Shown: piece after piece, positions 1 to 64,000 of the stretch
Position numbering within the stretch: the stretch's first letter is position 1
How the letters are laid out: each line of letters starts with the position of its first letter
Assembly (NCBI GenBank): GCA_050250895.1
Contig: JBFWNU010000002.1
Location: 128,001-192,000 of the forward strand
Length of the DNA stretch: 64,000 nucleotides
Origin: Vulcanimicrobiota bacterium
GTDB lineage: Bacteria; Vulcanimicrobiota; Xenobia; Xenobiales; JADMJV01
Reading direction: 5' to 3'
Made by a program: the position numbers and the translations under genes
Notes under the pieces: model-generated
What the model was told of the DNA's origin: nothing
The model's input: only the letters and a program-made list of their open reading frames with translations
Databases searched by the model: none

Positions 1-2146
1 CCAGGTGGCGGGCCAGAGCCACGGCCAGATTGTGATTCAGGATGTAGTTGCGGAAGTCGTCGGCGTTGAACCGTCGCCGAGCGCACATGGCTTGCTCGAA
101 GCGCCGAGTTTGGACCAACAAAAGCTCGGCCACATCGGGGTCGGGCTCCTTTCGGCTCTGCCAATCGAGTTGCCTCGGCTCGAGTCGGCTGCCGGGCAGG
201 CAGCGGTCCGCCAGTTGCTCGGTGGCCAGCCCTCGGTCCTGGGCCAGTTCTTCCAACTTGGCCATGGCCGCTTTGCGAAGCCCGGGATAGTGGGCGGCGT
301 AGGCCATCCGGAAGACTGCTTCCAGCGCCTCTGAAGTAGCCAGAGCGCCGAGGATGTCCAGGCCCGTCACCGCTCGGGCGTGGGCCGACTCGCCCGGCCA
401 GGCCTCGATCATTGGAACGAGCTGCCGCACGCAGCTCGCGTCGCCCAGCCAGACCAGGGTCCAGAAGGCCCAGTCGTCGCGTGCTTTGCCTCCCGAGTGG
501 AGCCAACGCTCGAACAAAGCCCAGGCAAATGCGGCCCGCGAATCGGTCGTCAACTGCTCGCGCACCAGCGAGATGCCGGCATAGACCTCGTCGGGGGTCG
601 AGATGGCCAGCCATTGCACCAGCCTGTTCACGGCCTGGACCGGTAGTCGCTGCTGACATTCGAGCACCAGCGGAGGCAGCTGTTCGAAGTCGAAAAATGC
701 GACCTTCTTCAGGTCGGGTAGCTTCTTGGGAAGGGCCTCGAGGGGAGTGGTCTCGAGCAGGTCGCGCACCAATTCACCCACCTGGTAACGCTCGGCCACT
801 TCAGCCACCAGCGAGCCATGACCCTCTCTGACCAGGATTTCGAGCCCCTCTTCGGCGCGGCGGTCCGCCTGAAAGAGAGCTGGTATAAGTCCGATAGCGG
901 CCGCTTCGGGGTGACGCAAGAGCCAGCGTCGGGCGGGGCGGCGCCGGGTGGGGTGACCGAGTTCGGCCGCCACCAGGGGAGCCAGCCGAGCCCAGCCCGC
1001 GGCCTGGATTTGCGGCAGCACTTCGGCCGGTCGCTCTTGCAACAGGACGGGAAGAGCCGCGGCCATGGCCGTCCCGAATCTGGCCAGGAGATGGTCGGTC
1101 ATCGACCACCCGAGAAAGTCGGCGGCCGGGTCCCAGTTGGCCAGAGCCAGCCGAGCGTCCTGGTCAGACAGATAGAAGAAGTCGACCGCTCCATAGGGGG
1201 GCTCGGGCTGGTAGTCGGGCTTTGGCTTGAAGGTGGGGCGCTCGTGCTCGCGCCAGTCCAGGTAGAGTTCGTGTTCCAGAGGCTCGATAGCCAGCTTCTT
1301 GCGCTTGCGCGATTTCTTTTCTAGCGGCTGGGCCAGCACCTCGGGCCAGTTCTCTGGGGCGGCTTCGGGAAGCCTGCTGTCAGCGCCCCTGGCCGGCAGC
1401 AGGACGGGCCTAAGTTCAGCCGGACAGAGTCGGGCCGTGCCCTCGGGATAGCGACGGGCCGCTTCCAGACAGGCCGCTCGCGCCGCACTATGCTCCCAGC
1501 TAGAAAAGAGCCATTCAAGAGCCGCGTCATCCGGCAAGAGTGCGAGTAAAGAATAGGCTCTGGCGACATCTCGCGCCGGGCGCTCCTCGGCCTGGCTGGT
1601 GCGCTCGAGATACTCCCGTAAGAAGGGAAAAGCGGCTGACCCCAACCGGTCGACCAGAGGATAGAGTCCTTCGATCTCGGGAGGCTCTTGGCGGGCCAGA
1701 GCTTCGGCGCTAGCCACCTCCTTCAGGCTGTGATAAAGCAGTCGGACCAGGCCGAAACCGCCCTCGGGCGGGGTCAGGCGCAGGGCTTCCTGCAGCCAGT
1801 CCTGTCGCTGCGGGAAAAGGTAGGCCCGGGCGATCGACGGATCGGTCGAGGCAGCCCGCTCTTCGGCCCCGCTATAGTCGCAGGCCGCCAGATGCCGGCG
1901 CAAACGTGGCAGAGCGAACTCGGGCCTCTGGGCCAGCAGCAGGACCTCGGTGGTATACTCTGCTCCCCGAGCGGCCATCATCCAGTCCACTTCCAGGGCT
2001 CCCCATCCCCCCCGGCGTGCCTGTTCTATTACGGCCTGATGAGGGGGATCGGCAGGATACTGCCCGGGAAGCCTGGCTGGTGGCGGCAAGGTCGTCTCGC
2101 CAGGCCAGGGATGGAGCCAGTGCCGCAGGTGCGCAGGGAGTCTCAT
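1..2146 (-). CDS. DUF4132-domain protein, partial (runs off the left edge; absent from ORF track)
   Basis: Hand translation from ATG 2146 (SD-like AAGGGG upstream) is open to position 2. Contains WPGESAHARAVTGLDILGAL, LADRCLP and RFEQAMCARRRF..DDFRNYILNH..LARHL, typical of DUF4132/MolR-like proteins. Confidence 0.8.
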   Translation of the reverse strand, partial: MRLPAHLRHWLHPWPGETTLPPPARLPGQYPADPPHQAVIEQARRGGWGALEVDWMMAARGAEYTTEVLLLAQRPEFALPRLRRHLAACDYSGAEERAASTDPSIARAYLFPQRQDWLQEALRLTPPEGGFGLVRLLYHSLKEVASAEALARQEPPEIEGLYPLVDRLGSAAFPFLREYLERTSQAEERPARDVARAYSLLALLPDDAALEWLFSSWEHSAARAACLEAARRYPEGTARLCPAELRPVLLPARGADSRLPEAAPENWPEVLAQPLEKKSRKRKKLAIEPLEHELYLDWREHERPTFKPKPDYQPEPPYGAVDFFYLSDQDARLALANWDPAADFLGWSMTDHLLARFGTAMAAALPVLLQERPAEVLPQIQAAGWARLAPLVAAELGHPTRRRPARRWLLRHPEAAAIGLIPALFQADRRAEEGLEILVREGHGSLVAEVAERYQVGELVRDLLETTPLEALPKKLPDLKKVAFFDFEQLPPLVLECQQRLPVQAVNRLVQWLAISTPDEVYAGISLVREQLTTDSRAAFAWALFERWLHSGGKARDDWAFWTLVWLGDASCVRQLVPMIEAWPGESAHARAVTGLDILGALATSEALEAVFRMAYAAHYPGLRKAAMAKLEELAQDRGLATEQLADRCLPGSRLEPRQLDWQSRKEPDPDVAELLLVQTRRFEQAMCARRRFNADDFRNYILNHNLAVALARHL

Positions 2147-2182
2147 CGCGGCCCCTTCGCTATCGGGCGGCGCGAGCCTGGC

Positions 2183-2476
2183 ATGCGGTCGAGCGTTAAC
2201 AAAGAGCCCGCCACCAACAAGGCCCTGGTCGTGCACGATGCCGCAACCCTCGACTTCATGGGGGCCATGGGAGCGGCTCGCATTCTGGCCATCATCGGCA
2301 AAGAAACGCCCGACCTGGCTGGCTCGGTGCGCCTACTCGAGAGCCTGGCCGCGGCCGCGCCGACAAGCATCAAGAGCGGTCCTTACGCCGAGCAACTGGC
2401 CGCCCAACGTCTGGCCGAGATGCGGACCTTCCTCGATCAGTTGCAGGAGGAAAGTTATCAGGGTCAGCATCTCTAG
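2183..2476 (+). pseudogene. C-terminal half of an HD-domain phosphohydrolase
   Basis: HDAATLDFMGAMGAAR resembles the D-x-D-x-LD-x-x-GA-x-G-x-x-R motif and is followed by an 'A..R...M..FL.QL..E' tail. The N-terminal HD motif is absent. Confidence 0.5.
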
Positions 2477-3279
2477 CGGACCCGCCCCGCCGCCCAATCG
2501 GCCTGGACCTTTTTGAGAATCGTCATACGCTGGGCCAGCGGTGGGTGGCTCAGGCTCTCACCGGTGTGACCGCTGCCGAACTCTTTGATTCCTCGGGCCA
2601 GGAGCTTGTCCAGCGCCGTCCCGAGGCCCTCATGAGAATAGCCGGCTGTGACAGCATAACGAAGCCCGACAATGTCGGCCGTGATTTCATCCGAGTGTTT
2701 CAGCTGGCGCTGATACTTTAGTTCTCCCTCGATGTTCTTGAGTTTGCGCTCGATGTCACTGACCTTGCGATTTACCGTGACCATCTTGCTATGATACTCC
2801 ATCGAATCCGTGCTCTGGGTCTCGGCCTGGATTTTCTGGGCCATCTCCTGGGCCTGGCTGGCTTCGAGCAAAACTTCCAGCATCCGGCGTTGCAGGTTGA
2901 GCACCCGGGCAGTGTGCTGCTCGGTGCCATGAGCGACCTCGTGGGCCAGCACCCCCGCCAACTCGTCGTCGGTCAGGCCCATGTCGAGTAAACCGGTCGA
3001 CACCACCACCACGCCCTCTCCGAAGGTGAAGGCCTGGGGCTCTGTGTCCTCCACGAGGTGAAACTTCCAGGTCACTCGCCGCTTGCTGGCCCGGGCCACC
3101 GTCTCGCCAATCGACTGCACCCGGGCGGCGGCCTGACGGTCCCCCGAAGGCACCAATTTGCCCTGCTGGACGCCCGATTCGTAGACGGCTGTTGCCAGGC
3201 GTGAAATCTCGCTGGTTTGGGCTTGTGCTACCGAGAAAATAGCCAGCAGTAGCATGGTGAGGAAAAGCTGGATTCTCAT
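2473..3279 (-). CDS. M48 family Zn metallopeptidase, secreted
   Basis: Signal peptide MRIQLFLTMLLLAIFSVAQA; ELAGVLAHEVAH, DEITAD and SHPP motifs. Confidence 0.9.
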   Translation of the reverse strand: MRIQLFLTMLLLAIFSVAQAQTSEISRLATAVYESGVQQGKLVPSGDRQAAARVQSIGETVARASKRRVTWKFHLVEDTEPQAFTFGEGVVVVSTGLLDMGLTDDELAGVLAHEVAHGTEQHTARVLNLQRRMLEVLLEASQAQEMAQKIQAETQSTDSMEYHSKMVTVNRKVSDIERKLKNIEGELKYQRQLKHSDEITADIVGLRYAVTAGYSHEGLGTALDKLLARGIKEFGSGHTGESLSHPPLAQRMTILKKVQADWAAGRVR

Positions 3280-3398
3280 TCGTATGAATTCAAATCGGAA
3301 TGGACTACTCCTCCAAGGTTCTAGGTATGGGGCAAAGTCGATCCACCGGTTCAAGAAAAATTCAGGCCCGGCCGTTATCCTGTCTCAAAGGGAGTGCC

Positions 3399-4541
3399 AT
3401 GCGAATCGATGCAGCCACTCCAGCCAGGCAACCTCTCACCGCCGTCAGCGCCTATATCGACGCCAAGTCGGCTCATATCGAAACCCTCAAGCTAAGGGCC
3501 GTGGACCGCTTCGAGCGGGCCGAGCACCAGGCTGACGGTCAACTGCAGGTGCTGCTTGACGGCCAGCGTCACTCGCGCACCCACGACGGTCTGCTCTTTA
3601 CCGCCATCGGCCTTCTTCCCGCTGCCCTGTGCACAGCCGCCGGCTACACCATGGCCGGTTCTGTCGGCGCTCTGGCCGGAACCGGAGCCGGCCTGGCCCT
3701 GTTCGCGCTACCGGCCACCTTCTTTCTCCACCGGGCTCTCAAAGCGCCCCAGTGGAAAGCCGAGCAACGTCTGGAAATCAACGGCCCCAGCCGTCCCTCG
3801 CTTGAGCCAGCCGGCACTCAGCGGTTGGCCTCGCTGGTTGAAGAGAGCCGTAGTCGGGCTCCTCAAGCTCGCCAGATACTCTTCTTGAGCGGTCACGGCA
3901 ACCGCAGCCAGGTAGCCAACATGGACATGGAAGCCCTCGGCCAGAGCATGGGCGACCACCCCGTCGACATCACCATTCTGGACGCTTGTCTGGTGGGCCA
4001 GCTCGAGGTCATGTCCAGGCTAGCGCCGTGGGCCGGTCTGGTGCTGGCCTCGGCCCATCCCATCCGGGCCCGGGGTCTTGAGCTCGAGAACATCCTGCGG
4101 CCCGAGCACCTCAACCAGCCCGATGCCACCCAGGCCGCCGTAGCCATGGCCAAAGAGGCGGTCAGCACCACCCCGAGCTTTGCCGTCATCGACACCGCTC
4201 GCCTCCAGAGCCAACTGCTACCGGCCCTGGATCGGCTGGGTGAACGGCTGGCGGCCGACCCCGGGCCAGTGCGCCCGGTGCTGGCCCAAAGCTTGTCGAG
4301 CAATGGCTTGTTAAGTGCCCGCGTCGATCTGGGCAGTTTCTTGACCAAACTCAGTGAAGCTCGACCCGACCATCAAGAGGCTCAAGAGGCGCTGCGGGCC
4401 TATCGGGCCTGCGTGCCTTTCCAGAAGAACCAGCACGGAATCTCGTTTCATCTGCGGGCAGGTCGCAACGATCCCACCCTGCCGCTCGGCTGGCGAAAGT
4501 TCCTGACTCAGCTCGATCGTGACTTCAAGCCTCTCTGGTAG
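3399..4541 (+). CDS. Clostripain-like (C11/caspase-fold) peptidase with N-terminal TM hairpin
   Basis: LFLSGHG and ILDACLVGQLEV His/Cys dyad motifs; GGGAG SD before ATG 3399. Confidence 0.7.
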   Translation: MRIDAATPARQPLTAVSAYIDAKSAHIETLKLRAVDRFERAEHQADGQLQVLLDGQRHSRTHDGLLFTAIGLLPAALCTAAGYTMAGSVGALAGTGAGLALFALPATFFLHRALKAPQWKAEQRLEINGPSRPSLEPAGTQRLASLVEESRSRAPQARQILFLSGHGNRSQVANMDMEALGQSMGDHPVDITILDACLVGQLEVMSRLAPWAGLVLASAHPIRARGLELENILRPEHLNQPDATQAAVAMAKEAVSTTPSFAVIDTARLQSQLLPALDRLGERLAADPGPVRPVLAQSLSSNGLLSARVDLGSFLTKLSEARPDHQEAQEALRAYRACVPFQKNQHGISFHLRAGRNDPTLPLGWRKFLTQLDRDFKPLW

Positions 4542-4830
4542 AGAACTCCTCGAGGCATTCGATCTGGGCCGCCCGCAGGGCCAGCCCGCGCAACTCGTCT
4601 AGTTCGGTCACGGCCGCCAGGGACGCTTCGAGAGCCTTGGGCAAGGCGCCGAAACGACCCACCAAAAGAGATACCACCATCTGGCGCGCCCCTTCCAGTT
4701 GGCCCTCCTGGCGACCCTCAGCCCGGCCTTCCTGGCGACCCTCAGCCCGGCCTTCCTGGCGACCCTCAGCCCGGCCCATCTCAAGGCCCTTCTCGATACC
4801 CATCTGTTCAATCGAGGAAATATACGGCAC
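4525..4830 (-). CDS. Predicted internally initiated small C-terminal protein (RpnS-like)
   Basis: In-frame GTG at 4830 preceded by AAGGAGG-acaac. Confidence 0.55.
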   Translation of the reverse strand: MPYISSIEQMGIEKGLEMGRAEGRQEGRAEGRQEGRAEGRQEGQLEGARQMVVSLLVGRFGALPKALEASLAAVTELDELRGLALRAAQIECLEEFSTREA

Positions 4831-5538
4831 GTTGTCCTCCTTCTCATACTCTGCCAGCTTCTCTAGAAAATGTAAAGAGTGTGGCGGTGGCAGAGCCATC
4901 AGCCAGTCTAACAGTCGGATCAACTTTGCGATGTCGCCTCGGCTAAAGCCTCGATGGAAGAGACCCCGATAGAGGCGGGCCTTTGTCTCGGCCCGCTTCT
5001 TGTAGTTGCGGCGCGTGGCCTGGGTCCAGAGGTGAAACGACACAAAGGCTGCGAAAGGGTTCTGGTTGTTTTCGAGTTCGTCGAGGCGGGGGCGCAAGTC
5101 GGTCAGTTTCACGACCGGAAACTGGAACTCGGTGCGACATCCAAATCGCTCCCAACTGAATCCTTGTGGACGCCAGCTTGGCGAGGGGTCCGCCAGAATG
5201 GCCAGGCTGCAGATGTCCTCACCGAACCGGTCGAACACGCGATAATGATAGACATAGGCGCGACGAGCAAAGTCCCGGTCATGCTGGGTTTGGACCTCGA
5301 TCTGAAAGTAGAACCGTCCCGGTCGGCCGTTGCGTTGGCGCGCCTGCAGGAGCAGGTCGGTTCGTCTTGGGCCAGCCCTGGCCTGGCGAGTGACGGCTGA
5401 GAGTTCCTTGTCTAGCGAAACGACCGGCGCAGACCAATCGAGTTGGGCGGCGATAGCGGGAAAGAAAAACTCTAGAAACGGTTGGAAGAAGTCGACCAGA
5501 GCGTCTTTCCAGGGAGAATCATAGGCATCGTTTGGCAT
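4525..5538 (-). CDS. Rpn/DUF4351-type PD-(D/E)XK nuclease (putative transposase family), intact
   Basis: YDSPWKDAL, LDKEL, DLLL, QIEVQ and RAYVYHYRVFDRF motifs, xEGR repeats and RFG C-terminal domain. Confidence 0.9.
   Translation of the reverse strand: MPNDAYDSPWKDALVDFFQPFLEFFFPAIAAQLDWSAPVVSLDKELSAVTRQARAGPRRTDLLLQARQRNGRPGRFYFQIEVQTQHDRDFARRAYVYHYRVFDRFGEDICSLAILADPSPSWRPQGFSWERFGCRTEFQFPVVKLTDLRPRLDELENNQNPFAAFVSFHLWTQATRRNYKKRAETKARLYRGLFHRGFSRGDIAKLIRLLDWLMALPPPHSLHFLEKLAEYEKEDNVPYISSIEQMGIEKGLEMGRAEGRQEGRAEGRQEGRAEGRQEGQLEGARQMVVSLLVGRFGALPKALEASLAAVTELDELRGLALRAAQIECLEEFSTREA
4706..4776 (-). repeat. 24-bp tandem repeat x3 encoding AEGRQEGR
   Basis: tcctggcgaccctcagcccggcc(t) repeated three times. 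Confidence 0.95.
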
Positions 5539-5602
5539 GGTCGTGGCTACTTCGCCAGAGTCGACGATGGCCCCGTCGAAGGAGTTGCTAACTCTTGTTC
5601 AC
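5539..5602 (-). promoter_or_regulatory. Conserved 5' leader, copy 1 of 3
   Basis: + strand cccgtcgaaggagttgctaact; ttgctaact starts 47 nt from the start codon, as at 13680 and 30528. Confidence 0.6.
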
Positions 5603-8600
5603 GATTGGTTCGCTGGCGAACCTATCAGCCTCCGGTAGGTCTGCTCTAGCAAGGGATGGCTCTCTCGCAGAGCGCGCAGGTCCAGGCGGGGTCCGAAGGC
5701 CCGTTCGAGCACCAGGTAGTCCCTTAGAGTGGCCCACTGGGCGGCCTCATCCATCAACTCTCCCAGGCGAAGGTGGTGGGCTCGGCGAGCCAGGGCCTCG
5801 CGCAGGGCCGGTCGCTCCAAAACGCTAGTGAGCCAGGGCCAGCCGGTCATGATATCGAGGCCCTCGGCCAGTCGGTGCAGTTGGTCATCGGCCAGGTGGG
5901 GCAGCCAGGCCAGCGTACCACCGGGAATTTGCTCACTGGCCAGGGCCGCTTGCAGTCGGCGCTCAGGCGAAATCACATCGGCCAGACCCAGCCCCCCTTG
6001 CCGACCACCACCCAGGCGGAGCCACTGGTCGAAGGCGATCCCGTCGCCCGCCAGGGCCTGGGCCAGCAGCGAGCCCTCCAGGCGAACGTCTCGGAAACCG
6101 GGCGGGGGCTCTCCCGGAGTCTTTCCCTGCGACCAGGCAAATAGGTTGAGGGCTTTGTCCGTCACGGCGCCGGTCAGACCGTAGCGCTGGGCCACCGCCC
6201 GGGGGTCGACCAGCCCCAGCCAGGCCACTGCTTCGAGCAACTCCGACGGCTTGCCCTGACCGCGTCGCAGGGCGCGCACCAATCGCCGGGTTAGTCGCGG
6301 CAGGGCCAACTCGCGCAGCGCGTTGAGCCAGTCGGGCTCGCGGCTCCACTCCAGGCCGGAGGGTGGCTCGTAGCTAGCCGCAGAGCCACCGCAGCGAGCC
6401 GCCGCCCGGGCCAGGGTCAGGCTGGTAGGATGGCGCTCGAGCAGATTCTCGAGCCAGTGGCGGTCGCGCGGGTCGGACTGAGTGCCCAGCGCCAAGGCCG
6501 TCTGCTCGAGTTCGTCCATCTCTCGGCAACGGCGCAGGCGGCGACGCAGGGGGCCGGTCAATTCCGGCAGGCGATGGCGCTGGGCCAGCCTCACCAGGGC
6601 GGGTTGCAACCGACCTTTCCAGCGCCGGCCGCCGAGATAGATGCGACCGTCTCGCAGCCAGGCCACCTCGATGAGATCCGTCACCCCAGCCACCGTTACC
6701 GAGGCCAGGCTCAGCAGGTCTTGCAGGCAATCCAGCAACTCTTCGATAGGCAGCAGCACGAGAGCCGGCGGAACTAGAACGTTGCCGCGGTGTTCGTGCC
6801 AGCTGCCGCCTACCCGGCCACCCGCCGACAGACGCAGAACGCGAGCCAGTTGACGCATTCCCTGCAGGCTGGGGCGGCAACCCTCGATAAGCGCCGAGAG
6901 CTTGTGATAGACCGGCCATTCGAGCCAGCCAAACCACCCCTCCCAGCTCAAGGCCACCAGCGTTTGGAGAGGATAGAGCGAGTTCAGCATGCTGGTCGAG
7001 GTGGGCAGGCCCCAGCGTATCCACCAGAACAGGTCCGAAGCACTGGCCGGAACAAAGCCCGGGCTGGTCAGACCCGATCGCAAGCAGAGCGAGGCCCAGG
7101 CCTGGCGACCATCGGACTTGTCTGGCCAACCGGTGGGGGGGCGAACCGACTGGTTGGACCAGGCCACCTCGCCGTCGTCGTACCAACAGTCGAGCGTTTC
7201 CAACGATTCGGGCTTGCCGCGCCCGGTCAGGCGCAATCCGCAGCGGGCCGCAAAACGGCGGCAGAACTCCTCCATCACCAGTTCGCCACCATGGAGGTGG
7301 CTGTAGGTATGATAGCCGAGCAATCCGCCGCCGTTGGTGGCGGCCAGTAGTTTGCGCATCACGATCTTGCCTTGCTGATCCAGACCGTAGACCACTCGCT
7401 TGTTGACCTCCAAGGCATTGAGCACGGCGCTCGAGGCGCACGAGCCACTTTCGAGCGATAGACAGGTGCCAAACGGCACGCCCATCTCGACGATTTGCCA
7501 GGGATCGTTTTCGACTCGCAGAGTCACGGCCCGACCGCTAATCTCGACCCTCTCCTCCAACCCGTCAAGCCAGGCCCGCACCTGCAGGCCACGACCGGCG
7601 GCCTGCTCCAGCCAGGCACGATTTTTGGGCGCCTGTTCACGCCAGTTCGAGAAGTTCCGCAAGCGCTCGAACAGTGGACCCAGCTCTAGCCCCACCCCCA
7701 AGAGGCGGGCTACCCGCCGTGGGTTCTCCTGGGGACCCTTCAGGCGCGTCAACAGCCGCCCGCAGGCTCGCTCTTGGGCCAGCTCAAGACAAGCCCGGCG
7801 CTCGCGCTCGAGAGCTTTGGCCAGATACTTGGCCTGCCGCCGGCCGTTGGCTCTGGCCAGACGCCAACGATGGGTGGGGTCTTCCAGGCGAGCCAGCCGA
7901 GCACTCAACTCGGACCTTTCGGGATAGTCCGCCACCAACTTGCGCAGGACAACCAGTTCGCGGCCATCGTCAGGCTCGAGCCGGGCCGGAAGGGGCGGTT
8001 TGCCCTGCCATTCGCGCAAGCGAACCAGTTCGTCGAGTCCACCCTCGGCCGGCGGCAGGGCGGCCAGCTCGTCGGTCAGGCCAGTGGACGGAAAGAGTTC
8101 ACCGATCACCGAGAGCAGCCTGGCCGTCGGTCGCTTGATTTCTGCCAGCAGCGACAACCCGAAGGCCTCTTTGTGCCCGGCTCGCTGAGCCAGGTTTTTC
8201 AAGGTTTCAGGGGGCACGCCGGCTTCGACCAGTCGGCAATACCAGGTCAGCAAGCGTCGATACTGGCGGCGGCCGAGATTCCACGCAAAGGGCAGGTCCC
8301 GGCCGGGCGACAGCTCGAGGGCGCGCACCACCAGGCTCGCTTCGCCCCCTAGCAAAAAGACAGCCCGGTAGGCCGCTGCCGAGCCAACAGAGAACAGTCG
8401 CGCGGCCTCATTCCAGGCCTTATCCGAGGCTTGCCGAGCCTCGTCCACGAACTCTAGCACCGTGGGGTCGGTCCCCTCCAGGGGCAGAAAGCGACCGGGC
8501 ACAATCAGCGACACGGCCAGGGCCGAGACCCAATCCCGCTGCTCGACCTGGGCTAGGCTGCGAGCCAGCCAGGCCTGTCGAAACTGACCCAGTCCGCTTT

Positions 8601-9132
8601 CCCCGTTGCCGGGGCACAGCGCCATCAGTTCTTCGAGCGACAGCGACAATTCGCCGGCCAGACGCAAGAAGAGACGGGCCTGAACCTGGCGACCCCTTCC
8701 GAGGAATCGCTGGTCAGTCCAGCCTTGCGCCCGGTCGACCCTGCGCAGGTGCGGCCGCCACGGACCCAGCAGGGCGCGCAGCGCGTAGCGCACCGCTGGG
8801 GTCGAGTAGAGCTGGTAGATGAGCAGCAGCGCTCGCCTGGCCGGTTCGGTGAAGTCGACTGGCAGGTGAGCAAAGACGGGCACTTCAAGCTGTGGCGGTT
8901 TGGCCAGTGTCCCCAGTCTGGCCCGCCGGGATGAATCCAGGCGCAGAGCCCGAGCGCCCGTGGCCGCAGCCAGCTGGGCGGGACACGGCGCCAGCTCGTC
9001 GAGCAACAATTCTGCCAGCCTCCGCGGACAGGGAGGCTGAGCGGCCGGCTGCAAGAGCCACCATTCTCCGGTGCTATGAAGGTAGCGAAAGCCCCGTTTT
9101 AGATCGCGTTTTCGCACAGCTAATATTGGCAT
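5599..9132 (-). CDS. Large hypothetical protein (1177 aa)
   Basis: Long ORF with host-like codon usage; central enzyme-like block EMGVPFGTCLSL..NKRVVY..RKLLA; helical C-terminal part. Confidence 0.8.
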   Translation of the reverse strand: MPILAVRKRDLKRGFRYLHSTGEWWLLQPAAQPPCPRRLAELLLDELAPCPAQLAAATGARALRLDSSRRARLGTLAKPPQLEVPVFAHLPVDFTEPARRALLLIYQLYSTPAVRYALRALLGPWRPHLRRVDRAQGWTDQRFLGRGRQVQARLFLRLAGELSLSLEELMALCPGNGESGLGQFRQAWLARSLAQVEQRDWVSALAVSLIVPGRFLPLEGTDPTVLEFVDEARQASDKAWNEAARLFSVGSAAAYRAVFLLGGEASLVVRALELSPGRDLPFAWNLGRRQYRRLLTWYCRLVEAGVPPETLKNLAQRAGHKEAFGLSLLAEIKRPTARLLSVIGELFPSTGLTDELAALPPAEGGLDELVRLREWQGKPPLPARLEPDDGRELVVLRKLVADYPERSELSARLARLEDPTHRWRLARANGRRQAKYLAKALERERRACLELAQERACGRLLTRLKGPQENPRRVARLLGVGLELGPLFERLRNFSNWREQAPKNRAWLEQAAGRGLQVRAWLDGLEERVEISGRAVTLRVENDPWQIVEMGVPFGTCLSLESGSCASSAVLNALEVNKRVVYGLDQQGKIVMRKLLAATNGGGLLGYHTYSHLHGGELVMEEFCRRFAARCGLRLTGRGKPESLETLDCWYDDGEVAWSNQSVRPPTGWPDKSDGRQAWASLCLRSGLTSPGFVPASASDLFWWIRWGLPTSTSMLNSLYPLQTLVALSWEGWFGWLEWPVYHKLSALIEGCRPSLQGMRQLARVLRLSAGGRVGGSWHEHRGNVLVPPALVLLPIEELLDCLQDLLSLASVTVAGVTDLIEVAWLRDGRIYLGGRRWKGRLQPALVRLAQRHRLPELTGPLRRRLRRCREMDELEQTALALGTQSDPRDRHWLENLLERHPTSLTLARAAARCGGSAASYEPPSGLEWSREPDWLNALRELALPRLTRRLVRALRRGQGKPSELLEAVAWLGLVDPRAVAQRYGLTGAVTDKALNLFAWSQGKTPGEPPPGFRDVRLEGSLLAQALAGDGIAFDQWLRLGGGRQGGLGLADVISPERRLQAALASEQIPGGTLAWLPHLADDQLHRLAEGLDIMTGWPWLTSVLERPALREALARRAHHLRLGELMDEAAQWATLRDYLVLERAFGPRLDLRALRESHPLLEQTYRRLIGSPANQS

Positions 9133-9184
9133 AGGACTCGCGGGCTGTCAACAGGAGGAAAGGCTGTCCTACGAGTAACCACTG

Positions 9185-10009
9185 GTGATGAAACGATTGC
9201 TACTGGGGATCATCACCGCCGCCTGGCTGGTCTCACCAGCCCAGGCCTGGAACGCCGAAGGCCACCGGACTGTGGCCGAAGTGGCCGGGCCCGACCTGTC
9301 GCCCCGCGCCAGGGCCGAGATTCGCCTGCTCTTGCACGAGCATCCCGACCAGGACATCAGTCTGGCCGAGGCCGCTGTCTGGCCCGACAAGATCCGCGAC
9401 GACGAGCGCTACGACCATCCCGAGTGGCACTACACCAACATCCCCTTCTTCGACGGGGTGGCCCCTCGCCGTCTGCCCGACCGTGTCGACATTCGCTGGG
9501 CCATCAATCACAACACTCGCATCCTTAAAGACCGGCGAGCCAGTCGACGCCAGAAGGCCATCGCCCTGAGCTGGCTGGCCCACCTGATCGGCGACATCCA
9601 CCAGCCGCTGCACGCCACCAGTCGCTTCGCGCCCGAGACTCCCAACGGTGATAGGGGAGGAAACGACTACCTCATTCATCTGCGCCCTGACGACGAGGGG
9701 GTCAAGCTGCACAGCTATTGGGACGCCGCCGGCGGCCTCTATCTGCACGGAGCCAACAGCAGCCGGGTGGTCCACCTGGCTCGCGATTTTCGGGCCGAAC
9801 TGCCCCGGGTCGAGGCAGAGGTTGCCGTGGTCGACCCGCGCGCCTGGGCTGATGAAAGCCACGACCTGGCCACCGAGGTTGTCTATCACGACCTGCATCC
9901 CGGTGACCTGCTCTCGAACGACTACATCACCAGGGCTCGCCAGACGTCGAAAAAGCGGATGACGCTGGCCGGCTACCGCCTGGCCGATTTTCTCAATCGA
10001 GTCTTCTAG
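9185..10009 (+). CDS. S1/P1 nuclease, secreted
   Basis: Signal peptide then WNAEGH, WPDKIR, WHY, HLIGDIHQPLH, GDRGGN and LHSYWD. Confidence 0.93.
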   Translation: MMKRLLLGIITAAWLVSPAQAWNAEGHRTVAEVAGPDLSPRARAEIRLLLHEHPDQDISLAEAAVWPDKIRDDERYDHPEWHYTNIPFFDGVAPRRLPDRVDIRWAINHNTRILKDRRASRRQKAIALSWLAHLIGDIHQPLHATSRFAPETPNGDRGGNDYLIHLRPDDEGVKLHSYWDAAGGLYLHGANSSRVVHLARDFRAELPRVEAEVAVVDPRAWADESHDLATEVVYHDLHPGDLLSNDYITRARQTSKKRMTLAGYRLADFLNRVF

Positions 10010-10041
10010 AAGTCTTCCAGGCGAACCACCCGGGCCGCGAG
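10006..10041 (-). pseudogene. Tiny remnant of an Rpn 3' end
   Basis: Encodes LAARVVRLEDF*. DNA aagtcttccaggcg matches the Rpn ends at about 12465 and 18729. Confidence 0.55.
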
Positions 10042-10084
10042 CCCACCTCTGGACCAGTCACCAGCCGGCTCGTGCCAACCGGCT

Positions 10085-10118
10085 AAAGAAAAAGACGCGA
10101 TCCGGAGACCGCGTCTTT
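10085..10118 (-). terminator. Intrinsic terminator closing ncRNA copy 1
   Basis: Minus strand AAAGACGCGGUC-UCCG-GAUCGCGUCUUU-UUCUUU (G-U pair only in this orientation). Confidence 0.85.
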
Positions 10119-11241
10119 CGAAGCTCGCCTTCTTCCCAGTCCAGCCAGCCTGCTTCGCTTTTTCGAGTCGAACACTCTAACATTCGCCTTTGACGCTGGG
10201 GCGTCACGGTAAATCGAATGTTACCGTTGCCTGGCCGCCTTCCCACCTGCACCAGGCTCCCGTGGTCCGCCTAAGCCGGCTCTTGTCGCCAAGATTTTCT
10301 CCCTCGCGGGACCGTCTAGTGCGCCGGGCCTCGTTTCGAATGCCTTCAGACGAAACGCTGCGCATTGCTCTGGTCTGTATGCTACCCCTGCTCCATTTTT
10401 CACGCTCTCGCGTCGCGGTTTCTAGCAGTTCCGCCCCCGCTTTCGGCGCCTTCGCGCCCGGCCCGAGTTGCCACCCATCGGCTCCACCGCCGTGGGCTTT
10501 CAGGCGATGCCTCGCCTTCCGTTTTGTCCAGTCGGCTCTGGGCGATTCTGCGGTCTGATCGCAACCCCGAAGTCTTTGGCGAGAACTCTCATCCTCGCGC
10601 GGCCACCTTCGTTCCGCTGCCCGAGTGCCGTCCTGCTCTCGAGCCCCCACTTCTACCCATCGCCGGCGCTGCTCTCGAGATGTCTCTCGGTCAGCCTTGA
10701 CCCTCGCGGTTCCGACCCGGGCCGTGGGCCCTGTCACCCCAACTAGAGGGCGACTTCAGCATCTCTTTGGGTCGATGCACCCCTGCGCTCTTTGTTCACA
10801 GCCTGCCGGCTGTCGCGGCTTGAGTTCTCGCTTGCGCTCGAACCGTCGCAGTTCCGCTGTTGTGCGCGTCACCGCACTCCCCACATCACCGGGCGGGGCC
10901 GGACACCTTCAGGCAGGTGCTCCTCACTCTCTCTTGCCACCGTGGAGTGGCGCGGCCTCGAGTGTTCCGCTGCCCGGTCACCAACCGGACTTCTCGCTTG
11001 GCCTTGTCTGGCGGCACTTCCGGGTTACCCCGGTCGCCCTTTCCCCTCGCGGGTTCCAAAGCCGGCTATCGAGCCTGTCTTCGTCTTTCCAGTGAAGACC
11101 CTGGAGACGCTTGCTGGTGCATCGCTTGCGCGGTAGACCACGAAGGTTTGCGTCTAACCTCTAGCGCTTCGACCGTGACCCGTCGGGGACGCTAGGCCCC
11201 TCCGCCTCTCTCGCTTGGCGGGGCGACTCCGTGACTGGAGT
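10086..11241 (-). ncRNA. Candidate large structured ncRNA (~1155 nt), class unknown, copy 1
   Basis: Bounded by a sigma70 promoter and a terminator, with no credible ORF. Purine-rich minus strand with GNRA hairpins (10301-10310, 10824-10843, 11020-11033) and a 9-bp stem at 10178-10186/10215-10223. Duplicated. Confidence 0.75.
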
Positions 11242-11247
11242 GAATGC

Positions 11248-11276
11248 AATCTATCCCATCTCGCTCGATCCGTCAA
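11248..11276 (-). promoter_or_regulatory. sigma70-type promoter
   Basis: TTGACG-17 bp-TAGATT on minus strand, with an A-tract upstream (about 11283-11290). Both hexamers are identical in copy 2 while the spacer varies. Confidence 0.8.
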
Positions 11277-11337
11277 CCCCTGATTTTTTCAGGCTTTGAA
11301 GCTCTCTAAGGCCAGTCCTGATCTGGGTTTTGCGTGT

Positions 11338-11380
11338 TTGTCCACCGGGTTATCCCCAATCGTGTGTCCGTTTGTTCACA
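11338..11380 (+). promoter_or_regulatory. Three co-oriented DnaA-box-like 9-mers
   Basis: TTGTCCACC, TTATCCCCA and TTGTTCACA (1-2 mismatches to TTWTNCACA); conserved in copy 2. Confidence 0.4.
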
Positions 11381-11475
11381 AGCTGGCAACCCGATGTTTG
11401 CCTTCTGTTCGTCGTCGGCGTCGAGGCAAGGCGCCCTGGTCGCCAGGCTACTAGATCGGTCACGAAGAATGTCCG

Positions 11476-12459
11476 ATGATGCGGAACCTTCTCTTGCTGA
11501 CCTGCCTGCTGGCGCTGGCCGCCTGCAGCCGGCCCAGTTCACCCGTGGTCGAGACCCCCCGAGCAACCCCTTCGGCCGCTCCGGTGAAAGCTTTGCCCGC
11601 CTTCTCGGGCAAGCTCATCCGCGAGTTCGAGCACGATGGGTTTTACGATCAGTATCTGGCCTTCAGTCCCGATGGGAGGTATCTGCTCAGCTGGCTGCCC
11701 GAAAAGGTGACGGTCTTCGAGGTGGCCTCCGGCAAACCAACCGGAAAGTTGCCCGAGGGACATTTTCCCCTGGGTTTCTCGACCGACGGCAAGACTCTCA
11801 CCACTGGCGGGGACGGTGTGCTCGAGAGCTGGAAGCTGCCCTCGCTCGAGCCACTCGGTAAGACCAAGACCGTCAAGCAGACGGGCGCTGATGGTTTTCG
11901 CCTGGTCGAGTGGAAGAGCGGCAAGAAGTCGCTGCTGGCCGCGGGAGGGCGGGTGATGGCCTGGCCTTCGGTGGCTAAGGACTACCCCGTGAGCCCCTAC
12001 AGTGTCTACTACTCGAGCGGGTCAAACCTGCTCGCCTTTTCGAACGGCCAGGCGGCCACCGTGCTGGATCCTGCTCACGAGGAGCAGGCCTGGGACACGC
12101 CCGCCCTGGGTCGCAGCGTCACCAGTCTGGCCGTAAGCCACGACGGCAAACTGCTGGTCTCGGGCAGCATGGACGGCTATGTCAGTGTGGTCGACATTCC
12201 GTCGCGCCAGCTGCTCGCTGCCGACGGCGTGCCTGGAGAAATTCGCTGTCTGACGCTTGCGTCCGACAATCGCACCATCGCGGTCGGCTGCGGTGACGGG
12301 ATGTCGGCGGTCGCGATCCTCGATGCCGCAAGCCTGAGGCCGGTGGGCGTCGTCAAGCCGGGCCTGTCCAACACCTGGGCGCTAGCCATCAGCCCTGATG
12401 GCAAGACCCTGGCCACCGGCAGCGATGATGGCAAAATTCGCCTCTGGCAGCTGTATTAA
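11476..12459 (+). CDS. WD40-repeat lipoprotein
   Basis: Lipobox LAAC; AFSPDGRYL, AVSHDGKLLVSGS.DG and AISPDGKTLATGSDDGKIRLW. Confidence 0.9.
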   Translation: MMRNLLLLTCLLALAACSRPSSPVVETPRATPSAAPVKALPAFSGKLIREFEHDGFYDQYLAFSPDGRYLLSWLPEKVTVFEVASGKPTGKLPEGHFPLGFSTDGKTLTTGGDGVLESWKLPSLEPLGKTKTVKQTGADGFRLVEWKSGKKSLLAAGGRVMAWPSVAKDYPVSPYSVYYSSGSNLLAFSNGQAATVLDPAHEEQAWDTPALGRSVTSLAVSHDGKLLVSGSMDGYVSVVDIPSRQLLAADGVPGEIRCLTLASDNRTIAVGCGDGMSAVAILDAASLRPVGVVKPGLSNTWALAISPDGKTLATGSDDGKIRLWQLY

Positions 12460-12800
12460 AGCAAGAAGTCTTCCAGGCGGCCCACCTGGGCCGCTTTGAG
12501 GGCTAACTGCCGGAGTTCCTCCAGGTCGTTGAGTTTAGCCAGACTTGCTTCGAGTTCGGCTGGTAATTCGCCAAATCGCGAGGACAGCAACGACTTGACC
12601 ATCCAGCGAGAGTTCTCGATCTGACCTTGCTCCAGTCCAACCTGACGGCCTTGCTCGAGTCCAACCTGACGGCCTTGCTCAAGTCCAACCTGACGGCCTT
12701 GCTCGAGTCCAACCTGGCGACCCTGCTCGAGGCCTTCCTGACGGCCTTGTTCCAGGCCCTTCTCGATACCCATCTGTTCGAACGAATGAATGTAGGGCAC
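12456..12800 (-). CDS. Predicted RpnS-like internal small protein
   Basis: In-frame GTG at 12800 preceded by AAGGAGG-acgcc. Confidence 0.55.
   Translation of the reverse strand: MPYIHSFEQMGIEKGLEQGRQEGLEQGRQVGLEQGRQVGLEQGRQVGLEQGRQVGLEQGQIENSRWMVKSLLSSRFGELPAELEASLAKLNDLEELRQLALKAAQVGRLEDFLL
12625..12758 (-). repeat. 24-bp tandem repeat x5.5 encoding LEQGRQ(V/E)G
   Basis: ccttgctcNagtccaacctgacgg units. Confidence 0.95.
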
Positions 12801-13456
12801 GGCGTCCTCCTTTTCATACTCTGCCAGCTTCTGGGCAAATTGTAAAGAGTAGGGCGGTGGCAGGGTCATCATCCAATCCAATAACCCGGCTAGCTTTAGA
12901 ATGTCGGCTCGGCTGAGCCCTCGATGAAACAACCCACGATGCAAGCGGGCCTTGATATCGACCCGGCGGCGATACTTGCCCTGAGTCGCCTGCGTCCATA
13001 GGTGGAATGACACGAAGGCCGCGAAAGGGTTCGGGTGTTCTTCGAGCTCGGCCAGGCGCGGCCGCAGGTCGAGCAGCTTGACGGTGGGGAAGTGGAACTC
13101 CAGCCGGCAGCCGAAGCGATCGCGCATGAAGCTCCGAGGCCTCCAGGTCGGCGAGGTGTCGCCCAGGATGGCCAGCGAACAGAGATCTTCTCCGAAGCGA
13201 TCAAAGACCCGATAGTTGTAGATGTAGACCCGGCGGGCGAAGTGGTCGTCGGTTTGGGCCTGGACTTCCACCTGGAAGTAGAACCAGCCTGGGCGACCGT
13301 CGAGCAGGCGCACCTTGAGCAGCAGGTCACACTCGCGCGGGCCCATTTCGGCCTCGCGGGTGATAGCCTGCAGCTCCTTATCGAGAGAGGTTACCGGCTC
13401 AGACCAGTCGACCGCACTGGCGATAGCCGGGAAGAAGAACTCCAGGAAGGGCTGGA

Positions 13457-13589
13457 CCACCTTCGGGCGTCGGCCCGGCCGCGGCTTGACGGGAACGGCG
13501 AGAACGCAAGATCAGAATAGGAGGCTGGGCAGGGTCGGGCGTTCTCGCCGCTCCCTTCGGCGCTTCGCGCCGCGCCGCTGGGCCGACTT
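13457..13589. mobile_element. Small palindromic (MITE/REP-like) insertion
   Basis: Nested inverted repeats 13491-13507/13539-13555 (16 of 17) and 13469-13476/13580-13587; flanked by TGGA direct repeats at 13453 and 13590. Confidence 0.55.
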
Positions 13590-13633
13590 TGGATGGCGTC
13601 TTTCCAGGGCGAATCATAGCAATCGTTCGGCAT

Positions 13634-13697
13634 AGCCGTGAATGCTTCGGCGAGGCTCGAGACCGTCCCGTCGAGCGAATTGCTAACTTCCGTTTAC
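13634..13697 (-). promoter_or_regulatory. Conserved 5' leader, copy 2 of 3
   Basis: agaccgtcccgtcgagcgaattgctaactt at 13660-13689 is 29/30 identical to 30508-30537. Confidence 0.65.
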
Positions 13698-13741
13698 TCC
13701 CGGTTCGAGGGCGAATGCAAAGAGCCGCGAACCTTCTCTCC

Positions 13742-15085
13742 ATGGCAAAGAGCGAGTTTCTGGCCTTGCAGCGGGCCGTCGGTCGGGTCGATTCGAGCGG
13801 AACCTTCACCGTCGCGGGCCATCAAGCGGCCTTCAAGCTGGGAGCTCACCAACTGCCCCGCTCGAGCGCCTGGATCCTCAAGCTGGTTCAGGCCGCCGTG
13901 GTGAGCGGAGCCGAGCAGATCCGAGTTCGACAGGGAGCGGTGGCCACCGAGATTCGCTTTCAGCCTGACGAACTGCCCGAACTCGCCCAGGTTCAGGCCG
14001 CTTTCGAGAAGCCGGCCGGGAAGCACTCGCGCTTTCTCACCCATCTGCTGGCCGGGCTTTTGTCGGCGGCCGTGGGTCAGGGCCGCCCCTTCACCCTTCG
14101 CCTGAGCCAGACCGACCAGCAGACCGAGTTCGTCTGGACCGGCGAAGAGCTGTTGCAAAGCGCTCGGACCCGCCCGGCCAAGAACCTGGAGGTCTTCATC
14201 GGAGTAGCCCGAGCGGTCGGAAATCCGGCTGCCCAGAACGCGGCCGAGGCCAAGGAGTTGCAAGAGCTGGCTCACGCTTGTCCGGCCGATCTGGTGCTCG
14301 ATGGGCGTCGTCTCGACCCGGTGGCTCTGACCCACCCTCGGCCGGCTCCCAAACTGGTCTCTCACTGGCCCTATCGTTTCTCTTCGAAAAACGGCATCGA
14401 GGCCTGGATCTATCTGGCCGTGGGCGGCCTCTCGGGTCAGGGCCTGCGGCTGGCTCCTAGCGTGGCCCGCTCGGCCCATCGTCGAGCCCTCTCCGACCGC
14501 CTCACCGATGCCCGACCGCTACTGGTGGCTCTGCCCGACGACCCCGATTGCCTGGCTCTGTTTAGATTGGATTACTTCTACGACCTGGGCCGCCAAAAGC
14601 CAATCCCTCGGGCCTCCACCTGCCGCTGGCTGGTCGATGGGGTGGTGGTGGACCAGCACGATTTGCCCCTCGATGAAAGTGGGGTGGCCCTGACGCTCTA
14701 CCTCGACGGTAGCGACCTGGCGACCGATCTGTCTGGCTTCGCCTTCCAGGGCGACACGGTCGACACGCGCAATCAGCGCATCGACCAGGCTGTCGAGCGG
14801 CTGCATCGCGAACTTCCCGAGCTTGGCTCACAGCTGGGCCGCAGCCCGACCCGACCCGGCTGGAAGTACACCATCCTTGGCTTCCTTTGGTGCCAGCTCT
14901 GGTTTAGCCCATTCTATTTGCTCGTCACGCCGCTGGCGTTGCCCCTGGTTCCTTACACCGCTGTGGCCACTCTGGCCGACCTGCGCTCGACCAAGCGCAC
15001 CCTGATCAGTCATCTCGCCGCGGCCCTGGAGCTTTTTCATCTAGGCCTCGGCCGTCGGCCGGCTGAGGCACTCTCCGCCGACTAA
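13742..15085 (+). CDS. Hypothetical protein with degenerate GHKL-ATPase-like N-terminus and C-terminal TM helices
   Basis: G..DSSGTFT..QLP....WILKLVQAAV motif; hydrophobic C-terminus; start inferred. Confidence 0.65.
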   Translation: MAKSEFLALQRAVGRVDSSGTFTVAGHQAAFKLGAHQLPRSSAWILKLVQAAVVSGAEQIRVRQGAVATEIRFQPDELPELAQVQAAFEKPAGKHSRFLTHLLAGLLSAAVGQGRPFTLRLSQTDQQTEFVWTGEELLQSARTRPAKNLEVFIGVARAVGNPAAQNAAEAKELQELAHACPADLVLDGRRLDPVALTHPRPAPKLVSHWPYRFSSKNGIEAWIYLAVGGLSGQGLRLAPSVARSAHRRALSDRLTDARPLLVALPDDPDCLALFRLDYFYDLGRQKPIPRASTCRWLVDGVVVDQHDLPLDESGVALTLYLDGSDLATDLSGFAFQGDTVDTRNQRIDQAVERLHRELPELGSQLGRSPTRPGWKYTILGFLWCQLWFSPFYLLVTPLALPLVPYTAVATLADLRSTKRTLISHLAAALELFHLGLGRRPAEALSAD

Positions 15086-15119
15086 AAAGAAAAAGACGCG
15101 ATCCGAAGACCGCGTCTTT
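15086..15119 (-). terminator. Intrinsic terminator closing ncRNA copy 2 (possibly bidirectional)
   Basis: Same stem as copy 1 with a C(UUCG)G loop and U-tract; lies directly after the convergent stop at 15085. Confidence 0.85.
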
Positions 15120-16238
15120 CATAGCTCGCCTTCTTCCCAGTCCGGCCAGCCTGCTTCGCTTATTCGAGTCGAACACTCTAACATTCGCATTCGACGCTGG
15201 GGCGTCACGGTAAATCGAATGTTACCGTTGCCTGGCCGCCTTCCCACCTGCACCAGGCTCCCGTGGTCCGCCTAAGCCGGCTCTTGTCGCCAAGATTTTC
15301 TCCCTCGCGGGACCGTCTAGTGCGCCGGGCCTCGTTTCGAATGCCTTCAGACGAAACGCTGCGCATTGCTCTGGTCTGTATGCTACCCCTGCTCCATTTT
15401 TCACGCTTTCGCGTCGCGGTTTCTAGCAGTTCCGCCCCCGCTTTCGGCGCCTTCGCGCCCGGCCCGAGTTGCCACCCACCGGCTCCACCGCCGTGGGCTT
15501 TCAGGCGATGCCTCGCCTCCCGTTTGTCCAGTCGGCTCTGAGCGATTCTGCGGTCTGATCGCAACCCCGAAGTCTTTGGCGAGAACTCTCGTCCTCGCGC
15601 GGCTGCCTTCGTTCCGCTACTCGAGTGCCGTCCTGCTCTCGAGCCCCCACTTCTACCCATCGCCGGCGCTGCTCTCGAGATGTCTCTCGGTCAGCCTTGA
15701 CCCTCGCGGTTCCGACCTGGGCCGTGGGCCCTATCACCCCAACTAGAGGGCGACTTCAGCATCTCTTTGGGTCGATGCACCCCTGCGCTCTTTGTTCACA
15801 GCCTGCCGGCTGTCACGGCTTGAGTTCTCGCTTGCGCTCGAACCGTCGCAGTTCCGCTTTGTGCGCGTCACCGCACTCCCCACATCACCGGGCGGGGCCG
15901 GACACCTTCAGGCAGGTGCTCCTCACTCTTTGACCACCGTGGAGTGGCGCGGAGTCGAGTGTTCCGCTGCCGGTCACCAACCGGACTTCTCGCTTGGCAT
16001 TGTCTGGCGGCACTTCCGGGTTGCCCCGGTCGCCCTTTCCCCTCGCGGGTTCCAAAGCATGGCCTTCGAGCCTGTCTTCGTCTTTCCAGTGAAGACCCTG
16101 GAGACGCTTGCTGGTGCATCGCTTGCGCGGTAGACCACGAAGGTTTGCGTCTAACCTCTAGCCCTTCGACCGTAGCCCGTCGGGGGTGCTAGACCCCACC
16201 GCCTCTCTCGCTTGGCGGGGCGACTCCGTGACTGGAGT
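15087..16238 (-). ncRNA. Candidate large structured ncRNA (~1150 nt), copy 2
   Basis: As copy 1. The GUAA loop becomes GCAA (16016-16029), still GNRA; indels relative to copy 1 break putative ORFs. Confidence 0.75.
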
Positions 16239-16244
16239 GAATGC

Positions 16245-16273
16245 AATCTAACCCATCTCGTCCGATTCGTCAA
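16245..16273 (-). promoter_or_regulatory. sigma70-type promoter
   Basis: TTGACG-17 bp-TAGATT. Confidence 0.8.
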
Positions 16274-16334
16274 CCCCTGATTTTTTCGGGCTTTGAAGCG
16301 TCTCAAAGCCAACCCCGAGCAGGGTCTTGCGAGT

Positions 16335-16377
16335 TTGTCCACCGGCTTATCCCCAGCAGCGTGTCGGTTTGTTCACA
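16335..16377 (+). promoter_or_regulatory. Three DnaA-box-like 9-mers (copy 2)
   Basis: Identical 9-mers and spacing to 11338-11380. Confidence 0.4.
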
Positions 16378-16516
16378 ATCTGATAACCTGGTGTTTACAT
16401 TGCACGGTCGACTTGGTGAGTCGTCAATTAACCTGTTTGTGACGCCGGGCAGCTACCTTGAGCTCTATACTTGTGGTGGCCAAGTCTCTCTCACGAACCC
16501 AATGCAGGAGGAGCCC

Positions 16517-17302
16517 ATGAAGGTTGGCTCAATGAAGCGCCAACAGGCCATTGGTGCGCTCGAACGTCGTCAGCAGGCCGCTCTGTGTCAGGGAGATCAA
16601 GATCTCGCTACCCAGCTCTCGAAGGACCTGGTCTTCATCAAGAAGAGTCGCGGCGGCACGGTGCTCGACATGTATCGAGGGGCGGTTCGCCGCAGTCAGC
16701 GCGAGGATTGGGTGGCCCAGCACACCAGTCTTTGTGGCGCGGTCGGCGGGGCGACCCTCGGAACGACTGCCGGGGCCGTTATCGGCCAGGTGAGCGGCGG
16801 GACGGCCGTGCTCGGCGGTGTATTGGGTTGCCTCCTAGGGACGGCCTTTGGCGCCCTGGGTGGTCTGGCCTATAACGACTTTTATGACTGCCCGCATGTC
16901 GGTTCTGACATCGTGGCAGCTCTCGATCGCAACGCTTCGCTTTTGGCTAGCGAAGTCAGCCAGCCGACCCACCAGCTGCCCACCATCGCTCGCAGCGAGG
17001 TCGAAAAGCAGCTCAACAACGACAAACAACTTCTCTCTGACGAGGGCAAATTGGCCGAGACCATCCAGCTCGAGAACGCTCTCAACCGGTTTAACAGGCA
17101 CTCTGACATGAATCTGAGCGATCTGCTGATCTGGGCCCTGAGCGAGCGCAACTCTGCCACGGTAAAGTCGCTGGGCACGCTGCTGAGCCACGAGATGACC
17201 ACTGATGAGATCAAGCAGCTGATGGTCACCACCGAACCGGGCAGTCTGGAGTGGCTCGAAGACGAGATCAAGATCGGCGACCAGACTCTGCCCAGAGTCT
17301 AG
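16517..17302 (+). CDS. Hypothetical glycine-zipper membrane protein
   Basis: AGGAGGAG SD before ATG 16517; GxxxG-rich hydrophobic hairpin. Confidence 0.8.
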   Translation: MKVGSMKRQQAIGALERRQQAALCQGDQDLATQLSKDLVFIKKSRGGTVLDMYRGAVRRSQREDWVAQHTSLCGAVGGATLGTTAGAVIGQVSGGTAVLGGVLGCLLGTAFGALGGLAYNDFYDCPHVGSDIVAALDRNASLLASEVSQPTHQLPTIARSEVEKQLNNDKQLLSDEGKLAETIQLENALNRFNRHSDMNLSDLLIWALSERNSATVKSLGTLLSHEMTTDEIKQLMVTTEPGSLEWLEDEIKIGDQTLPRV

Positions 17303-17417
17303 ACGACTCGGCGTGGCCCGGGAAGCTGCCTGCGTTTGCCGGAGCGAATCGTGTTCGGGAGGAGTTTCGTTGTCCGCGCCTCTAACTTGAGTGGAATTCA
17401 AAAGCATGGAGGCGCGA

Positions 17418-18719
17418 ATGTCCACCAGGGACCTCGAGGAAAAGCCCCGCACGTGGGTGGGGGTGCAGGTCGAACTAGGCCTGACCACCATAGACCGCGG
17501 GAAGGCTGACGCGGTCATATGGGTTGACGGCGAAAGTCAACGGTTGCGTAGCCTTGATTTCGTTCCGGTTGGCAGTGGCCTGACCCACTTTTCTCGCGGC
17601 CTGCTTCAAGCAATCCACGATGGAGAAGCTCCACCGCCGGGTCGTTTGCTGGTCGAGGCGCCAGCCCAGGTGACTGCCCTGGGCGGGCTCTCAGAACTCG
17701 ATGGCATCTCGATGGAAGTGGACCCGAGTGCGACTTCACTGGCCTGGTCCACGATGAGACCTATTTTGGAGCAGTTAAAGGCCGGAGCGGGCTACGGCTA
17801 TCTGATCGACCACGATCTCGACCCGGATAGGGTCGGCGAGTTCTTTCGCAAGGTCGACGAGTTCTACGATTTAGAGCTGCCGAGCGGCTATCTGATGCTC
17901 GAGGGCTTAAGGGCTGAGCCCCTCTATCTCCACCTCGCGCCGCTGCGGACGTTGCCGGCTTTAAGGGTCTACTATTCTCTGGACTTCTACAACCTCATCG
18001 CGTCGGGCCTAACCGGGGCGGTCTTTTCGTTCCCGTCCCTATTCTTGACTCAGGCTTCGCCCAAGGTCCCTCACCTGGCCCTGGAAGTTGAGGTTCTGAG
18101 CAAAGGGTGGGTGGTTCACCCGCTGGGGTTGCCGATGCTGCTCAACCTTGGCCGCCCTGAGCGGGTGCATCCGACGGCCGACGAGCTGGAGCTGATGATC
18201 TCTGTTTTGGACCATTTGATAGCCTTTCTTGACCCCGACTCAGGGCGCCCCCCGAGCGAGGTCGTGATGGAGTGGTTCGAGCCCTCGGAACTCACCCCGG
18301 TGCCCGAAAGCGACCAGCAGCTCGGCGCCCGCCTCGAGGAGCTTTGGGCTCAGGGCGTACCCTATCAGGCCATCGGCCTGGCCACACGGGCGGTTAGCCT
18401 CCAGGCCAGCTCGCTGAGGCGCCACTGGCTGGCCGACCTCTACTTCAGGCTGGACGTGTACGACGAGGCCTCGTTACTTTGGAGCACGTTTCGCGAAGAC
18501 AAGACGCCCGAGTGGCAGGCGGTGGGAGCGCTCTGCGAATGTCGGGTCGGTCATCTGGCCTCGGGTCGGCGGCTTCTGAAGAAGGTGCTAAAGAAGGCTC
18601 CCGACCTCGGGGCGCGCCTCTTGCAGGCCAGCTCGGAGGACGAGTTCAGCAAGCGCTGGCGCGGGCATTGGCAGAGCTGTCCCGAGGCGGTCCAGGTGCT
18701 GCGTGAGTTGGTGGGCTAG
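17418..18719 (+). CDS. Hypothetical protein with TPR-like C-terminus
   Basis: GGAGG SD; long ORF; helical C-terminal repeats. Confidence 0.7.
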   Translation: MSTRDLEEKPRTWVGVQVELGLTTIDRGKADAVIWVDGESQRLRSLDFVPVGSGLTHFSRGLLQAIHDGEAPPPGRLLVEAPAQVTALGGLSELDGISMEVDPSATSLAWSTMRPILEQLKAGAGYGYLIDHDLDPDRVGEFFRKVDEFYDLELPSGYLMLEGLRAEPLYLHLAPLRTLPALRVYYSLDFYNLIASGLTGAVFSFPSLFLTQASPKVPHLALEVEVLSKGWVVHPLGLPMLLNLGRPERVHPTADELELMISVLDHLIAFLDPDSGRPPSEVVMEWFEPSELTPVPESDQQLGARLEELWAQGVPYQAIGLATRAVSLQASSLRRHWLADLYFRLDVYDEASLLWSTFREDKTPEWQAVGALCECRVGHLASGRRLLKKVLKKAPDLGARLLQASSEDEFSKRWRGHWQSCPEAVQVLRELVG

Positions 18720-18724
18720 CCGGG

Positions 18725-18967
18725 TTAAAAGTCTTCCAGGCGAGCCACCTGAGCGGCTCGCAAGGCCAGCCGTCTCAGCTCGGCCAGGTCTTGTTGGGCC
18801 GCCAGCGACTCTTCGAGTCCGGGAGGGGTTTGCCCAAAGCGCGCGGCTAGCAGCGAAACCACGGTGTGACGAGCCTCGTCTAGTTGGCCGGATTGGTGGC
18901 CCTGCTTTAGGCCCTGCTCAAGGCCCTTTTGGATACCCATCTGCTCGATCGAAGAAATGTAGGGCAC
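18725..18967 (-). CDS. Orphan RpnS-like protein (Rpn C-terminal domain only)
   Basis: VPYISSIEQMGIQKG...RFG...RLEDF. Keeps the AAGGAGG SD; Rpn homology ends at about 19009 and the nuclease domain is missing. Confidence 0.7.
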   Translation of the reverse strand: MPYISSIEQMGIQKGLEQGLKQGHQSGQLDEARHTVVSLLAARFGQTPPGLEESLAAQQDLAELRRLALRAAQVARLEDF

Positions 18968-19083
18968 GGCGTCCTCCTTTTCATACTTTGCCAGCTTTTC
19001 GAGGAATTGTCGAGGAAGGCGGCCAAAGTCGATGCACCTGGCTAATCCTCAAGGCAACTGACAGGCGGACGGTCGCCGGGACC

Positions 19084-20262
19084 CTATCGCCGCACCTCCC
19101 TGGCTTCCTCGTTTGTTGGCTCCGTTCCAGGACTCGTCCCGGTGGTAGGCGGGGGCGAGACCATCTTCTGGGTCTGGGCGTCGATCTCACCGAGAATGGT
19201 CAGCCGGTCGTTCGCAATCAGATTTGGCGAGGCAAGAACGGCCCGCACCAGGGCGTCGTAAGAAGGATCTGCCTTTACTTGATTGATGAGCGGCGTGGTC
19301 TGACTCTCATTGGCAACTTGGTTAAAGGCGGGTCCAGGGGAGCCAGAGGGCGAAGCCGGCATTTTATGCCTGGAGGCGGCTAGCAGTGCCCGTTGTGCCA
19401 CAAAGTCTCGATAGGGCTTGGACAGCTCTTTGAGGGAAAACCAGTCCTCGCGGTGGGTTGTATGGGTGACCTCCACCAACATCATGGAGAGATCCTCTCT
19501 TTGGAACCCTGCAGGTACCCGAGAGATGAGCTTGGTCGTGGCCTCGGTCGGGTCAGCCCATGTGCAGTCTCTGACCATCGTCGTTACCTTGTTGATGAAC
19601 TCGTTGTCAATTGCTCTATTGTTGGCCTTGTAAATGACATAGTGACCCGCTTGCGGGCGTTCCAAGACAGTCGAGTAGCTTACCTCCAGCACGTTATCCC
19701 GGAATTGTAGAACAGATTCAACGCCGCTCATAATCGTCTCCGAGTATTCATCAGCATTGGCGGGTACGCTCACACCAGCGATCTTGGTTACGGAGGCCAG
19801 GACCTGAAAGAAGGGCTGGGTCAAATTGTCGTCTTCGAGTTTGGCCTTCACTAGAGCCAGATTCAGCCGAATGCCACCCCCAACATACGGAGCGGGGCCC
19901 AATAAAGGCTGGTTAAAAATCATGATGCGTTGGTGGTCTTCACCATGCTCCTTCTGAAAGACGTTAGGGTCGCCGAGGCAACTCACTTGCTTCCATTCAC
20001 CGTCGCTGGCGTCGAGGATGGAGATCTGACTACGGACCGAGGCAAAATACCGTCTCCAATACCATTTGTCTTCGTCGAGGGTGGCTGCCCGAGCCCGAAT
20101 TTTGACGTAGAACTGTTGATGATTTCTTAGGCAATCGGCGTCTGTCTCGCTGGGAATGAATATAATTCCAACCTGGTCGTCGGCACCTGCCTGAGCCCCC
20201 CAGACTAGTAAGAGCGTGACAGCTAAGCCTATTATTCGTAATACCGGTATTGCTTTGTTCAT
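19084..20262 (-). CDS. Hypothetical secreted protein, lower GC than flanks
   Basis: Signal-peptide-like N-terminus; AGGGGG SD; 392 aa ORF. Confidence 0.75.
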   Translation of the reverse strand: MNKAIPVLRIIGLAVTLLLVWGAQAGADDQVGIIFIPSETDADCLRNHQQFYVKIRARAATLDEDKWYWRRYFASVRSQISILDASDGEWKQVSCLGDPNVFQKEHGEDHQRIMIFNQPLLGPAPYVGGGIRLNLALVKAKLEDDNLTQPFFQVLASVTKIAGVSVPANADEYSETIMSGVESVLQFRDNVLEVSYSTVLERPQAGHYVIYKANNRAIDNEFINKVTTMVRDCTWADPTEATTKLISRVPAGFQREDLSMMLVEVTHTTHREDWFSLKELSKPYRDFVAQRALLAASRHKMPASPSGSPGPAFNQVANESQTTPLINQVKADPSYDALVRAVLASPNLIANDRLTILGEIDAQTQKMVSPPPTTGTSPGTEPTNEEAREVRR

Positions 20263-20461
20263 TCTTCCCCCTGGGTGACGTAGTTCTTTGCTCTGATAGA
20301 TTGGAGTGGCCTATGACGTGGATATTGATTGATAGGCCTGGCTTGCCGCATCCCCCAGGTGGCCAGAGAGAGGCTTGTTTTGGGCTTGGCTCGTTGGGTG
20401 TGGCTACATCGAATCGACGCTCGGTGATAGGTCTGTCCCCGCGCGTGTAGAAGTCTTGGGC

Positions 20462-21226
20462 ATGGACCGCCTGTTGAAGATCGGATTTGAATGTGTTGGT
20501 CACTGGACGTTGCAGAACGGCCAGCCGGTTTGCCAGCTCGAACGCCACACCACCTCGCATAATCTCCTCTATGCTCTGGTCAGCGACGGAGACGTGAAGT
20601 ACCTCGGCAAGACCATCAAAGACCTCAAAACGAGGATGGACCAGTATCAGAACCCTGGGTCCGGCCAGTCGACCAACATCAAGAACCACGAGAACATCAG
20701 GCGGCTGTTGCAGGCGGGGGAGGCCGTTGATGTGCTGGTTCTGGTCGACAACGGGCTGCTCCACTACGGAGACTTTCACGTCAATCTCGCCGCTGGACTC
20801 GAGGATAGTCTGATCGCGACCCTCTCGCCCGAATGGAACGGGTCACGACGGAGAAAGGCGGCCGTCGCGCGCTCTGGGGCCGTGACCGTATCGCCTCCCC
20901 CTGAAGCCGCTGTCCCCCAGCGGTTGCCCGGTCGAAGTTTTCGCATCACACTGGGTAAGACCTATTACGAGAAGGGTTTCTTCAACGTGCCGACCGACTT
21001 TTCGGACCGATTCGGCGAGGACCGCGAGCGCGTGTCTATCTTCTTGGGAGAGAGCGGACGGGTCGTCGACGGGTATATCAACCGGACCGCCAATCCCGAC
21101 TCTGGTGCGCCCCGGGTCTTCGGAGGCGCGACGCTACGGAACTGGGTTCAGAGCACCTTCAAGTTGAATGAGGCCGCCGAGGTCGAGGTCGTTTCTCCTC
21201 GCGAGATGGTCATCCGTCGGCCCTGA
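20462..21226 (+). CDS. GIY-YIG nuclease family protein with C-terminal beta domain
   Basis: LLYAL...VKYLGKT...L..RM..Y; AGLEDSLI...PEWN. Confidence 0.85.
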   Translation: MDRLLKIGFECVGHWTLQNGQPVCQLERHTTSHNLLYALVSDGDVKYLGKTIKDLKTRMDQYQNPGSGQSTNIKNHENIRRLLQAGEAVDVLVLVDNGLLHYGDFHVNLAAGLEDSLIATLSPEWNGSRRRKAAVARSGAVTVSPPPEAAVPQRLPGRSFRITLGKTYYEKGFFNVPTDFSDRFGEDRERVSIFLGESGRVVDGYINRTANPDSGAPRVFGGATLRNWVQSTFKLNEAAEVEVVSPREMVIRRP

Positions 21227-21234
21227 CGGAGCCG

Positions 21235-22113
21235 TTGGCTGGTAGGTTGGCTCGCGAGGTCCGGGTCGACTCCCCGGCGGTCGACGTTTTGTTGGCTCAG
21301 GACGTACTCGTTGTCGCGGGCCGGGACCACCTCTCTGTGGTTGGACGCGACAGCAGAAGGAATTACCCCCTTTCCATCCAGGGCTTGGTGGCGGGCCCGG
21401 AGGCAAGTAGTGTCCTGTGTGTGGGGTCAGCGGCTGAGGCCGGCGCGCCAAGGCAGGTCTATCGGTTGGACACGGACACCAAAGCACTAGAGGCTATCGG
21501 CTCGCGCGCTATAGAGAGCTGGTCGAACAGGCACGACGGTGAGTTCTGGGTGGTCATCGAAGGCGACGAGGTGCACCTACTTCGGGCGAGGTCGCTGGAA
21601 CTCGAGAGAGCACATCGAACCTTCTGGCCGGTCTATACAGAGTTGTTCGAAGAGAAGCTCTACGTCGAGACCAGCAGTCTGGGAGCACGTCACTTTGAGG
21701 TGTTGTCCTATCCTGACCTGGCCCGGTTGGAGTCCGGTGATGTGCCCCGCTATCCTATCGACTTTCCCCAAGAGATTTGCAACCACTCTTGGCCCTCGCC
21801 CCGTGCCGAGGACCGGCGCTGTGCGGTTTGGCCCTGGCGGTCCACCGACGGTTCGCTACTTGCCCGCGTCATCACATCAAGTGGTGACGTTCTGGCCTAT
21901 CTCCCGTCGCGGGCCGAGGGCCTTGTCTGTGCTTCTGGCTGGACCGTCGTCTGGGCGCAGTGTGAACAGGGCCTGGAGTTTCAGCTCATCGGTGAGCATC
22001 CGCGCCGTTTTCTGCTTCCGGAGGCTGACCGAGCTTGCGCGAGATTCTGCCAGGGGAAGCTGTTGATTGGCGATTCTACAGGTCGGGTTCTTGAGATGGC
22101 TCTGGCCCCTTAA
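21235..22113 (+). CDS. Hypothetical protein
   Basis: 292-aa ORF filling the gap, co-oriented with the GIY-YIG gene. Confidence 0.55.
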   Translation: MAGRLAREVRVDSPAVDVLLAQDVLVVAGRDHLSVVGRDSRRNYPLSIQGLVAGPEASSVLCVGSAAEAGAPRQVYRLDTDTKALEAIGSRAIESWSNRHDGEFWVVIEGDEVHLLRARSLELERAHRTFWPVYTELFEEKLYVETSSLGARHFEVLSYPDLARLESGDVPRYPIDFPQEICNHSWPSPRAEDRRCAVWPWRSTDGSLLARVITSSGDVLAYLPSRAEGLVCASGWTVVWAQCEQGLEFQLIGEHPRRFLLPEADRACARFCQGKLLIGDSTGRVLEMALAP

Positions 22114-25100
22114 GCTGATGGCACTCCCAATTCCTCGTAGAGACGACTCGGCACCGACTCATGCAGACGCCAGCGGACAGTGATGGGGCGTTCGTCCTCC
22201 CAGTCGACGAAGTCTACTTCGCCGCAGTAGATGAACGGGCTACGCTTTTGCGGACGAATAAATAGGTGGATCAGCAAACCGTCCTCCGCCTGCTGACTGA
22301 TGATTCTGCCGTGCTTGCTATCCTGGACGGTACGGTTTTGGCTTTGCCACTGGAACACACCTGACGAGAGAAAGTGGTCTGTGTAGGCCGTCGGCATATC
22401 GCGTTTGTCAAGCGTCACCAGCAGGAAGACGTGACGGTCACTAACCACAAAGCCCTGATTCCAACTACCAGTGTTGAACTCCAGACCGAATAGTCCGGGA
22501 ATCTGTTCGCGGGAGTAGCGTTTCCAACGAACCGGTCCCTGGCTAGCCAAGCCGACCGGGAGCATCTCCCAGCCACTTGAACCGGGCTCGAAGTTCACTC
22601 TATGTACGGTGCCAGGCAAGCCGGCGTCGGGTCCGAACCAGCCGCGCAATAGCTGGGGAAGCGAGTTTGCACCACCTTCCTTGTCGCGAACCAATTCCAG
22701 AGATGACGACAAGAACTCACCGTGATACGCTTTGCCGTCGACCGTGAGTTTGGTCCAGCCAGAAGGGCTAGGGCCCGTTTGCTCCCAGGAGACAACCGGC
22801 TTGCCGCCGCGGTGACTTAGTCTGGCCTCAAACGCCTTGCTCTTGGACGATGGCCGGTCAAGATACTCCGCCAGGCGCCATTCCGCCAATTCCCTCACCA
22901 ACTCCAGAAACGCGTCGCTGCCTTCCAGGCCGACAGAGCGGAAAGTCTCGCCGTCAAAGTCGAAGAAATTCCCTTGAACCCACGCATTGATTGGGTTCTT
23001 GGCAACTGAGCGTCGGACCTTAGCCGCATCCTCGAGGGGAGCCGCGATATCTGCCCGAAGCTTAGCATTCCTCTGGGCGATTCGAATGAACCCATCGGTC
23101 AGTTCATCCAGCGCGATTGAACCCGGGAATCGACCTTGGTTGAGCATTGACAGTAGAGTCACCATCTTATAGCTTCTGGTCATTTTGGTGGTCTCTAAAT
23201 CCTCGAGAAAACTTCGATTTCTAACGAAGGCATCGTCTTGCGCAGGACTCAATCCCCCCATCATCCGAACGAACCCGAGCCATGAACCGAAGCCCCCCCT
23301 GGCGTCTCCTGGGTTGTAGCCGTCCTGATAGGCTTCGACCGCCGAAGGCCGATGGTCTTGCAGATGGACGAAGTCCTCATAATAGAGGCGCAGCGCCTCG
23401 TCTTTCTTGGGAGAACGAAGCAGGCCCCGGAGGATGTCCACCGCGGCCAGGTCATAGACCACTTCACAGCCGGTCGGCAAAAGGAACTCGCCACGCTCGA
23501 TGAGCTTGAGAGCGTGTGAGAGCTGAGCGTCCGAGGCGCGTCCAGAGGCACCAGTCATCTCGGCCAGCAAGGTCTCGATCTTGAGCAGAAAACTGCGATG
23601 ATTGCCAATGTAGTCGATGACCGAAAGATGCGATTTGCCCTCGGCCCGGCGCAGACCGCGGCCCAACTGCTGCAGCCAGAGAATGCGCGACTCGGTGGGG
23701 CGCAGCATCATTACCGTGTCGATGGTCGGCACGTCGACTCCTTCGTTGAACATGTCGACGCAGCAGATGATGTCGAGTTCGCCGCGAGCCAGCCGTTCTA
23801 GCGAGGCGGCTCGGGGAGCGCTCGCTGCACCGGAATGCACGGCCACGGCCCGCAAGCCATGCTCGCGAAAGAACTCGCTCATGAAGTCGGCGTGAAGCAT
23901 CGAGCAGCAGAAGGCCAGGGTGCGCTCACCGCCTCGCAGTCGATACTGCTCGAGCGCGTTCTCGGCCCGCTGGCGAGTGGCCAGGGCGTTGGTCAGAGCC
24001 TCTGGCTCAAAGCGCGAACTGCGCCAGGGGATGTTGGCGTAGTCCACTTCGTCGGGCACACCAAAGTAACGAAAGGGGCTCAGATACTCGCGCTCGACCC
24101 CGCGGGCCAGGTCGCACCGATAGACCAGATTTTGTCCGCACAGAGCCAGCAAATCGCCACCGTCGGAGCGCTCGGGAGTGGCCGTCAAACCCAGCATGAA
24201 GGTCGGCTCGAAATACTCGATGAGCCTGCGATAAGTGGTCGCGCAGGCGTGATGAAATTCGTCCACGACGATATAATCAAAGGCTTTGCGGTCAAATAGG
24301 CGATGATGGCTCACCTTGCCCAGGGTCTGGATGCTCGCGAAGAGAACCTCGGCCTCGGGCACCTTTTCCTGACCCGTGTAGAGCCCAAGTCGAGCCCTTG
24401 GCCGAATGCGACGGTAGGTGTCGCGAGCCTGGTTGAGGATCTCCTCACGGTGGGCCACGAACAGCACGCGTCGAAACGGACGACTGTCAAAAGCAGACAG
24501 CCAGGTCTTGCCCAGGCCTGTGGCCAGGACCACCAGCCCGGCCCGATTGCCGGCCTCGCGGGTGGCCTGTAGAGCGGCCAGTGCCTCCTTCTGGATCTCG
24601 TGGGGCTCAGGCGGGGGAGCCAACGGCTCGGCCACCAGTTCTGGCTGCCGAGGCAGTGCCTCGGGGCTGCGCCGCCGCCCCCGATAGCGCTCGACCCAGT
24701 CGTAGGTGAGCGGAACGGTGTAAGGATGACGGAAGAGGCTCTCGAAGGCCGCCCGCACCTGGGCCAGGCCGGCCGCCTCATCGACCACTCGATAGTTCCA
24801 CTCGACCGTTTCTTCCCAGGCCGGACGGGTGAGGTTGGAGCTGCCCACATAGGCCGTCTCGCGTCCGTTGCGGTCGATGAGCAGGTAAGACTTGGGGTGA
24901 AAACCCGAGCGGCTCCGGCCGGTCTCGAATACCCTCAGCTCGACCTTGCCTTCCAGGTCGAGCAGGCGGATCAGGGCATCCGGGTCGGTCAGGTCAAGAT
25001 AGTCGCCGGTGACGATACGCAGGCCTCCGTCACGTTGCTGTAGCAGATCTTTTAAGTGCGCTTCCACCAGGTCGATTCCGCTGGGCAGAATGAACGCCAC

Positions 25101-25565
25101 TGCGATGTCCAACTGCACGGCCTGGTCGAGATCCTTCATCAGCACTCGCCGCAAGGGGTCGGTGACATCGCCAGCGATTAACCGGCGTTCATCGTCGAGA
25201 TAGTTGGGCCGCCCCGGAATCACGCTCCGCACCCCGCCAGTCGGGTCGCCGACATCGCCGCGATAACGAGGGATCACGTGAACATGGAGATGAGGCACCG
25301 TCTGGCCGGCCACTTCGCCGACGTTGATGCCGATGTTGAAACCTTCAGGTTGGTGTCTCTCCAGGATTGCGTCCCGGGCGATCGCGACCGCCTCCATCAG
25401 TTCGCGCTGTTCGGCCGGCGAGGCTGCAAACCAATCCGACACCAGGCGTCGGGTCACCAGCAAAGCGTGCCCCGGGCTGACGGGGAAGGCATCCCACAGG
25501 CCCAGCACTTTGTCGCCCTGGTGAAAGACCAGCTTCGGGTCCGGGTCAAGAAAGGGTGAATTCAT
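22110..25565 (-). CDS. HIT-PLD-SF2 helicase-DUF3427 fusion (NgoFVII/type III-restriction-like)
   Basis: HLHVH (HIT), HPKSY..GSSNLT (PLD), ATGLGKT, DEFHH, TAT and QQLGRGLR (helicase), FQWQSQN (DUF3427). Confidence 0.92.
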   Translation of the reverse strand: MNSPFLDPDPKLVFHQGDKVLGLWDAFPVSPGHALLVTRRLVSDWFAASPAEQRELMEAVAIARDAILERHQPEGFNIGINVGEVAGQTVPHLHVHVIPRYRGDVGDPTGGVRSVIPGRPNYLDDERRLIAGDVTDPLRRVLMKDLDQAVQLDIAVAFILPSGIDLVEAHLKDLLQQRDGGLRIVTGDYLDLTDPDALIRLLDLEGKVELRVFETGRSRSGFHPKSYLLIDRNGRETAYVGSSNLTRPAWEETVEWNYRVVDEAAGLAQVRAAFESLFRHPYTVPLTYDWVERYRGRRRSPEALPRQPELVAEPLAPPPEPHEIQKEALAALQATREAGNRAGLVVLATGLGKTWLSAFDSRPFRRVLFVAHREEILNQARDTYRRIRPRARLGLYTGQEKVPEAEVLFASIQTLGKVSHHRLFDRKAFDYIVVDEFHHACATTYRRLIEYFEPTFMLGLTATPERSDGGDLLALCGQNLVYRCDLARGVEREYLSPFRYFGVPDEVDYANIPWRSSRFEPEALTNALATRQRAENALEQYRLRGGERTLAFCCSMLHADFMSEFFREHGLRAVAVHSGAASAPRAASLERLARGELDIICCVDMFNEGVDVPTIDTVMMLRPTESRILWLQQLGRGLRRAEGKSHLSVIDYIGNHRSFLLKIETLLAEMTGASGRASDAQLSHALKLIERGEFLLPTGCEVVYDLAAVDILRGLLRSPKKDEALRLYYEDFVHLQDHRPSAVEAYQDGYNPGDARGGFGSWLGFVRMMGGLSPAQDDAFVRNRSFLEDLETTKMTRSYKMVTLLSMLNQGRFPGSIALDELTDGFIRIAQRNAKLRADIAAPLEDAAKVRRSVAKNPINAWVQGNFFDFDGETFRSVGLEGSDAFLELVRELAEWRLAEYLDRPSSKSKAFEARLSHRGGKPVVSWEQTGPSPSGWTKLTVDGKAYHGEFLSSSLELVRDKEGGANSLPQLLRGWFGPDAGLPGTVHRVNFEPGSSGWEMLPVGLASQGPVRWKRYSREQIPGLFGLEFNTGSWNQGFVVSDRHVFLLVTLDKRDMPTAYTDHFLSSGVFQWQSQNRTVQDSKHGRIISQQAEDGLLIHLFIRPQKRSPFIYCGEVDFVDWEDERPITVRWRLHESVPSRLYEELGVPSA

Positions 25566-26047
25566 CGGGTAACCACTTCCAAGCGGCCATCCAGCCCCGC
25601 TTCGACACACTCACTGCAGCGCCAGCTCGACATCGGCCGGCCCGCCTTGCGGCTGGCTCCGCAAACCGGACAGCGGTGGATGTAGACGGTCCTCGGCTGC
25701 GGGTTCTTACTGACCACCTCAACCTGCGTACGAGGTGGGTAGCCGGCCAGGTCGACCAGGGTCTGCCACTCGCGGCCGTGAGGTCGAGCCTTTCCATGCA
25801 GACGATAGACCACGAAGTGGGCAAACTCATGACACAGGGCCTCTTCAAGCAGTTCGGGGTATCGTGTGAGCAGCGGTTGGCTCAGGCGAATCTCGCCTCG
25901 GGCCGGCCAGCACCTTCCCAGTGTCGCCGTCATGCGTCGGCTGAATTTGACTGTCACGGCTTGCTCCAGCCCTGGCTGGCCCCAGCGTCTCGCCCAATTG
26001 GCCAACAAGGGAGCGCAATCCATTTCTTCTAACTTGAGTGCATCCAT
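25562..26047 (-). CDS. SprT-like Zn metalloprotease with Zn ribbon
   Basis: HEFAH, HGREW and CPVC..CSEC; ATGA overlap with the helicase start. Confidence 0.88.
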   Translation of the reverse strand: MDALKLEEMDCAPLLANWARRWGQPGLEQAVTVKFSRRMTATLGRCWPARGEIRLSQPLLTRYPELLEEALCHEFAHFVVYRLHGKARPHGREWQTLVDLAGYPPRTQVEVVSKNPQPRTVYIHRCPVCGASRKAGRPMSSWRCSECVEAGLDGRLEVVTR

Positions 26048-26124
26048 GGTTGTTGACGTGTACTTTGCCTGAGGCGTAACCTGCCCTCCTCGAAGAGCCT
26101 AACAGCCGTGAGTGACAGAGGCTG

Positions 26125-26557
26125 TCACTCCTTCTCGACCAGCGATGCCAGCACAAAGCGCAGTTCACTGCGGGCGAAGACGACGTGCGTCTCCGGAAAG
26201 ACCAGGACACAATCAAAGGGTGGTCGTTCAAGATACCAGATGCCGTCCATGCTCCCGAACCGGTCGAATTGCCAGTCAGGCTCGGGGCATTCCAACCGCT
26301 GACCTGACACCAAATCGACTAGACCACAGAGCCTTCGGCACCACGTAAACCGCATAGGTGGGCAAAGCCTCGCGAAGCAACAACCGTGAACTCGCGTCCT
26401 CAAAGAAGTCGGACCCGTCACCGTAAATTTGCAGAAAGCACTCCGTCTGGTCTCGAAAAAGGGCACCTGATCCAATGAACTCGTCGAGACTGGCCAAGCT
26501 TCCCCGTTCCCTCCTGAGCAGCACCCCTCCTCGCTCCAGACCCCCCGTCGTCCTCAC
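26125..26557 (-). pseudogene. Possible frameshifted hypothetical gene
   Basis: Two overlapping minus-strand ORFs, each protein-like in complementary halves, switching near 26310. Confidence 0.3.
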
Positions 26558-26628
26558 AACTAGCGGAACACACGTATTCGCGCCTGAGCGCTGAGGGACA
26601 AACCGGGAGACTGTAGAAAGTAGTTACC

Positions 26629-26913
26629 GTGACTTTCGACGACCTGCCCGAGGAATGCACCCCCGAGCTCCTCGACCAGCTCAAGACGGTCCTGGATAAG
26701 CTCGACCTCATGCGCCTCTGCGACCGAATGCTGCCCCTCGAGGGCGAGCAGGAGCAGCTGTTCCGGGCTGACCTGGAGGAGTTTCTCGGCGAAGCCTGCC
26801 CCATCAGTGCCAAGCTGCTGGCTTCGGTCGACTTCGACCTGAGCCGGCTCGACCTGGCTCCCCTACGCCAGAAGATCGAAGCCGTCAGAGCCCACCTCGC
26901 CGCTACCCAATGA
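26629..26913 (+). CDS. Hypothetical protein
   Basis: Strong codon bias; ATGA overlap with the next gene. Confidence 0.7.
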   Translation: MTFDDLPEECTPELLDQLKTVLDKLDLMRLCDRMLPLEGEQEQLFRADLEEFLGEACPISAKLLASVDFDLSRLDLAPLRQKIEAVRAHLAATQ

Positions 26914-27431
26914 CTCGACGAGCCCCCCAGCTCGATCAGTGCGAAAACTGGACCTTCGAGGCCGTCGCCCAACGCTACCACGACTACTGCCGCCGCTACC
27001 GTGTGAAATGGAGTCCTGTCGAAGTCCAGGCATACTACCGAGAGCGACGGTGGCTCACGGGCATCCTTCGTCCGCTCATCTTGCGAGCCAAACAGGGCGA
27101 CCTGGCCGCCGCCGAGGTCTGCATCGAGCTAATGGAAGAGGACCGCGGTCTGGCCTTCGGCTGCATCCTCAAATCGAACATCCCCCGGGCCATCTCGAAG
27201 TGTGCCCTGACGCCGTATCAGCAAGACCGAATCCGGCAACGGGTCCTGGACATGCTGACCCGAGGCTACCTGCCCAAGGAGTTCCGGCAGTATGCCTGGC
27301 TGGTGCGCAAGCTCGGCTTGTTGACCTCGCCAGAATGGCAGGCTCGCCTCGACCAGGTCGACGACTCGAATCCCTGGGCGGCGTGGTACATCCAGTATCT
27401 GACCAAACCCCACCCACCGCGTCAGCCTTGA
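26910..27431 (+). CDS. Hypothetical protein
   Basis: Coupled ORF with host-like codon usage. Confidence 0.7.
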   Translation: MTRRAPQLDQCENWTFEAVAQRYHDYCRRYRVKWSPVEVQAYYRERRWLTGILRPLILRAKQGDLAAAEVCIELMEEDRGLAFGCILKSNIPRAISKCALTPYQQDRIRQRVLDMLTRGYLPKEFRQYAWLVRKLGLLTSPEWQARLDQVDDSNPWAAWYIQYLTKPHPPRQP

Positions 27432-27485
27432 ACGAGCCTCGGCCTCGATTGAGGAAGTTTCAACTCCGCTCGGCCCGGGCATGCC

Positions 27486-27929
27486 ATGGGCATGGATGAA
27501 GCCAAACTGATTCACAAGCTCAAGCTGCTCGAGGCGATCTTCGCCGACACCGACAAAGAAGGAGAGCGCGTGGCCGCGGGTCTGGCCCGGGACCGCATCC
27601 TGGCCCGACTCGCGCAAGTCGAGCGCGAAGACCCGCCCGTCGAGTTCCGCTTTGCCGTGCCCGACCCCTGGAAGCAGCGACTGCTGATGACGCTGCTGCG
27701 ACGCTACGGCATCCGTCCTTACCGCTACCACGGTCAGCGTCGGGCCACCGTGATGGCGCGCGTTTCGAGGCGTTTCGTCGATGAGACCCTGTGGCCCGAG
27801 TTTCAACAGTTTTCTCAAACCCTCGAGGAGTATCTCTCCGAGGTCACTGACCGGGTGCTGAAAACCGTGCTCGGAGAGGATGTCGCCGAGGCCGAAACGG
27901 TGACCCAGGGCGAGCTGCTGCTCACCTGA
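27486..27929 (+). CDS. Hypothetical protein (DUF2786-like N-terminal helix)
   Basis: KLKLLEAIFADTDKEGERVAA. Confidence 0.7.
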   Translation: MGMDEAKLIHKLKLLEAIFADTDKEGERVAAGLARDRILARLAQVEREDPPVEFRFAVPDPWKQRLLMTLLRRYGIRPYRYHGQRRATVMARVSRRFVDETLWPEFQQFSQTLEEYLSEVTDRVLKTVLGEDVAEAETVTQGELLLT

Positions 27930-27942
27930 GACCCGGTTCTTC

Positions 27943-28455
27943 TCAAACAGTCCATAAGAAGAGCAGCTTGGTCTCGACCATCAGCTCGCGCTGCGGCTTC
28001 CATAGGCCCATGTCGAAGCTGTGAGAGATCAACCGGGTCCCGGGCTTTAACTCGGCCTGCAGCTTGGGAAGCAGGGCCAGGTTGACGCTGTGCAACAGAT
28101 ACAGCGAGACCACCGTGGCCGGTTGAAAGTCGGCTTCGAAGAAGTTCTGGTGGCGAAAGCTGGCCAGTTCGTCAACCCCGGCAGAGACGGCCAGGACACG
28201 GCTGCGCAGCACCAACGACTTGTCGATGTCGATCCCCACCGCCTGGGCCCCTCGCAGGGCCGCCCCGATGACCAATCGGCCATCGCCCGAACCCAGGTCG
28301 TAGAAGACGTCCCTCGGCCCGACGCTGGCCAGATCGAGCATCGCCTCGACTACGGCCGGGGGAGTAGGAACATAGCGAATGTCTTTCTTCAACGACCAGA
28401 CGGTCGATGCAACCCGTTCGAGGACACCATTAACCTCCGCCACGATTGCCCGCAA
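27943..28455 (-). CDS. Class I SAM-dependent methyltransferase
   Basis: YVPTP..VVEAMLDLA; YDLGSGDGR; LKPGTRLISHSF. Confidence 0.9.
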   Translation of the reverse strand: MRAIVAEVNGVLERVASTVWSLKKDIRYVPTPPAVVEAMLDLASVGPRDVFYDLGSGDGRLVIGAALRGAQAVGIDIDKSLVLRSRVLAVSAGVDELASFRHQNFFEADFQPATVVSLYLLHSVNLALLPKLQAELKPGTRLISHSFDMGLWKPQRELMVETKLLFLWTV

Positions 28456-28522
28456 CCTTGGCCGGAGGCACCACGTTGGCCCTAACTTAACCAGAGCCGT
28501 CGCGAACTCCGCTATTTCTTGG

Positions 28523-29542
28523 TTATTTGAGCTGTTGCCCCAGCTCGGCCGTCAAATCACCGGCCCCAACGGCCCGGGCCAGGGGAGCGCTTTGGCCGGC
28601 CCAGTGGGCCCCGAAGCCGCTCTCTCCGGTCTGGTGCGCGGCCGCGTGCAGGGCCTTGCCGGCGCTGTAGGCGCGAGGATAGTCGGGCGGGGGCGGACCG
28701 GCCGGCAGTTCGGTGAACAGGTTGCGCAGGCAGCGAGCCGGTCGCCCCGAGATGGCCCGGGTCATCACCGTCTCGCCCGGACCGTGCAATAGCGACTGGC
28801 GATGAGCCGGAGCCGCGCTCGACTCGGGGCTGGCCACGTAGGCCGTTCCCATCTGCACGGCCACCGCTCCGAGTTCGAGGGCCGCTCGGGCCCCGGCGGC
28901 GTCCATGATGCCACCGGCGGCTACCACCGGTAGCGACAACCTCGAAACAAGCAGGCGGGTCAGCACGCTGGTGCTCAGGGTCAGGTCGGCAGCCTCGGGG
29001 TCAAAGCAGCCGCGATGACCTCCCGCCTCGTAGCCCTGGGCCACCAGGACATCGATGCCCGCTTTTTCGGCCTGCCGGCCTTCGTCGAGATTGGTAGCGC
29101 TGGCCAGCAGCACGATGCCAGCCTGTTTGAGGGCTCTGATGGTGGCTAGCGAGGGAAGACCGAAGTGAAAGCTCACCACCGCCGGGCGCTGGGTCAGCAA
29201 GACCTCGAGCATGGCGGGATCGTCGACAAAGCTGCGATAAAGCTCTTCGAGCCCGGCCGGCGGCTCGGCCCCGAACCGCGCAAAGCTGGGCGTCAGGTGC
29301 CGTAACCACGCCTGCTCGCGAGGCTCGTCCTGGCGGGCCGGGGCGTGGCAAAAGAGATTCACGTTGAAGGCCTGGTCGGTGAGGGCGCGGGTCGCCTCGA
29401 TGGCAGCCGCTGCGGCCCTCGGTTGCAGATGCCCGACGGCCAGCCCTCCCAGACCGCCGGCTCGGCTCACCGCCGCCGCCATCTCGGGGGTCGACACGCC
29501 GGCCATCGGCGCTTGCAAGATGGGGTATTGGAGGTCGAGCAT
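28523..29542 (-). CDS. Nitronate monooxygenase (NAD(P)H-dependent flavin oxidoreductase)
   Basis: PILQAPMAG, VSFHFGLP, AQGYEAGGHRG, AAGGIMD and SGRPAR. Confidence 0.93.
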   Translation of the reverse strand: MLDLQYPILQAPMAGVSTPEMAAAVSRAGGLGGLAVGHLQPRAAAAAIEATRALTDQAFNVNLFCHAPARQDEPREQAWLRHLTPSFARFGAEPPAGLEELYRSFVDDPAMLEVLLTQRPAVVSFHFGLPSLATIRALKQAGIVLLASATNLDEGRQAEKAGIDVLVAQGYEAGGHRGCFDPEAADLTLSTSVLTRLLVSRLSLPVVAAGGIMDAAGARAALELGAVAVQMGTAYVASPESSAAPAHRQSLLHGPGETVMTRAISGRPARCLRNLFTELPAGPPPPDYPRAYSAGKALHAAAHQTGESGFGAHWAGQSAPLARAVGAGDLTAELGQQLK

Positions 29543-29578
29543 CCTTTTCCATTCCCGCTCGAACCGCGGGTCCCTGGC

Positions 29579-30481
29579 TCAAATCGGCCCCACAAACAGA
29601 TCCTCGCTCTCGAACTCGAAGAGAGCCAACTCGGTCGCTACCCGGTGGCGAAGGTACTCGGCCACCGCCTCCTCGCTCTCGAACTGCTCGCGCGCCCCGC
29701 GGGCGGTGAGGCAGCGATGCTCCCGGGTCGAGGCTTTCGTAGTCCAATCGGGAAAGAACGTCCTGGCTCCGCCCGGGTCGATCGACCAGCGCCGGCCGAG
29801 CTCTCGCTCCCACACCCCGGCCAGCCGAGCCGGCAGAACGACCAGGTGGGCAAGTCCTAACAACTCCCGGGTCAGCAACTCGGGGTCTGATACTACATAG
29901 CGGCGTCGCCAGCTTGGCCCTTCGGCCAGCACCACCACCGCCAGCTCGCGCCGCGGGTCGAGCAACAGCCGCTTGCACACCTCGAGCTCGTCGGGTGAAT
30001 CGAGGTGCCATATCCGGCCCAGTCGGCGCAGTTGCACGAACTCGACGCCGTTCACCAGCGACTCCACCAGCTGGGGCCGCGATGGGGGAGGGCGGTCCTT
30101 CGAGCGAGCGCAGTGGCAGTGCAGGCGCACGACCACGCGCACCCCATGCTCGCCGGCTTGAAGGCCCACATCGGTCTGCCAGATGCGGCCTTTGGCGTCG
30201 AGGCGGGTGCGCAAGGCCCAGCGGTCCTCTAACGGAAGGCATAGACAAGCCACCTGGGCTTTGGGCCAGCGCACGTCGCTGCGAAAAGTGGTCCAGTCTC
30301 GGGCCCGGTTCGGCAGGCGACAATGGCGCGGGCCGGACCAGTCGAGAACGGCTCGGGCCACCTCAGCTGGCGGACTGCACACCACCCTGCCCGAGAGCTG
30401 ATAGATCAGCACTCGGTGGCATTCGGGCAAGGGTTGCCAGGGATCGGCCTGGGTAAGACTGGGAAGGTCATATTTTGGCAT
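29579..30481 (-). CDS. Hypothetical protein preceded by an Rpn-type leader
   Basis: 300-aa ORF; the ATG sits at the same distance from the conserved leader as in the Rpn genes. Confidence 0.7.
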   Translation of the reverse strand: MPKYDLPSLTQADPWQPLPECHRVLIYQLSGRVVCSPPAEVARAVLDWSGPRHCRLPNRARDWTTFRSDVRWPKAQVACLCLPLEDRWALRTRLDAKGRIWQTDVGLQAGEHGVRVVVRLHCHCARSKDRPPPSRPQLVESLVNGVEFVQLRRLGRIWHLDSPDELEVCKRLLLDPRRELAVVVLAEGPSWRRRYVVSDPELLTRELLGLAHLVVLPARLAGVWERELGRRWSIDPGGARTFFPDWTTKASTREHRCLTARGAREQFESEEAVAEYLRHRVATELALFEFESEDLFVGPI

Positions 30482-30547
30482 AGCCGCGAGGGCTTCGCCG
30501 GGTCCAAAGACCGTCCCGTCGAGCGAGTTGCTAACTTTCGTTCACGA
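30482..30547 (-). promoter_or_regulatory. Conserved 5' leader, copy 3 of 3
   Basis: agaccgtcccgtcgagcgagttgctaactt at 30508-30537. Confidence 0.65.
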
Positions 30548-30570
30548 CTCGTTCGCTAGCGAGCGCTCGC

Positions 30571-31464
30571 CTAGAAGCGGTCCTTCCAGTCGTCAGGGTT
30601 GCTCCAGCCGCCCTCGCCGTCGAGCCCACGATAGTCGGGCTCGACCTCGGGCCCGTCGAGGTCTTCTTTCCAGTCGTCAGGGTTGCTCCACTCACCTTCG
30701 CCAGAGAGCCCACGGCCCTCCCAGGCCCCTTTGCCCACCGGGCTGCGGGACTCGGAACGGTGAGACTTGGCAGGCTCAGGCTTGGAACGCGGACCGCTGA
30801 TCTCTTCCTTCCAGTCGTCAGGGTTGCTCCACTCGCCCTCGCCAGCCAGCCCCCGGCCCTCCCAGGCGCCTTTGCCCACCGGGCTGCGGGACTCGGAACG
30901 GTGAGACTTCGCAGGCTCAGGCTTGGAACGGGGCCCGCTGATCTCTTCTTTCCAGTCGTCAGGGTTGCTCCACTCGCCTTCGCCAGCGAGCCCCCGGCCT
31001 TCCCAGGCACCTTTGCCGACCGGGCCGCGCTCGGGCTTTGAAGCCGGCCGCGACCCGCCGATTTCTTCTTTCCAGTCGTCAGGGTTGCTCCACTCGCCTT
31101 CGCCAGCCAGCCCCCGGCCCTCCCAGGCGCCTTTGCCGACCGGCCCGCGTTCAGGCGTAGAACGCGTCCCGCCGAGGTCTTCTTTCCAGTCGTCGGGATG
31201 GCTACGCTCGCCCTGGGGGCATTGGCACTGGCACTGCGAGGGCACGGGCTTTTGGGCCAGCCCGCTCACGGTGGCCCCGGTGGCGGCTCCGGCGATGAAC
31301 ACGCCGGCTAGAGCCAGGCCTTTCCAGAGTGTGGGTTGTGGCTCGCTGGGCGTGAACTGATCGGTTGGTTCAGGCAGAGCCTGGGGTAGGGGTGCAGCGG
31401 CGCTCTCGGCTCCGGGCGGAGCCAGGCGAGATAGCCCGTTAGGACGGGCCTGAGTGATATGCAT
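30571..31464 (-). CDS. Membrane-anchored Trp/Gly-rich repeat protein
   Basis: One TM helix, CQCQCP, four GKGAWEGRGL.GEGEWSNPDDWK units and six PDDWK. Confidence 0.8.
   Translation of the reverse strand: MHITQARPNGLSRLAPPGAESAAAPLPQALPEPTDQFTPSEPQPTLWKGLALAGVFIAGAATGATVSGLAQKPVPSQCQCQCPQGERSHPDDWKEDLGGTRSTPERGPVGKGAWEGRGLAGEGEWSNPDDWKEEIGGSRPASKPERGPVGKGAWEGRGLAGEGEWSNPDDWKEEISGPRSKPEPAKSHRSESRSPVGKGAWEGRGLAGEGEWSNPDDWKEEISGPRSKPEPAKSHRSESRSPVGKGAWEGRGLSGEGEWSNPDDWKEDLDGPEVEPDYRGLDGEGGWSNPDDWKDRF
30580..31200 (-). repeat. Coding tandem repeats of 120-141 bp
   Basis: cagtcgtcagggttgctccactc at 30671, 30812, 30953 and 31073 (periods 141, 141, 120). Confidence 0.95.
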
Positions 31465-31584
31465 TTGTCGGACCTCGATGGCATGGAATGCCGCGTGCAC
31501 CGCTAGATTGGCACCTGCGGTCGATCCGCGTGTTGCGCGCAGGTTAACAAGCTGCCATTGCTCCTCACGGCGAGGCGCGCTAGG

Positions 31585-31600
31585 ATGATGTAGACATCAT
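31585..31600. promoter_or_regulatory. Palindromic operator candidate for the TA locus
   Basis: ATGATGT-ag-ACATCAT overlapping the antitoxin start. Confidence 0.55.
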
Positions 31601-31742
31601 GCAGCGCAAGCAGAATTATCTGGATGAGTGCGAGAGCAAGCTGCCGCCGGAGGAGAATCCCTTACGGGCGATGGTCGGCCTCGTCGAGGAAGGGCCCCCT
31701 GACGGGGCTCAAGAGCACGACCGCTATCTCTACGGTCAATGA
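31599..31742 (+). CDS. Short VapB/CopG-like antitoxin (47 aa, probably internally deleted)
   Basis: MQRKQNYLD...NPLRAMVGL...D.AQEHDRYLYGQ; ATGA overlap with a PIN start. Confidence 0.55.
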   Translation: MQRKQNYLDECESKLPPEENPLRAMVGLVEEGPPDGAQEHDRYLYGQ

Positions 31743-31790
31743 GACGTGTCTTCGTGGACACGGGCGCGTGGGTGGCGGTCTGCGTGCAAC
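31739..31790 (+). pseudogene. VapC/PIN toxin N-terminal remnant
   Basis: MRRVFVDTGAWVA, then similarity is lost. Confidence 0.6.
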
Positions 31791-31856
31791 GTGGGCTTCG
31801 TGATGCTAGGCCAGGGCTGTCCCTGTCGGCAAGGTCTAAAGGCCGGCCCCGGGCCC

Positions 31857-32327
31857 GGGGGCACGCTCGAGCACGACACCATCACGGCCAACCTCACCGG
31901 TCTGCTGCACGCCAGCCTGCGCGGACAAGACTGCCAGGTGTTGACCAGCAACATGAAGGTCAGGACCTGGGCCGATGGACTGTTTTCTTATCCCGACTTG
32001 GCCGTCTTTTGCGGGCCACCCCGGTTTCACGATGACCGGCGCGATGTGCTCATCAATCCTCGCGTCATCATCGAGGTGCTCTCACCCTCGACCGAGGAGT
32101 TCGACCGAGGCCAGAAGCGTCTGCTCTATCAGACCATCGACACCCTGGCCGAGTATGTGCTGGTGGCTCAGAGCGAACCCCGCGTCGAGCACTGGGCCCG
32201 GCGGGCCGATGCCCAGTGGCTGGTGTCGACTCTTGAAGGGCTGGGGGCCCAGTTGCAATTCGCCTCGATCGGATGCTCGCTGCCCCTGGCCGACGTCTAC
32301 GAGCGGGTCTCTCCGGTCAGCGGCTAG
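31857..32327 (+). pseudogene. Uma2-family endonuclease lacking its N-terminus
   Basis: GGTLEH..I, YPDLAV, IEVLSPST..FDRG.K and EYVLV; the usual first ~30 aa are missing. Confidence 0.7.
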
Positions 32328-32373
32328 GCTCGGCCTGGAGGAAGCCCCCCCGCTCGGGACCGAATCTTTCCGG

Positions 32374-32802
32374 GTGAAGCGTCGTGGCATCGTACTGCTG
32401 GTTCTGCTCGTCCTGGCCGGGATTGGCCTGGGGATCTTTCTGGGCTATCGCACGGTCGTTTCCTGGCGACACTACAAGGCGCTCTCGGCCGAGGCCGAGG
32501 TGGCCAAGGCCGAGGTTATCGAACGGTGGGTTTCTCGTGATGCCGAGGGGGACGAGACCTACCATCTCGCCTATCGCTTCGAACTCGATGACGAGGAATA
32601 CGAGGGGAAGAGCTGGGTCAGCTGGCACGACTACCGCAACTGGACCGAAGGAAGCTCCGTGGACGTACTCTACAGCCCCCAGGACCCTGCGGTGAATCGA
32701 CTGGCCGCCTATTTTGGCCCGGGCGAGACCATCGGTCTGGGCGTCGTCTCGTTGTTGACGTTGGCGGGGTCATTGTGGGTGTTGTCGTCGCTACGGTATT
32801 AG
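32374..32802 (+). CDS. DUF3592-type membrane protein
   Basis: TM-beta domain-TM; Y.F...G..V.VLYSPQDP. Confidence 0.8.
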   Translation: MKRRGIVLLVLLVLAGIGLGIFLGYRTVVSWRHYKALSAEAEVAKAEVIERWVSRDAEGDETYHLAYRFELDDEEYEGKSWVSWHDYRNWTEGSSVDVLYSPQDPAVNRLAAYFGPGETIGLGVVSLLTLAGSLWVLSSLRY

Positions 32803-34688
32803 TCCTGGCGGATGTCTAGCGAAAAGTCAGAGACCACCACCACATCAGGCCCGAGTTCGATGTCTCCCTCGCGCGAAGTGATATCGCCTTTGGTCACCGT
32901 GAACGGCTCTTCGCCCTCTTTGAGCGTCGGCTGGAGCCTCAGCAACGAGCCGTCGGCCCCCAGGGCCAGCAAGTGACCGCCGACCACTTCCAGGCCTTTG
33001 ACGGCCGACTCGAGGCCAAAGCGCATGGGTGGCAGAATGTCACGCTTTTCCGGCACCAGGGCCACTTCGCCATGGTCGTCACCGTGGAGCAGATAGACGC
33101 GGTCTCCGATGCCCACCGGAAGAGCGGTCGTGGCTGTATGGCCCGTTCCCCACACCCACTGCGACGAACCGTCGGGCTTGACCCGATAGGTGCCGTCTTC
33201 GGCGTTGACTAACCTGTCGAAGGTTGGCTTCTCCAACAGCTCGAGGCAGGTGTGCCCCAGTTCGGGCAGCATCGTGGAACGCGACATCTCGCCTCCCTCG
33301 CTCAGCACTTGCTCGAAGGCGGGCTGGGGCAGACCCAGTTCCTCGAGAACCTCGGATTTTTCCACCGGTACAGCAAAGTTGAGGCAACCGTCGTTGGTGG
33401 GGTAGGGCCCACGGTCGCGAGGAGCGCCCTGAGAGAACCGGGCTTTGGCGGCCGTTGTGAAAGAGTCCCACCCCTCACCCGAGCCCCGGGCCAGGTGCCG
33501 ATTGTCGAAATAGGAGTGCTCGAAACCGTAGCTGCGCGAGACCAGCTGGCTGCCCAGAGCGTCACGGGCTTCCCAGACATGCTCGAAGGACTCGACCGGC
33601 CGGCCGTGCCCGTCGAGGACGGTCACTCCCTGCTCTGTTGCGACTACGAGCTGGCCCTGGTCGGTCACGGCCACGAGCGGCGCTCGCTCGACCTTGCCAA
33701 ACGACATGACCGTCGTGACCGAGGCTGCCTCGGGGTCGACCAGCGATAGACTCCGTTGCCCCTCGGGGTCGAGGTCGAGGGTGTAGATGCGATCTTTGGC
33801 GTGGTAGACCTCGAGCGGTTGGCGACCCTCCAGCCCGATGGTTTGCACCTCTTCACCCTGGCGCGAGAAGACGCGCCATCCAAGACTCTCCAGCACCGAT
33901 TCCTGACTGCGCGTGGCGAGCAACAGCACCCGGTCCCCGACCGGCAGAGCCATCAAAGCCGAGGGCGGGCAGGGGAAAGCCTCGGCCCGATCGGCCTGAA
34001 AATGGACCAGCTCGTGACGTCCCTCGTCCACCCGCTGGATCATCCAACCCTCGTCCCCCGGAGCGTTGGTATCCAGGAAGATCGCCTCGCCCGGCGACTG
34101 ATAGAGCGGGTTTCCCTGGCGGTCGGTAATCAACGTCTGGTTGGGACTGCGGTCGTCGGTGTCCTCGAATACCCACGTGTCCTGGTGGCGCAGATAGCTG
34201 GTGCGCGAGGGAGCAAAGGGAATCTTGAAAGCGTGCACCTGCTCGAGGTCGGGACCAAAGGTCTTCACCTCGCGCCCGCCCTCGACATGCAACAAGCCGT
34301 CGCGTCCGACGACGCCTTCCTGGCGCCAGCCCGGCAGCCAGGTGGTGCCCTGTTGTTGGCCGCTGTCGAGGTCATAGGCGCGGAACATGCGGTGGGTCTC
34401 GACATACAGCCGGCCGGCGTCCTCATCGATGAGCACGTTGCGGGCCGTGTCGTGCAGGTCGATGGTGTAGCGGATCGAGCCGTCGGGGGCGAAGCGCTCG
34501 AGCTTCCAATCGCGGCAGGTCCTGGCCACCACGTCACCCGACTCGAGCCGTTTCAGAGGCTTGGCCGGCACTTTGAGCACGCGGTCAAAGCCATCGTCGG
34601 TGGGACTAAACAGCACAGCCTCGCGCTGCCTGGGAGCGACCCTGGCGAGGCGGACGGGGGGCTGGCTGGTAGCGACACTCCTGACCAT
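32799..34688 (-). CDS. Hypothetical beta-propeller-like protein
   Basis: Long beta-rich ORF. Confidence 0.75.
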   Translation of the reverse strand: MVRSVATSQPPVRLARVAPRQREAVLFSPTDDGFDRVLKVPAKPLKRLESGDVVARTCRDWKLERFAPDGSIRYTIDLHDTARNVLIDEDAGRLYVETHRMFRAYDLDSGQQQGTTWLPGWRQEGVVGRDGLLHVEGGREVKTFGPDLEQVHAFKIPFAPSRTSYLRHQDTWVFEDTDDRSPNQTLITDRQGNPLYQSPGEAIFLDTNAPGDEGWMIQRVDEGRHELVHFQADRAEAFPCPPSALMALPVGDRVLLLATRSQESVLESLGWRVFSRQGEEVQTIGLEGRQPLEVYHAKDRIYTLDLDPEGQRSLSLVDPEAASVTTVMSFGKVERAPLVAVTDQGQLVVATEQGVTVLDGHGRPVESFEHVWEARDALGSQLVSRSYGFEHSYFDNRHLARGSGEGWDSFTTAAKARFSQGAPRDRGPYPTNDGCLNFAVPVEKSEVLEELGLPQPAFEQVLSEGGEMSRSTMLPELGHTCLELLEKPTFDRLVNAEDGTYRVKPDGSSQWVWGTGHTATTALPVGIGDRVYLLHGDDHGEVALVPEKRDILPPMRFGLESAVKGLEVVGGHLLALGADGSLLRLQPTLKEGEEPFTVTKGDITSREGDIELGPDVVVVSDFSLDIRQD

Positions 34689-34926
34689 GAGTCTGAGCCT
34701 AACCTCGAGACCCAAAACTATCCTCAAATGTCGTTGTTGGAGGCACTCTTTGGAAGTTGCCAGGGACTGGAACTGCCTGAAGAAGCAAAGAATTCGGCCG
34801 GGTCGCCGGCTTGAAGGTAGTCGAGTGGTAAGCTAGCGAAGGGCCCGTGCCAAAGGTCACATTCGAGCCTGACTGATCGGGCTACACTCTGGCTATCACG
34901 CCGCCGAACCGAGAGGAGAATACCCA

Positions 34927-35337
34927 ATGGGACTTGCCGAACGCCGAAAGATCCAGAGCGCCGCCGAAGGCCTCAGCGACGCTCAGGCCGAGCTCGACAA
35001 AGAGCTGGGCTTTCAACTGCCTGTCGAGCTGCAGACCAGCAGCTTTCCTGAAGACAAAGACGTGCTCTACGGCTATGACTCCTACAAAGATTACGGCTTC
35101 CCCATGGTTTGCCGGGTGCTCAAGAAGGTCGGTTGCGACGAGCTGGGCAAAGAGGCCCTGCGCGAGAAAGTCCAGCGTGTGGCCATCGTCAATACGGCCA
35201 CCGACGCCAGCAATGGCGGTGAGAAGAGCATCGAGCTGTCCGACGGACTGCTGACCATCAAGCTTGGCTGGTATAGCTACAGCGACAAGCTTTTTGGCGA
35301 AGACGAGATGCGCGAGAAGATCGAGGCGCTGCTCTAG
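34927..35337 (+). CDS. Hypothetical protein
   Basis: GAGGAG SD; strong codon bias. Confidence 0.85.
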   Translation: MGLAERRKIQSAAEGLSDAQAELDKELGFQLPVELQTSSFPEDKDVLYGYDSYKDYGFPMVCRVLKKVGCDELGKEALREKVQRVAIVNTATDASNGGEKSIELSDGLLTIKLGWYSYSDKLFGEDEMREKIEALL

Positions 35338-35341
35338 GTCG

Positions 35342-35959
35342 ATGCCGTTTCATCCCGCCTGCGATCCCACCCAGATCCTGCGCCGGCTGGTCGAGGCCAA
35401 GCCCGGGCTCGAGATGGTGGTGCATCTTGACTCGGGGCAGAGCCTGCATGGCCACTCGGTGATCGAGCTCGAAGCCGGCTGGGCGGTGATCGCCGGCGGC
35501 CAGGGCCAACGAAGCGAGCTGCACTATTTTGCCCTGGCCACCGTGCGCGCGGTGACGCTGGTGGGCCATCCTCGTCAGCTCGAGACTCTGGGTGAGAGCG
35601 ACGTGCCCAGCCAGGGGCATATCCCCACGCGTCTGCACCTCAAGCGCCGCCTGGTCGAACTGGGCACTCTCCACGGGCTGACTCTGGAAGTCGAGCCTGA
35701 GCTGGTCGAATCTGACGAGTCGCAGCGTTGGGACTTCAACCGCTTCCTCGAGTGGCTCACCACCACTCTGCAAGAACTGGGCCAGGATGAGCTTGGGCGC
35801 CAAGCCCTGGCTCGACGCCCTCGCTGGCGCATCGTGTCCGGAGAGCGGGCCGGGGCTGAGGTGGTCGAGGAACAAATCGTGCTCACGTTGGTGCTCGAGC
35901 AGGGTCGCCTGAGCGGCTGGGATGAGCGATTGCTGTCGGCCCTCGAGGCTGCCCTTTAG
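35342..35959 (+). CDS. Hypothetical protein (shares a DELG..AL motif with the upstream gene)
   Basis: Starts 4 bp after the previous stop. Confidence 0.75.
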   Translation: MPFHPACDPTQILRRLVEAKPGLEMVVHLDSGQSLHGHSVIELEAGWAVIAGGQGQRSELHYFALATVRAVTLVGHPRQLETLGESDVPSQGHIPTRLHLKRRLVELGTLHGLTLEVEPELVESDESQRWDFNRFLEWLTTTLQELGQDELGRQALARRPRWRIVSGERAGAEVVEEQIVLTLVLEQGRLSGWDERLLSALEAAL

Positions 35960-36119
35960 TCAAGCAGCGGCTCTCAGGCAGAGGTGTCGACGAAGAGCCC
36001 TCTCACGGGTGGCTTCTCTAACGAGATCAGCTGCCGAACGACCCTCAGCTCTGGCTCGCTCTTGGACCTGACTCCAGAGTTCCGCGGGAAAGATCAGTTG
36101 CGTGCGATGCGATGACATG

Positions 36120-37136
<1,017 letters not shown>

Positions 37137-37385
37137 TGCCTTTGATTCTACCTTACTAGCGGCGGTGGCGGAAGCCTCCCTGGACGCTGGAAAAGCTCTT
37201 GGAGGCCGACTCGCCACCAGCCACTCATGGCGCCGGGTGTTGGGCAAGATTGTAACAGATTGGCAATGTCGTCAACGTTTTGGCAACAACGTGCCTCGGT
37301 GGGTCTCGATAGACTAAGCCTGTAGCAGCGCGAGAGAGGTGGACCAACCAATGCTTTCTTCTATTCTTTGTGCAGGTGAGCGCTA

Positions 37386-38789
37386 GTGGCCGCCCGCAGC
37401 GTGAGCCGCCCGGCTCCGGCCCGAAAGGCCCCTGCCCGTCCGAGTTCCTCCGGTCGAGCCGCCAGCCGGCCGGCAGCCAGGGTAGCCCGAACCGGCGCCA
37501 CCAAAGCCACACCCAGAGCGTCGGGTGCGGCGGGCCCGGCGGCGAGTTCCAGGATCAGTCGCGAGGCGAAGACGGCCGGCGCTCCCGACCAGCGCTCCAA
37601 GACGCTTGCATCGGCCGTCAGCAGTGCCTTCAGTCCGGCCAGCAACTCGGGTTCCGAGGTCCAATCCAGAGGTCTCAACCTGGGCAAGTCCAAGCCTGAA
37701 GCCGGGGCCCAGCAGGCCGACCCGGGCCGGGCCGCCCAGAAAGCCGAGGCCCAACCGAGCGCAGAGCCTCGCAAAGACTCGGATCCTCGTAAGGTCTTCG
37801 TGCTCGACCGCTTCAACAACAAAGAAGTCGACATCGACGGCGACAAGAAGGCGGACGCCGCCCACGGTGAGGTGATCGCGCGTGGGCTCGAAAATGAAGG
37901 CTTCGGCGTGGAGCGCATTCAGCAGCAGGGCCAGACCGGCAATAACCTGTCCAATCTGGCGGACAGCTTCGAGGACGGGTCGCGCGACTTTCGCAAGGGT
38001 GATGTGGTCAACGTCAGCAGCGGTCGAGCCGATGATCCGACCTTCAAGGAACTCAGCGGCATGGTCGGCTTTCCGGTCACGCCCGAGAATCTGGCCTCGC
38101 AGCGAGGCCAGATCTTCGACGCCCTCAAGAAGCTTCCACCCGATGCCAGAACCCAGGATTGGCTCAAGACCAACGAGGCCATCGGGCGCCTGCAGGGCCA
38201 GGGTTTAGAGGTGGTCCATGCCGCCGGCAACGCCGGCCCGGACCGGGTCAGCGTGGGCTTTCTCAACGCCAACCACCAGCTCTCGGCCACCGACGCCAGG
38301 GGTCAGGTTCAACCGTGGAGTGCCGACAGCAGCGTGACCAGGCCGGCTCAGGGGGTTCACCCCGTCTCTGAGGTCAAAGATGCCAACGGCAAGGTCACTG
38401 GCTTTGACGTGGGCCGCGACGGCACCGTCGATTTCAAAGCCAACGAGGTCAGCGGTGGCTCTCAGTTCGTGGACCAGTTCGAGGGTAAGCCCGTCTCGGC
38501 GGTGAGCGATCGCAACGGCACTGCTCTGGCCGATGTCGGCGATAAGTTCGGGAACAGCCTGCTGCCCATCGCCCAGATTCCTGAGGGGAAGGTTCTCTGG
38601 GGAGACGGCAAAGACGGAGCTTTCGTCAATCCTGATGATGCTCATCCCAGTTTCGTCTTCCGCCAGGACGGCAATGGCAACCTGTTCCACGATCCCGACA
38701 ACTCGGGCAATCCGGGCTCGGTGAACGCCATTCTCGGCACTTCCTACTCGGTGCTCGACTACCTGAGAAACAACCTTCCGGCTCAGTAG
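37386..38789 (+). CDS. Subtilisin-like (S8) peptidase with disordered N-terminus
   Basis: VFVLD, HGE, AAGN and GTSYS in catalytic order. Confidence 0.75.
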   Translation: MAARSVSRPAPARKAPARPSSSGRAASRPAARVARTGATKATPRASGAAGPAASSRISREAKTAGAPDQRSKTLASAVSSAFSPASNSGSEVQSRGLNLGKSKPEAGAQQADPGRAAQKAEAQPSAEPRKDSDPRKVFVLDRFNNKEVDIDGDKKADAAHGEVIARGLENEGFGVERIQQQGQTGNNLSNLADSFEDGSRDFRKGDVVNVSSGRADDPTFKELSGMVGFPVTPENLASQRGQIFDALKKLPPDARTQDWLKTNEAIGRLQGQGLEVVHAAGNAGPDRVSVGFLNANHQLSATDARGQVQPWSADSSVTRPAQGVHPVSEVKDANGKVTGFDVGRDGTVDFKANEVSGGSQFVDQFEGKPVSAVSDRNGTALADVGDKFGNSLLPIAQIPEGKVLWGDGKDGAFVNPDDAHPSFVFRQDGNGNLFHDPDNSGNPGSVNAILGTSYSVLDYLRNNLPAQ

Positions 38790-39238
38790 GTCTTGGGAGC
38801 CTGACTAAAGGCCTGGCCCCAGGCTTGTATTTCCTGGGCGGTCTGGTGCGCCTCACCGGCCCGCAGCGTTTGATCGACACCGGCCAGACCCAGACTCAAG
38901 GTGGTCACCAGGCCGGCTCCTACTGCTACTGCGTTGCCGTTGAGCAAGAAGGCTGCGGCACCCGTGGCCAGGGCCGCCCCGGCGGTGGCCAGGGTCAAAA
39001 TGGCCGCCTTGCGCGAGTGGCCCATCCCTTTCAGGGTCGCGGCGTCGTAGACGCCTTGCAAGTCTGGCTGGTCATAGCCGCGTAAACGCACATCCAGCGA
39101 CTGGATCTTGTCCTGGCACCAGTGGATCTGGCTCGAGACGGGATCGTCCACCGTGCCCTTGGATTCGAGTTCGGCGTGCATCCGAGTCAACTTCGTTTGC
39201 AGCGTGGTGCGTGGCGTTGCGCCGGCCGAGATGTGCAT
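38783..39238 (-). CDS. Hypothetical two-TM protein
   Basis: Hydrophobic hairpin; SD upstream. Confidence 0.7.
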   Translation of the reverse strand: MHISAGATPRTTLQTKLTRMHAELESKGTVDDPVSSQIHWCQDKIQSLDVRLRGYDQPDLQGVYDAATLKGMGHSRKAAILTLATAGAALATGAAAFLLNGNAVAVGAGLVTTLSLGLAGVDQTLRAGEAHQTAQEIQAWGQAFSQAPKTY

Positions 39239-39286
39239 TGCTGAGGCCCTCCACGGCCAGTATGCGGGGGCAACGTTAAGGACCCG

Positions 39287-39943
39287 TCACAAGTCGCGCT
39301 CGAGCCACTGCCGGATCTCTCGTTCGCCCCGGGGCGAGAGCCGATAGACGCCCCGCCCGACTGGCTCGAACCAGCCATAGACGTTACGATAGAGAAAGTC
39401 GCGGGCCCTGGGCTCTGCCACCGCGGCGGCCACCTGCGAGGCCTTGGTGGCTCCGTGAGCCTGCAGATGGCAGCCGATTTTGAGCGCACTCTGACGATAG
39501 GCCGTCATCACCCCGCCGCGGCGGTTCGAGCCCCCCAGATTGGGATCGCCCACCCGCAACAAGAATTCTCCCAGGAGGCGTTCCTGTCGGTGGCGTGACA
39601 ACCGCGGGCGGTACGGCCCCGGGTCGACCGCCACCGTCACCTCACCATCGACCAGTAACAATCCCAGCCCCAGCATCTTGACCAGCTTGAGCACCGATTT
39701 GCGTCGTCGGGCCAGCAACCGCGAAGGGGCGGGGATGCCGATGTAGACGTTGGGACTCAGAGCCAGGCGGTCCACGGCTTGCAGCACCACTTCGAGGTTG
39801 AGGCTCAACTTCAGCTCGACCACCACTGGGGGCTCATCCCCGCGCACGGCCACCACGTCGCAGTCGCCGACTTCGCTCTTCACCTCGTAGTGCTGTTTCT
39901 CGAGAAAGCGCTTGACCGGCGGGTAGAGGTCGGACTCTTTCAA
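39287..39943 (-). CDS. DUF2161 family PD-(D/E)XK-type protein
   Basis: ESDLYPPVK.FL, EV..CDV, VELK, MTAYRQ.AL and NVYGWFE..RGVY.L. Confidence 0.9.
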   Translation of the reverse strand: MKESDLYPPVKRFLEKQHYEVKSEVGDCDVVAVRGDEPPVVVELKLSLNLEVVLQAVDRLALSPNVYIGIPAPSRLLARRRKSVLKLVKMLGLGLLLVDGEVTVAVDPGPYRPRLSRHRQERLLGEFLLRVGDPNLGGSNRRGGVMTAYRQSALKIGCHLQAHGATKASQVAAAVAEPRARDFLYRNVYGWFEPVGRGVYRLSPRGEREIRQWLERDL

Positions 39944-40103
39944 AGAGCCGCTGCCCTGGGGGACTGGGAAATCGCTGGCATGTGTTTCTCCTATCGCGCG
40001 CGAAGGACTGTCGTGAGCCTAAGGCCATCGGCCCGCCTGGCTGGTTGCCGTGACGTTGCTAGCCCGACAGGTTCGTTTCGCGGTCCCACGAAGCAACCAG
40101 GCG

Positions 40104-40928
40104 ATGCTGATTGTCGAGAACCTCAGCCATACTTATCTGGCCGGCAATCCGCTGGCCGCCCGCTCGTTGGTCGATGTCAGCCTCAGCCTCGAGGCGGGCG
40201 AACTGGTCTGCCTGTCAGGACCGACCGGCAGTGGCAAAAGCACACTGCTGGCCCATCTCAACGGTCTCATCCCGGCTCAGCAGGGTAGGGTGCTCGTCGA
40301 GGGTGTGCCCCTGGACACCCCGGCCCGCCGCCGCCAAGCCCGCCAAAAGGTGGCTCTGGCCTTTCAGTTTCCCGAGCATCAGCTCTTCGAGAAGACCGTC
40401 CGCGACGAGCTACTCTACGGACCGCGCCAGTTTCGCCTGGACAACCAGGACCAGCGGCTAACCAAAGCTCTGGCCATGGTCGGGCTGTCCGACCACCTCC
40501 TCGAGCGCAACCCGGGAGCCCTCTCTGGCGGCGAGATGCGCAAGGTCGCCCTGGCCAGCCTGCTCACCCTCGACCCGGCCGTGCTCATTCTCGACGAGCC
40601 CACCGCCGGACTCGACCCTCCCAGCCGAGTCCAGTTGCTGGCCAACCTCAAGAGCTGGAATCAGGAGGGTCTGACCATCGTGGTGGTCAGCCACAGCCTC
40701 GACGAGATGTGCGCCCTGGGGGAGCGCCTCATCTTGCTCGAGAACGGACGCAAGACCTTCGACGGACCGCTAGCCGAGTATCTCGAAAGCCTTCCCCCTG
40801 AAGAGCTGCCACCCATCCCGCACCTGGCGGTCCAAGCCCGCCAGCACGGTATCGACTGGAGCCCCTTGCCCCTCACCGTGGACCAGGCCGCCGCCTTCTT
40901 GCTCGAGCGTGGAGTTGGCCCCGCATGA
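40104..40928 (+). CDS. ecfA2: ECF transporter ATPase (EcfA2-type)
   Basis: GPTGSGKST, FQFPEHQLFE, LSGGE and LDEPTAGLDP. Confidence 0.85.
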   Translation: MLIVENLSHTYLAGNPLAARSLVDVSLSLEAGELVCLSGPTGSGKSTLLAHLNGLIPAQQGRVLVEGVPLDTPARRRQARQKVALAFQFPEHQLFEKTVRDELLYGPRQFRLDNQDQRLTKALAMVGLSDHLLERNPGALSGGEMRKVALASLLTLDPAVLILDEPTAGLDPPSRVQLLANLKSWNQEGLTIVVVSHSLDEMCALGERLILLENGRKTFDGPLAEYLESLPPEELPPIPHLAVQARQHGIDWSPLPLTVDQAAAFLLERGVGPA

Positions 40929-41713
40929 TTCGCCTGCTTCTTTTGCTGCTCTTGCCGACGATGGTCCAACTCGACGGCCGCACCGTTCGCTTTCATGCCA
41001 CCATCTCACCACCCGCGGCCACCCATGATGGCGCGAAGCTCGAAGCGGCGGATTGGGCCCAGCATCTGGCCGGACGCCGGGCCCGTCTGCATCACCGCGG
41101 CTCCTACCTCGAGGCCGAACTCGACGACGGCTACACGGTTCGCTTCGAGCACACCGACCTCGAGGCCGAGCTGTTGACTCCACGCCAAACACGCGAGCGC
41201 TACTGGTGGAACGACCTGCTGCTAGAATTCCCAGACACCCTGCTGGCCCTGGCCGACGAGAGTCCGGTCGAGATGACCTTTGCCCTGACCCATTCCCCCG
41301 ACACGTTGGCCCGCGCCCTACCGCCGGTGTTGGCGCGCGCGGGCATGTTCGTGCCCGACAGCTCGAGCCACGCAGGCTTGCTGCAGTTTCAGACCGACTT
41401 CGTCCAGGAGGACTATCCCGGTCTTTTCAACCCCCCGGTCCGCCGCTACCGCTACCTCGTCACCATCACTCCCCGCGACCAGGGCAGCCACCTTCGCATT
41501 CGGGCCACCGTGTCCAGCTGGCAGAAATATCCCGGCTCGGACTTTTATGGCTGGCGCCCCGATGAGAGCCCCTCGATCCGCCAACGCATTCGCCAGACGG
41601 TGGCCGAACTGCTCACCAGCCTGGCCTATCCCGGCGACTGGTGGGTGCGCCTGCAAGACTACCAGGCCGGCTTCACTCTCGAGCCTGCAGGCGAACCCAT
41701 AGAGGGATTCTAG
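40925..41713 (+). CDS. Hypothetical exported protein
   Basis: ATGA-coupled; hydrophobic N-terminus. Confidence 0.7.
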   Translation: MIRLLLLLLLPTMVQLDGRTVRFHATISPPAATHDGAKLEAADWAQHLAGRRARLHHRGSYLEAELDDGYTVRFEHTDLEAELLTPRQTRERYWWNDLLLEFPDTLLALADESPVEMTFALTHSPDTLARALPPVLARAGMFVPDSSSHAGLLQFQTDFVQEDYPGLFNPPVRRYRYLVTITPRDQGSHLRIRATVSSWQKYPGSDFYGWRPDESPSIRQRIRQTVAELLTSLAYPGDWWVRLQDYQAGFTLEPAGEPIEGF

Positions 41714-41750
41714 CGGGCCGCAGGAACAGCGGACAGGATTGGGGGGCACT

Positions 41751-42506
41751 ATGCTCCAACTTCGGGCTCTGGCCCTTGTGATGATTCTCTGCCTACCGGC
41801 CGCCGCCTGGGATAGCCGGCATAGCAATCCCACCCACCCCACCCACTCGTATTTGACCGAGTGGGCCATCGACCAACTGGCCGACCAGTATCCGGCCCTC
41901 AAGGCCCCGGCCGTCCGCAAAGCTTTGCTCGACGGGGCCAACAGCGAGTGCCACGAGCTGCCGCTTGACGAGAGCGATAAGACTCTCGGTAATTCCTACG
42001 GGCTCGACCTGGAGGCCAGGCGGGTCGAGCATCAGGGCACCAACGAAGGCTCGAACGATGTCGAGGGTTGGTGGAATGACGCCAGGGCTGCCTACCAGGC
42101 CGGCAACGAACTACAGGCCTATTATTTGCTGGGCGTTCTGCTACACATGGTCGAGGACATGGGCGTTCCCGCTCACGCCAACATGGTCGTCCATCAGGGC
42201 AACGCCAGAGAGTTTGACAACTTCGAGGCCATGGCTCTGTCGAACTGGAAGCCGGACTGGAATGACTGGAACGTCGACCGCACCGACCCGACCTACGAGC
42301 TCCCCTCGAATTACTACCAGTTCTCGCGAGAGTGGACCCAGGCGGACGCGCCCGACTATCACGACAGAGACAAATTCTCGAAGGTCTGGACCTTCGCTTC
42401 GAAGTCAGAGAAGACGCTGCTGAGCAACCGCCAGGCGCGGACCTGTAATGTGGTCAAGTGGACCCTTGCCTCGGGCCTGCGCGCCTTTGGGGTGCTAACT
42501 CAGTAG
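41751..42506 (+). CDS. Zn-dependent phospholipase C family protein, secreted
   Basis: Signal peptide then W..H; LG..LHMVEDMGVPAHA..FE. Confidence 0.75.
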   Translation: MLQLRALALVMILCLPAAAWDSRHSNPTHPTHSYLTEWAIDQLADQYPALKAPAVRKALLDGANSECHELPLDESDKTLGNSYGLDLEARRVEHQGTNEGSNDVEGWWNDARAAYQAGNELQAYYLLGVLLHMVEDMGVPAHANMVVHQGNAREFDNFEAMALSNWKPDWNDWNVDRTDPTYELPSNYYQFSREWTQADAPDYHDRDKFSKVWTFASKSEKTLLSNRQARTCNVVKWTLASGLRAFGVLTQ

Positions 42507-42519
42507 GGCGCTGGTGTGA

Positions 42520-42855
42520 TTAGGCCGGGCGAAGGCCAAGCACCAGCAGCAACGGCACCTCTGGGCCCGACCACTGATAGGCCAGATAGGCCGTGCCCTC
42601 GGGGCGATTCCAGCAGGCCATCAAGAGCGCGTCGTACCAGGGAGGAAAGTCTTCGTCCTCCCAGGTGCCGAGGAAGTCCGGTTCGCCCCACCCGGGCGCC
42701 AGGCGATCGAGGATGCGGCCGAACGAATGGCGAAAATCCTCGTGTAGCTCGTCCTGCTCGGCTCTGCTTTCTTCACCAGTCGTCTCGTAGACCAGCAGAA
42801 ACTGCTCTTCCGGCAGCTTGTCCAGCACCGTCAGGGGATCGGTCAACTGCAGCAT
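42520..42855 (-). CDS. Hypothetical protein
   Basis: Acidic, protein-like ORF. Confidence 0.6.
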   Translation of the reverse strand: MLQLTDPLTVLDKLPEEQFLLVYETTGEESRAEQDELHEDFRHSFGRILDRLAPGWGEPDFLGTWEDEDFPPWYDALLMACWNRPEGTAYLAYQWSGPEVPLLLVLGLRPA

Positions 42856-42911
42856 CGGCCAGATTTCGGCGGCACCCAGGGCCAACCTTCCGGCACCGAG
42901 AACCAAGCCCC

Positions 42912-43442
42912 ATGAGCGCCGGCTTCGGAATTGGCCTGACCCGGGTCTTGTTGCCCATCGCCCCCCTCGCCCAGCGACTGCAGCTGCTCCAACGGCTGGT
43001 CGAACAACTTCAATTGCCGCTCTTGCGCGACTTTGTCCATCCCGCCGACGAGCCCGGCTATCGACAGGTCAGCGAACGGGCCGAATACCGTGTCGTCGAG
43101 GTGAACCGCGAGAGCTGGCGCTGGCTCGAACCCGAACAGGTCGAGCAACTCCAACAGGCAGTCGGCCAGCATTGGGCCGATTCTGGCTCGTTTGAGGAAT
43201 GCATGCAGATCTGTGACGAAGAGACGGGATTGGTGATTCCCGGCGTGGCCGCCAGCCTGCTCAACTCCAGCGGCAAGGTGCTCTGGCAGGGCCCCGACTC
43301 GTCACTGGTGGTCAAAGAGATGGCCCTCGCCCTCGAGCAACTCCGGCAGCGCGAGGGCGGGCCAGGGGTTCTAATCCGAGCACGAGAGCTGTTCGAAGTG
43401 GCTCTGGAGCATCGGTTGCCGTTCTATCTGGCCTGGGGCTAA
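42912..43442 (+). CDS. Hypothetical protein
   Basis: Protein-like 3' part of ORF 42516..43442. Confidence 0.6.
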   Translation: MSAGFGIGLTRVLLPIAPLAQRLQLLQRLVEQLQLPLLRDFVHPADEPGYRQVSERAEYRVVEVNRESWRWLEPEQVEQLQQAVGQHWADSGSFEECMQICDEETGLVIPGVAASLLNSSGKVLWQGPDSSLVVKEMALALEQLRQREGGPGVLIRARELFEVALEHRLPFYLAWG

Positions 43443-45136
43443 GGCAAGAACGGATTGCGGGCCACGAACCCGTCGATCACCCCGTTGGTGTCGTCGGCTA
43501 CCAGGTTCTCTGACTCCGAGTGAAAGACGATGAATCGCCCGTCGCCCGAAATCATGCCGAAGAAAGCCGCGCCGCCGTCGGCCGGAGGGTTTCCCTGAGG
43601 GTCCAGGTTCAAACGCGCGGTCTGACCGGTGAGCCGGTCATAGATGAACATGTCTCTGAGGTTGTTGGTGTCTACCAGGTCCACCAGGTTGGTGGCGAAC
43701 GAACTGAAGGCGACAAAGCGTCCGTCATCAGAGATGGTGGGAACGACCGAGTTTCCATCGGTCTCGGCCCCGTTGAGACCCTGGGTGATGCGCTCGATGG
43801 TGTTGGCGGTACGATCGAGCAAGAAGATGTCGGTGGCTCCGTTGGTGTCACCAGCTACGAGATTGGTGGCGTTGGATTGAAATACCAGCAGGTTGCCGTC
43901 CGGGGTCATGAAGGGTTGATTGCTACTTCCGTCAGGTTCGCCGAGCGTGCTGTTGTTGATTCGGGTGGTCGTGTTGGCCACGCGATCCCGAAGGAAAATG
44001 TCGGTGACTCCATTGAGGTCACCCGTCACCAGGTTGGTGGCGAAGGAGGAAAAGGCCACCAAATTTCCGTCCCCTGACGACATGGTCTCGGCCGAACCGC
44101 CGTCGGGTTCGCCTGCGGAGGCAGAAATGCTGAGCAACTCGACCTGACCGGTCATCCGGTTGCGGGCGTAGAGGTTGAGCTGGAAGTTGGTCAAGATGGG
44201 ACTGCTCACCACGTTGAGGCCTTGACTCAAGAAGAAGGCCAGATTGCCATCGGCCGACAACTCACCCACGCGATTGTCGTTGTTGATCTCCATCCCGAAC
44301 TGGTCTAGCGAGACTCGTTCGGTGGTGCCCGCCTGAAGGTCCCGCACGAAGACATCCGATTGTCCGTTGGTGTCACCCGGCACCAGATTGTCAGCGTCGC
44401 TGGTGAAGATCACGAACTGCTGATTGCGGGAAAGGCGGGCCTGATTGCTGTCGCCATTGGCCTCGAGGTCACTCGAGTCCAGGCTCACCCGGGTCGTCTG
44501 ACCGGTGGCCCGGTTCCTCAGAAAGATGTCGCGATGGCCGTTGCTGTCGTTGCTCACCAGGTTGGTCGCGTCCGAACCAAAGACAATCAGGTTTCCATCA
44601 GAGGAAACGAAATTCTTGAGGTCGAGCGAGGCCGCTCCATCGGCCTGATTGCCATTGGAGTCGACGGTGAAGCGTTCCAGCGGAACAAAGCCGATGGGGG
44701 TCGGTTCTTCGATCGGGCTACCGGCCTCGAATTTGACCTGGGTCACCTGGCCAGGATTGACTACCACCAGTTGCTCCTGGTCCAGAAAGCTGGCTCCGCT
44801 ACTATCGAAAATTTGGAGCGAGAGCAGATGGGTGCCGGGCACGACCTGGCTGACGGTAAAGCTCTGCAGGGCCAGGCTACGGTCAAGGTCAAAGGCCACC
44901 AACGGGTGCACCTGGCGGCCTGTCTCGGGCTCCGACAGACTGATCAGCAGTTGGTCGGCTCCGCTTTGGGCCAGCACGGCCTCCTGCCGGGGGATGAGGG
45001 CCGGAGCCAGGCGGACCGAGACGCTTCCAGCCGAGACCCCGGGCCCGGCGCTGGCGGTGCCGCCGGGTGCGCTGCCACCCCCTGTGCACCCAGCCAGTAG
45101 AAATAGACAGAGAATGACCGTGACAAAAGACTTCAT
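43439..45136 (-). CDS. TolB/PD40-type beta-propeller lipoprotein
   Basis: Lipobox LAGC; six S.ATNLV.GDTNG..DIF repeats. Confidence 0.9.
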   Translation of the reverse strand: MKSFVTVILCLFLLAGCTGGGSAPGGTASAGPGVSAGSVSVRLAPALIPRQEAVLAQSGADQLLISLSEPETGRQVHPLVAFDLDRSLALQSFTVSQVVPGTHLLSLQIFDSSGASFLDQEQLVVVNPGQVTQVKFEAGSPIEEPTPIGFVPLERFTVDSNGNQADGAASLDLKNFVSSDGNLIVFGSDATNLVSNDSNGHRDIFLRNRATGQTTRVSLDSSDLEANGDSNQARLSRNQQFVIFTSDADNLVPGDTNGQSDVFVRDLQAGTTERVSLDQFGMEINNDNRVGELSADGNLAFFLSQGLNVVSSPILTNFQLNLYARNRMTGQVELLSISASAGEPDGGSAETMSSGDGNLVAFSSFATNLVTGDLNGVTDIFLRDRVANTTTRINNSTLGEPDGSSNQPFMTPDGNLLVFQSNATNLVAGDTNGATDIFLLDRTANTIERITQGLNGAETDGNSVVPTISDDGRFVAFSSFATNLVDLVDTNNLRDMFIYDRLTGQTARLNLDPQGNPPADGGAAFFGMISGDGRFIVFHSESENLVADDTNGVIDGFVARNPFLP

Positions 45137-45266
45137 GAATACCCCTCGAGGTCGAGGGAGTTTTCCTTTCGCGTCAGAAGTCCTTTATTGTATTCGTTGG
45201 GCCCGGGAGTGCCACGCTGGGATGCCAACGACAGGCCGTCAGTGATATCCCGCCGAAGCTCGACCC

Positions 45267-45626
45267 GTGAGGCGATGGTTCGAGGTGGCGGGGCTCCTCG
45301 CTTTGGCGGCAGTCCTGGCGCATCCCAGGCCTGACCTTCCCGAGCCAGCCACGGTTTTCTCGCCTTCCGAGCCGAGCAGGGTAGAGTCGTTGGTCGCCCC
45401 GATCACGGCGGGCTATCACCTCTCCCGTGATAACAAGCTCGAGGTGGATGGCCTCGCCCCTGGCAGTTTCTATCCCGCCCGCTGTGACGTGCTTTCAACG
45501 GCCGACGGAGGGACGATGTTCGTTCGCGACGACCGCGTCGAACGGCTGAGTGGATCTTCGCTCTCGGTGAACGGCTCGGTCCTGCTCTCGGTTGGGGATT
45601 CGCGCGACACGGTGCTGGCCTTTTAG
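45267..45626 (+). CDS. Hypothetical exported protein (possibly truncated)
   Basis: Signal-like N-terminus. Confidence 0.5.
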   Translation: MRRWFEVAGLLALAAVLAHPRPDLPEPATVFSPSEPSRVESLVAPITAGYHLSRDNKLEVDGLAPGSFYPARCDVLSTADGGTMFVRDDRVERLSGSSLSVNGSVLLSVGDSRDTVLAF

Positions 45627-45881
45627 GTCACCCTCCGTCCCGCCGGCCAGTTACGCCCGGTGAGCTAACCGCGCTAAGGCCGAGAGTAGGAGTCTAGGAG
45701 CGCTGGCTTTGGTATCGGTCTGACCCGGGCCGGGTGATTCGAGCCACCACCTGTCCACTCGGGGGATGTCTTGGACGGCCAGATTCGGTTTCATGGATCC
45801 ACCATGATTCACAACGAAGATACAATGGGTGAGTTCGAGCAGCAGGATCGTCCCGCCAAGAAATGCGAGCCTGAGGGAACG

Positions 45882-46574
45882 ATGCCCCATCGTTATCCCG
45901 CCCTCCTCACTCCGCTGGGGAACGAGACGCTGGTCTATCTGCCCCACTCCCAGAAAGCGATCTGCTTGAACGAGGTAGCCGGGGCCGTCTACCTGAGATG
46001 CGACGGAGAGACGTCGGTCGACGTGGCCGCTGAGGAAATCGGCTCGCGCGAGGTCGTCTGGCAGGCTCTAGAATCCTTCGCGGTGCACGGACTGATTCCG
46101 AGCGATACCCCCCGAGCCGCAGGCCTCGGCAGGCGCCAACTACTGAAGCTGCTGACCAGCGCGGCCTGCCTACCCGTCGTCTCGTCCGTGCTAGCCCCGA
46201 CGCCGGCTCGAGCGATGTCCGCTGCCTGTATTATCGAAAATTCGCCCACGACCAGTTGTGACCTGAGCGGCATTCCGATGGGGACGGTTCCCAACGACTG
46301 CACGTCTTGCTGCGGCGGAACCCTATGCGCCTCGGCTTGTCCAGACTGCAGCCAGTGCTTCTGTCTCCAGCGCCGCTTCTGTGTCGGGTTCGATTGTACC
46401 ACCGGTAGTTGCGCTACGGATACTCTCGTCACCGCGCGGAACTGCTACGACGACAGTACCGTCATGTTCGGGTGCAACTTTGCCGGGATCTGCCAGCGAA
46501 ACTGCGACGACGCACGGGCCGCGGCCGCCGTAGCCGGGGTGAGCTTCTACTCTTGCTGTGAGAGTTGCACCTAA
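45882..46574 (+). CDS. PqqD/RRE domain + twin-arginine-like leader + 20-Cys core, copy A
   Basis: ETLVY..KAICLNEVA..VY..CDG (RRE); GRRQLLK..LPVVSSVLAPTPARA; 20 Cys; GAGGGA SD. Confidence 0.8.
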   Translation: MPHRYPALLTPLGNETLVYLPHSQKAICLNEVAGAVYLRCDGETSVDVAAEEIGSREVVWQALESFAVHGLIPSDTPRAAGLGRRQLLKLLTSAACLPVVSSVLAPTPARAMSAACIIENSPTTSCDLSGIPMGTVPNDCTSCCGGTLCASACPDCSQCFCLQRRFCVGFDCTTGSCATDTLVTARNCYDDSTVMFGCNFAGICQRNCDDARAAAAVAGVSFYSCCESCT

Positions 46575-46580
46575 CGACTT

Positions 46581-48038
46581 TTATCGCTTGGGTAGGGGTA
46601 ACTCGAAGCGAATGCTGGTGCCTTGACCCGGGCTACTCTCGAGCCAGAAGCGGCCTCCCACCAGTTCGCAACGCTCGCGCATACCGGCAATCCCGTGGCC
46701 GGGTAGCTCCTGGTATTCGAAACCCGACCCGTCATCTTCCACTCGGCCTTTCAGACGGCCATCGAGGGCGCTGATGGCCACGCGGACCTCGGTCGCCCGG
46801 CCGTGGCGCTGGGCGTTCTGCACGGCCTCCTGGACGATGCGGTAGGCGAAGAGCGAGGTCAAGCCCGCCGTCACCGGAGTGCTCAAGGCCAGTTGGCACT
46901 TGACCCGACAACTGTCGCTGCTGGCTGCCCGAGCCAGATCCTCGAGGGCCGTGGCCAGTTGGACCCCTTCACCCACGGGGCTGCGCAGACTTCTGATCAT
47001 GCCTGAGAGTTCTTTGCCCATCCGTTGGCCAAGGGTAAGGGCCTGCTGTAGCGCCTCTCGGGCGTCCTGGGGATTCTTGTCCTGAAGGGTCGTGGCCAGT
47101 TGCAGCTGGACCACCAGGGTGGCCAATTCCTGGGCCAGGGCATCGTGCAGGTCGGCGGCCAGCATCCGGCGTTCCTGTTCCTGAAACCGCACCATCTTTT
47201 CGAGGCGTCGGGTGGTGATGTCTTGCACAGCCCGCAAGATGCGGTCTCCCTGAGGGGTCGCCTGAGGCCCCGCCGTTGACAATTGAACCCAGACCACGGC
47301 CTGACCGCGGGTCATGCGCAGCTCCAACTGAAATTGGTCTAGTTTTCCGCGGCAGAGGTCGGCGAACAGTTCGGCCTCTTCGTGACCATCGCTTTCGTGG
47401 ATCAACTCGTGAAACGAGCGTCCGATCAGTTCGCTGTCACCCCCGAACTGATAATCGAAGGCCCGGTTGATCTCCACGATGCGATCCTGGCGATCGACCA
47501 GAGCCATGGCCGCGGCGCTGGTTTCGAAGAGCACAGCGAAACGACTTTCCTCGGCGTCCCAGATGCGTTGCAGGTCCGAGATCGTGGCCTTGCCCAGGGT
47601 GGCCCCATAGAAGCCCTGATGCTTTTGGTCCAGGCATCGCTCCCAGGTGTCGCCGGGCAAAGCTCCGATCTGCACGAAGAAGTCCAGGTAGTCGAGGTAG
47701 TTGGTGCACTCGAGAAACTTGTCATCTTTGACCCGGGCAAAGAGGGCCCCCGGCCAGGCCACCGACCGTCCGGTGGCCCGGTGGGTCCCGCACAAGAGCC
47801 AGCGTCCCGCGATCCCGTCTCCCTCCTGATACGTTTTCTCGATGGTCACCCTCACATCCGAGAGGATCTCGGAAAAGGTGCGAAAGACGGCTTTGAACGA
47901 CTCGAGGCCGACCGGGTCGTTAACCAGTCCCAGTGATAGGTTCTCGGGGTGCATCAGCTCTTCGATAGCGTCGAGGTCCCCCTCTTGCCAGACCCGCCGA
48001 AACCATTCGTGAATCAGCCAGGTGGAGTCGTTGGTCAT
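46581..48038 (-). CDS. SnoaL(NTF2)-PAS-HisKA_3 histidine kinase
   Basis: WFRRVWQEGDLDAIEEL (SnoaL), PAS, DLHDALAQ, EAVQNA, DDGSGF, GHGIAGMRER and GQGT. Confidence 0.88.
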   Translation of the reverse strand: MTNDSTWLIHEWFRRVWQEGDLDAIEELMHPENLSLGLVNDPVGLESFKAVFRTFSEILSDVRVTIEKTYQEGDGIAGRWLLCGTHRATGRSVAWPGALFARVKDDKFLECTNYLDYLDFFVQIGALPGDTWERCLDQKHQGFYGATLGKATISDLQRIWDAEESRFAVLFETSAAAMALVDRQDRIVEINRAFDYQFGGDSELIGRSFHELIHESDGHEEAELFADLCRGKLDQFQLELRMTRGQAVVWVQLSTAGPQATPQGDRILRAVQDITTRRLEKMVRFQEQERRMLAADLHDALAQELATLVVQLQLATTLQDKNPQDAREALQQALTLGQRMGKELSGMIRSLRSPVGEGVQLATALEDLARAASSDSCRVKCQLALSTPVTAGLTSLFAYRIVQEAVQNAQRHGRATEVRVAISALDGRLKGRVEDDGSGFEYQELPGHGIAGMRERCELVGGRFWLESSPGQGTSIRFELPLPKR

Positions 48039-48222
48039 GGCTGCCGTTTCGACATGGATGAGCCAGTTCCTGAAGAATCCTGTAGAAGAAGAGCCACCAC
48101 CTGCCCACCCGGGGGATGTCTTCGACGGCCAGATTGGGTTCCATAGACCCACCATGAGTAACAAAGAGCATCCAATGAGCGAACACGAGCGACCAGCCAC
48201 AAAACGCGAGTCGGAGGGAGCG

Positions 48223-48921
48223 ATGCCTCTTCGCTATCCCGCCCTTCTCACTCCGCTAGCGAACGAGACGCTGGTCTATCTACACCACCTCCAGAAGGCG
48301 ATCTGTTTGAACGAGGTCGCGGCGGCCGTATACGCTCGATGTGACGGAGAGACATCGCTCGAGGTGGTCGCTGAGGAGATCGGTTCTCGCGAGGTCGTCT
48401 GGCAGGCCCTGGACTCTCTCGCGGAACACGGACTGATTCCGAGCGATACCCACCGAGCTGCGGGCCTTGGTCGGCGCCAACTGCTGAAGCTGCTTGGCAG
48501 CGCGGCCTGCCTACCCGTCGTCTCGTCGGTGCTAGCACCGACTCCCGCTCGGGCGATGTCGGCGGCGTGTGTGATGGAGAACCCGCCCACCACCAGCTGC
48601 AGCATCGACGGTATTCCGATGGGGACGGTTCCCAACCAATGCAGTCCCTGCTGTGGCGGGGCCTGTGCCACCGCCTGTCCTACTTGTAGCCAGTGCTACT
48701 GCCAGCAGTTTCGCTTCTGCCAGGGCTTCGATTGCACGACCGGGACTTGCTCTGGAGACACCTTTATCACGGCGAGAAATTGCTACGAAGACGGCACCAG
48801 CACTGACGGCTCCTGCCTCTTCGCGGGGGGACAGGTTTGCCAGCGCGATTGTGACGCTGCTCGGGCGGCCGCAGCCAGTGTTGGGTTAAGCTTCTACTCC
48901 TGTTGTGAAAATTGCAGTTGA
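48223..48921 (+). CDS. PqqD/RRE domain + twin-arginine-like leader + 20-Cys core, copy B
   Basis: Paralog of 45882-46574 with all 20 Cys aligned; GGAGGGAG SD; ~140 bp of upstream DNA also duplicated. Confidence 0.8.
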   Translation: MPLRYPALLTPLANETLVYLHHLQKAICLNEVAAAVYARCDGETSLEVVAEEIGSREVVWQALDSLAEHGLIPSDTHRAAGLGRRQLLKLLGSAACLPVVSSVLAPTPARAMSAACVMENPPTTSCSIDGIPMGTVPNQCSPCCGGACATACPTCSQCYCQQFRFCQGFDCTTGTCSGDTFITARNCYEDGTSTDGSCLFAGGQVCQRDCDAARAAAASVGLSFYSCCENCS

Positions 48922-48925
48922 CGAG

Positions 48926-50074
48926 CTAGAGGGCAGTTCTTGATGGGTTTAGAGGCAGGTGGCACTCGATTCGCGTGCCATCGCCGAGACCCGACCGTAG
49001 TTGGAAAGTGCCGCCGCAGGCCTGACAGCGCTCGCGCATACCGACAAGTCCGAGGCCTCCAGCAGTCAGGCCGGGTTCAAAACCGACCCCGTCGTCTTCG
49101 ACGGCGAGATAAAGACTTGCATGTTCGAGGCAGAGTTCGACCCGCACGGACTGGGCACAAGCGTGTTTGACCACGTTGGAAAGAGCTTCCTGGATGATCC
49201 GACAGGCGAAGTGGGCAGCGACCCCTTGCACCCGGTCGAGCTCACCCCGGATGCTCCATTCGACCTGCAATCCTTCCAAGGACGGTCTCTCTCGCAATTC
49301 GACCAGGCGAAGGGCCAGGTTTTGGCTGCCTGCTAGCAGTCCGGCTCGAAGGCGAGCCATGGTAGAATTGAGCTCGCGACTCATGGCTTGAACCAACCGC
49401 ATGCAGCGTTTGAGAAGTTCAGGTGACGGCCTGGCCTGGTGCTCTCCGGCTTGGAGGTGGACCCACAAGGTGGCCAGATCCTGGGCTAGTCCGTCGTGAA
49501 GTTCGCTGCAGAGCAAGCGTCGCTCGGTGGCCCGCAACTGCTCGAGTTGCTCGCGAGGCGAGGCCGTCGGGTCGAACGAGCCCTCGAAGGCGGCGGCCAG
49601 TTCGGCTTGGGACGGACTCTCCGACAGGATTGGCACCGCGGCTCGGGGTCGTACCAAGAACTCTTCCCCGGCCAGACCTCGAGCCACAGCCTCTTCGGGA
49701 ACGATCTCGAGTTGCTCGAAGAGGTTCATGAAGTCGAAGTAGTTCTGGGATTCGAGGATCTTGCCGTCGCGATAGGTGCCCCAGGAGGAGCCCGGCCAGA
49801 AGATGGCCTTGTCCTTGGTGCGATGTCGAGCCCGGGCTAACCAGCGAATCGAGAGTTGCTCGCCTTGAGCCATCCAGTCGGTGATCTCGACATCGAAGTC
49901 TTTGAGAAACGCGTTGATCGACTCATAGAAAGAGAGATAGCCCTGGGGGTCGATCGCTTCCGTCAGCAAGCCCTCGGCCTGACCATCGAACATTGTGAAA
50001 ATCAGGTCTTTCTCTTCGTTCTCCCAAACCCGCTCGAAAAATTCGACAGCAGTCTCGATGCTTGGCTTACCCAT
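48926..50074 (-). CDS. SnoaL-HisKA_3 histidine kinase
   Basis: FFERVWE.., ELHDGLAQ, EALSNVVKHA, DDGVGF and GLGLVGMRER. Confidence 0.88.
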   Translation of the reverse strand: MGKPSIETAVEFFERVWENEEKDLIFTMFDGQAEGLLTEAIDPQGYLSFYESINAFLKDFDVEITDWMAQGEQLSIRWLARARHRTKDKAIFWPGSSWGTYRDGKILESQNYFDFMNLFEQLEIVPEEAVARGLAGEEFLVRPRAAVPILSESPSQAELAAAFEGSFDPTASPREQLEQLRATERRLLCSELHDGLAQDLATLWVHLQAGEHQARPSPELLKRCMRLVQAMSRELNSTMARLRAGLLAGSQNLALRLVELRERPSLEGLQVEWSIRGELDRVQGVAAHFACRIIQEALSNVVKHACAQSVRVELCLEHASLYLAVEDDGVGFEPGLTAGGLGLVGMRERCQACGGTFQLRSGLGDGTRIECHLPLNPSRTAL

Positions 50075-50200
50075 CACAGTACCTTCTTGTTCTGCCCGCC
50101 TATTCCTGGACGCGCTTATCCCGCCAGGGCTCGATACGAGCCTGAGGATGGCCAGTTGGGTGAAGCGAGTCACCCTTTTCTTGAACCCGGTCGCGGGTCC

Positions 50201-50415
50201 GACCGAATAACAACACGCCGTGAGGCTCTGGTCGCGTTGGGAAAGGCGGCTCTACTGCCGGTAGTGGCCAGTGCCGTCGTGCCCATGCCTGGGGCGGCCG
50301 CTTCGGTGGGCGTATTCGAGTGTCAACGGGGTGGCCGGTAGTTGTGGGCAGACCTGCAAGCCGAATCCGGGCGACCCTGATTTTGGTGAAATCAGAGTGT
50401 GTGGCTCTTTGTGGC
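50201..50415 (+). pseudogene. Degenerate third precursor-type gene
   Basis: TRREALVALGKAALLPVVASAVVPMPGAAAS, then a frameshift into a Cys-containing tail (GSCGQTCKP..VCG); no RRE. Confidence 0.55.
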
Positions 50416-50477
50416 CAACGGCCCCTGCGGCTACATTACGCAGGCTGCCTCACCCGTCTGTCCGTGCACCTGAGAGA

Positions 50478-51107
50478 CTAGGCGCCAGAGAATCCCCTGG
50501 CAGTGGCTTCTACGGCCAGGGTGGTGCGGTCAGAAACCCCGAATTTACTGAAGAGGCTGTTGAGGTGCACTTTGATTCGGCTGACCGACAAGTGTAGCTT
50601 GCCGGCAATCGCCGTGTTGCTGTCGCCATCTACCACCAGGCGCAAAACGCTCTGCTCGCGCTCGGTGAGCCGGGGCACGTCCGAAGCCTCTGGCCGACGC
50701 AGCGATTGCAGCAGGGGGGCGGCGATCTGGCCGCAGAAATAGGTGCCACCGCGGGCCGCGGCCTGGATGGCGGTAACCAGTTCCTCACGTCCGATCGTCT
50801 TGAGCACGTAGCCGCTGGCCCCCGCCCGGAGTGCGGCTCGCACCTTCTCGGGTTCGTCGTGCATGCTGAGAATGAGGACCGGGAGCCCACGGTGGCGCGA
50901 CACAATCTGCTCGGTCAGTTCGACCCCACAGCCTCGACCCAGCGACAGGTCGACCAGAGCCACATCGCAAGCGGTGTCCGCCAGCATCTGCATGGCGCTG
51001 GCGGCATCGCTCGCTTCACCCACGACCTGCACTGCATGATCTGCCTCGAGCAGGGCGCGCAGGCCATCCCGAAATAGTTGGTGGTCATCCACAAGTACGA
51101 CTCTCAC
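50478..51107 (-). CDS. NarL/LuxR-family response regulator
   Basis: LVDDH, VDLSL, GYVLK and LTERE HTH. Confidence 0.93.
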   Translation of the reverse strand: MRVVLVDDHQLFRDGLRALLEADHAVQVVGEASDAASAMQMLADTACDVALVDLSLGRGCGVELTEQIVSRHRGLPVLILSMHDEPEKVRAALRAGASGYVLKTIGREELVTAIQAAARGGTYFCGQIAAPLLQSLRRPEASDVPRLTEREQSVLRLVVDGDSNTAIAGKLHLSVSRIKVHLNSLFSKFGVSDRTTLAVEATARGFSGA

Positions 51108-51224
51108 GGAGCGCCGAAATTCTTCGATGGGTAGGTACCGACCTGCAAATACGGCCAAATGGGTCGCGCTCGGGTGGCCAGTTGGACACGGGAATCAACC
51201 AGGTCGGTTCCCAAGTGGAGGGTC

Positions 51225-51818
51225 ATGACCGTCCTATTATTGGTCGAGCGCGGGCTCTTCGCTGAGGGGGTTGGTTGCCTGCTGTCGCACGGTTCGGACT
51301 GGCAAATACAGATGGTTTTTGAACTCGAGCCCGCCCTCGACTTGCTCGACCACAGCCAGGTCGTGCTATACGGTCTGGCTCTTGAGCACCTGAGTTCTCT
51401 CTGCCAGGCCAGCCGGACGCCGGTGCTGGTGGTTGCCGACGATCCTGGCGAGCAAGCGGTGAAGGCAGCGTTCGGAGTCGGGGCCAGCGGTTTCATCTCT
51501 AAGAACGTGGCCGGAGAGCAATTGCTGGCGGCCATCGAGGCGGTGGCCGCCGGAGGAATCTATGTCGGCCCGAAGGCTGCGCCCTCCATCCTGGCCAACC
51601 TGCGCCGCTTCGAAGGCGCCAGCCCCGTGCCGGTCAGTCCTCGTGAACAGCAACTGCTGGATCTGCTCTGCGGAGAAAGCCTCACCAACAGGCAGCTGGC
51701 GGCCCGTCTGGGCTTGTCTGCCAGCACCATCAAGACGCAGCTCAAGTCACTCTTCAACAAATACGGGGTGGGTGACCGGACGAGCCTCGTCCTCAAGGCC
51801 ACAGGCCGCAAGCGATGA
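51225..51818 (+). CDS. Atypical NarL-family regulator (degenerate receiver)
   Basis: GFISK and SPRE..HTH present; the acidic pocket reads VER and the phospho-Asp position reads VVLYG. Confidence 0.8.
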   Translation: MTVLLLVERGLFAEGVGCLLSHGSDWQIQMVFELEPALDLLDHSQVVLYGLALEHLSSLCQASRTPVLVVADDPGEQAVKAAFGVGASGFISKNVAGEQLLAAIEAVAAGGIYVGPKAAPSILANLRRFEGASPVPVSPREQQLLDLLCGESLTNRQLAARLGLSASTIKTQLKSLFNKYGVGDRTSLVLKATGRKR

Positions 51819-51849
51819 CGAGCCATCGTCTGGCCTCCGGGGGGTGCGA

Positions 51850-52203
51850 TGGCGACTTCATCGGTTCGGGTGACTTCACCACCAACTCCACTCTGACTCC
51901 GCCGTTCTCGAATCCGTTTTCTGTAGTGGTTGGAAATCTCCACGGTGATATGATGCCGACCCTTGCTACCGCCTGCGGCTTCGGGCCAGGCGTGGTCGTG
52001 CACACCAACGATGGCAGTGGCGCCTTTACCCGGGCAAGCACCACCGCTACCGCATTGGTTCCCGCGGGAGCTCGCTCGGCGAGCTGGACGGAGATACGGA
52101 CCCGGACCTGGCCGTAACTGGCAATTTCTTCGATGAGATCGCGTTGTACTACAATCAGGGCGACGCGACCTCGAATTTTCAGCTCAATCGCGCCTGCCCC
52201 TAG
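51850..52203 (+). pseudogene. Frameshifted FG-GAP/VCBS repeat fragment
   Basis: PFSVVVGNLHGD..NDGSGAF in one frame; ELDGDTDPDLAV..YYNQG in another. Confidence 0.6.
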
Positions 52204-52236
52204 AGGGGTTCTCGACTACCCCTAGAAGAGCGCAGG

Positions 52237-53214
52237 ATGGGGGATGGAGTGGGGTGGTGCCAGCAGCGCCTGCTGGCGCTGTGGGCCGATTTTCTAGCCA
52301 CCCGGGGGCGCAATTCGCAGGGCGGCGCGTGCGCGTCGTTCCTGCAGTTCTACGACGCCCTGGACGCCGCCATCGAAATCCGGCAACTCGATCCGGTCGA
52401 GACCATGGCCAACGGAGACGATCTCTTCGGCTATTGTCGACTGCAGGGTACGACCCGCCAGAGTGGGCGGGCCGTCGACTGGCGCTACGCGGTGCGGGTG
52501 CGCTGGCGTGACGGAAAGATCGTAGCGGGCCATCACTTCGCCGACTATTTGGCCCTCTTTCGCCAACTCGGAGTGGTCCCCGATGACCCCCGGGCCCCGG
52601 GTCGTTCGGGCGAGTTGATGTGGCCCGACCCGGTCCACGAGGCGCTGCACCGACACGAGGAAGAGCGAGCCAGTTTAGCCCGCGATATCCACGATGGAGT
52701 GGCTCAGGATGCAGCCGCTCTGTGGGCTTTTCTGTCACTGGAAGAGGCTCCGAACCACCGCCTGCGTGAGGCGGCTGACAGGATGCGTCTCGAGGCGCAA
52801 CGACTCAACGAGCACCTCAGCAACCCTCTGGAGCTGGGACAGAGCCTGGCCGAGGCGCTGACAGCGCTGGCTAGCCGGCACGCGCTCGAGAGCGACCTTT
52901 ATCTCGACCTGGACATCGCCTGTGACCTGGCAGGTAGCCTTCGAGCGGTTGTCTATCGTGTGGTTCAGGAGGCCGTGCAAAATGTGGCCCGCCATGCCGG
53001 TGTGAATACGGTCAGGGTGGTCTTGTACGAGCGCGCTGGCAGGCTGGTCGGGCAGGTGGTGGACCAGGGTAGGGGAGTGGGTTCGAGGCCGCCCGGTTTC
53101 GGAATCGCTGGCATGCTCGAACGGTGTCGTCTGGCCGGAGGGACCTGTGAGGTTCAGGCCACCCCCGGCGGGGGGACCACCGTTCACTTCGAGTTGCCGC
53201 TGGAGGTTCGATGA
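52237..53214 (+). CDS. SnoaL-HisKA_3 histidine kinase (N-terminus possibly damaged)
   Basis: RWRDGKIV..DYLALFRQLG, DIHDGVAQ, EAVQNV and DQGRG. Confidence 0.8.
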   Translation: MGDGVGWCQQRLLALWADFLATRGRNSQGGACASFLQFYDALDAAIEIRQLDPVETMANGDDLFGYCRLQGTTRQSGRAVDWRYAVRVRWRDGKIVAGHHFADYLALFRQLGVVPDDPRAPGRSGELMWPDPVHEALHRHEEERASLARDIHDGVAQDAAALWAFLSLEEAPNHRLREAADRMRLEAQRLNEHLSNPLELGQSLAEALTALASRHALESDLYLDLDIACDLAGSLRAVVYRVVQEAVQNVARHAGVNTVRVVLYERAGRLVGQVVDQGRGVGSRPPGFGIAGMLERCRLAGGTCEVQATPGGGTTVHFELPLEVR

Positions 53215-54647
53215 AGAAGGACCCCATCCAGCTGCAAGCGGCTTTCTTCGAAGAAGTCTATGAGAAGCGCAACGTCGATGCGGTCTTTCGCTACTTCGAG
53301 GGCACCGCCGACGGCCTGGGTGTGGCCGAACCGCTGGATCCAGTGGCCTACCTAGACTTCTACAACGCCCTGACTTCGGTGGTCAAAGACATCCGCTTCG
53401 ACATCCTCGACTTTCAGCAGCAAGACGGGCGCCTGTTCGTCGACTTCGTCATGAAGGCTCGCTCCCGCCTCAAGGACGGAGCGGTGTTCTGGCGCTGCGC
53501 TGGCTGGGCCCACTATCGCGAGGGTAAGATGTCCCAGGCTCGAAATTTCCTGGACTTCGTGGACCTCTTCCGTCAGGTCGGGCTGGTGCCAGAGCAGGCC
53601 GTCGAGTTAGGATTGGCCGGGCACGAGATTCTGACAACCTCAGAGCTTGACCAGGCCACCCCGCCCGAGGTTCGGCGTCTTTTCTGGCCGAATTTTCGAG
53701 CCGGGGTGGCCCAGGGCTATCTTCCCTCGGAAGAAGAATTCGAGGTTCTGCTGCAATCGGCCACCGGGGGCGTGGTGGTGAGCGACGGCGACCAGACGAT
53801 CTTGGAGGTCAATCAAGCTTTAGCCAATCTGCTGGCCACCGATCCGACTCAACTGAGCGGACATCGCTTTTCGTCGCTGGTGGCGGGCAAAGGCAGAGAA
53901 GCCGAGGCCAGAGCCGCGGCGGCGGTGCTGTCCGGCCAACAGTCGAGCTACCGATTGCAACTGCAGCTTCAGGCCGGCCAGTCGCCCCGGGTGAAGGCCT
54001 GGGTGTCGGCGCTGCGAGGCCAACGTGACGGCCGCCCTGTCTTGCTGCGCTCGGTCCAGGCCAGCGATCTTCTCGACCACCTGGCCGCCCTTCAAGAAAC
54101 CGAGCGCCAGTTGTTGCTTACCGAGCTTCACAGCGACATAATCGAGCCGGTCCTCGACCTGTGGCGCAAGCTTCGGCCACAGGCCGCCGTCGACCCGAGG
54201 CTGCGCCAGCACTGCCTTGAACTGGTCGGTCGCCTGGCCGGCGAACTGCGGGCCAAAGTGGCCGCCCTGCGAAACCCCATCCTCGAGGGCGTTCCTCTCT
54301 CGCAGGCCTGGCCCGAGCAGCCTTTAGACCCGGCTCTTGACCAGGTCGCCCCAACCTGCGCCCTGATAGCCTATCGCCTGGTGGACGACTGCCTGACGCA
54401 CCTGGACGCCAGTCTCCCTTTCGAATTGGGACTCGAGGCAGGGCGGTTGCACGGTCGCCTGCGGCTGGGCCCGAACCCACCAGCCGAGCGCCTGCAAGCC
54501 ATGACTGATCGATGCGCCCTGGTCGGAGGCACTCTTTCCCTCGAAGAAACCGCGCTGAGCTTCGAGTTGCCCGTTACTTCCATCGCAAGTCGCAGACCAC
54601 GGCCCGGTGGTCCGTGCCCTCCACCGAGACTGTCCGCAGGTCGGTAG
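53211..54647 (+). CDS. SnoaL-PAS protein with degenerate kinase core (probable pseudokinase)
   Basis: FFEEVYE.., PAS and ELHSDII; no N-box Asn or DxGxG. Confidence 0.75.
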   Translation: MKKDPIQLQAAFFEEVYEKRNVDAVFRYFEGTADGLGVAEPLDPVAYLDFYNALTSVVKDIRFDILDFQQQDGRLFVDFVMKARSRLKDGAVFWRCAGWAHYREGKMSQARNFLDFVDLFRQVGLVPEQAVELGLAGHEILTTSELDQATPPEVRRLFWPNFRAGVAQGYLPSEEEFEVLLQSATGGVVVSDGDQTILEVNQALANLLATDPTQLSGHRFSSLVAGKGREAEARAAAAVLSGQQSSYRLQLQLQAGQSPRVKAWVSALRGQRDGRPVLLRSVQASDLLDHLAALQETERQLLLTELHSDIIEPVLDLWRKLRPQAAVDPRLRQHCLELVGRLAGELRAKVAALRNPILEGVPLSQAWPEQPLDPALDQVAPTCALIAYRLVDDCLTHLDASLPFELGLEAGRLHGRLRLGPNPPAERLQAMTDRCALVGGTLSLEETALSFELPVTSIASRRPRPGGPCPPPRLSAGR

Positions 54648-55479
54648 CCTCGAGCCGCTGCCCCAGCCAGACCTGATCGAAGCGATAGAGCGGCAAATCG
54701 TCGCTCACCGTGTTGGGCCAACCGTGTCCGGCCTGGCCATAGGCATCCCGAAGGGGAGCCATCAGCTTGAACACGCGATCGTGGGCGGGCGAGTTGAAGT
54801 CGCCCGCTACCAGGTCCGCCTCGAAACCGCTCATCAGGCCGCTCACCACCTCGGTCCGTTCCCGGCGGGCCGCGCGATGGTCGGCCCAATAGCTCGGCCT
54901 CCAGGGATCAAAGCGAACAATGGGCGGGCGCAGTCGCAGGCTGGCAAGCTCCAGGGGGCCAGCAGGCAAGAGCAGGCGGGCCCGGTGGACATGCACCTGC
55001 TGGGTCGAGGGCAAGTCCACCGTCTCGAGGGCAAAGCGTGAGGCGATGGAGGCCTCCGGGCCCCAGCTCACATGGGCTGGCTGCCACAGTCTTTCCAGCG
55101 CTTGGGCCAACTCTTCGCGCCGGGGCGACTCTTGCAGCAAGACGACATCGGGCTTGAGTTCGGCCAGTCGCTCGATCACCGCGGCCCGACTGCTGCAGTT
55201 GAGCGACACCACCCGCAGTTCACCGTCCTCTCCGCCTCGGCCGAACAGGGCTCGGCCTTCTTCGGGAATCACCAGCCCAAAGAGCAGCCAGCCCGCCAGC
55301 AAGGCCAGGCCCAGACGCCGCTCCAGCCACAGCGCCAAGCCCGTCCACAGCAGGCCGGGGATCAACCACACCCAGGGTGGCACGAACGTAAAGCCAGCGG
55401 CCCAGTCGGGAACGGACAGGTAGAGCCCGAAGCACGTCACCAGGCCCGCGAACCCCAGTCCGGCGACCCAACGCGCCAT
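54574..55479 (-). CDS. Membrane-bound endonuclease/exonuclease/phosphatase (EEP)
   Basis: SLN, LQE, GDFN, D and TDH motifs; N-terminal TMs. Confidence 0.88.
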   Translation of the reverse strand: MARWVAGLGFAGLVTCFGLYLSVPDWAAGFTFVPPWVWLIPGLLWTGLALWLERRLGLALLAGWLLFGLVIPEEGRALFGRGGEDGELRVVSLNCSSRAAVIERLAELKPDVVLLQESPRREELAQALERLWQPAHVSWGPEASIASRFALETVDLPSTQQVHVHRARLLLPAGPLELASLRLRPPIVRFDPWRPSYWADHRAARRERTEVVSGLMSGFEADLVAGDFNSPAHDRVFKLMAPLRDAYGQAGHGWPNTVSDDLPLYRFDQVWLGQRLEATDLRTVSVEGTDHRAVVCDLRWK

Positions 55480-56187
55480 CTAACGCAACTTGCTTCCCAC
55501 CAGCACCAACAGGCAGACCATCGAGATGACCGCCAGGATCATCTGCCAGGGAGCCTCCGACGCCGGTGGTTCGAGCGGCAGTCGGTCCTGGTCGAAGCCT
55601 CCCTGACGGGAGTCGTAGCGAGGATGAAGGGGAGCCTCGCCCTCGGCCATGTGGGCCGACGACCCACACTCGATCAAGACGCTGCCGTCGTCGCGGGGGA
55701 CGATCAGATAGGGGATGCCGCAGCACTTCGCCGAGGCAGTCTGCTCAATGGGCGGCCGCTTTTCGTTCGGCTGCATGACCTCGACCGAAAGCTCTTTCAT
55801 CGTGCTCTGGCACTGCTCGAGGTTCTCGGTCGCCTCGGGCTGCTCTACCAACCCGGCCATGGCATTGTAGGCCGGATAATTGCGAGGATGGCCCGGGTGC
55901 GTTCCGCTCAGGCAACAAAATCCGTAGCGATGGGGGTCGGTGGCCACTCGATAGGAGAGGCTATAGCTGTCGAGTCCGCTGGAAGGACAGGTGGGGATGG
56001 AGCGCAGGTAGTTGGGAGTCAGCGTCGCCAGAGAGTTGGGATAGGCCCCGTGAAAGTCGGTCGAATACATTTCCAGCGCGGTCGCAATGTTCTTGAGATT
56101 CGATTTGCAGGCCGTGGTGTCGCCTTCGGGGGTGGCCTGGGCCAGGCAGGTCAAAGCGAGCAGAAGCAAAGCGCACAGACGGAGCAT
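55480..56187 (-). CDS. Exported protein with GspG/pseudopilin-like head domain and C-terminal TM
   Basis: ACKSNLKNIATALEMYSTD..G.YP..L..L.PNYL..IPTCP. Confidence 0.7.
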   Translation of the reverse strand: MLRLCALLLLALTCLAQATPEGDTTACKSNLKNIATALEMYSTDFHGAYPNSLATLTPNYLRSIPTCPSSGLDSYSLSYRVATDPHRYGFCCLSGTHPGHPRNYPAYNAMAGLVEQPEATENLEQCQSTMKELSVEVMQPNEKRPPIEQTASAKCCGIPYLIVPRDDGSVLIECGSSAHMAEGEAPLHPRYDSRQGGFDQDRLPLEPPASEAPWQMILAVISMVCLLVLVGSKLR

Positions 56188-56212
56188 CGTTCGATTCTAG
56201 CTCATTTTCGGC

Positions 56213-57028
56213 CTAACGACCAGCGGCCTGCTGGCGAGCCCGAATCGCCGCGAGATAGGCTTTCAACTCTTCGGGGCCGGCTGTGCGCAAGGGCCCGTGC
56301 GGGCCGGCGGGCTGGGCCCGGCGTAGAATGTCCAATGCCTGTGGGTCGGGAATCGCCCCGAGGGGACGAATGTTGGCTGCGTCCTGCCCGTGGCAGCTCA
56401 GGCAGTCACCGGCATAAACGTCGGGCTTGCCGTCTATGGGCTCACCCCCGGCCACATAATAGGCCTTGACCGCTTCGGCCACACTGGCCGACACCAACTC
56501 GCCCCGCCCCATCAGTTCGGTCAATTCCTGAGCGTCGGCCGCGGTTGTCAGTTTCAGTCGGTCGTGAAGGTGATCCAGGGGAACTCCGGTCAAGGCCGAC
56601 AGATCGAGCAGCGTCAAGCCGGGCTGTTGCCCCGAGCGCTGCACAGCCTGGGTGGGCCACACCAGGGGCGCCAACGCCATCACCATCAGCACGAGCAGCC
56701 CGACGACCCCCAGGAGCGGACGCAGGCCATCGCTTTCGCGACGACGTCCACGGACCACGGCCACGATCCACTTGCGATGCAAGACCAGGTGGACCACCAG
56801 CACCACCGCCAGCCCAATCGCCACCCAGTAATGCAGATTGCCCCACTGATGTCGATCAAGCCCCCAGAGCAACCAGATGCTGCGCTCGGGGTGGGCCGAA
56901 GGGTCCACCCCGAGCCGGCCGCTGCCTGGAGGCAAAGACCAGCGCAGAACCAGACCCGTGGCGCTCAAGCCCACGAAGAGAAACAGGGCCAGCAGGTCGA
57001 CGAGGGGGTTGGCGTTTTCCTTCTTCAT
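56213..57028 (-). CDS. DUF4405 membrane protein with C-terminal c-type heme motif
   Basis: W..LH...HL.LH; CLSCH. Confidence 0.8.
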   Translation of the reverse strand: MKKENANPLVDLLALFLFVGLSATGLVLRWSLPPGSGRLGVDPSAHPERSIWLLWGLDRHQWGNLHYWVAIGLAVVLVVHLVLHRKWIVAVVRGRRRESDGLRPLLGVVGLLVLMVMALAPLVWPTQAVQRSGQQPGLTLLDLSALTGVPLDHLHDRLKLTTAADAQELTELMGRGELVSASVAEAVKAYYVAGGEPIDGKPDVYAGDCLSCHGQDAANIRPLGAIPDPQALDILRRAQPAGPHGPLRTAGPEELKAYLAAIRARQQAAGR

Positions 57029-57104
57029 GCGCCCAGGCTAGGACTGGCCCCTGAACAAAGGCTGAAACAGGAAGGCTCTAGCGGCCGGTGAAGTGGAGCT
57101 GACC

Positions 57105-58106
57105 ATGAATGCCTGGGGTATCCACTCATACGGAGGACCCGAGAAGCTCGAGTTGCTCGAGGTTCCCGAGCCGGCTTGTCGCCCGAACGAGCTGCTCATC
57201 GCCATCCAGGCCGCCAGCCTCAATCCCCTCGATTGGAAGCTGCGCGAAGGCATGCTGCGGCGCATCCGACCCACCCGCTTCCCCCTATTGCTGGGCAATG
57301 ACCTCTCGGGAACGGTCGAGCGGGTCGGCGACCAGGTCGAGGGCTTCGCGGTGGGCGACGAGGTCTTCGCTCGGGTGCCCAAGTCGAGCATCGGGACCCT
57401 GGCCGAGAAGATCGCCGTGCACTCTGCCGCGGTGGCCCATAAGCCAGGCAACCTCAGTCATCAACAGGCCGCCAGCATTCCCCTGGCCGGACTCACCGCC
57501 TGGCAAGCCCTGCACGATGTGGGCGAACTCCAGGCCGGTCAGAAGGTCCTCATCCAGGCCGGAGCCGGTGGGGTCGGTAGCCTGGCCATTCAGCTGGCCC
57601 ACCTGGCCGGGGCCGAGGTGGCCACCACCGCCAGCGCCGCCAAGCACGAGCTGGTGCGCTCGCTGGGAGCCGACCACGCCATCGACTATCGCAAAGAGGC
57701 TTTCGAGAAGCTGCTCCATGGCTATGACCTGGTGCTCGACACCCTCGGCGGCGAGACTTTGATTCGCTCCTTCGACATCCTCAAGCCCGGAGGCAAGGTC
57801 GTCTCCATCGCCGGGCCGCTGGATCCCTATACCGCCGAACAACTCCAGCTCAACGGGCTGCTGCGCCGGGCCATTCGCATCATGAGCTGGTCGGTGCGCC
57901 GGCGGGCCCGCCAAAAGGATTGCCACTACCGCTATCTGTTCATGCGGCCCGACGGCAAACAGCTGGCTCATCTGGGCGAGTTGTTGCGGGCGGGTCAGCT
58001 GCGACCGCTGGTGGATAAGGTCTATCCCTTCGCCCAGGTCAAGGAGGCCTTCGCCTACGCCGAGACCGGCCACGCTTCGGGCAAAGTGATCATCGAGATA
58101 GGTTAG
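57105..58106 (+). CDS. NADP-dependent oxidoreductase (MDR/Zn-ADH-like)
   Basis: ASLNPLD, AGAGGVG and GKVII. Confidence 0.93.
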   Translation: MNAWGIHSYGGPEKLELLEVPEPACRPNELLIAIQAASLNPLDWKLREGMLRRIRPTRFPLLLGNDLSGTVERVGDQVEGFAVGDEVFARVPKSSIGTLAEKIAVHSAAVAHKPGNLSHQQAASIPLAGLTAWQALHDVGELQAGQKVLIQAGAGGVGSLAIQLAHLAGAEVATTASAAKHELVRSLGADHAIDYRKEAFEKLLHGYDLVLDTLGGETLIRSFDILKPGGKVVSIAGPLDPYTAEQLQLNGLLRRAIRIMSWSVRRRARQKDCHYRYLFMRPDGKQLAHLGELLRAGQLRPLVDKVYPFAQVKEAFAYAETGHASGKVIIEIG

Positions 58107-58788
58107 CCGCCCGCTCGGGTCCGCTGGGATGGGTGGGATCCGCCTCGTCCCAACTGGCTACCATGGCGATGGCTCTGGCCGGGTCGAATCCCGCTTTCTT
58201 CATCAGGGCCAGCCCCACCCGGTCGGCCTCGAATTCCATCTCGCGCTGCACGGCCAGCTGCTGCTCTCTGGCGGCGAGGGCTCCCGGCAGCTCGCCCATC
58301 AGCCCGGCCATCATTTTCATCCCACGCAACTTCAAGGGGTCGCGAGCCAGGGTGTGAGCGATTTCGTGAGCCAGCACGAAGGCCAGCTCAGCGTCGCCAA
58401 GTTCCAGGGTCCCTTCACTCACGTAGAGGTGCCCGCCGAAGTTCGATTGGGCGTTGAGTTCTTCGCCTCTGATCAGGTGCACCTTCAGGTCGAGCGGCTC
58501 GTCGACCACCGCCAACAGCCGCGCCACGATGGCCCCGGCGCGGCTCTCGGGGGGCAACTCACCCAGGACCGCCTCTCGGCTCTGGAAAAATCGCAGCGTA
58601 TTCTCGCCCATGGCCGCGTCTTGCGAAGCCAGCAATTCGCGGCCGGTTTCACCGGCTTGTTCCCATACGTCTTCACCGGCAGCCCGCTGCAAGGCCTCGG
58701 CGCACTCTTGACGCGAGGCGTCGGCCGGCTTGCGACCGGGTGCCTTCAACCGTTCCAGCATCGAGTTGGTGAAGCCCACATAATCCAT
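58090..58788 (-). CDS. M48 family metallopeptidase
   Basis: LAHEIAH, EFEAD and THP..ER. Confidence 0.85.
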   Translation of the reverse strand: MDYVGFTNSMLERLKAPGRKPADASRQECAEALQRAAGEDVWEQAGETGRELLASQDAAMGENTLRFFQSREAVLGELPPESRAGAIVARLLAVVDEPLDLKVHLIRGEELNAQSNFGGHLYVSEGTLELGDAELAFVLAHEIAHTLARDPLKLRGMKMMAGLMGELPGALAAREQQLAVQREMEFEADRVGLALMKKAGFDPARAIAMVASWDEADPTHPSGPERAANLSR

Positions 58789-58978
58789 CAGGGTCAACCT
58801 AACCGGTCACCGTTAAAGGACCCTCAAATGGGTCGAACCGTGCTCGATTGGTTGCCCAGGCCCGGGTCGAGCCGATGGTCCTGGTCATTCGTCGATTCCG
58901 CGCTCAAGCCCTATGACATCGAGCTTTGGCCTATCTAGCACAGGGATCGGCCTCGTCTTCGCCAAAAGATCCCCGAGC

Positions 58979-59833
58979 ATGAAGTCCGCGGTCGTAGGCC
59001 TGCTCAAGTCTGTCCGTGACCAGATGCTCGCTCTCTCGGGCTCGGACGGGGCCATCGTCTCGCTGCGAGAGAGTCGCGTCGGTCCGATGATTGTGCGCAC
59101 GGCCAAAGGGGTCAACCAGGACGAGATCGAGTCCATCAGCGGCAGCGCGCTGCTGCTCGAAGCCGAGCAGTCGAGCAAGGGCGTGCTGGTGCTCGATTCG
59201 CAAAAGGACCGCTTTCGTGACCAACAAAACGCCTTCCGCTCGGCCGTCTGCGTGCCGGTGGTGGAAGACGGGGTCACCGTCGGGGTGCTGCTCGCTTTCA
59301 ATCGCACCAGGGCCGGAGCTTTCTCCTATGCCGAACTCTCCAAGGTCGAGCGGCTGGCCGGCGATCTCTCTAAAGAGCTGACCAGGGCCAACTGGGTCGA
59401 ACGCTCCACGACCATCCGCAAGCCCAGCCGCGTCTCCGGTCTGGCTCGCGCCGCCTGGGCACCCTTCCTTTTTGCGGCCCTCGTGCTGATCTACGCCCTG
59501 ATGGATCGCCCCCTGCCCGAGGCCGAGCCCCAGGCCTCCCATCCGGTCCAGGTCAGCGGACGTCTGCTCGACGCCGGCGGCCAGGAGATGTCGGCCAAAG
59601 CCATCGAGTCGGGGCGCTTCGTGCTGAGCATCGCAGGCCAGCGCTACGAAGTCGGGCCGGGCGAACTCACCACCACCGGCGGCGGCGAGTTTCGCATTAA
59701 CCGTCGCTTCCCCGCTTCTCCGTCCACCATCGAGCTTTCCGTCTATCTATCGGGGTACCAGACCGAGACCCGCACGGCCAAAGTCAGTAACGGCCAGGCT
59801 CGGCTCGAGGACCTCTCGCTCAAGCTGCGTTAG
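58979..59833 (+). CDS. GAF-domain membrane protein
   Basis: RSAVCVPV...VGVL..FNR...F; single TM. Confidence 0.8.
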   Translation: MKSAVVGLLKSVRDQMLALSGSDGAIVSLRESRVGPMIVRTAKGVNQDEIESISGSALLLEAEQSSKGVLVLDSQKDRFRDQQNAFRSAVCVPVVEDGVTVGVLLAFNRTRAGAFSYAELSKVERLAGDLSKELTRANWVERSTTIRKPSRVSGLARAAWAPFLFAALVLIYALMDRPLPEAEPQASHPVQVSGRLLDAGGQEMSAKAIESGRFVLSIAGQRYEVGPGELTTTGGGEFRINRRFPASPSTIELSVYLSGYQTETRTAKVSNGQARLEDLSLKLR

Positions 59834-60873
59834 AGCGTCGCCAGCACGGTCGAGAGCGGCAACAGCAGGGCCACCACCACGAAGCCCACGGTGACGGCTA
59901 CGCCGGCCAGCAGCAAGGGTTCGAGCATGGCGGTCATGGTCTCGATGCGATCGGCGGCGACCTGGGCTAGCCCGTCAGCCGCTCGTCGCAGGGCCACCGA
60001 CAGGTGGCCTGCCTCTTCGCCCAGACCGACCAATTGGCGCATCGAGGCCGGGTAATCGAGGGGTTCGTTGTCCCAGATGGCCACCAGGGGCACGCCGTCT
60101 CGCAAGAAAGACACGATGCGCTCGCTGTCGTCGCGCAACAGCGGGCTGCCGCTGGCGGCCCCGGCCAGCCGCACCGAGGTCAGCATCTCGTTGCCGGTTT
60201 CGAGCAGCAGAGCCAGCGTCGAGGCGTAGCGGGCGGCGCAGCTATAGATGAGGACGGGGCCGATGCCCGGCAACAGTCGCGCCCGCGAGAAGAGTTCGGC
60301 CTGACCCAGGGGGGTGCGTAGGTAGCGCACCAGTGGCCACAGCGAAAGCGGTCCCATCACCCAGAAGATCGGTTGCGAGAAGCAGTGGCTCAACTGGCGA
60401 ACCACCAGCGTCGGCCAGGGTAGGGGAGCGCCGAGTTGCTCGACCGTCTCGAGTAAGCCCGGAATCACGGTCAGGAACATCAGCGTGACGAGCACCAGGG
60501 TCAAACTCAGCACGAACAGCGGATAGATCATCGCCTTGCGCACGCGGCGCACCGCCCGGGCGTCTTCTTCCAGCCATTCGGCCAGGCGGCCCAGGAGAGC
60601 CGCGAAGCGTCCGGTGGTTTCGGCGGCCGCCACCATGGCCACATAAGAGCGGGGAAAAACCTGGGGCAAGTCGCTCATGGCCCTGGATAAGCGCTGGCCC
60701 CGCTCGACCTGGGTGAGGATGTATTCCAGGGCGCGCCGCAGGCCCGAGTCTTCCTGGTGGTGGGCCATCACCGACAGTCCTCGGAAGATGGGCACACCGG
60801 CTTCGACCAGAGTGGCGAGTTGGCGAGTGGCCAGGCCCACTCGTTCGCGGGAACACGAGATGTCGGCGCTCAT
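59830..60873 (-). CDS. Type II secretion/type IV pilus platform protein (GspF/PilC family)
   Basis: RQLATLVEAGVP, AMIYP, GEEAG and MLEP. Confidence 0.92.
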   Translation of the reverse strand: MSADISCSRERVGLATRQLATLVEAGVPIFRGLSVMAHHQEDSGLRRALEYILTQVERGQRLSRAMSDLPQVFPRSYVAMVAAAETTGRFAALLGRLAEWLEEDARAVRRVRKAMIYPLFVLSLTLVLVTLMFLTVIPGLLETVEQLGAPLPWPTLVVRQLSHCFSQPIFWVMGPLSLWPLVRYLRTPLGQAELFSRARLLPGIGPVLIYSCAARYASTLALLLETGNEMLTSVRLAGAASGSPLLRDDSERIVSFLRDGVPLVAIWDNEPLDYPASMRQLVGLGEEAGHLSVALRRAADGLAQVAADRIETMTAMLEPLLLAGVAVTVGFVVVALLLPLSTVLATL

Positions 60874-61331
60874 AGCGGAGGCAGCAGACCCTCGTTCCAG
60901 CTCTTGAAGTGAAAGTCTCCGAGGTCGAGTTCGGCCGAGATCGAATAGCGGGCGCGCGGGTTCTTGAGTTTGCCGGCCGTACCCACGGCCACGATGAAGA
61001 TCACGTTCTGGGAACGGTAGCTGCGATCCAGGCTGACGCGATAGGTGCCCACCAGACGTCCGGGCTCGCTCAGGCTATACATCTCCTCGACATAGCTGAA
61101 GACCACCTGCTCGTCGCCGATGCCGGTGGGGAAGAACTCGTCCTTGCTCAATTTGACCTTGGCGTCTTCGATGCCCGCTCGGGCCAGGTTGCGGGCTTCG
61201 ACGGCCGCGGCTGCGGCCTGGGAGGCGGCATATTCACCGGGGCGGGCCCCCATATAGGCCAGACCCACCACGATGATGAGCAAGCTCAGCAGCAGGGCCA
61301 TCACGATGAGAAAACCACGCCGCCTTACCAT
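60870..61331 (-). CDS. PilX/GspK-like minor pilin
   Basis: RRGFLIVMAL..; A.NLARAGIE.A. Confidence 0.75.
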   Translation of the reverse strand: MVRRRGFLIVMALLLSLLIIVVGLAYMGARPGEYAASQAAAAAVEARNLARAGIEDAKVKLSKDEFFPTGIGDEQVVFSYVEEMYSLSEPGRLVGTYRVSLDRSYRSQNVIFIVAVGTAGKLKNPRARYSISAELDLGDFHFKSWNEGLLPPL

Positions 61332-61828
61332 TGGGGCGCTCTCCAGATCTCGGTGGCGAAGACCTCGACTCGCGCGCTCTGGGAGACCTCGACCCGGACC
61401 GTGATCGGGTCCTGGCCCAGCACGTCAAAGGACTTGACCTCGAGCAGGCGCTGGCGCGCTGTCGGTCCGATGCCCTCGATGGAGCGATAGAGCACTCCGT
61501 CGGTGAAACTATAGCGAATGCGGCAGCGATGGCGTGGCGCGAAGGGGTCTCCGCCGGCCGCCCGCACCGCCAGGGTCAGGTCGGGGCGCAGGCGCTCGAA
61601 GACCACTTCGTGCGAGTTGGGGCTGCTCACCCCCAGGGCCGCCACCGCGTCCTGGCGCATCCGGGCCAGCACCTGGACCACTTCGGAGGCCCCTGTCCGC
61701 TGGGTCTGCAGCCGCGCCAGCAACAGGGTCTGGCGCAGGGTAAAGCCCAATCCGGCCAACACCAACATGAACAGCGCCGTGGCCACCAGCACTTCGGCCA
61801 GGCTGAACCCCCTACTGGTTCTCGACAA
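61325..61828 (-). CDS. Prepilin-type minor pilin (PilW/GspJ-like)
   Basis: RGFSLAEVLVA; TTG start with AAGGGGG SD. Confidence 0.8.
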   Translation of the reverse strand: MSRTSRGFSLAEVLVATALFMLVLAGLGFTLRQTLLLARLQTQRTGASEVVQVLARMRQDAVAALGVSSPNSHEVVFERLRPDLTLAVRAAGGDPFAPRHRCRIRYSFTDGVLYRSIEGIGPTARQRLLEVKSFDVLGQDPITVRVEVSQSARVEVFATEIWRAPQW

Positions 61829-62591
61829 CGATCCCCCCTTGAACCACCTGGCCGCGATAGTAGCCGCGAGCCCGCACTTCGCAGTGTCCCGGCACGATCT
61901 CGAAGTCGCCTCCGTAGGTGCGCACGTGGTTCTGATAGGTCGCCTGTTGCCCGTCGCGGCTGACGTTGGCAATCGAACCATTGCCGTCGTGGGGGGCCAC
62001 ATACCAGGTAAAGACCAGGTCGGGTAGTTTGCGCCCGGCCGCGTCGCGAGCGCTGGCTCGAAACTCGGCGGTGCCCTCGGGGGCCAGGACGACTCCGGCC
62101 GGTTCAACCGAGACCGTGAAATCAGGCTTGCGCCAATCGCCGATGAGCGAGTTGACCACCACCCGGTCCGAGGCCCGGTCCGACCAGGCCACCGTCACCT
62201 CGGTCTGCCAGGCCGATTCTTCCAGGATCTTGCGCCCGGGACTGGGGTAGGTTGCGGCGGCCGGATAGGCCTCTTCCAGAGTGGTACAGGGACTGGCCAG
62301 CGGCTTGAGTTCGGCCCTGGTGGTGATGGTGAAACCGGGGTGGTGGGGATCGCGCCGCGTCACCCCGTTGTAGGAATCCAGTCCCACCGAGAAGTCAGGA
62401 GCCAGAAAGTTGCGCATCTCGTCCATGGTGTTGTCGGCCAACAAAGCCGCCACCTGGCGTTGCTCGCTATCGCCCAGCGATTGCAGCGAGGCATCGAACA
62501 ACCAGACCGCCATCAGCAGGGCGTTGGCCAGCAAGAAGCAGGCGATGACCGCCTCGGTCAGGCTAAAGCCCGACCTACTGCGTGATGTCAT
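61812..62591 (-). CDS. Prepilin-type minor pilin (PilV-like)
   Basis: SGFSLTEAVIA. Confidence 0.8.
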   Translation of the reverse strand: MTSRSRSGFSLTEAVIACFLLANALLMAVWLFDASLQSLGDSEQRQVAALLADNTMDEMRNFLAPDFSVGLDSYNGVTRRDPHHPGFTITTRAELKPLASPCTTLEEAYPAAATYPSPGRKILEESAWQTEVTVAWSDRASDRVVVNSLIGDWRKPDFTVSVEPAGVVLAPEGTAEFRASARDAAGRKLPDLVFTWYVAPHDGNGSIANVSRDGQQATYQNHVRTYGGDFEIVPGHCEVRARGYYRGQVVQGGIVVENQ

Positions 62592-64000
62592 AGTTCAGGG
62601 CGCCTCCGAGTCGTTCGGTGAGATTGACGGGAGTTGCCCCGGCGAGGACCGGAACCCGGAAAAGATGGACGCGATTGCCCGCCCGGGCGAGATAGTAGGC
62701 CTGGCGGCCGTCTGGTGACAACCGGGGGTAAGACTGGTCGCCGCTCACGATTTCGACGGGCGTGCTGCCCGTCAAACGGGCACCAGAGTCGCTAAAGACC
62801 TCGAGCACTTTCAACACCGAGTTGTCGACAAAGACCAGATAGCGACCATCTCCGGACCAGGCCATGCGGCTGCGGGCCTCGTTGCGAATCAGAGGGATAC
62901 GCACGTTGGGTAGCAGGATCTCGCTGGCGCTAGTGGTCTCGAGGGTCAGTTGGCCCGCCTCGACCCGGGCCGCATAGTCGTGGAAAATCGGGTTGAAGAG
63001 CGAACCGCGGTCGTAGTAACCCGTGGTGAACTGGCCGTTGCTCGACTGGATGGTGGGCGGATAGCCCCCAAAGGTGACCACATCGTGGTCGACGTTCTGC
63101 CCGTTGCTGGAGACATGGCTCGAGAAGACGTAGGTCTTATAGACCACCGGGTCCCAACTGCCCGAGTCGGTAGCCTCGCCGCTGAGCAAGAGATCTTCGC
63201 GCGAGGTAATGTGAATGGCCGAGAGAGTGAACACCTCGACCTCGACCATGATCGGGTCGCCATTGATGTCGACTTCACCGCTGTCCTTGAGAACGGTTCG
63301 ATGGTCGTGGGTATAGGCCAAAAATGTCGAGGTGGGGTCAAAGTCGAAATCGCCCGCGTCGGCCGGCAACTGCTTGGCCAACTGACGATCCGTGCCGTCG
63401 GCGTTGAGCAGATACAGGTCCAGTCCCGAGTTGCCTCCGAAGGTCACCAGCCGGGTGCCGTCATAGGTGAAGCGCGGACGCGAATCTTGTTGGCCGTCGG
63501 GAGTGATCTTGACCAGATCGATCCCTTCGAGGTTGCCGATACGCACCTCATGAGCGTAGGATTCGACCGCCAGTCGCCCGGGCCGTAGCGTCTCGAGTTC
63601 GGGCAGCAAGCCTGCGCCGGTGGTGGCCGAGGCCATCAAGTCGGTTTGGTCGCTGACCTCGACGCGGAACGAATAGCGGGTGCCGGGCAACGCCTCGGGC
63701 GGGGGACGCCAGGATACCTGAGCCTGGAAGTTCTGGCCCAACCACTCCATCCGACCTTGAGCGGGAGTCGTGAAGCTGCCTTCACTGCCGTCAGAGCCCT
63801 GGCTGCTGACCTCGAAGTAGAGCGGCCCACCGTCGGCATCCGTAGCGGTGATCTGCATGGTGGCCAGACCATACTCGGTGGCCGCGCCCACTGCCGCCGC
63901 GTCAGGATGAATCTCGATGTAGGTGCGGCTGAGACTGGTATGGCCCAGGGCCGGGTTGCGACTGGGCAAGAACTCGACCGAGACGATCCTGGGAGTGGCG
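62575..64000 (-). CDS. TolB-like propeller protein of the pilus operon, partial (starts beyond right edge)
   Basis: Frame open to 64000; WSGDGRYL and LSPDGR repeats. Confidence 0.8.
   Translation of the reverse strand, partial: ATPRIVSVEFLPSRNPALGHTSLSRTYIEIHPDAAAVGAATEYGLATMQITATDADGGPLYFEVSSQGSDGSEGSFTTPAQGRMEWLGQNFQAQVSWRPPPEALPGTRYSFRVEVSDQTDLMASATTGAGLLPELETLRPGRLAVESYAHEVRIGNLEGIDLVKITPDGQQDSRPRFTYDGTRLVTFGGNSGLDLYLLNADGTDRQLAKQLPADAGDFDFDPTSTFLAYTHDHRTVLKDSGEVDINGDPIMVEVEVFTLSAIHITSREDLLLSGEATDSGSWDPVVYKTYVFSSHVSSNGQNVDHDVVTFGGYPPTIQSSNGQFTTGYYDRGSLFNPIFHDYAARVEAGQLTLETTSASEILLPNVRIPLIRNEARSRMAWSGDGRYLVFVDNSVLKVLEVFSDSGARLTGSTPVEIVSGDQSYPRLSPDGRQAYYLARAGNRVHLFRVPVLAGATPVNLTERLGGALNYDITQ

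What the first reader, a model, noticed from the sequence alone, without database searches (positions are those of the whole stretch)
10085..16397. Two copies of a ~1.15-kb promoter-to-terminator non-coding unit: candidate new giant structured RNA
Seen: 10085-11399 recurs at 15086-16397. On the minus strand each copy has TTGACG-17-TAGATT (hexamers invariant, 4 spacer changes), an upstream A-tract, ~1150 nt without a credible ORF and a U-tailed terminator. The copies differ by single-base indels that shift all small ORFs. Some changes keep RNA motifs: a GUAA loop becomes GCAA and the terminator loop UCCG becomes UUCG. Several GNRA-capped hairpins and a tandem GA pair appear only in this orientation, and the core is better conserved than the upstream flank. 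Known: large bacterial ncRNA classes (OLE, ROOL, GOLLD, HEARO) are typically shorter, and I see no rRNA, tmRNA or group II domain V signature. Inference: a strongly expressed, multicopy, ornate RNA of unassigned class.
Basis: partly seen in the sequence, partly recalled or inferred. Interest (0 to 1): 0.92.

Follow-up and report, generated by a model that had tools for sequence, protein, structure and literature searches.

The report
Giant tandem-module RNA of Eremiobacterota
The two repeats are genes for a previously undescribed, very large non-coding RNA built from several copies of one folded ~200-base module; it is found in many copies in one group of soil bacteria, and its function is unknown.

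Summary
Window 10085-11250 and 15084-16247 (minus strand) are two of six genes in this 9.5-Mb genome for a ~1.15-kb promoter-to-terminator RNA.

- **Not coding, not known:** there is no ORF signal and no Rfam 15 match, even at E<=10.
- **Conserved ends:** all 17 full-length homologues from 9 genomes (about 1.0-1.6 kb) have a TTGAC(A/G) -35 box and a TAnnnT -10 box, then a conserved 5' end, and finish at an intrinsic terminator.
- **Covariation:** in the core, 99% of cells pair against 29-44% when partners are slid, and 10 of 38 pairs show compensatory changes. Across 39 distinct modules, 37 of 38 pairs do.
- **New finding, tandem modules:** the RNA is an array of homologous ~190-280-nt structured modules. 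Copy A has one canonical and three degenerate modules. Relatives have 3-5. Environmental contigs have up to 13 (at least 3.4 kb).
- **Distribution:** found in 21 of 151 genomes sampled from the phylum, all large-genome lineages whose records are mostly titled Eremiobacterota, Vulcanimicrobiota or 'Candidatus Xenobia'. Not found in phage or plasmid collections.
- **Function:** unknown. My best guess is that the intact RNA is a multivalent scaffold.

No paper describing this RNA turned up in five library searches.

The parts
11338..11358 (-). Pair of DnaA-box-like 9-mers about 95-108 nt upstream of the copy A RNA start
   Evidence: This tandem pair occurs only 6 times in the 9.5-Mb genome. Four lie upstream of RNA copies A-D and one lies in the dnaA upstream region.
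11248..11276 (-). Promoter of copy A: -35 TTGACG (11276-11271), 17-nt spacer, -10 TAGATT (11253-11248), with an A-tract just upstream
   Evidence: A -35 TTGAC(A/G) and a TAnnnT -10 box are present in 17 of 17 homologues.
10085..11242 (-). Giant ncRNA gene, copy A (~1155 nt). The start near 11242 is inferred from promoter geometry and from the 5' end of contig L196 in a homologue.
10964..11190 (-). Degenerate module 1 of copy A
   Evidence: Model R1 scores 13.4 bits, E=0.004. nhmmer with the module HMM hits RNA nt 146-285 at E=1.5e-6. The 5' domain has 50 predicted pairs, 28 with compensatory change.
10611..10820 (-). Degenerate module 3 of copy A
   Evidence: R1 scores 17.6 bits, E=2e-4. nhmmer gives E=7.5e-5.
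10497..10568 (-). Module-4 remnant of copy A (the hairpin-P3 region only)
   Evidence: nhmmer gives E=0.0025. The P3-like motif was read.
10221..10420 (-). Canonical module 5 of copy A, the best-conserved core of the RNA
   Evidence: R1 scores 213.9 bits. The structure was counted: 38 pairs, 99.2% of cells paired.
10085..10118 (-). Intrinsic terminator of copy A: a 9-bp GC-rich stem with a UCCG loop, followed by TTTTTCTTT
   Evidence: The homologous hairpin in copy B is listed by the terminator scan.
16335..16355 (-). Pair of DnaA-box-like 9-mers upstream of copy B
16245..16273 (-). Promoter of copy B: TTGACG, 17-nt spacer, TAGATT
15084..16239 (-). Giant ncRNA gene, copy B, 96% identical to copy A
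15222..15421 (-). Canonical module 5 of copy B
   Evidence: R1 scores 213.9 bits.
15091..15120 (-). Intrinsic terminator hairpin of copy B (UUCG loop), followed by a T-run

Best explanation
**Identity (shown).** Each repeat is a stand-alone gene, from a sigma-70-type promoter to an intrinsic terminator. It encodes a ~1.15-kb non-coding, highly structured RNA of a family absent from Rfam 15. The RNA consists of a short 5' leader, a tandem series of homologous structured modules of ~190-280 nt, and a 3' tail ending in the terminator.

Each module has:
- a closing stem;
- a small hairpin, GNRA-capped in the window's type;
- an almost invariant CAGGGGUAGC segment leading into a 4-bp hairpin with a conserved 13-nt loop;
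- a long hairpin;
- a junction carrying a GNRA-capped hairpin and a variable hairpin;
- a terminal hairpin, GCCUGG...CCAGGC.

In the window's type, the modules have diverged into one canonical and three degenerate modules. Each of these is conserved among the four close copies A-D.

**Mechanism (inferred).** The RNA acts intact as a multivalent scaffold or sequestering platform. Every module displays the same invariant single-stranded surfaces, so one transcript offers 3 to 13 equivalent binding sites for an unidentified partner (a protein, or other parts of the RNA). Dosage is set by module number, by gene copy number (six genes against one 16S gene), and possibly by DnaA acting through the upstream box pair.

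I put the identity at about 0.93. The confidence given below is for the mechanism.
For: **Independent gene.** The genome holds six copies. In 17 of 17 full-length homologues, conservation starts just after a TTGAC(A/G) -35 box and a TAnnnT -10 box and ends at a hairpin plus T-run.

**RNA-level selection.**
- Core alignment A5 (17 sequences): 99.2% of 643 cells pair, against 29-44% when partners are slid. Ten of 38 pairs show changes on both sides, and 0 of 500 shuffles reach the observed covariation score.
- 5' domain: 28 of 50 predicted pairs have compensatory changes.
- Conserved U-G pairs (for example 17 of 17 at columns 213/255) are valid only on this strand. GNRA hairpins number 6 in sense against 1 in antisense.

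**Modularity.**
- Model R1, built on one module, matches several times in tandem within single RNAs: 3 times each in copies E and F, 3-5 times in genus g2 and family f2, and 8 times in contig L148.
- Across 39 distinct modules, 93% of cells pair and 37 of 38 pairs show compensatory change.
- Arrays of 11-13 modules occur at 217-307-nt spacing.

**Specificity.** R1 finds nothing in 130 of the 151 genomes sampled from the phylum, including 0 of 19 in sister family f3.

**Acting intact.**
- Degenerate modules occupy matching positions in copies A-D.
- There is a single leader and a single terminator per array.
- Contigs span whole arrays.
- 30 of 76 module-bearing environmental contigs begin 49-63 nt before the first module, close to the start site predicted from genomic homologues.
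- Contig L196 is 100% identical to nt 9-1632 of the 1648-nt extracted G014 stretch. It starts 8 nt inside the 5' limit I set and stops 16 nt before the end of the terminator T-run.

**No conserved protein neighbour.** This argues against a cis-regulatory or operon role.
Against: - The environmental contigs could be DNA contigs broken at multicopy repeats rather than transcripts.
- **No thermodynamic support.** The canonical module folds no better than shuffles (z = +0.36 sense, -0.65 antisense).
- **Alignment bias.** The 42-module alignment was fitted to the model, so its pair counts lean towards that structure. A MAFFT-only alignment of 35 modules let RNAalifold recover only 14 pairs.
- **Non-independent sequences.** The sequences are related, which inflates shuffle statistics.
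- **No partner identified.** Two concrete sponge ideas failed. Shine-Dalgarno-like motifs are not enriched (3 against 9.8 +/- 3.4 in copy A). GGA and ANGGA motifs are not enriched (z from -2.3 to +1.5).
- **Variable array composition.** Module number and degree of degeneration vary widely, which also fits a precursor role or relaxed selection on part of the array.
Confidence: 0.45

Rival explanations
1. Precursor array. The long transcript is a polycistronic precursor that is cut, by an RNase or by self-cleavage, into module-sized RNAs of about 200-260 nt. These small RNAs are the active species, much as in tandem tRNA or sRNA arrays.
For: - Homogeneous arrays have regular 224-260-nt periods and short linkers (L148, L160).
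- Module number varies freely from 3 to 13.
- A conserved GCGGAAC-type motif sits at module ends in copy A and its paralogues.
Against: - In the window's type the modules are non-equivalent, yet each is conserved across paralogues. Units meant to be interchangeable would not be expected to diverge this way.
- No known self-cleaving ribozyme or RNase P-type signal was found by Rfam.
- Contigs span up to 13 modules. If these contigs are transcripts, the full-length form persists.
Confidence: 0.2
2. RNA-only architecture. The tandem modules pack against each other through GNRA loops and other tertiary contacts. This gives a closed, pseudo-symmetric particle, an intramolecular counterpart of the homo-oligomeric ROOL and GOLLD nanocages. 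It might also multimerise further.
For: - Hairpins are rich in GNRA caps (6 against 0.9 expected).
- A repeated module is a natural way to obtain pseudo-symmetry.
- There is no conserved protein gene nearby.
- Precedent exists: ROOL, GOLLD and OLE form RNA-only homo-oligomers (PMC12286853, passages read).
Against: - No tetraloop receptor or inter-module covariation was identified here.
- A module count ranging from 3 to 13 is hard to reconcile with a single closed geometry.
- Thermodynamic stability is not exceptional.
Confidence: 0.2
3. DNA-level repeat. The element is a dispersed genomic repeat that functions as DNA, for instance as a DnaA-titrating or mobile element, and has no function as an RNA.
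For: - It is multicopy and dispersed.
- DnaA-box pairs lie upstream of 4 of the 6 copies.
- Assemblies often break inside it.
- Rpn/YhgA-like genes lie in the neighbourhood.
Against: - Compensatory changes preserve Watson-Crick and G-U pairs on one strand only.
- Promoter and terminator are retained in 17 of 17 homologues.
- No terminal inverted repeats, target duplications or transposase travel with it.
- The DnaA boxes lie outside the conserved body and are present in only 8 of 17 promoters.
Confidence: 0.04
4. Protein-coding gene or cis-regulatory leader of a neighbouring gene.
For: ORFs of up to 183 codons can be drawn across copy A.
Against: - All six frames contain stops in all 17 homologues, and the longest open stretch equals the shuffled expectation.
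- Indels between copies A and B shift the reading frames.
- None of 5 ORFs has a Pfam hit.
- The RNA ends at its own terminator, and the downstream genes are convergent and unrelated between copies.
Confidence: 0.01

Closest known systems
GOLLD and ROOL RNAs (large ornate bacterial and phage ncRNAs)
   Same: Both are very large, non-coding and multi-helix, with covariation-supported structure and unknown function. ROOL can be as abundant as 16S rRNA (PMC12286853, passages read).
   Different: - There is no match to either covariance model.
- This RNA is longer: about 1.0-1.6 kb in genomes and at least 3.4 kb in contigs. By comparison, the ROOL studied is 659 nt and many GOLLDs exceed 800 nt.
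- It is built from tandem homologous modules.
- It is chromosomal and dispersed, not phage or prophage borne. The window has no tRNA, no phage or plasmid match was found, and only one partial hairpin hit turned up in IMG/VR.
- The lineage is Eremiobacterota.
OLE RNA
   Same: Both are large, ornate, abundant, stand-alone ncRNAs that probably work with partners.
   Different: - OLE is about 600 nt and occurs in Gram-positive extremophiles and anaerobes, as part of an RNP with Oap proteins (abstract of PMC9723947, seen in the listing).
- This RNA gives no model match, has no conserved protein neighbours, is modular, and comes from a different phylum.
CsrB/RsmZ-type sponge RNAs
   Same: Both consist of a repeated unit along one transcript, which suggests multivalent binding. 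A CsrA gene is present in this genome.
   Different: Here the repeated unit is a multi-helix domain of about 200-280 nt, not a short GGA hairpin. GGA and ANGGA motifs are not enriched.
HEARO/omega RNA
   Same: Both are large structured RNAs that occur in several copies per genome.
   Different: There is no model match. There is no adjacent HNH/IscB-type ORF: the flanking genes are an S1/P1 nuclease, a WD40 protein and proteins with no Pfam hit. The link between HEARO and IscB is recalled.

Membership tests
GOLLD | Match to the Rfam covariance model | tested here: not met
   cmscan against all 4227 Rfam 15 families gave 0 hits at gathering threshold over the whole window. At E<=10 over 9800-16700 it gave only 3 chance-level hits to unrelated families. 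At E<=1 on six environmental arrays it gave 0 hits.
GOLLD | Encoded in phages or prophages, often near tRNA islands (PMC12286853) | tested here: not met
   The 64-kb window has no tRNA. No phage or plasmid match was found. One IMG/VR contig carries only a 35-nt hairpin-like match of 16 bits. Neighbouring genes are unrelated cellular genes.
ROOL | Match to the Rfam covariance model | tested here: not met
ROOL | Phage or prophage context near tRNA islands | tested here: not met
OLE | Match to the Rfam covariance model | tested here: not met
OLE | Occurrence in Gram-positive extremophiles or anaerobes (abstract seen) | tested here: not met
   Of the 44 genome loci that carry the RNA, 28 have records titled Eremiobacteraeota, Vulcanimicrobiota or Candidatus Xenobia.
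HEARO | Match to the Rfam covariance model, and an adjacent HNH/IscB ORF (the ORF link is recalled) | tested here: not met
   Flanking ORFs show no such domain.
CsrB/RsmZ-type CsrA sponge | Many GGA/ANGGA motifs presented in hairpin loops (recalled) | tested here: not met
   GGA counts give z from -2.3 to +1.5 and ANGGA counts give z from -1.7 to +1.1 in six homologues, although CsrA is encoded in the genome.
Large ornate bacterial ncRNA (a descriptive category, not a homology family) | Longer than 500 nt, non-coding, independently transcribed, with a conserved multi-helix structure supported by covariation | tested here: met
   Transcription itself is supported only indirectly.

The most novel reading that the evidence does not exclude
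This would be a new class of giant bacterial RNA, from 1 kb to more than 3.4 kb and so larger than GOLLD. It evolved by tandem duplication of an ornate module of about 200-280 nt, and it folds into a pseudo-symmetric megastructure. That structure would be an intramolecular analogue of the ROOL and GOLLD nanocages, or a multivalent RNP with 3-13 equivalent sites. The RNA would be abundantly transcribed in soil Eremiobacterota (Xenobia) from several genes per genome, some of them under DnaA control.
Probability: 0.3. Interest if true: 0.95.

Novelty: categorically new. Interest (0 to 1): 0.88.

Why it matters
Only a handful of bacterial non-coding RNAs longer than 500 nt with complex conserved structure are known, such as OLE, GOLLD and ROOL. 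Each has opened new biology or new RNA structural principles. According to the passages I read, GOLLD is the largest of the three classes studied there, and many of its members exceed 800 nt.

This family differs in several respects:
- It is longer than any of those.
- It is encoded by six genes in a genome that has a single 16S gene.
- It has an architecture I have not seen described for bacterial RNAs: 3 to 13 tandem copies of one ornate module.
- It comes from a barely cultivated phylum, Eremiobacterota (WPS-2).

The family also offers practical advantages. It supplies a natural series of constructs for cryo-EM, from single modules to degenerate and homogeneous arrays. It gives a direct test of how RNA size and symmetry evolve by duplication. 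The DnaA-box pair in front of four of the six copies hints at a link to replication or growth control.

Whether 'categorically new' is the right label depends on definition. It applies in the sense of RNA family and architecture. If 'large ornate bacterial ncRNAs' is taken as one loose kind, this is a new class within that kind.

Tried and rejected
**Ideas tested and rejected**
- **Coding.** Stops occur in all frames of 17 of 17 homologues, and the longest open stretch equals the shuffled expectation. None of 5 ORFs has a Pfam hit.
- **Known RNA family.** Rfam gave nothing at gathering threshold or in E-value mode.
- **Phage or plasmid origin.** There was no match in the phage or plasmid collections. 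The IMG/VR pattern scan gave 1 contig, which carries only a 16-bit partial hairpin match. That is about what chance would give.
- **Conserved partner gene.**
  - Flanks of the six own copies share no protein, apart from the overlap between the A and B flanks.
  - Clusters across 44 genome loci are either spurious ORFs lying on the RNA itself or local synteny in close relatives.
  - The neighbours I scanned against Pfam are a clostripain-family peptidase, HisRS, FlhA/FlhB and a histidine kinase.
- **30S / anti-Shine-Dalgarno sponge.** Shine-Dalgarno-like pentamers are not enriched. Copy A has 3 against 9.8 +/- 3.4 expected.
- **CsrA sponge.** GGA and ANGGA motifs are not enriched.

**Analyses that gave little or no support**
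- **Thermodynamic stability.** The z-scores are not significant.
- **Structure-blind alignment of 35 modules.** With MAFFT plus RNAalifold, only 14 pairs were recovered, 11 of them with compensatory change. The module fold therefore rests mainly on the model-fitted alignment and on the orthologue alignment.

**Literature**
Five searches found no paper linking Eremiobacterota, WPS-2, Xenobia or Vulcanimicrobiota with a large ncRNA, and none describing a tandem-module giant bacterial RNA. I saw search listings and abstracts only, except for passages of PMC12286853. Supplementary files were not consulted. Lists of candidate RNA motifs in the supplements of comparative-genomics papers could contain this RNA.

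I corrected them and sent the report again.

Full report
**1. The observation**

The window holds two collinear copies of a ~1.3-kb stretch, 10085-11363 and 15086-16360, at 89-100% identity per block. Over the 1176-nt body they are 96% identical.

- TTGACG-17-TAGATT, with four spacer differences between the copies.
- An upstream A-tract.
- One-base indels between the copies.
- The GUAA-to-GCAA and UCCG-to-UUCG loop changes.
- Lower identity upstream of the promoter.

The consensus scan finds both promoters and copy B's terminator. It found 4 promoter-like sites in 9900-16600 against 0.6 +/- 0.8 in shuffles. Copy A's terminator is the same hairpin. It misses the tool's T-run rule because the maximal stem absorbs part of the run.

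The minus strand is strongly purine-rich (plus-strand GC skew -0.18, AT skew -0.28).

**2. It is not coding and not a known RNA**

- All six frames of all 17 full-length homologues carry stops, at least 2 and usually 4-36.
- The longest open stretch in copy A (183 codons) matches the shuffled expectation of 182 +/- 52.
- None of five ORFs drawn across the copies has a Pfam match.
- Rfam 15 (4227 models) gives nothing at gathering threshold for the whole window.
- At E<=10 over 9800-16700 it gives only three chance-level hits to unrelated families.
- At E<=1 on six environmental relatives it gives nothing.

**3. Copies and homologues**

The 9.5-Mb genome has six copies. A and B are in the window. 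C (88% identical to A) and D (83%) are on contig C1, as are two divergent paralogues, E and F. The same genome has a single 16S rRNA gene.

BLASTN finds relatives in 10 of 15 other genomes of the same family and in 0 of 45 genomes outside it. Many of the matches lie at contig ends, as expected for a multicopy repeat.

I extracted 17 full-length homologues from 9 genomes. All have a TTGAC(A/G) -35 box and a TAnnnT -10 box, followed by a conserved 5' end (...ACUCCAGUCACGGAGUCGCCCC...). All end in a GC-rich hairpin plus T-run. The extracted lengths are 997-1648 nt. I read the promoter elements and terminators by eye from the printed sequences.

**4. Structure**

*Core region (17 sequences).*
- A hand-drawn structure of 38 pairs in 7 helices is satisfied in 99.2% of 643 cells, against 29-44% when the 3' partners are slid by 1-3 columns.
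- Ten pairs show changes on both sides.
- No shuffle out of 500 reaches the observed covariation score.
- One of my helices (columns 111-113 with 183-185) replaced an RNAalifold proposal, because only my version is supported by the C-G to U-A and A-U switches.

*5' domain.* RNAalifold predicts 50 pairs, 28 of them with compensatory change.

*Strand.*
- Conserved U-G pairs are valid only on this strand.
- GNRA-capped hairpins number 6 in sense, 1 in antisense and 0.9 +/- 0.9 in shuffles for copy A.

*Result against the structure.* Single-sequence folding energy gives no support (z = +0.36 for the canonical module).

**5. The RNA is a tandem array of one module**

A covariance model (R1, 223 positions) built on the core matches several times, head to tail, inside single RNAs:
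- three times each in paralogues E and F;
- three to five times in genus g2 and family f2;
- weakly, twice more, in copy A (17.6 and 13.4 bits);
- eight times across the whole 1789-nt contig L148.

A sequence-only profile of the module finds four hits in each of copies A-D at matching positions. These are one full module (E about 1e-35) and three partial ones (E from 4e-11 to 8e-3).

Across 39 distinct modules aligned to R1, 93% of cells pair, against 36-44% when slid, and 37 of 38 pairs show compensatory change. This alignment is fitted to the model, so it leans towards that structure. A MAFFT-only alignment of 35 modules recovered just 14 pairs.

The module's most invariant part is CAGGGGUAGC, running into a 4-bp hairpin with a conserved 13-nt loop. 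This explains the GCGGAAC and CCGCGAGG motifs that recur along copy A.

**6. Distribution**

With R1, matches at E<=1e-4 occur in 21 of 151 genomes sampled from the phylum:

| Family | Genomes with a match |
|---|---|
| f1 (not counting G000) | 14 of 15 |
| f2 | 5 of 5 |
| f5 | 1 of 1 |
| f3 (sister family, 1.9-4.7 Mb genomes) | 0 of 19 |
| f4 | 0 of 3 |
| all other families | 0 of 107 |

The total of 21 includes the window's own genome, G000.

An exact 23-nt degenerate pattern, scanned over one genome for each of about 185,000 species, hit 58 loci. Of these, 44 carry R1 matches. Their record titles break down as follows:
- Eremiobacteraeota, Vulcanimicrobiota or Candidatus Xenobia: 28
- 'uncultured Burkholderiales': 9
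- 'bacterium': 5
- 'Selenomonadaceae': 2

The last three groups include records whose matches have the same contig number, coordinates and score as genomes of family f1. I therefore take those titles to be mislabels.

Of the 14 loci without an R1 match, 12 are from other phyla and count as chance matches. By this test the RNA is confined to large-genome Eremiobacterota (Xenobia-type) lineages.

It has no match in the phage or plasmid collections. The single IMG/VR hit is a 16-bit partial hairpin.

**7. Environmental arrays and indirect evidence for transcripts**

I examined the 80 that were listed.
- 76 of the 80 carry module hits, and 73 of those 76 are 3.7 kb or shorter.
- Arrays reach 13 modules in 3455 nt (L147), 12 in 2859 nt (L160) and 11 in 2977 nt (L170), at 217-307-nt spacing. 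These contigs are cut at one end or both.
- 30 of the 76 begin 49-63 nt before their first module. This is within about 15 nt of the start site predicted from promoter geometry in a genomic homologue (L116).
- Nine contigs of the window's type begin inside the 5' leader. Two others include upstream DNA (read by eye).
- L196 is 100% identical to nt 9-1632 of the 1648-nt stretch I extracted for the G014 homologue. It starts 8 nt inside the 5' limit I set and stops 16 nt before the end of the terminator T-run.

Such ends are what assembled transcripts would show. DNA contigs broken at repeats would more likely extend into the conserved promoter. I cannot exclude DNA contigs, however, and I did not look up the nature of the samples.

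**8. Context**

No protein gene is conserved next to the RNA.
- In the window, the neighbours are an S1/P1 nuclease (convergent with copy A), a WD40 protein, a weakly Rpn/YhgA-like protein and ORFs with no Pfam hit.
- The six own loci share nothing beyond the overlap between the A and B flanks.
- Clusters across 44 genome loci reflect local synteny or spurious ORFs on the RNA.

A tandem pair of DnaA-box-like 9-mers lies about 95-108 nt upstream of the RNA start in 8 of 17 homologues. In this genome the pair occurs six times in all. Four are upstream of copies A-D. One is in a box cluster immediately upstream of an ORF with a DnaA-like N-terminal motif. The DnaA box consensus and that motif are recalled, not taken from any call.

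**9. What it most likely is and does**

*Shown.* This is a new family of independently promoted and terminated, non-coding, heavily structured RNAs built from tandem homologous modules. It is multicopy and lineage-restricted.

*Inferred.* It is transcribed at a high level, and it acts as an intact multivalent scaffold in which each module presents the same invariant surfaces. The reasons are:
- the degenerate modules keep matching positions in copies A-D;
- each array has one leader and one terminator;
- whole arrays are recovered as single contigs.

I give this mechanism 0.45.

*Rivals.*
- A precursor that is cut into module-sized RNAs (0.2).
- A self-packing, RNA-only particle comparable to the ROOL and GOLLD cages (0.2).
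- A DNA-level repeat (0.04).
- Coding or cis-regulatory (0.01).

Two concrete sponge ideas, anti-Shine-Dalgarno and CsrA, were tested and not supported.

**10. Comparison and novelty**

The nearest known things are the large ornate RNAs GOLLD, ROOL and OLE. This RNA fails their defining tests: no model match, and neither the phage/tRNA-island context of GOLLD and ROOL nor OLE's Gram-positive lineage. It differs in length, modular build and lineage.

Five literature searches found no description of it.

I rate it as a new RNA class with a new architecture, at interest 0.88.

Noticed in passing
window 11338-11358 and 16335-16355 (minus strand); genome C1:114738, C1:1926440, C1:1144284, C1:952335: A tandem pair of DnaA-box-like 9-mers occurs only six times in the 9.5-Mb genome. 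Four lie about 95-108 nt upstream of giant-RNA copies A-D. One lies in a box cluster just upstream of an ORF with a DnaA-like N-terminal motif. The pair or a single box is present in 8 of 17 homologous promoters.
   Followed up: partly
window 12456-13460 (-), 4525-5538 (-), about 18898-18997: These are paralogous genes with weak Rpn/YhgA-like (Transposase_31) and Yae1_N matches. The first carries five 24-nt tandem repeats at 12601-12758. The first two are 65% identical as proteins, and an 85%-identical DNA fragment lies near 18.9 kb.
   Followed up: no
genome C1:2631049-2632564: Only one 16S rRNA gene was found in this 99.6%-complete 9.5-Mb assembly, against six giant-RNA genes.
   Followed up: partly
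L024/L033 (G013:C57), about L024:2673-2715: Two giant-RNA genes appear to be transcribed divergently from back-to-back promoter regions. nhmmer hits on both strands overlap by about 40 nt at their upstream ends, and a weak R1 hit lies on the opposite strand in L115.
   Followed up: no
L071, L081, L082, L093, L105, L111, L122, L126, L127, L117, L124: Public records titled 'uncultured Burkholderiales' (9 loci) or 'Selenomonadaceae' (2 loci) carry this RNA. Several have matches with the same contig number, coordinates and score as genomes placed in the window's own family, so the titles look like taxonomic mislabels.
   Followed up: partly
L128 (IMG/VR contig of 283 kb), 100-134: A single hairpin resembling the module's most conserved hairpin scores 16 bits, with no further module sequence downstream. 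This is probably chance.
   Followed up: partly
window 5599-9132 (-) and 22110-25610 (-): These are two very long ORFs of 1177 and 1166 aa. The first has no Pfam match. The second was not examined.
   Followed up: no
window 9185-10009 (+): An S1/P1 nuclease gene (Pfam E=3e-55) converges on the 3' end of copy A, about 75 nt from its terminator. This arrangement is not seen at the other copies.
   Followed up: partly
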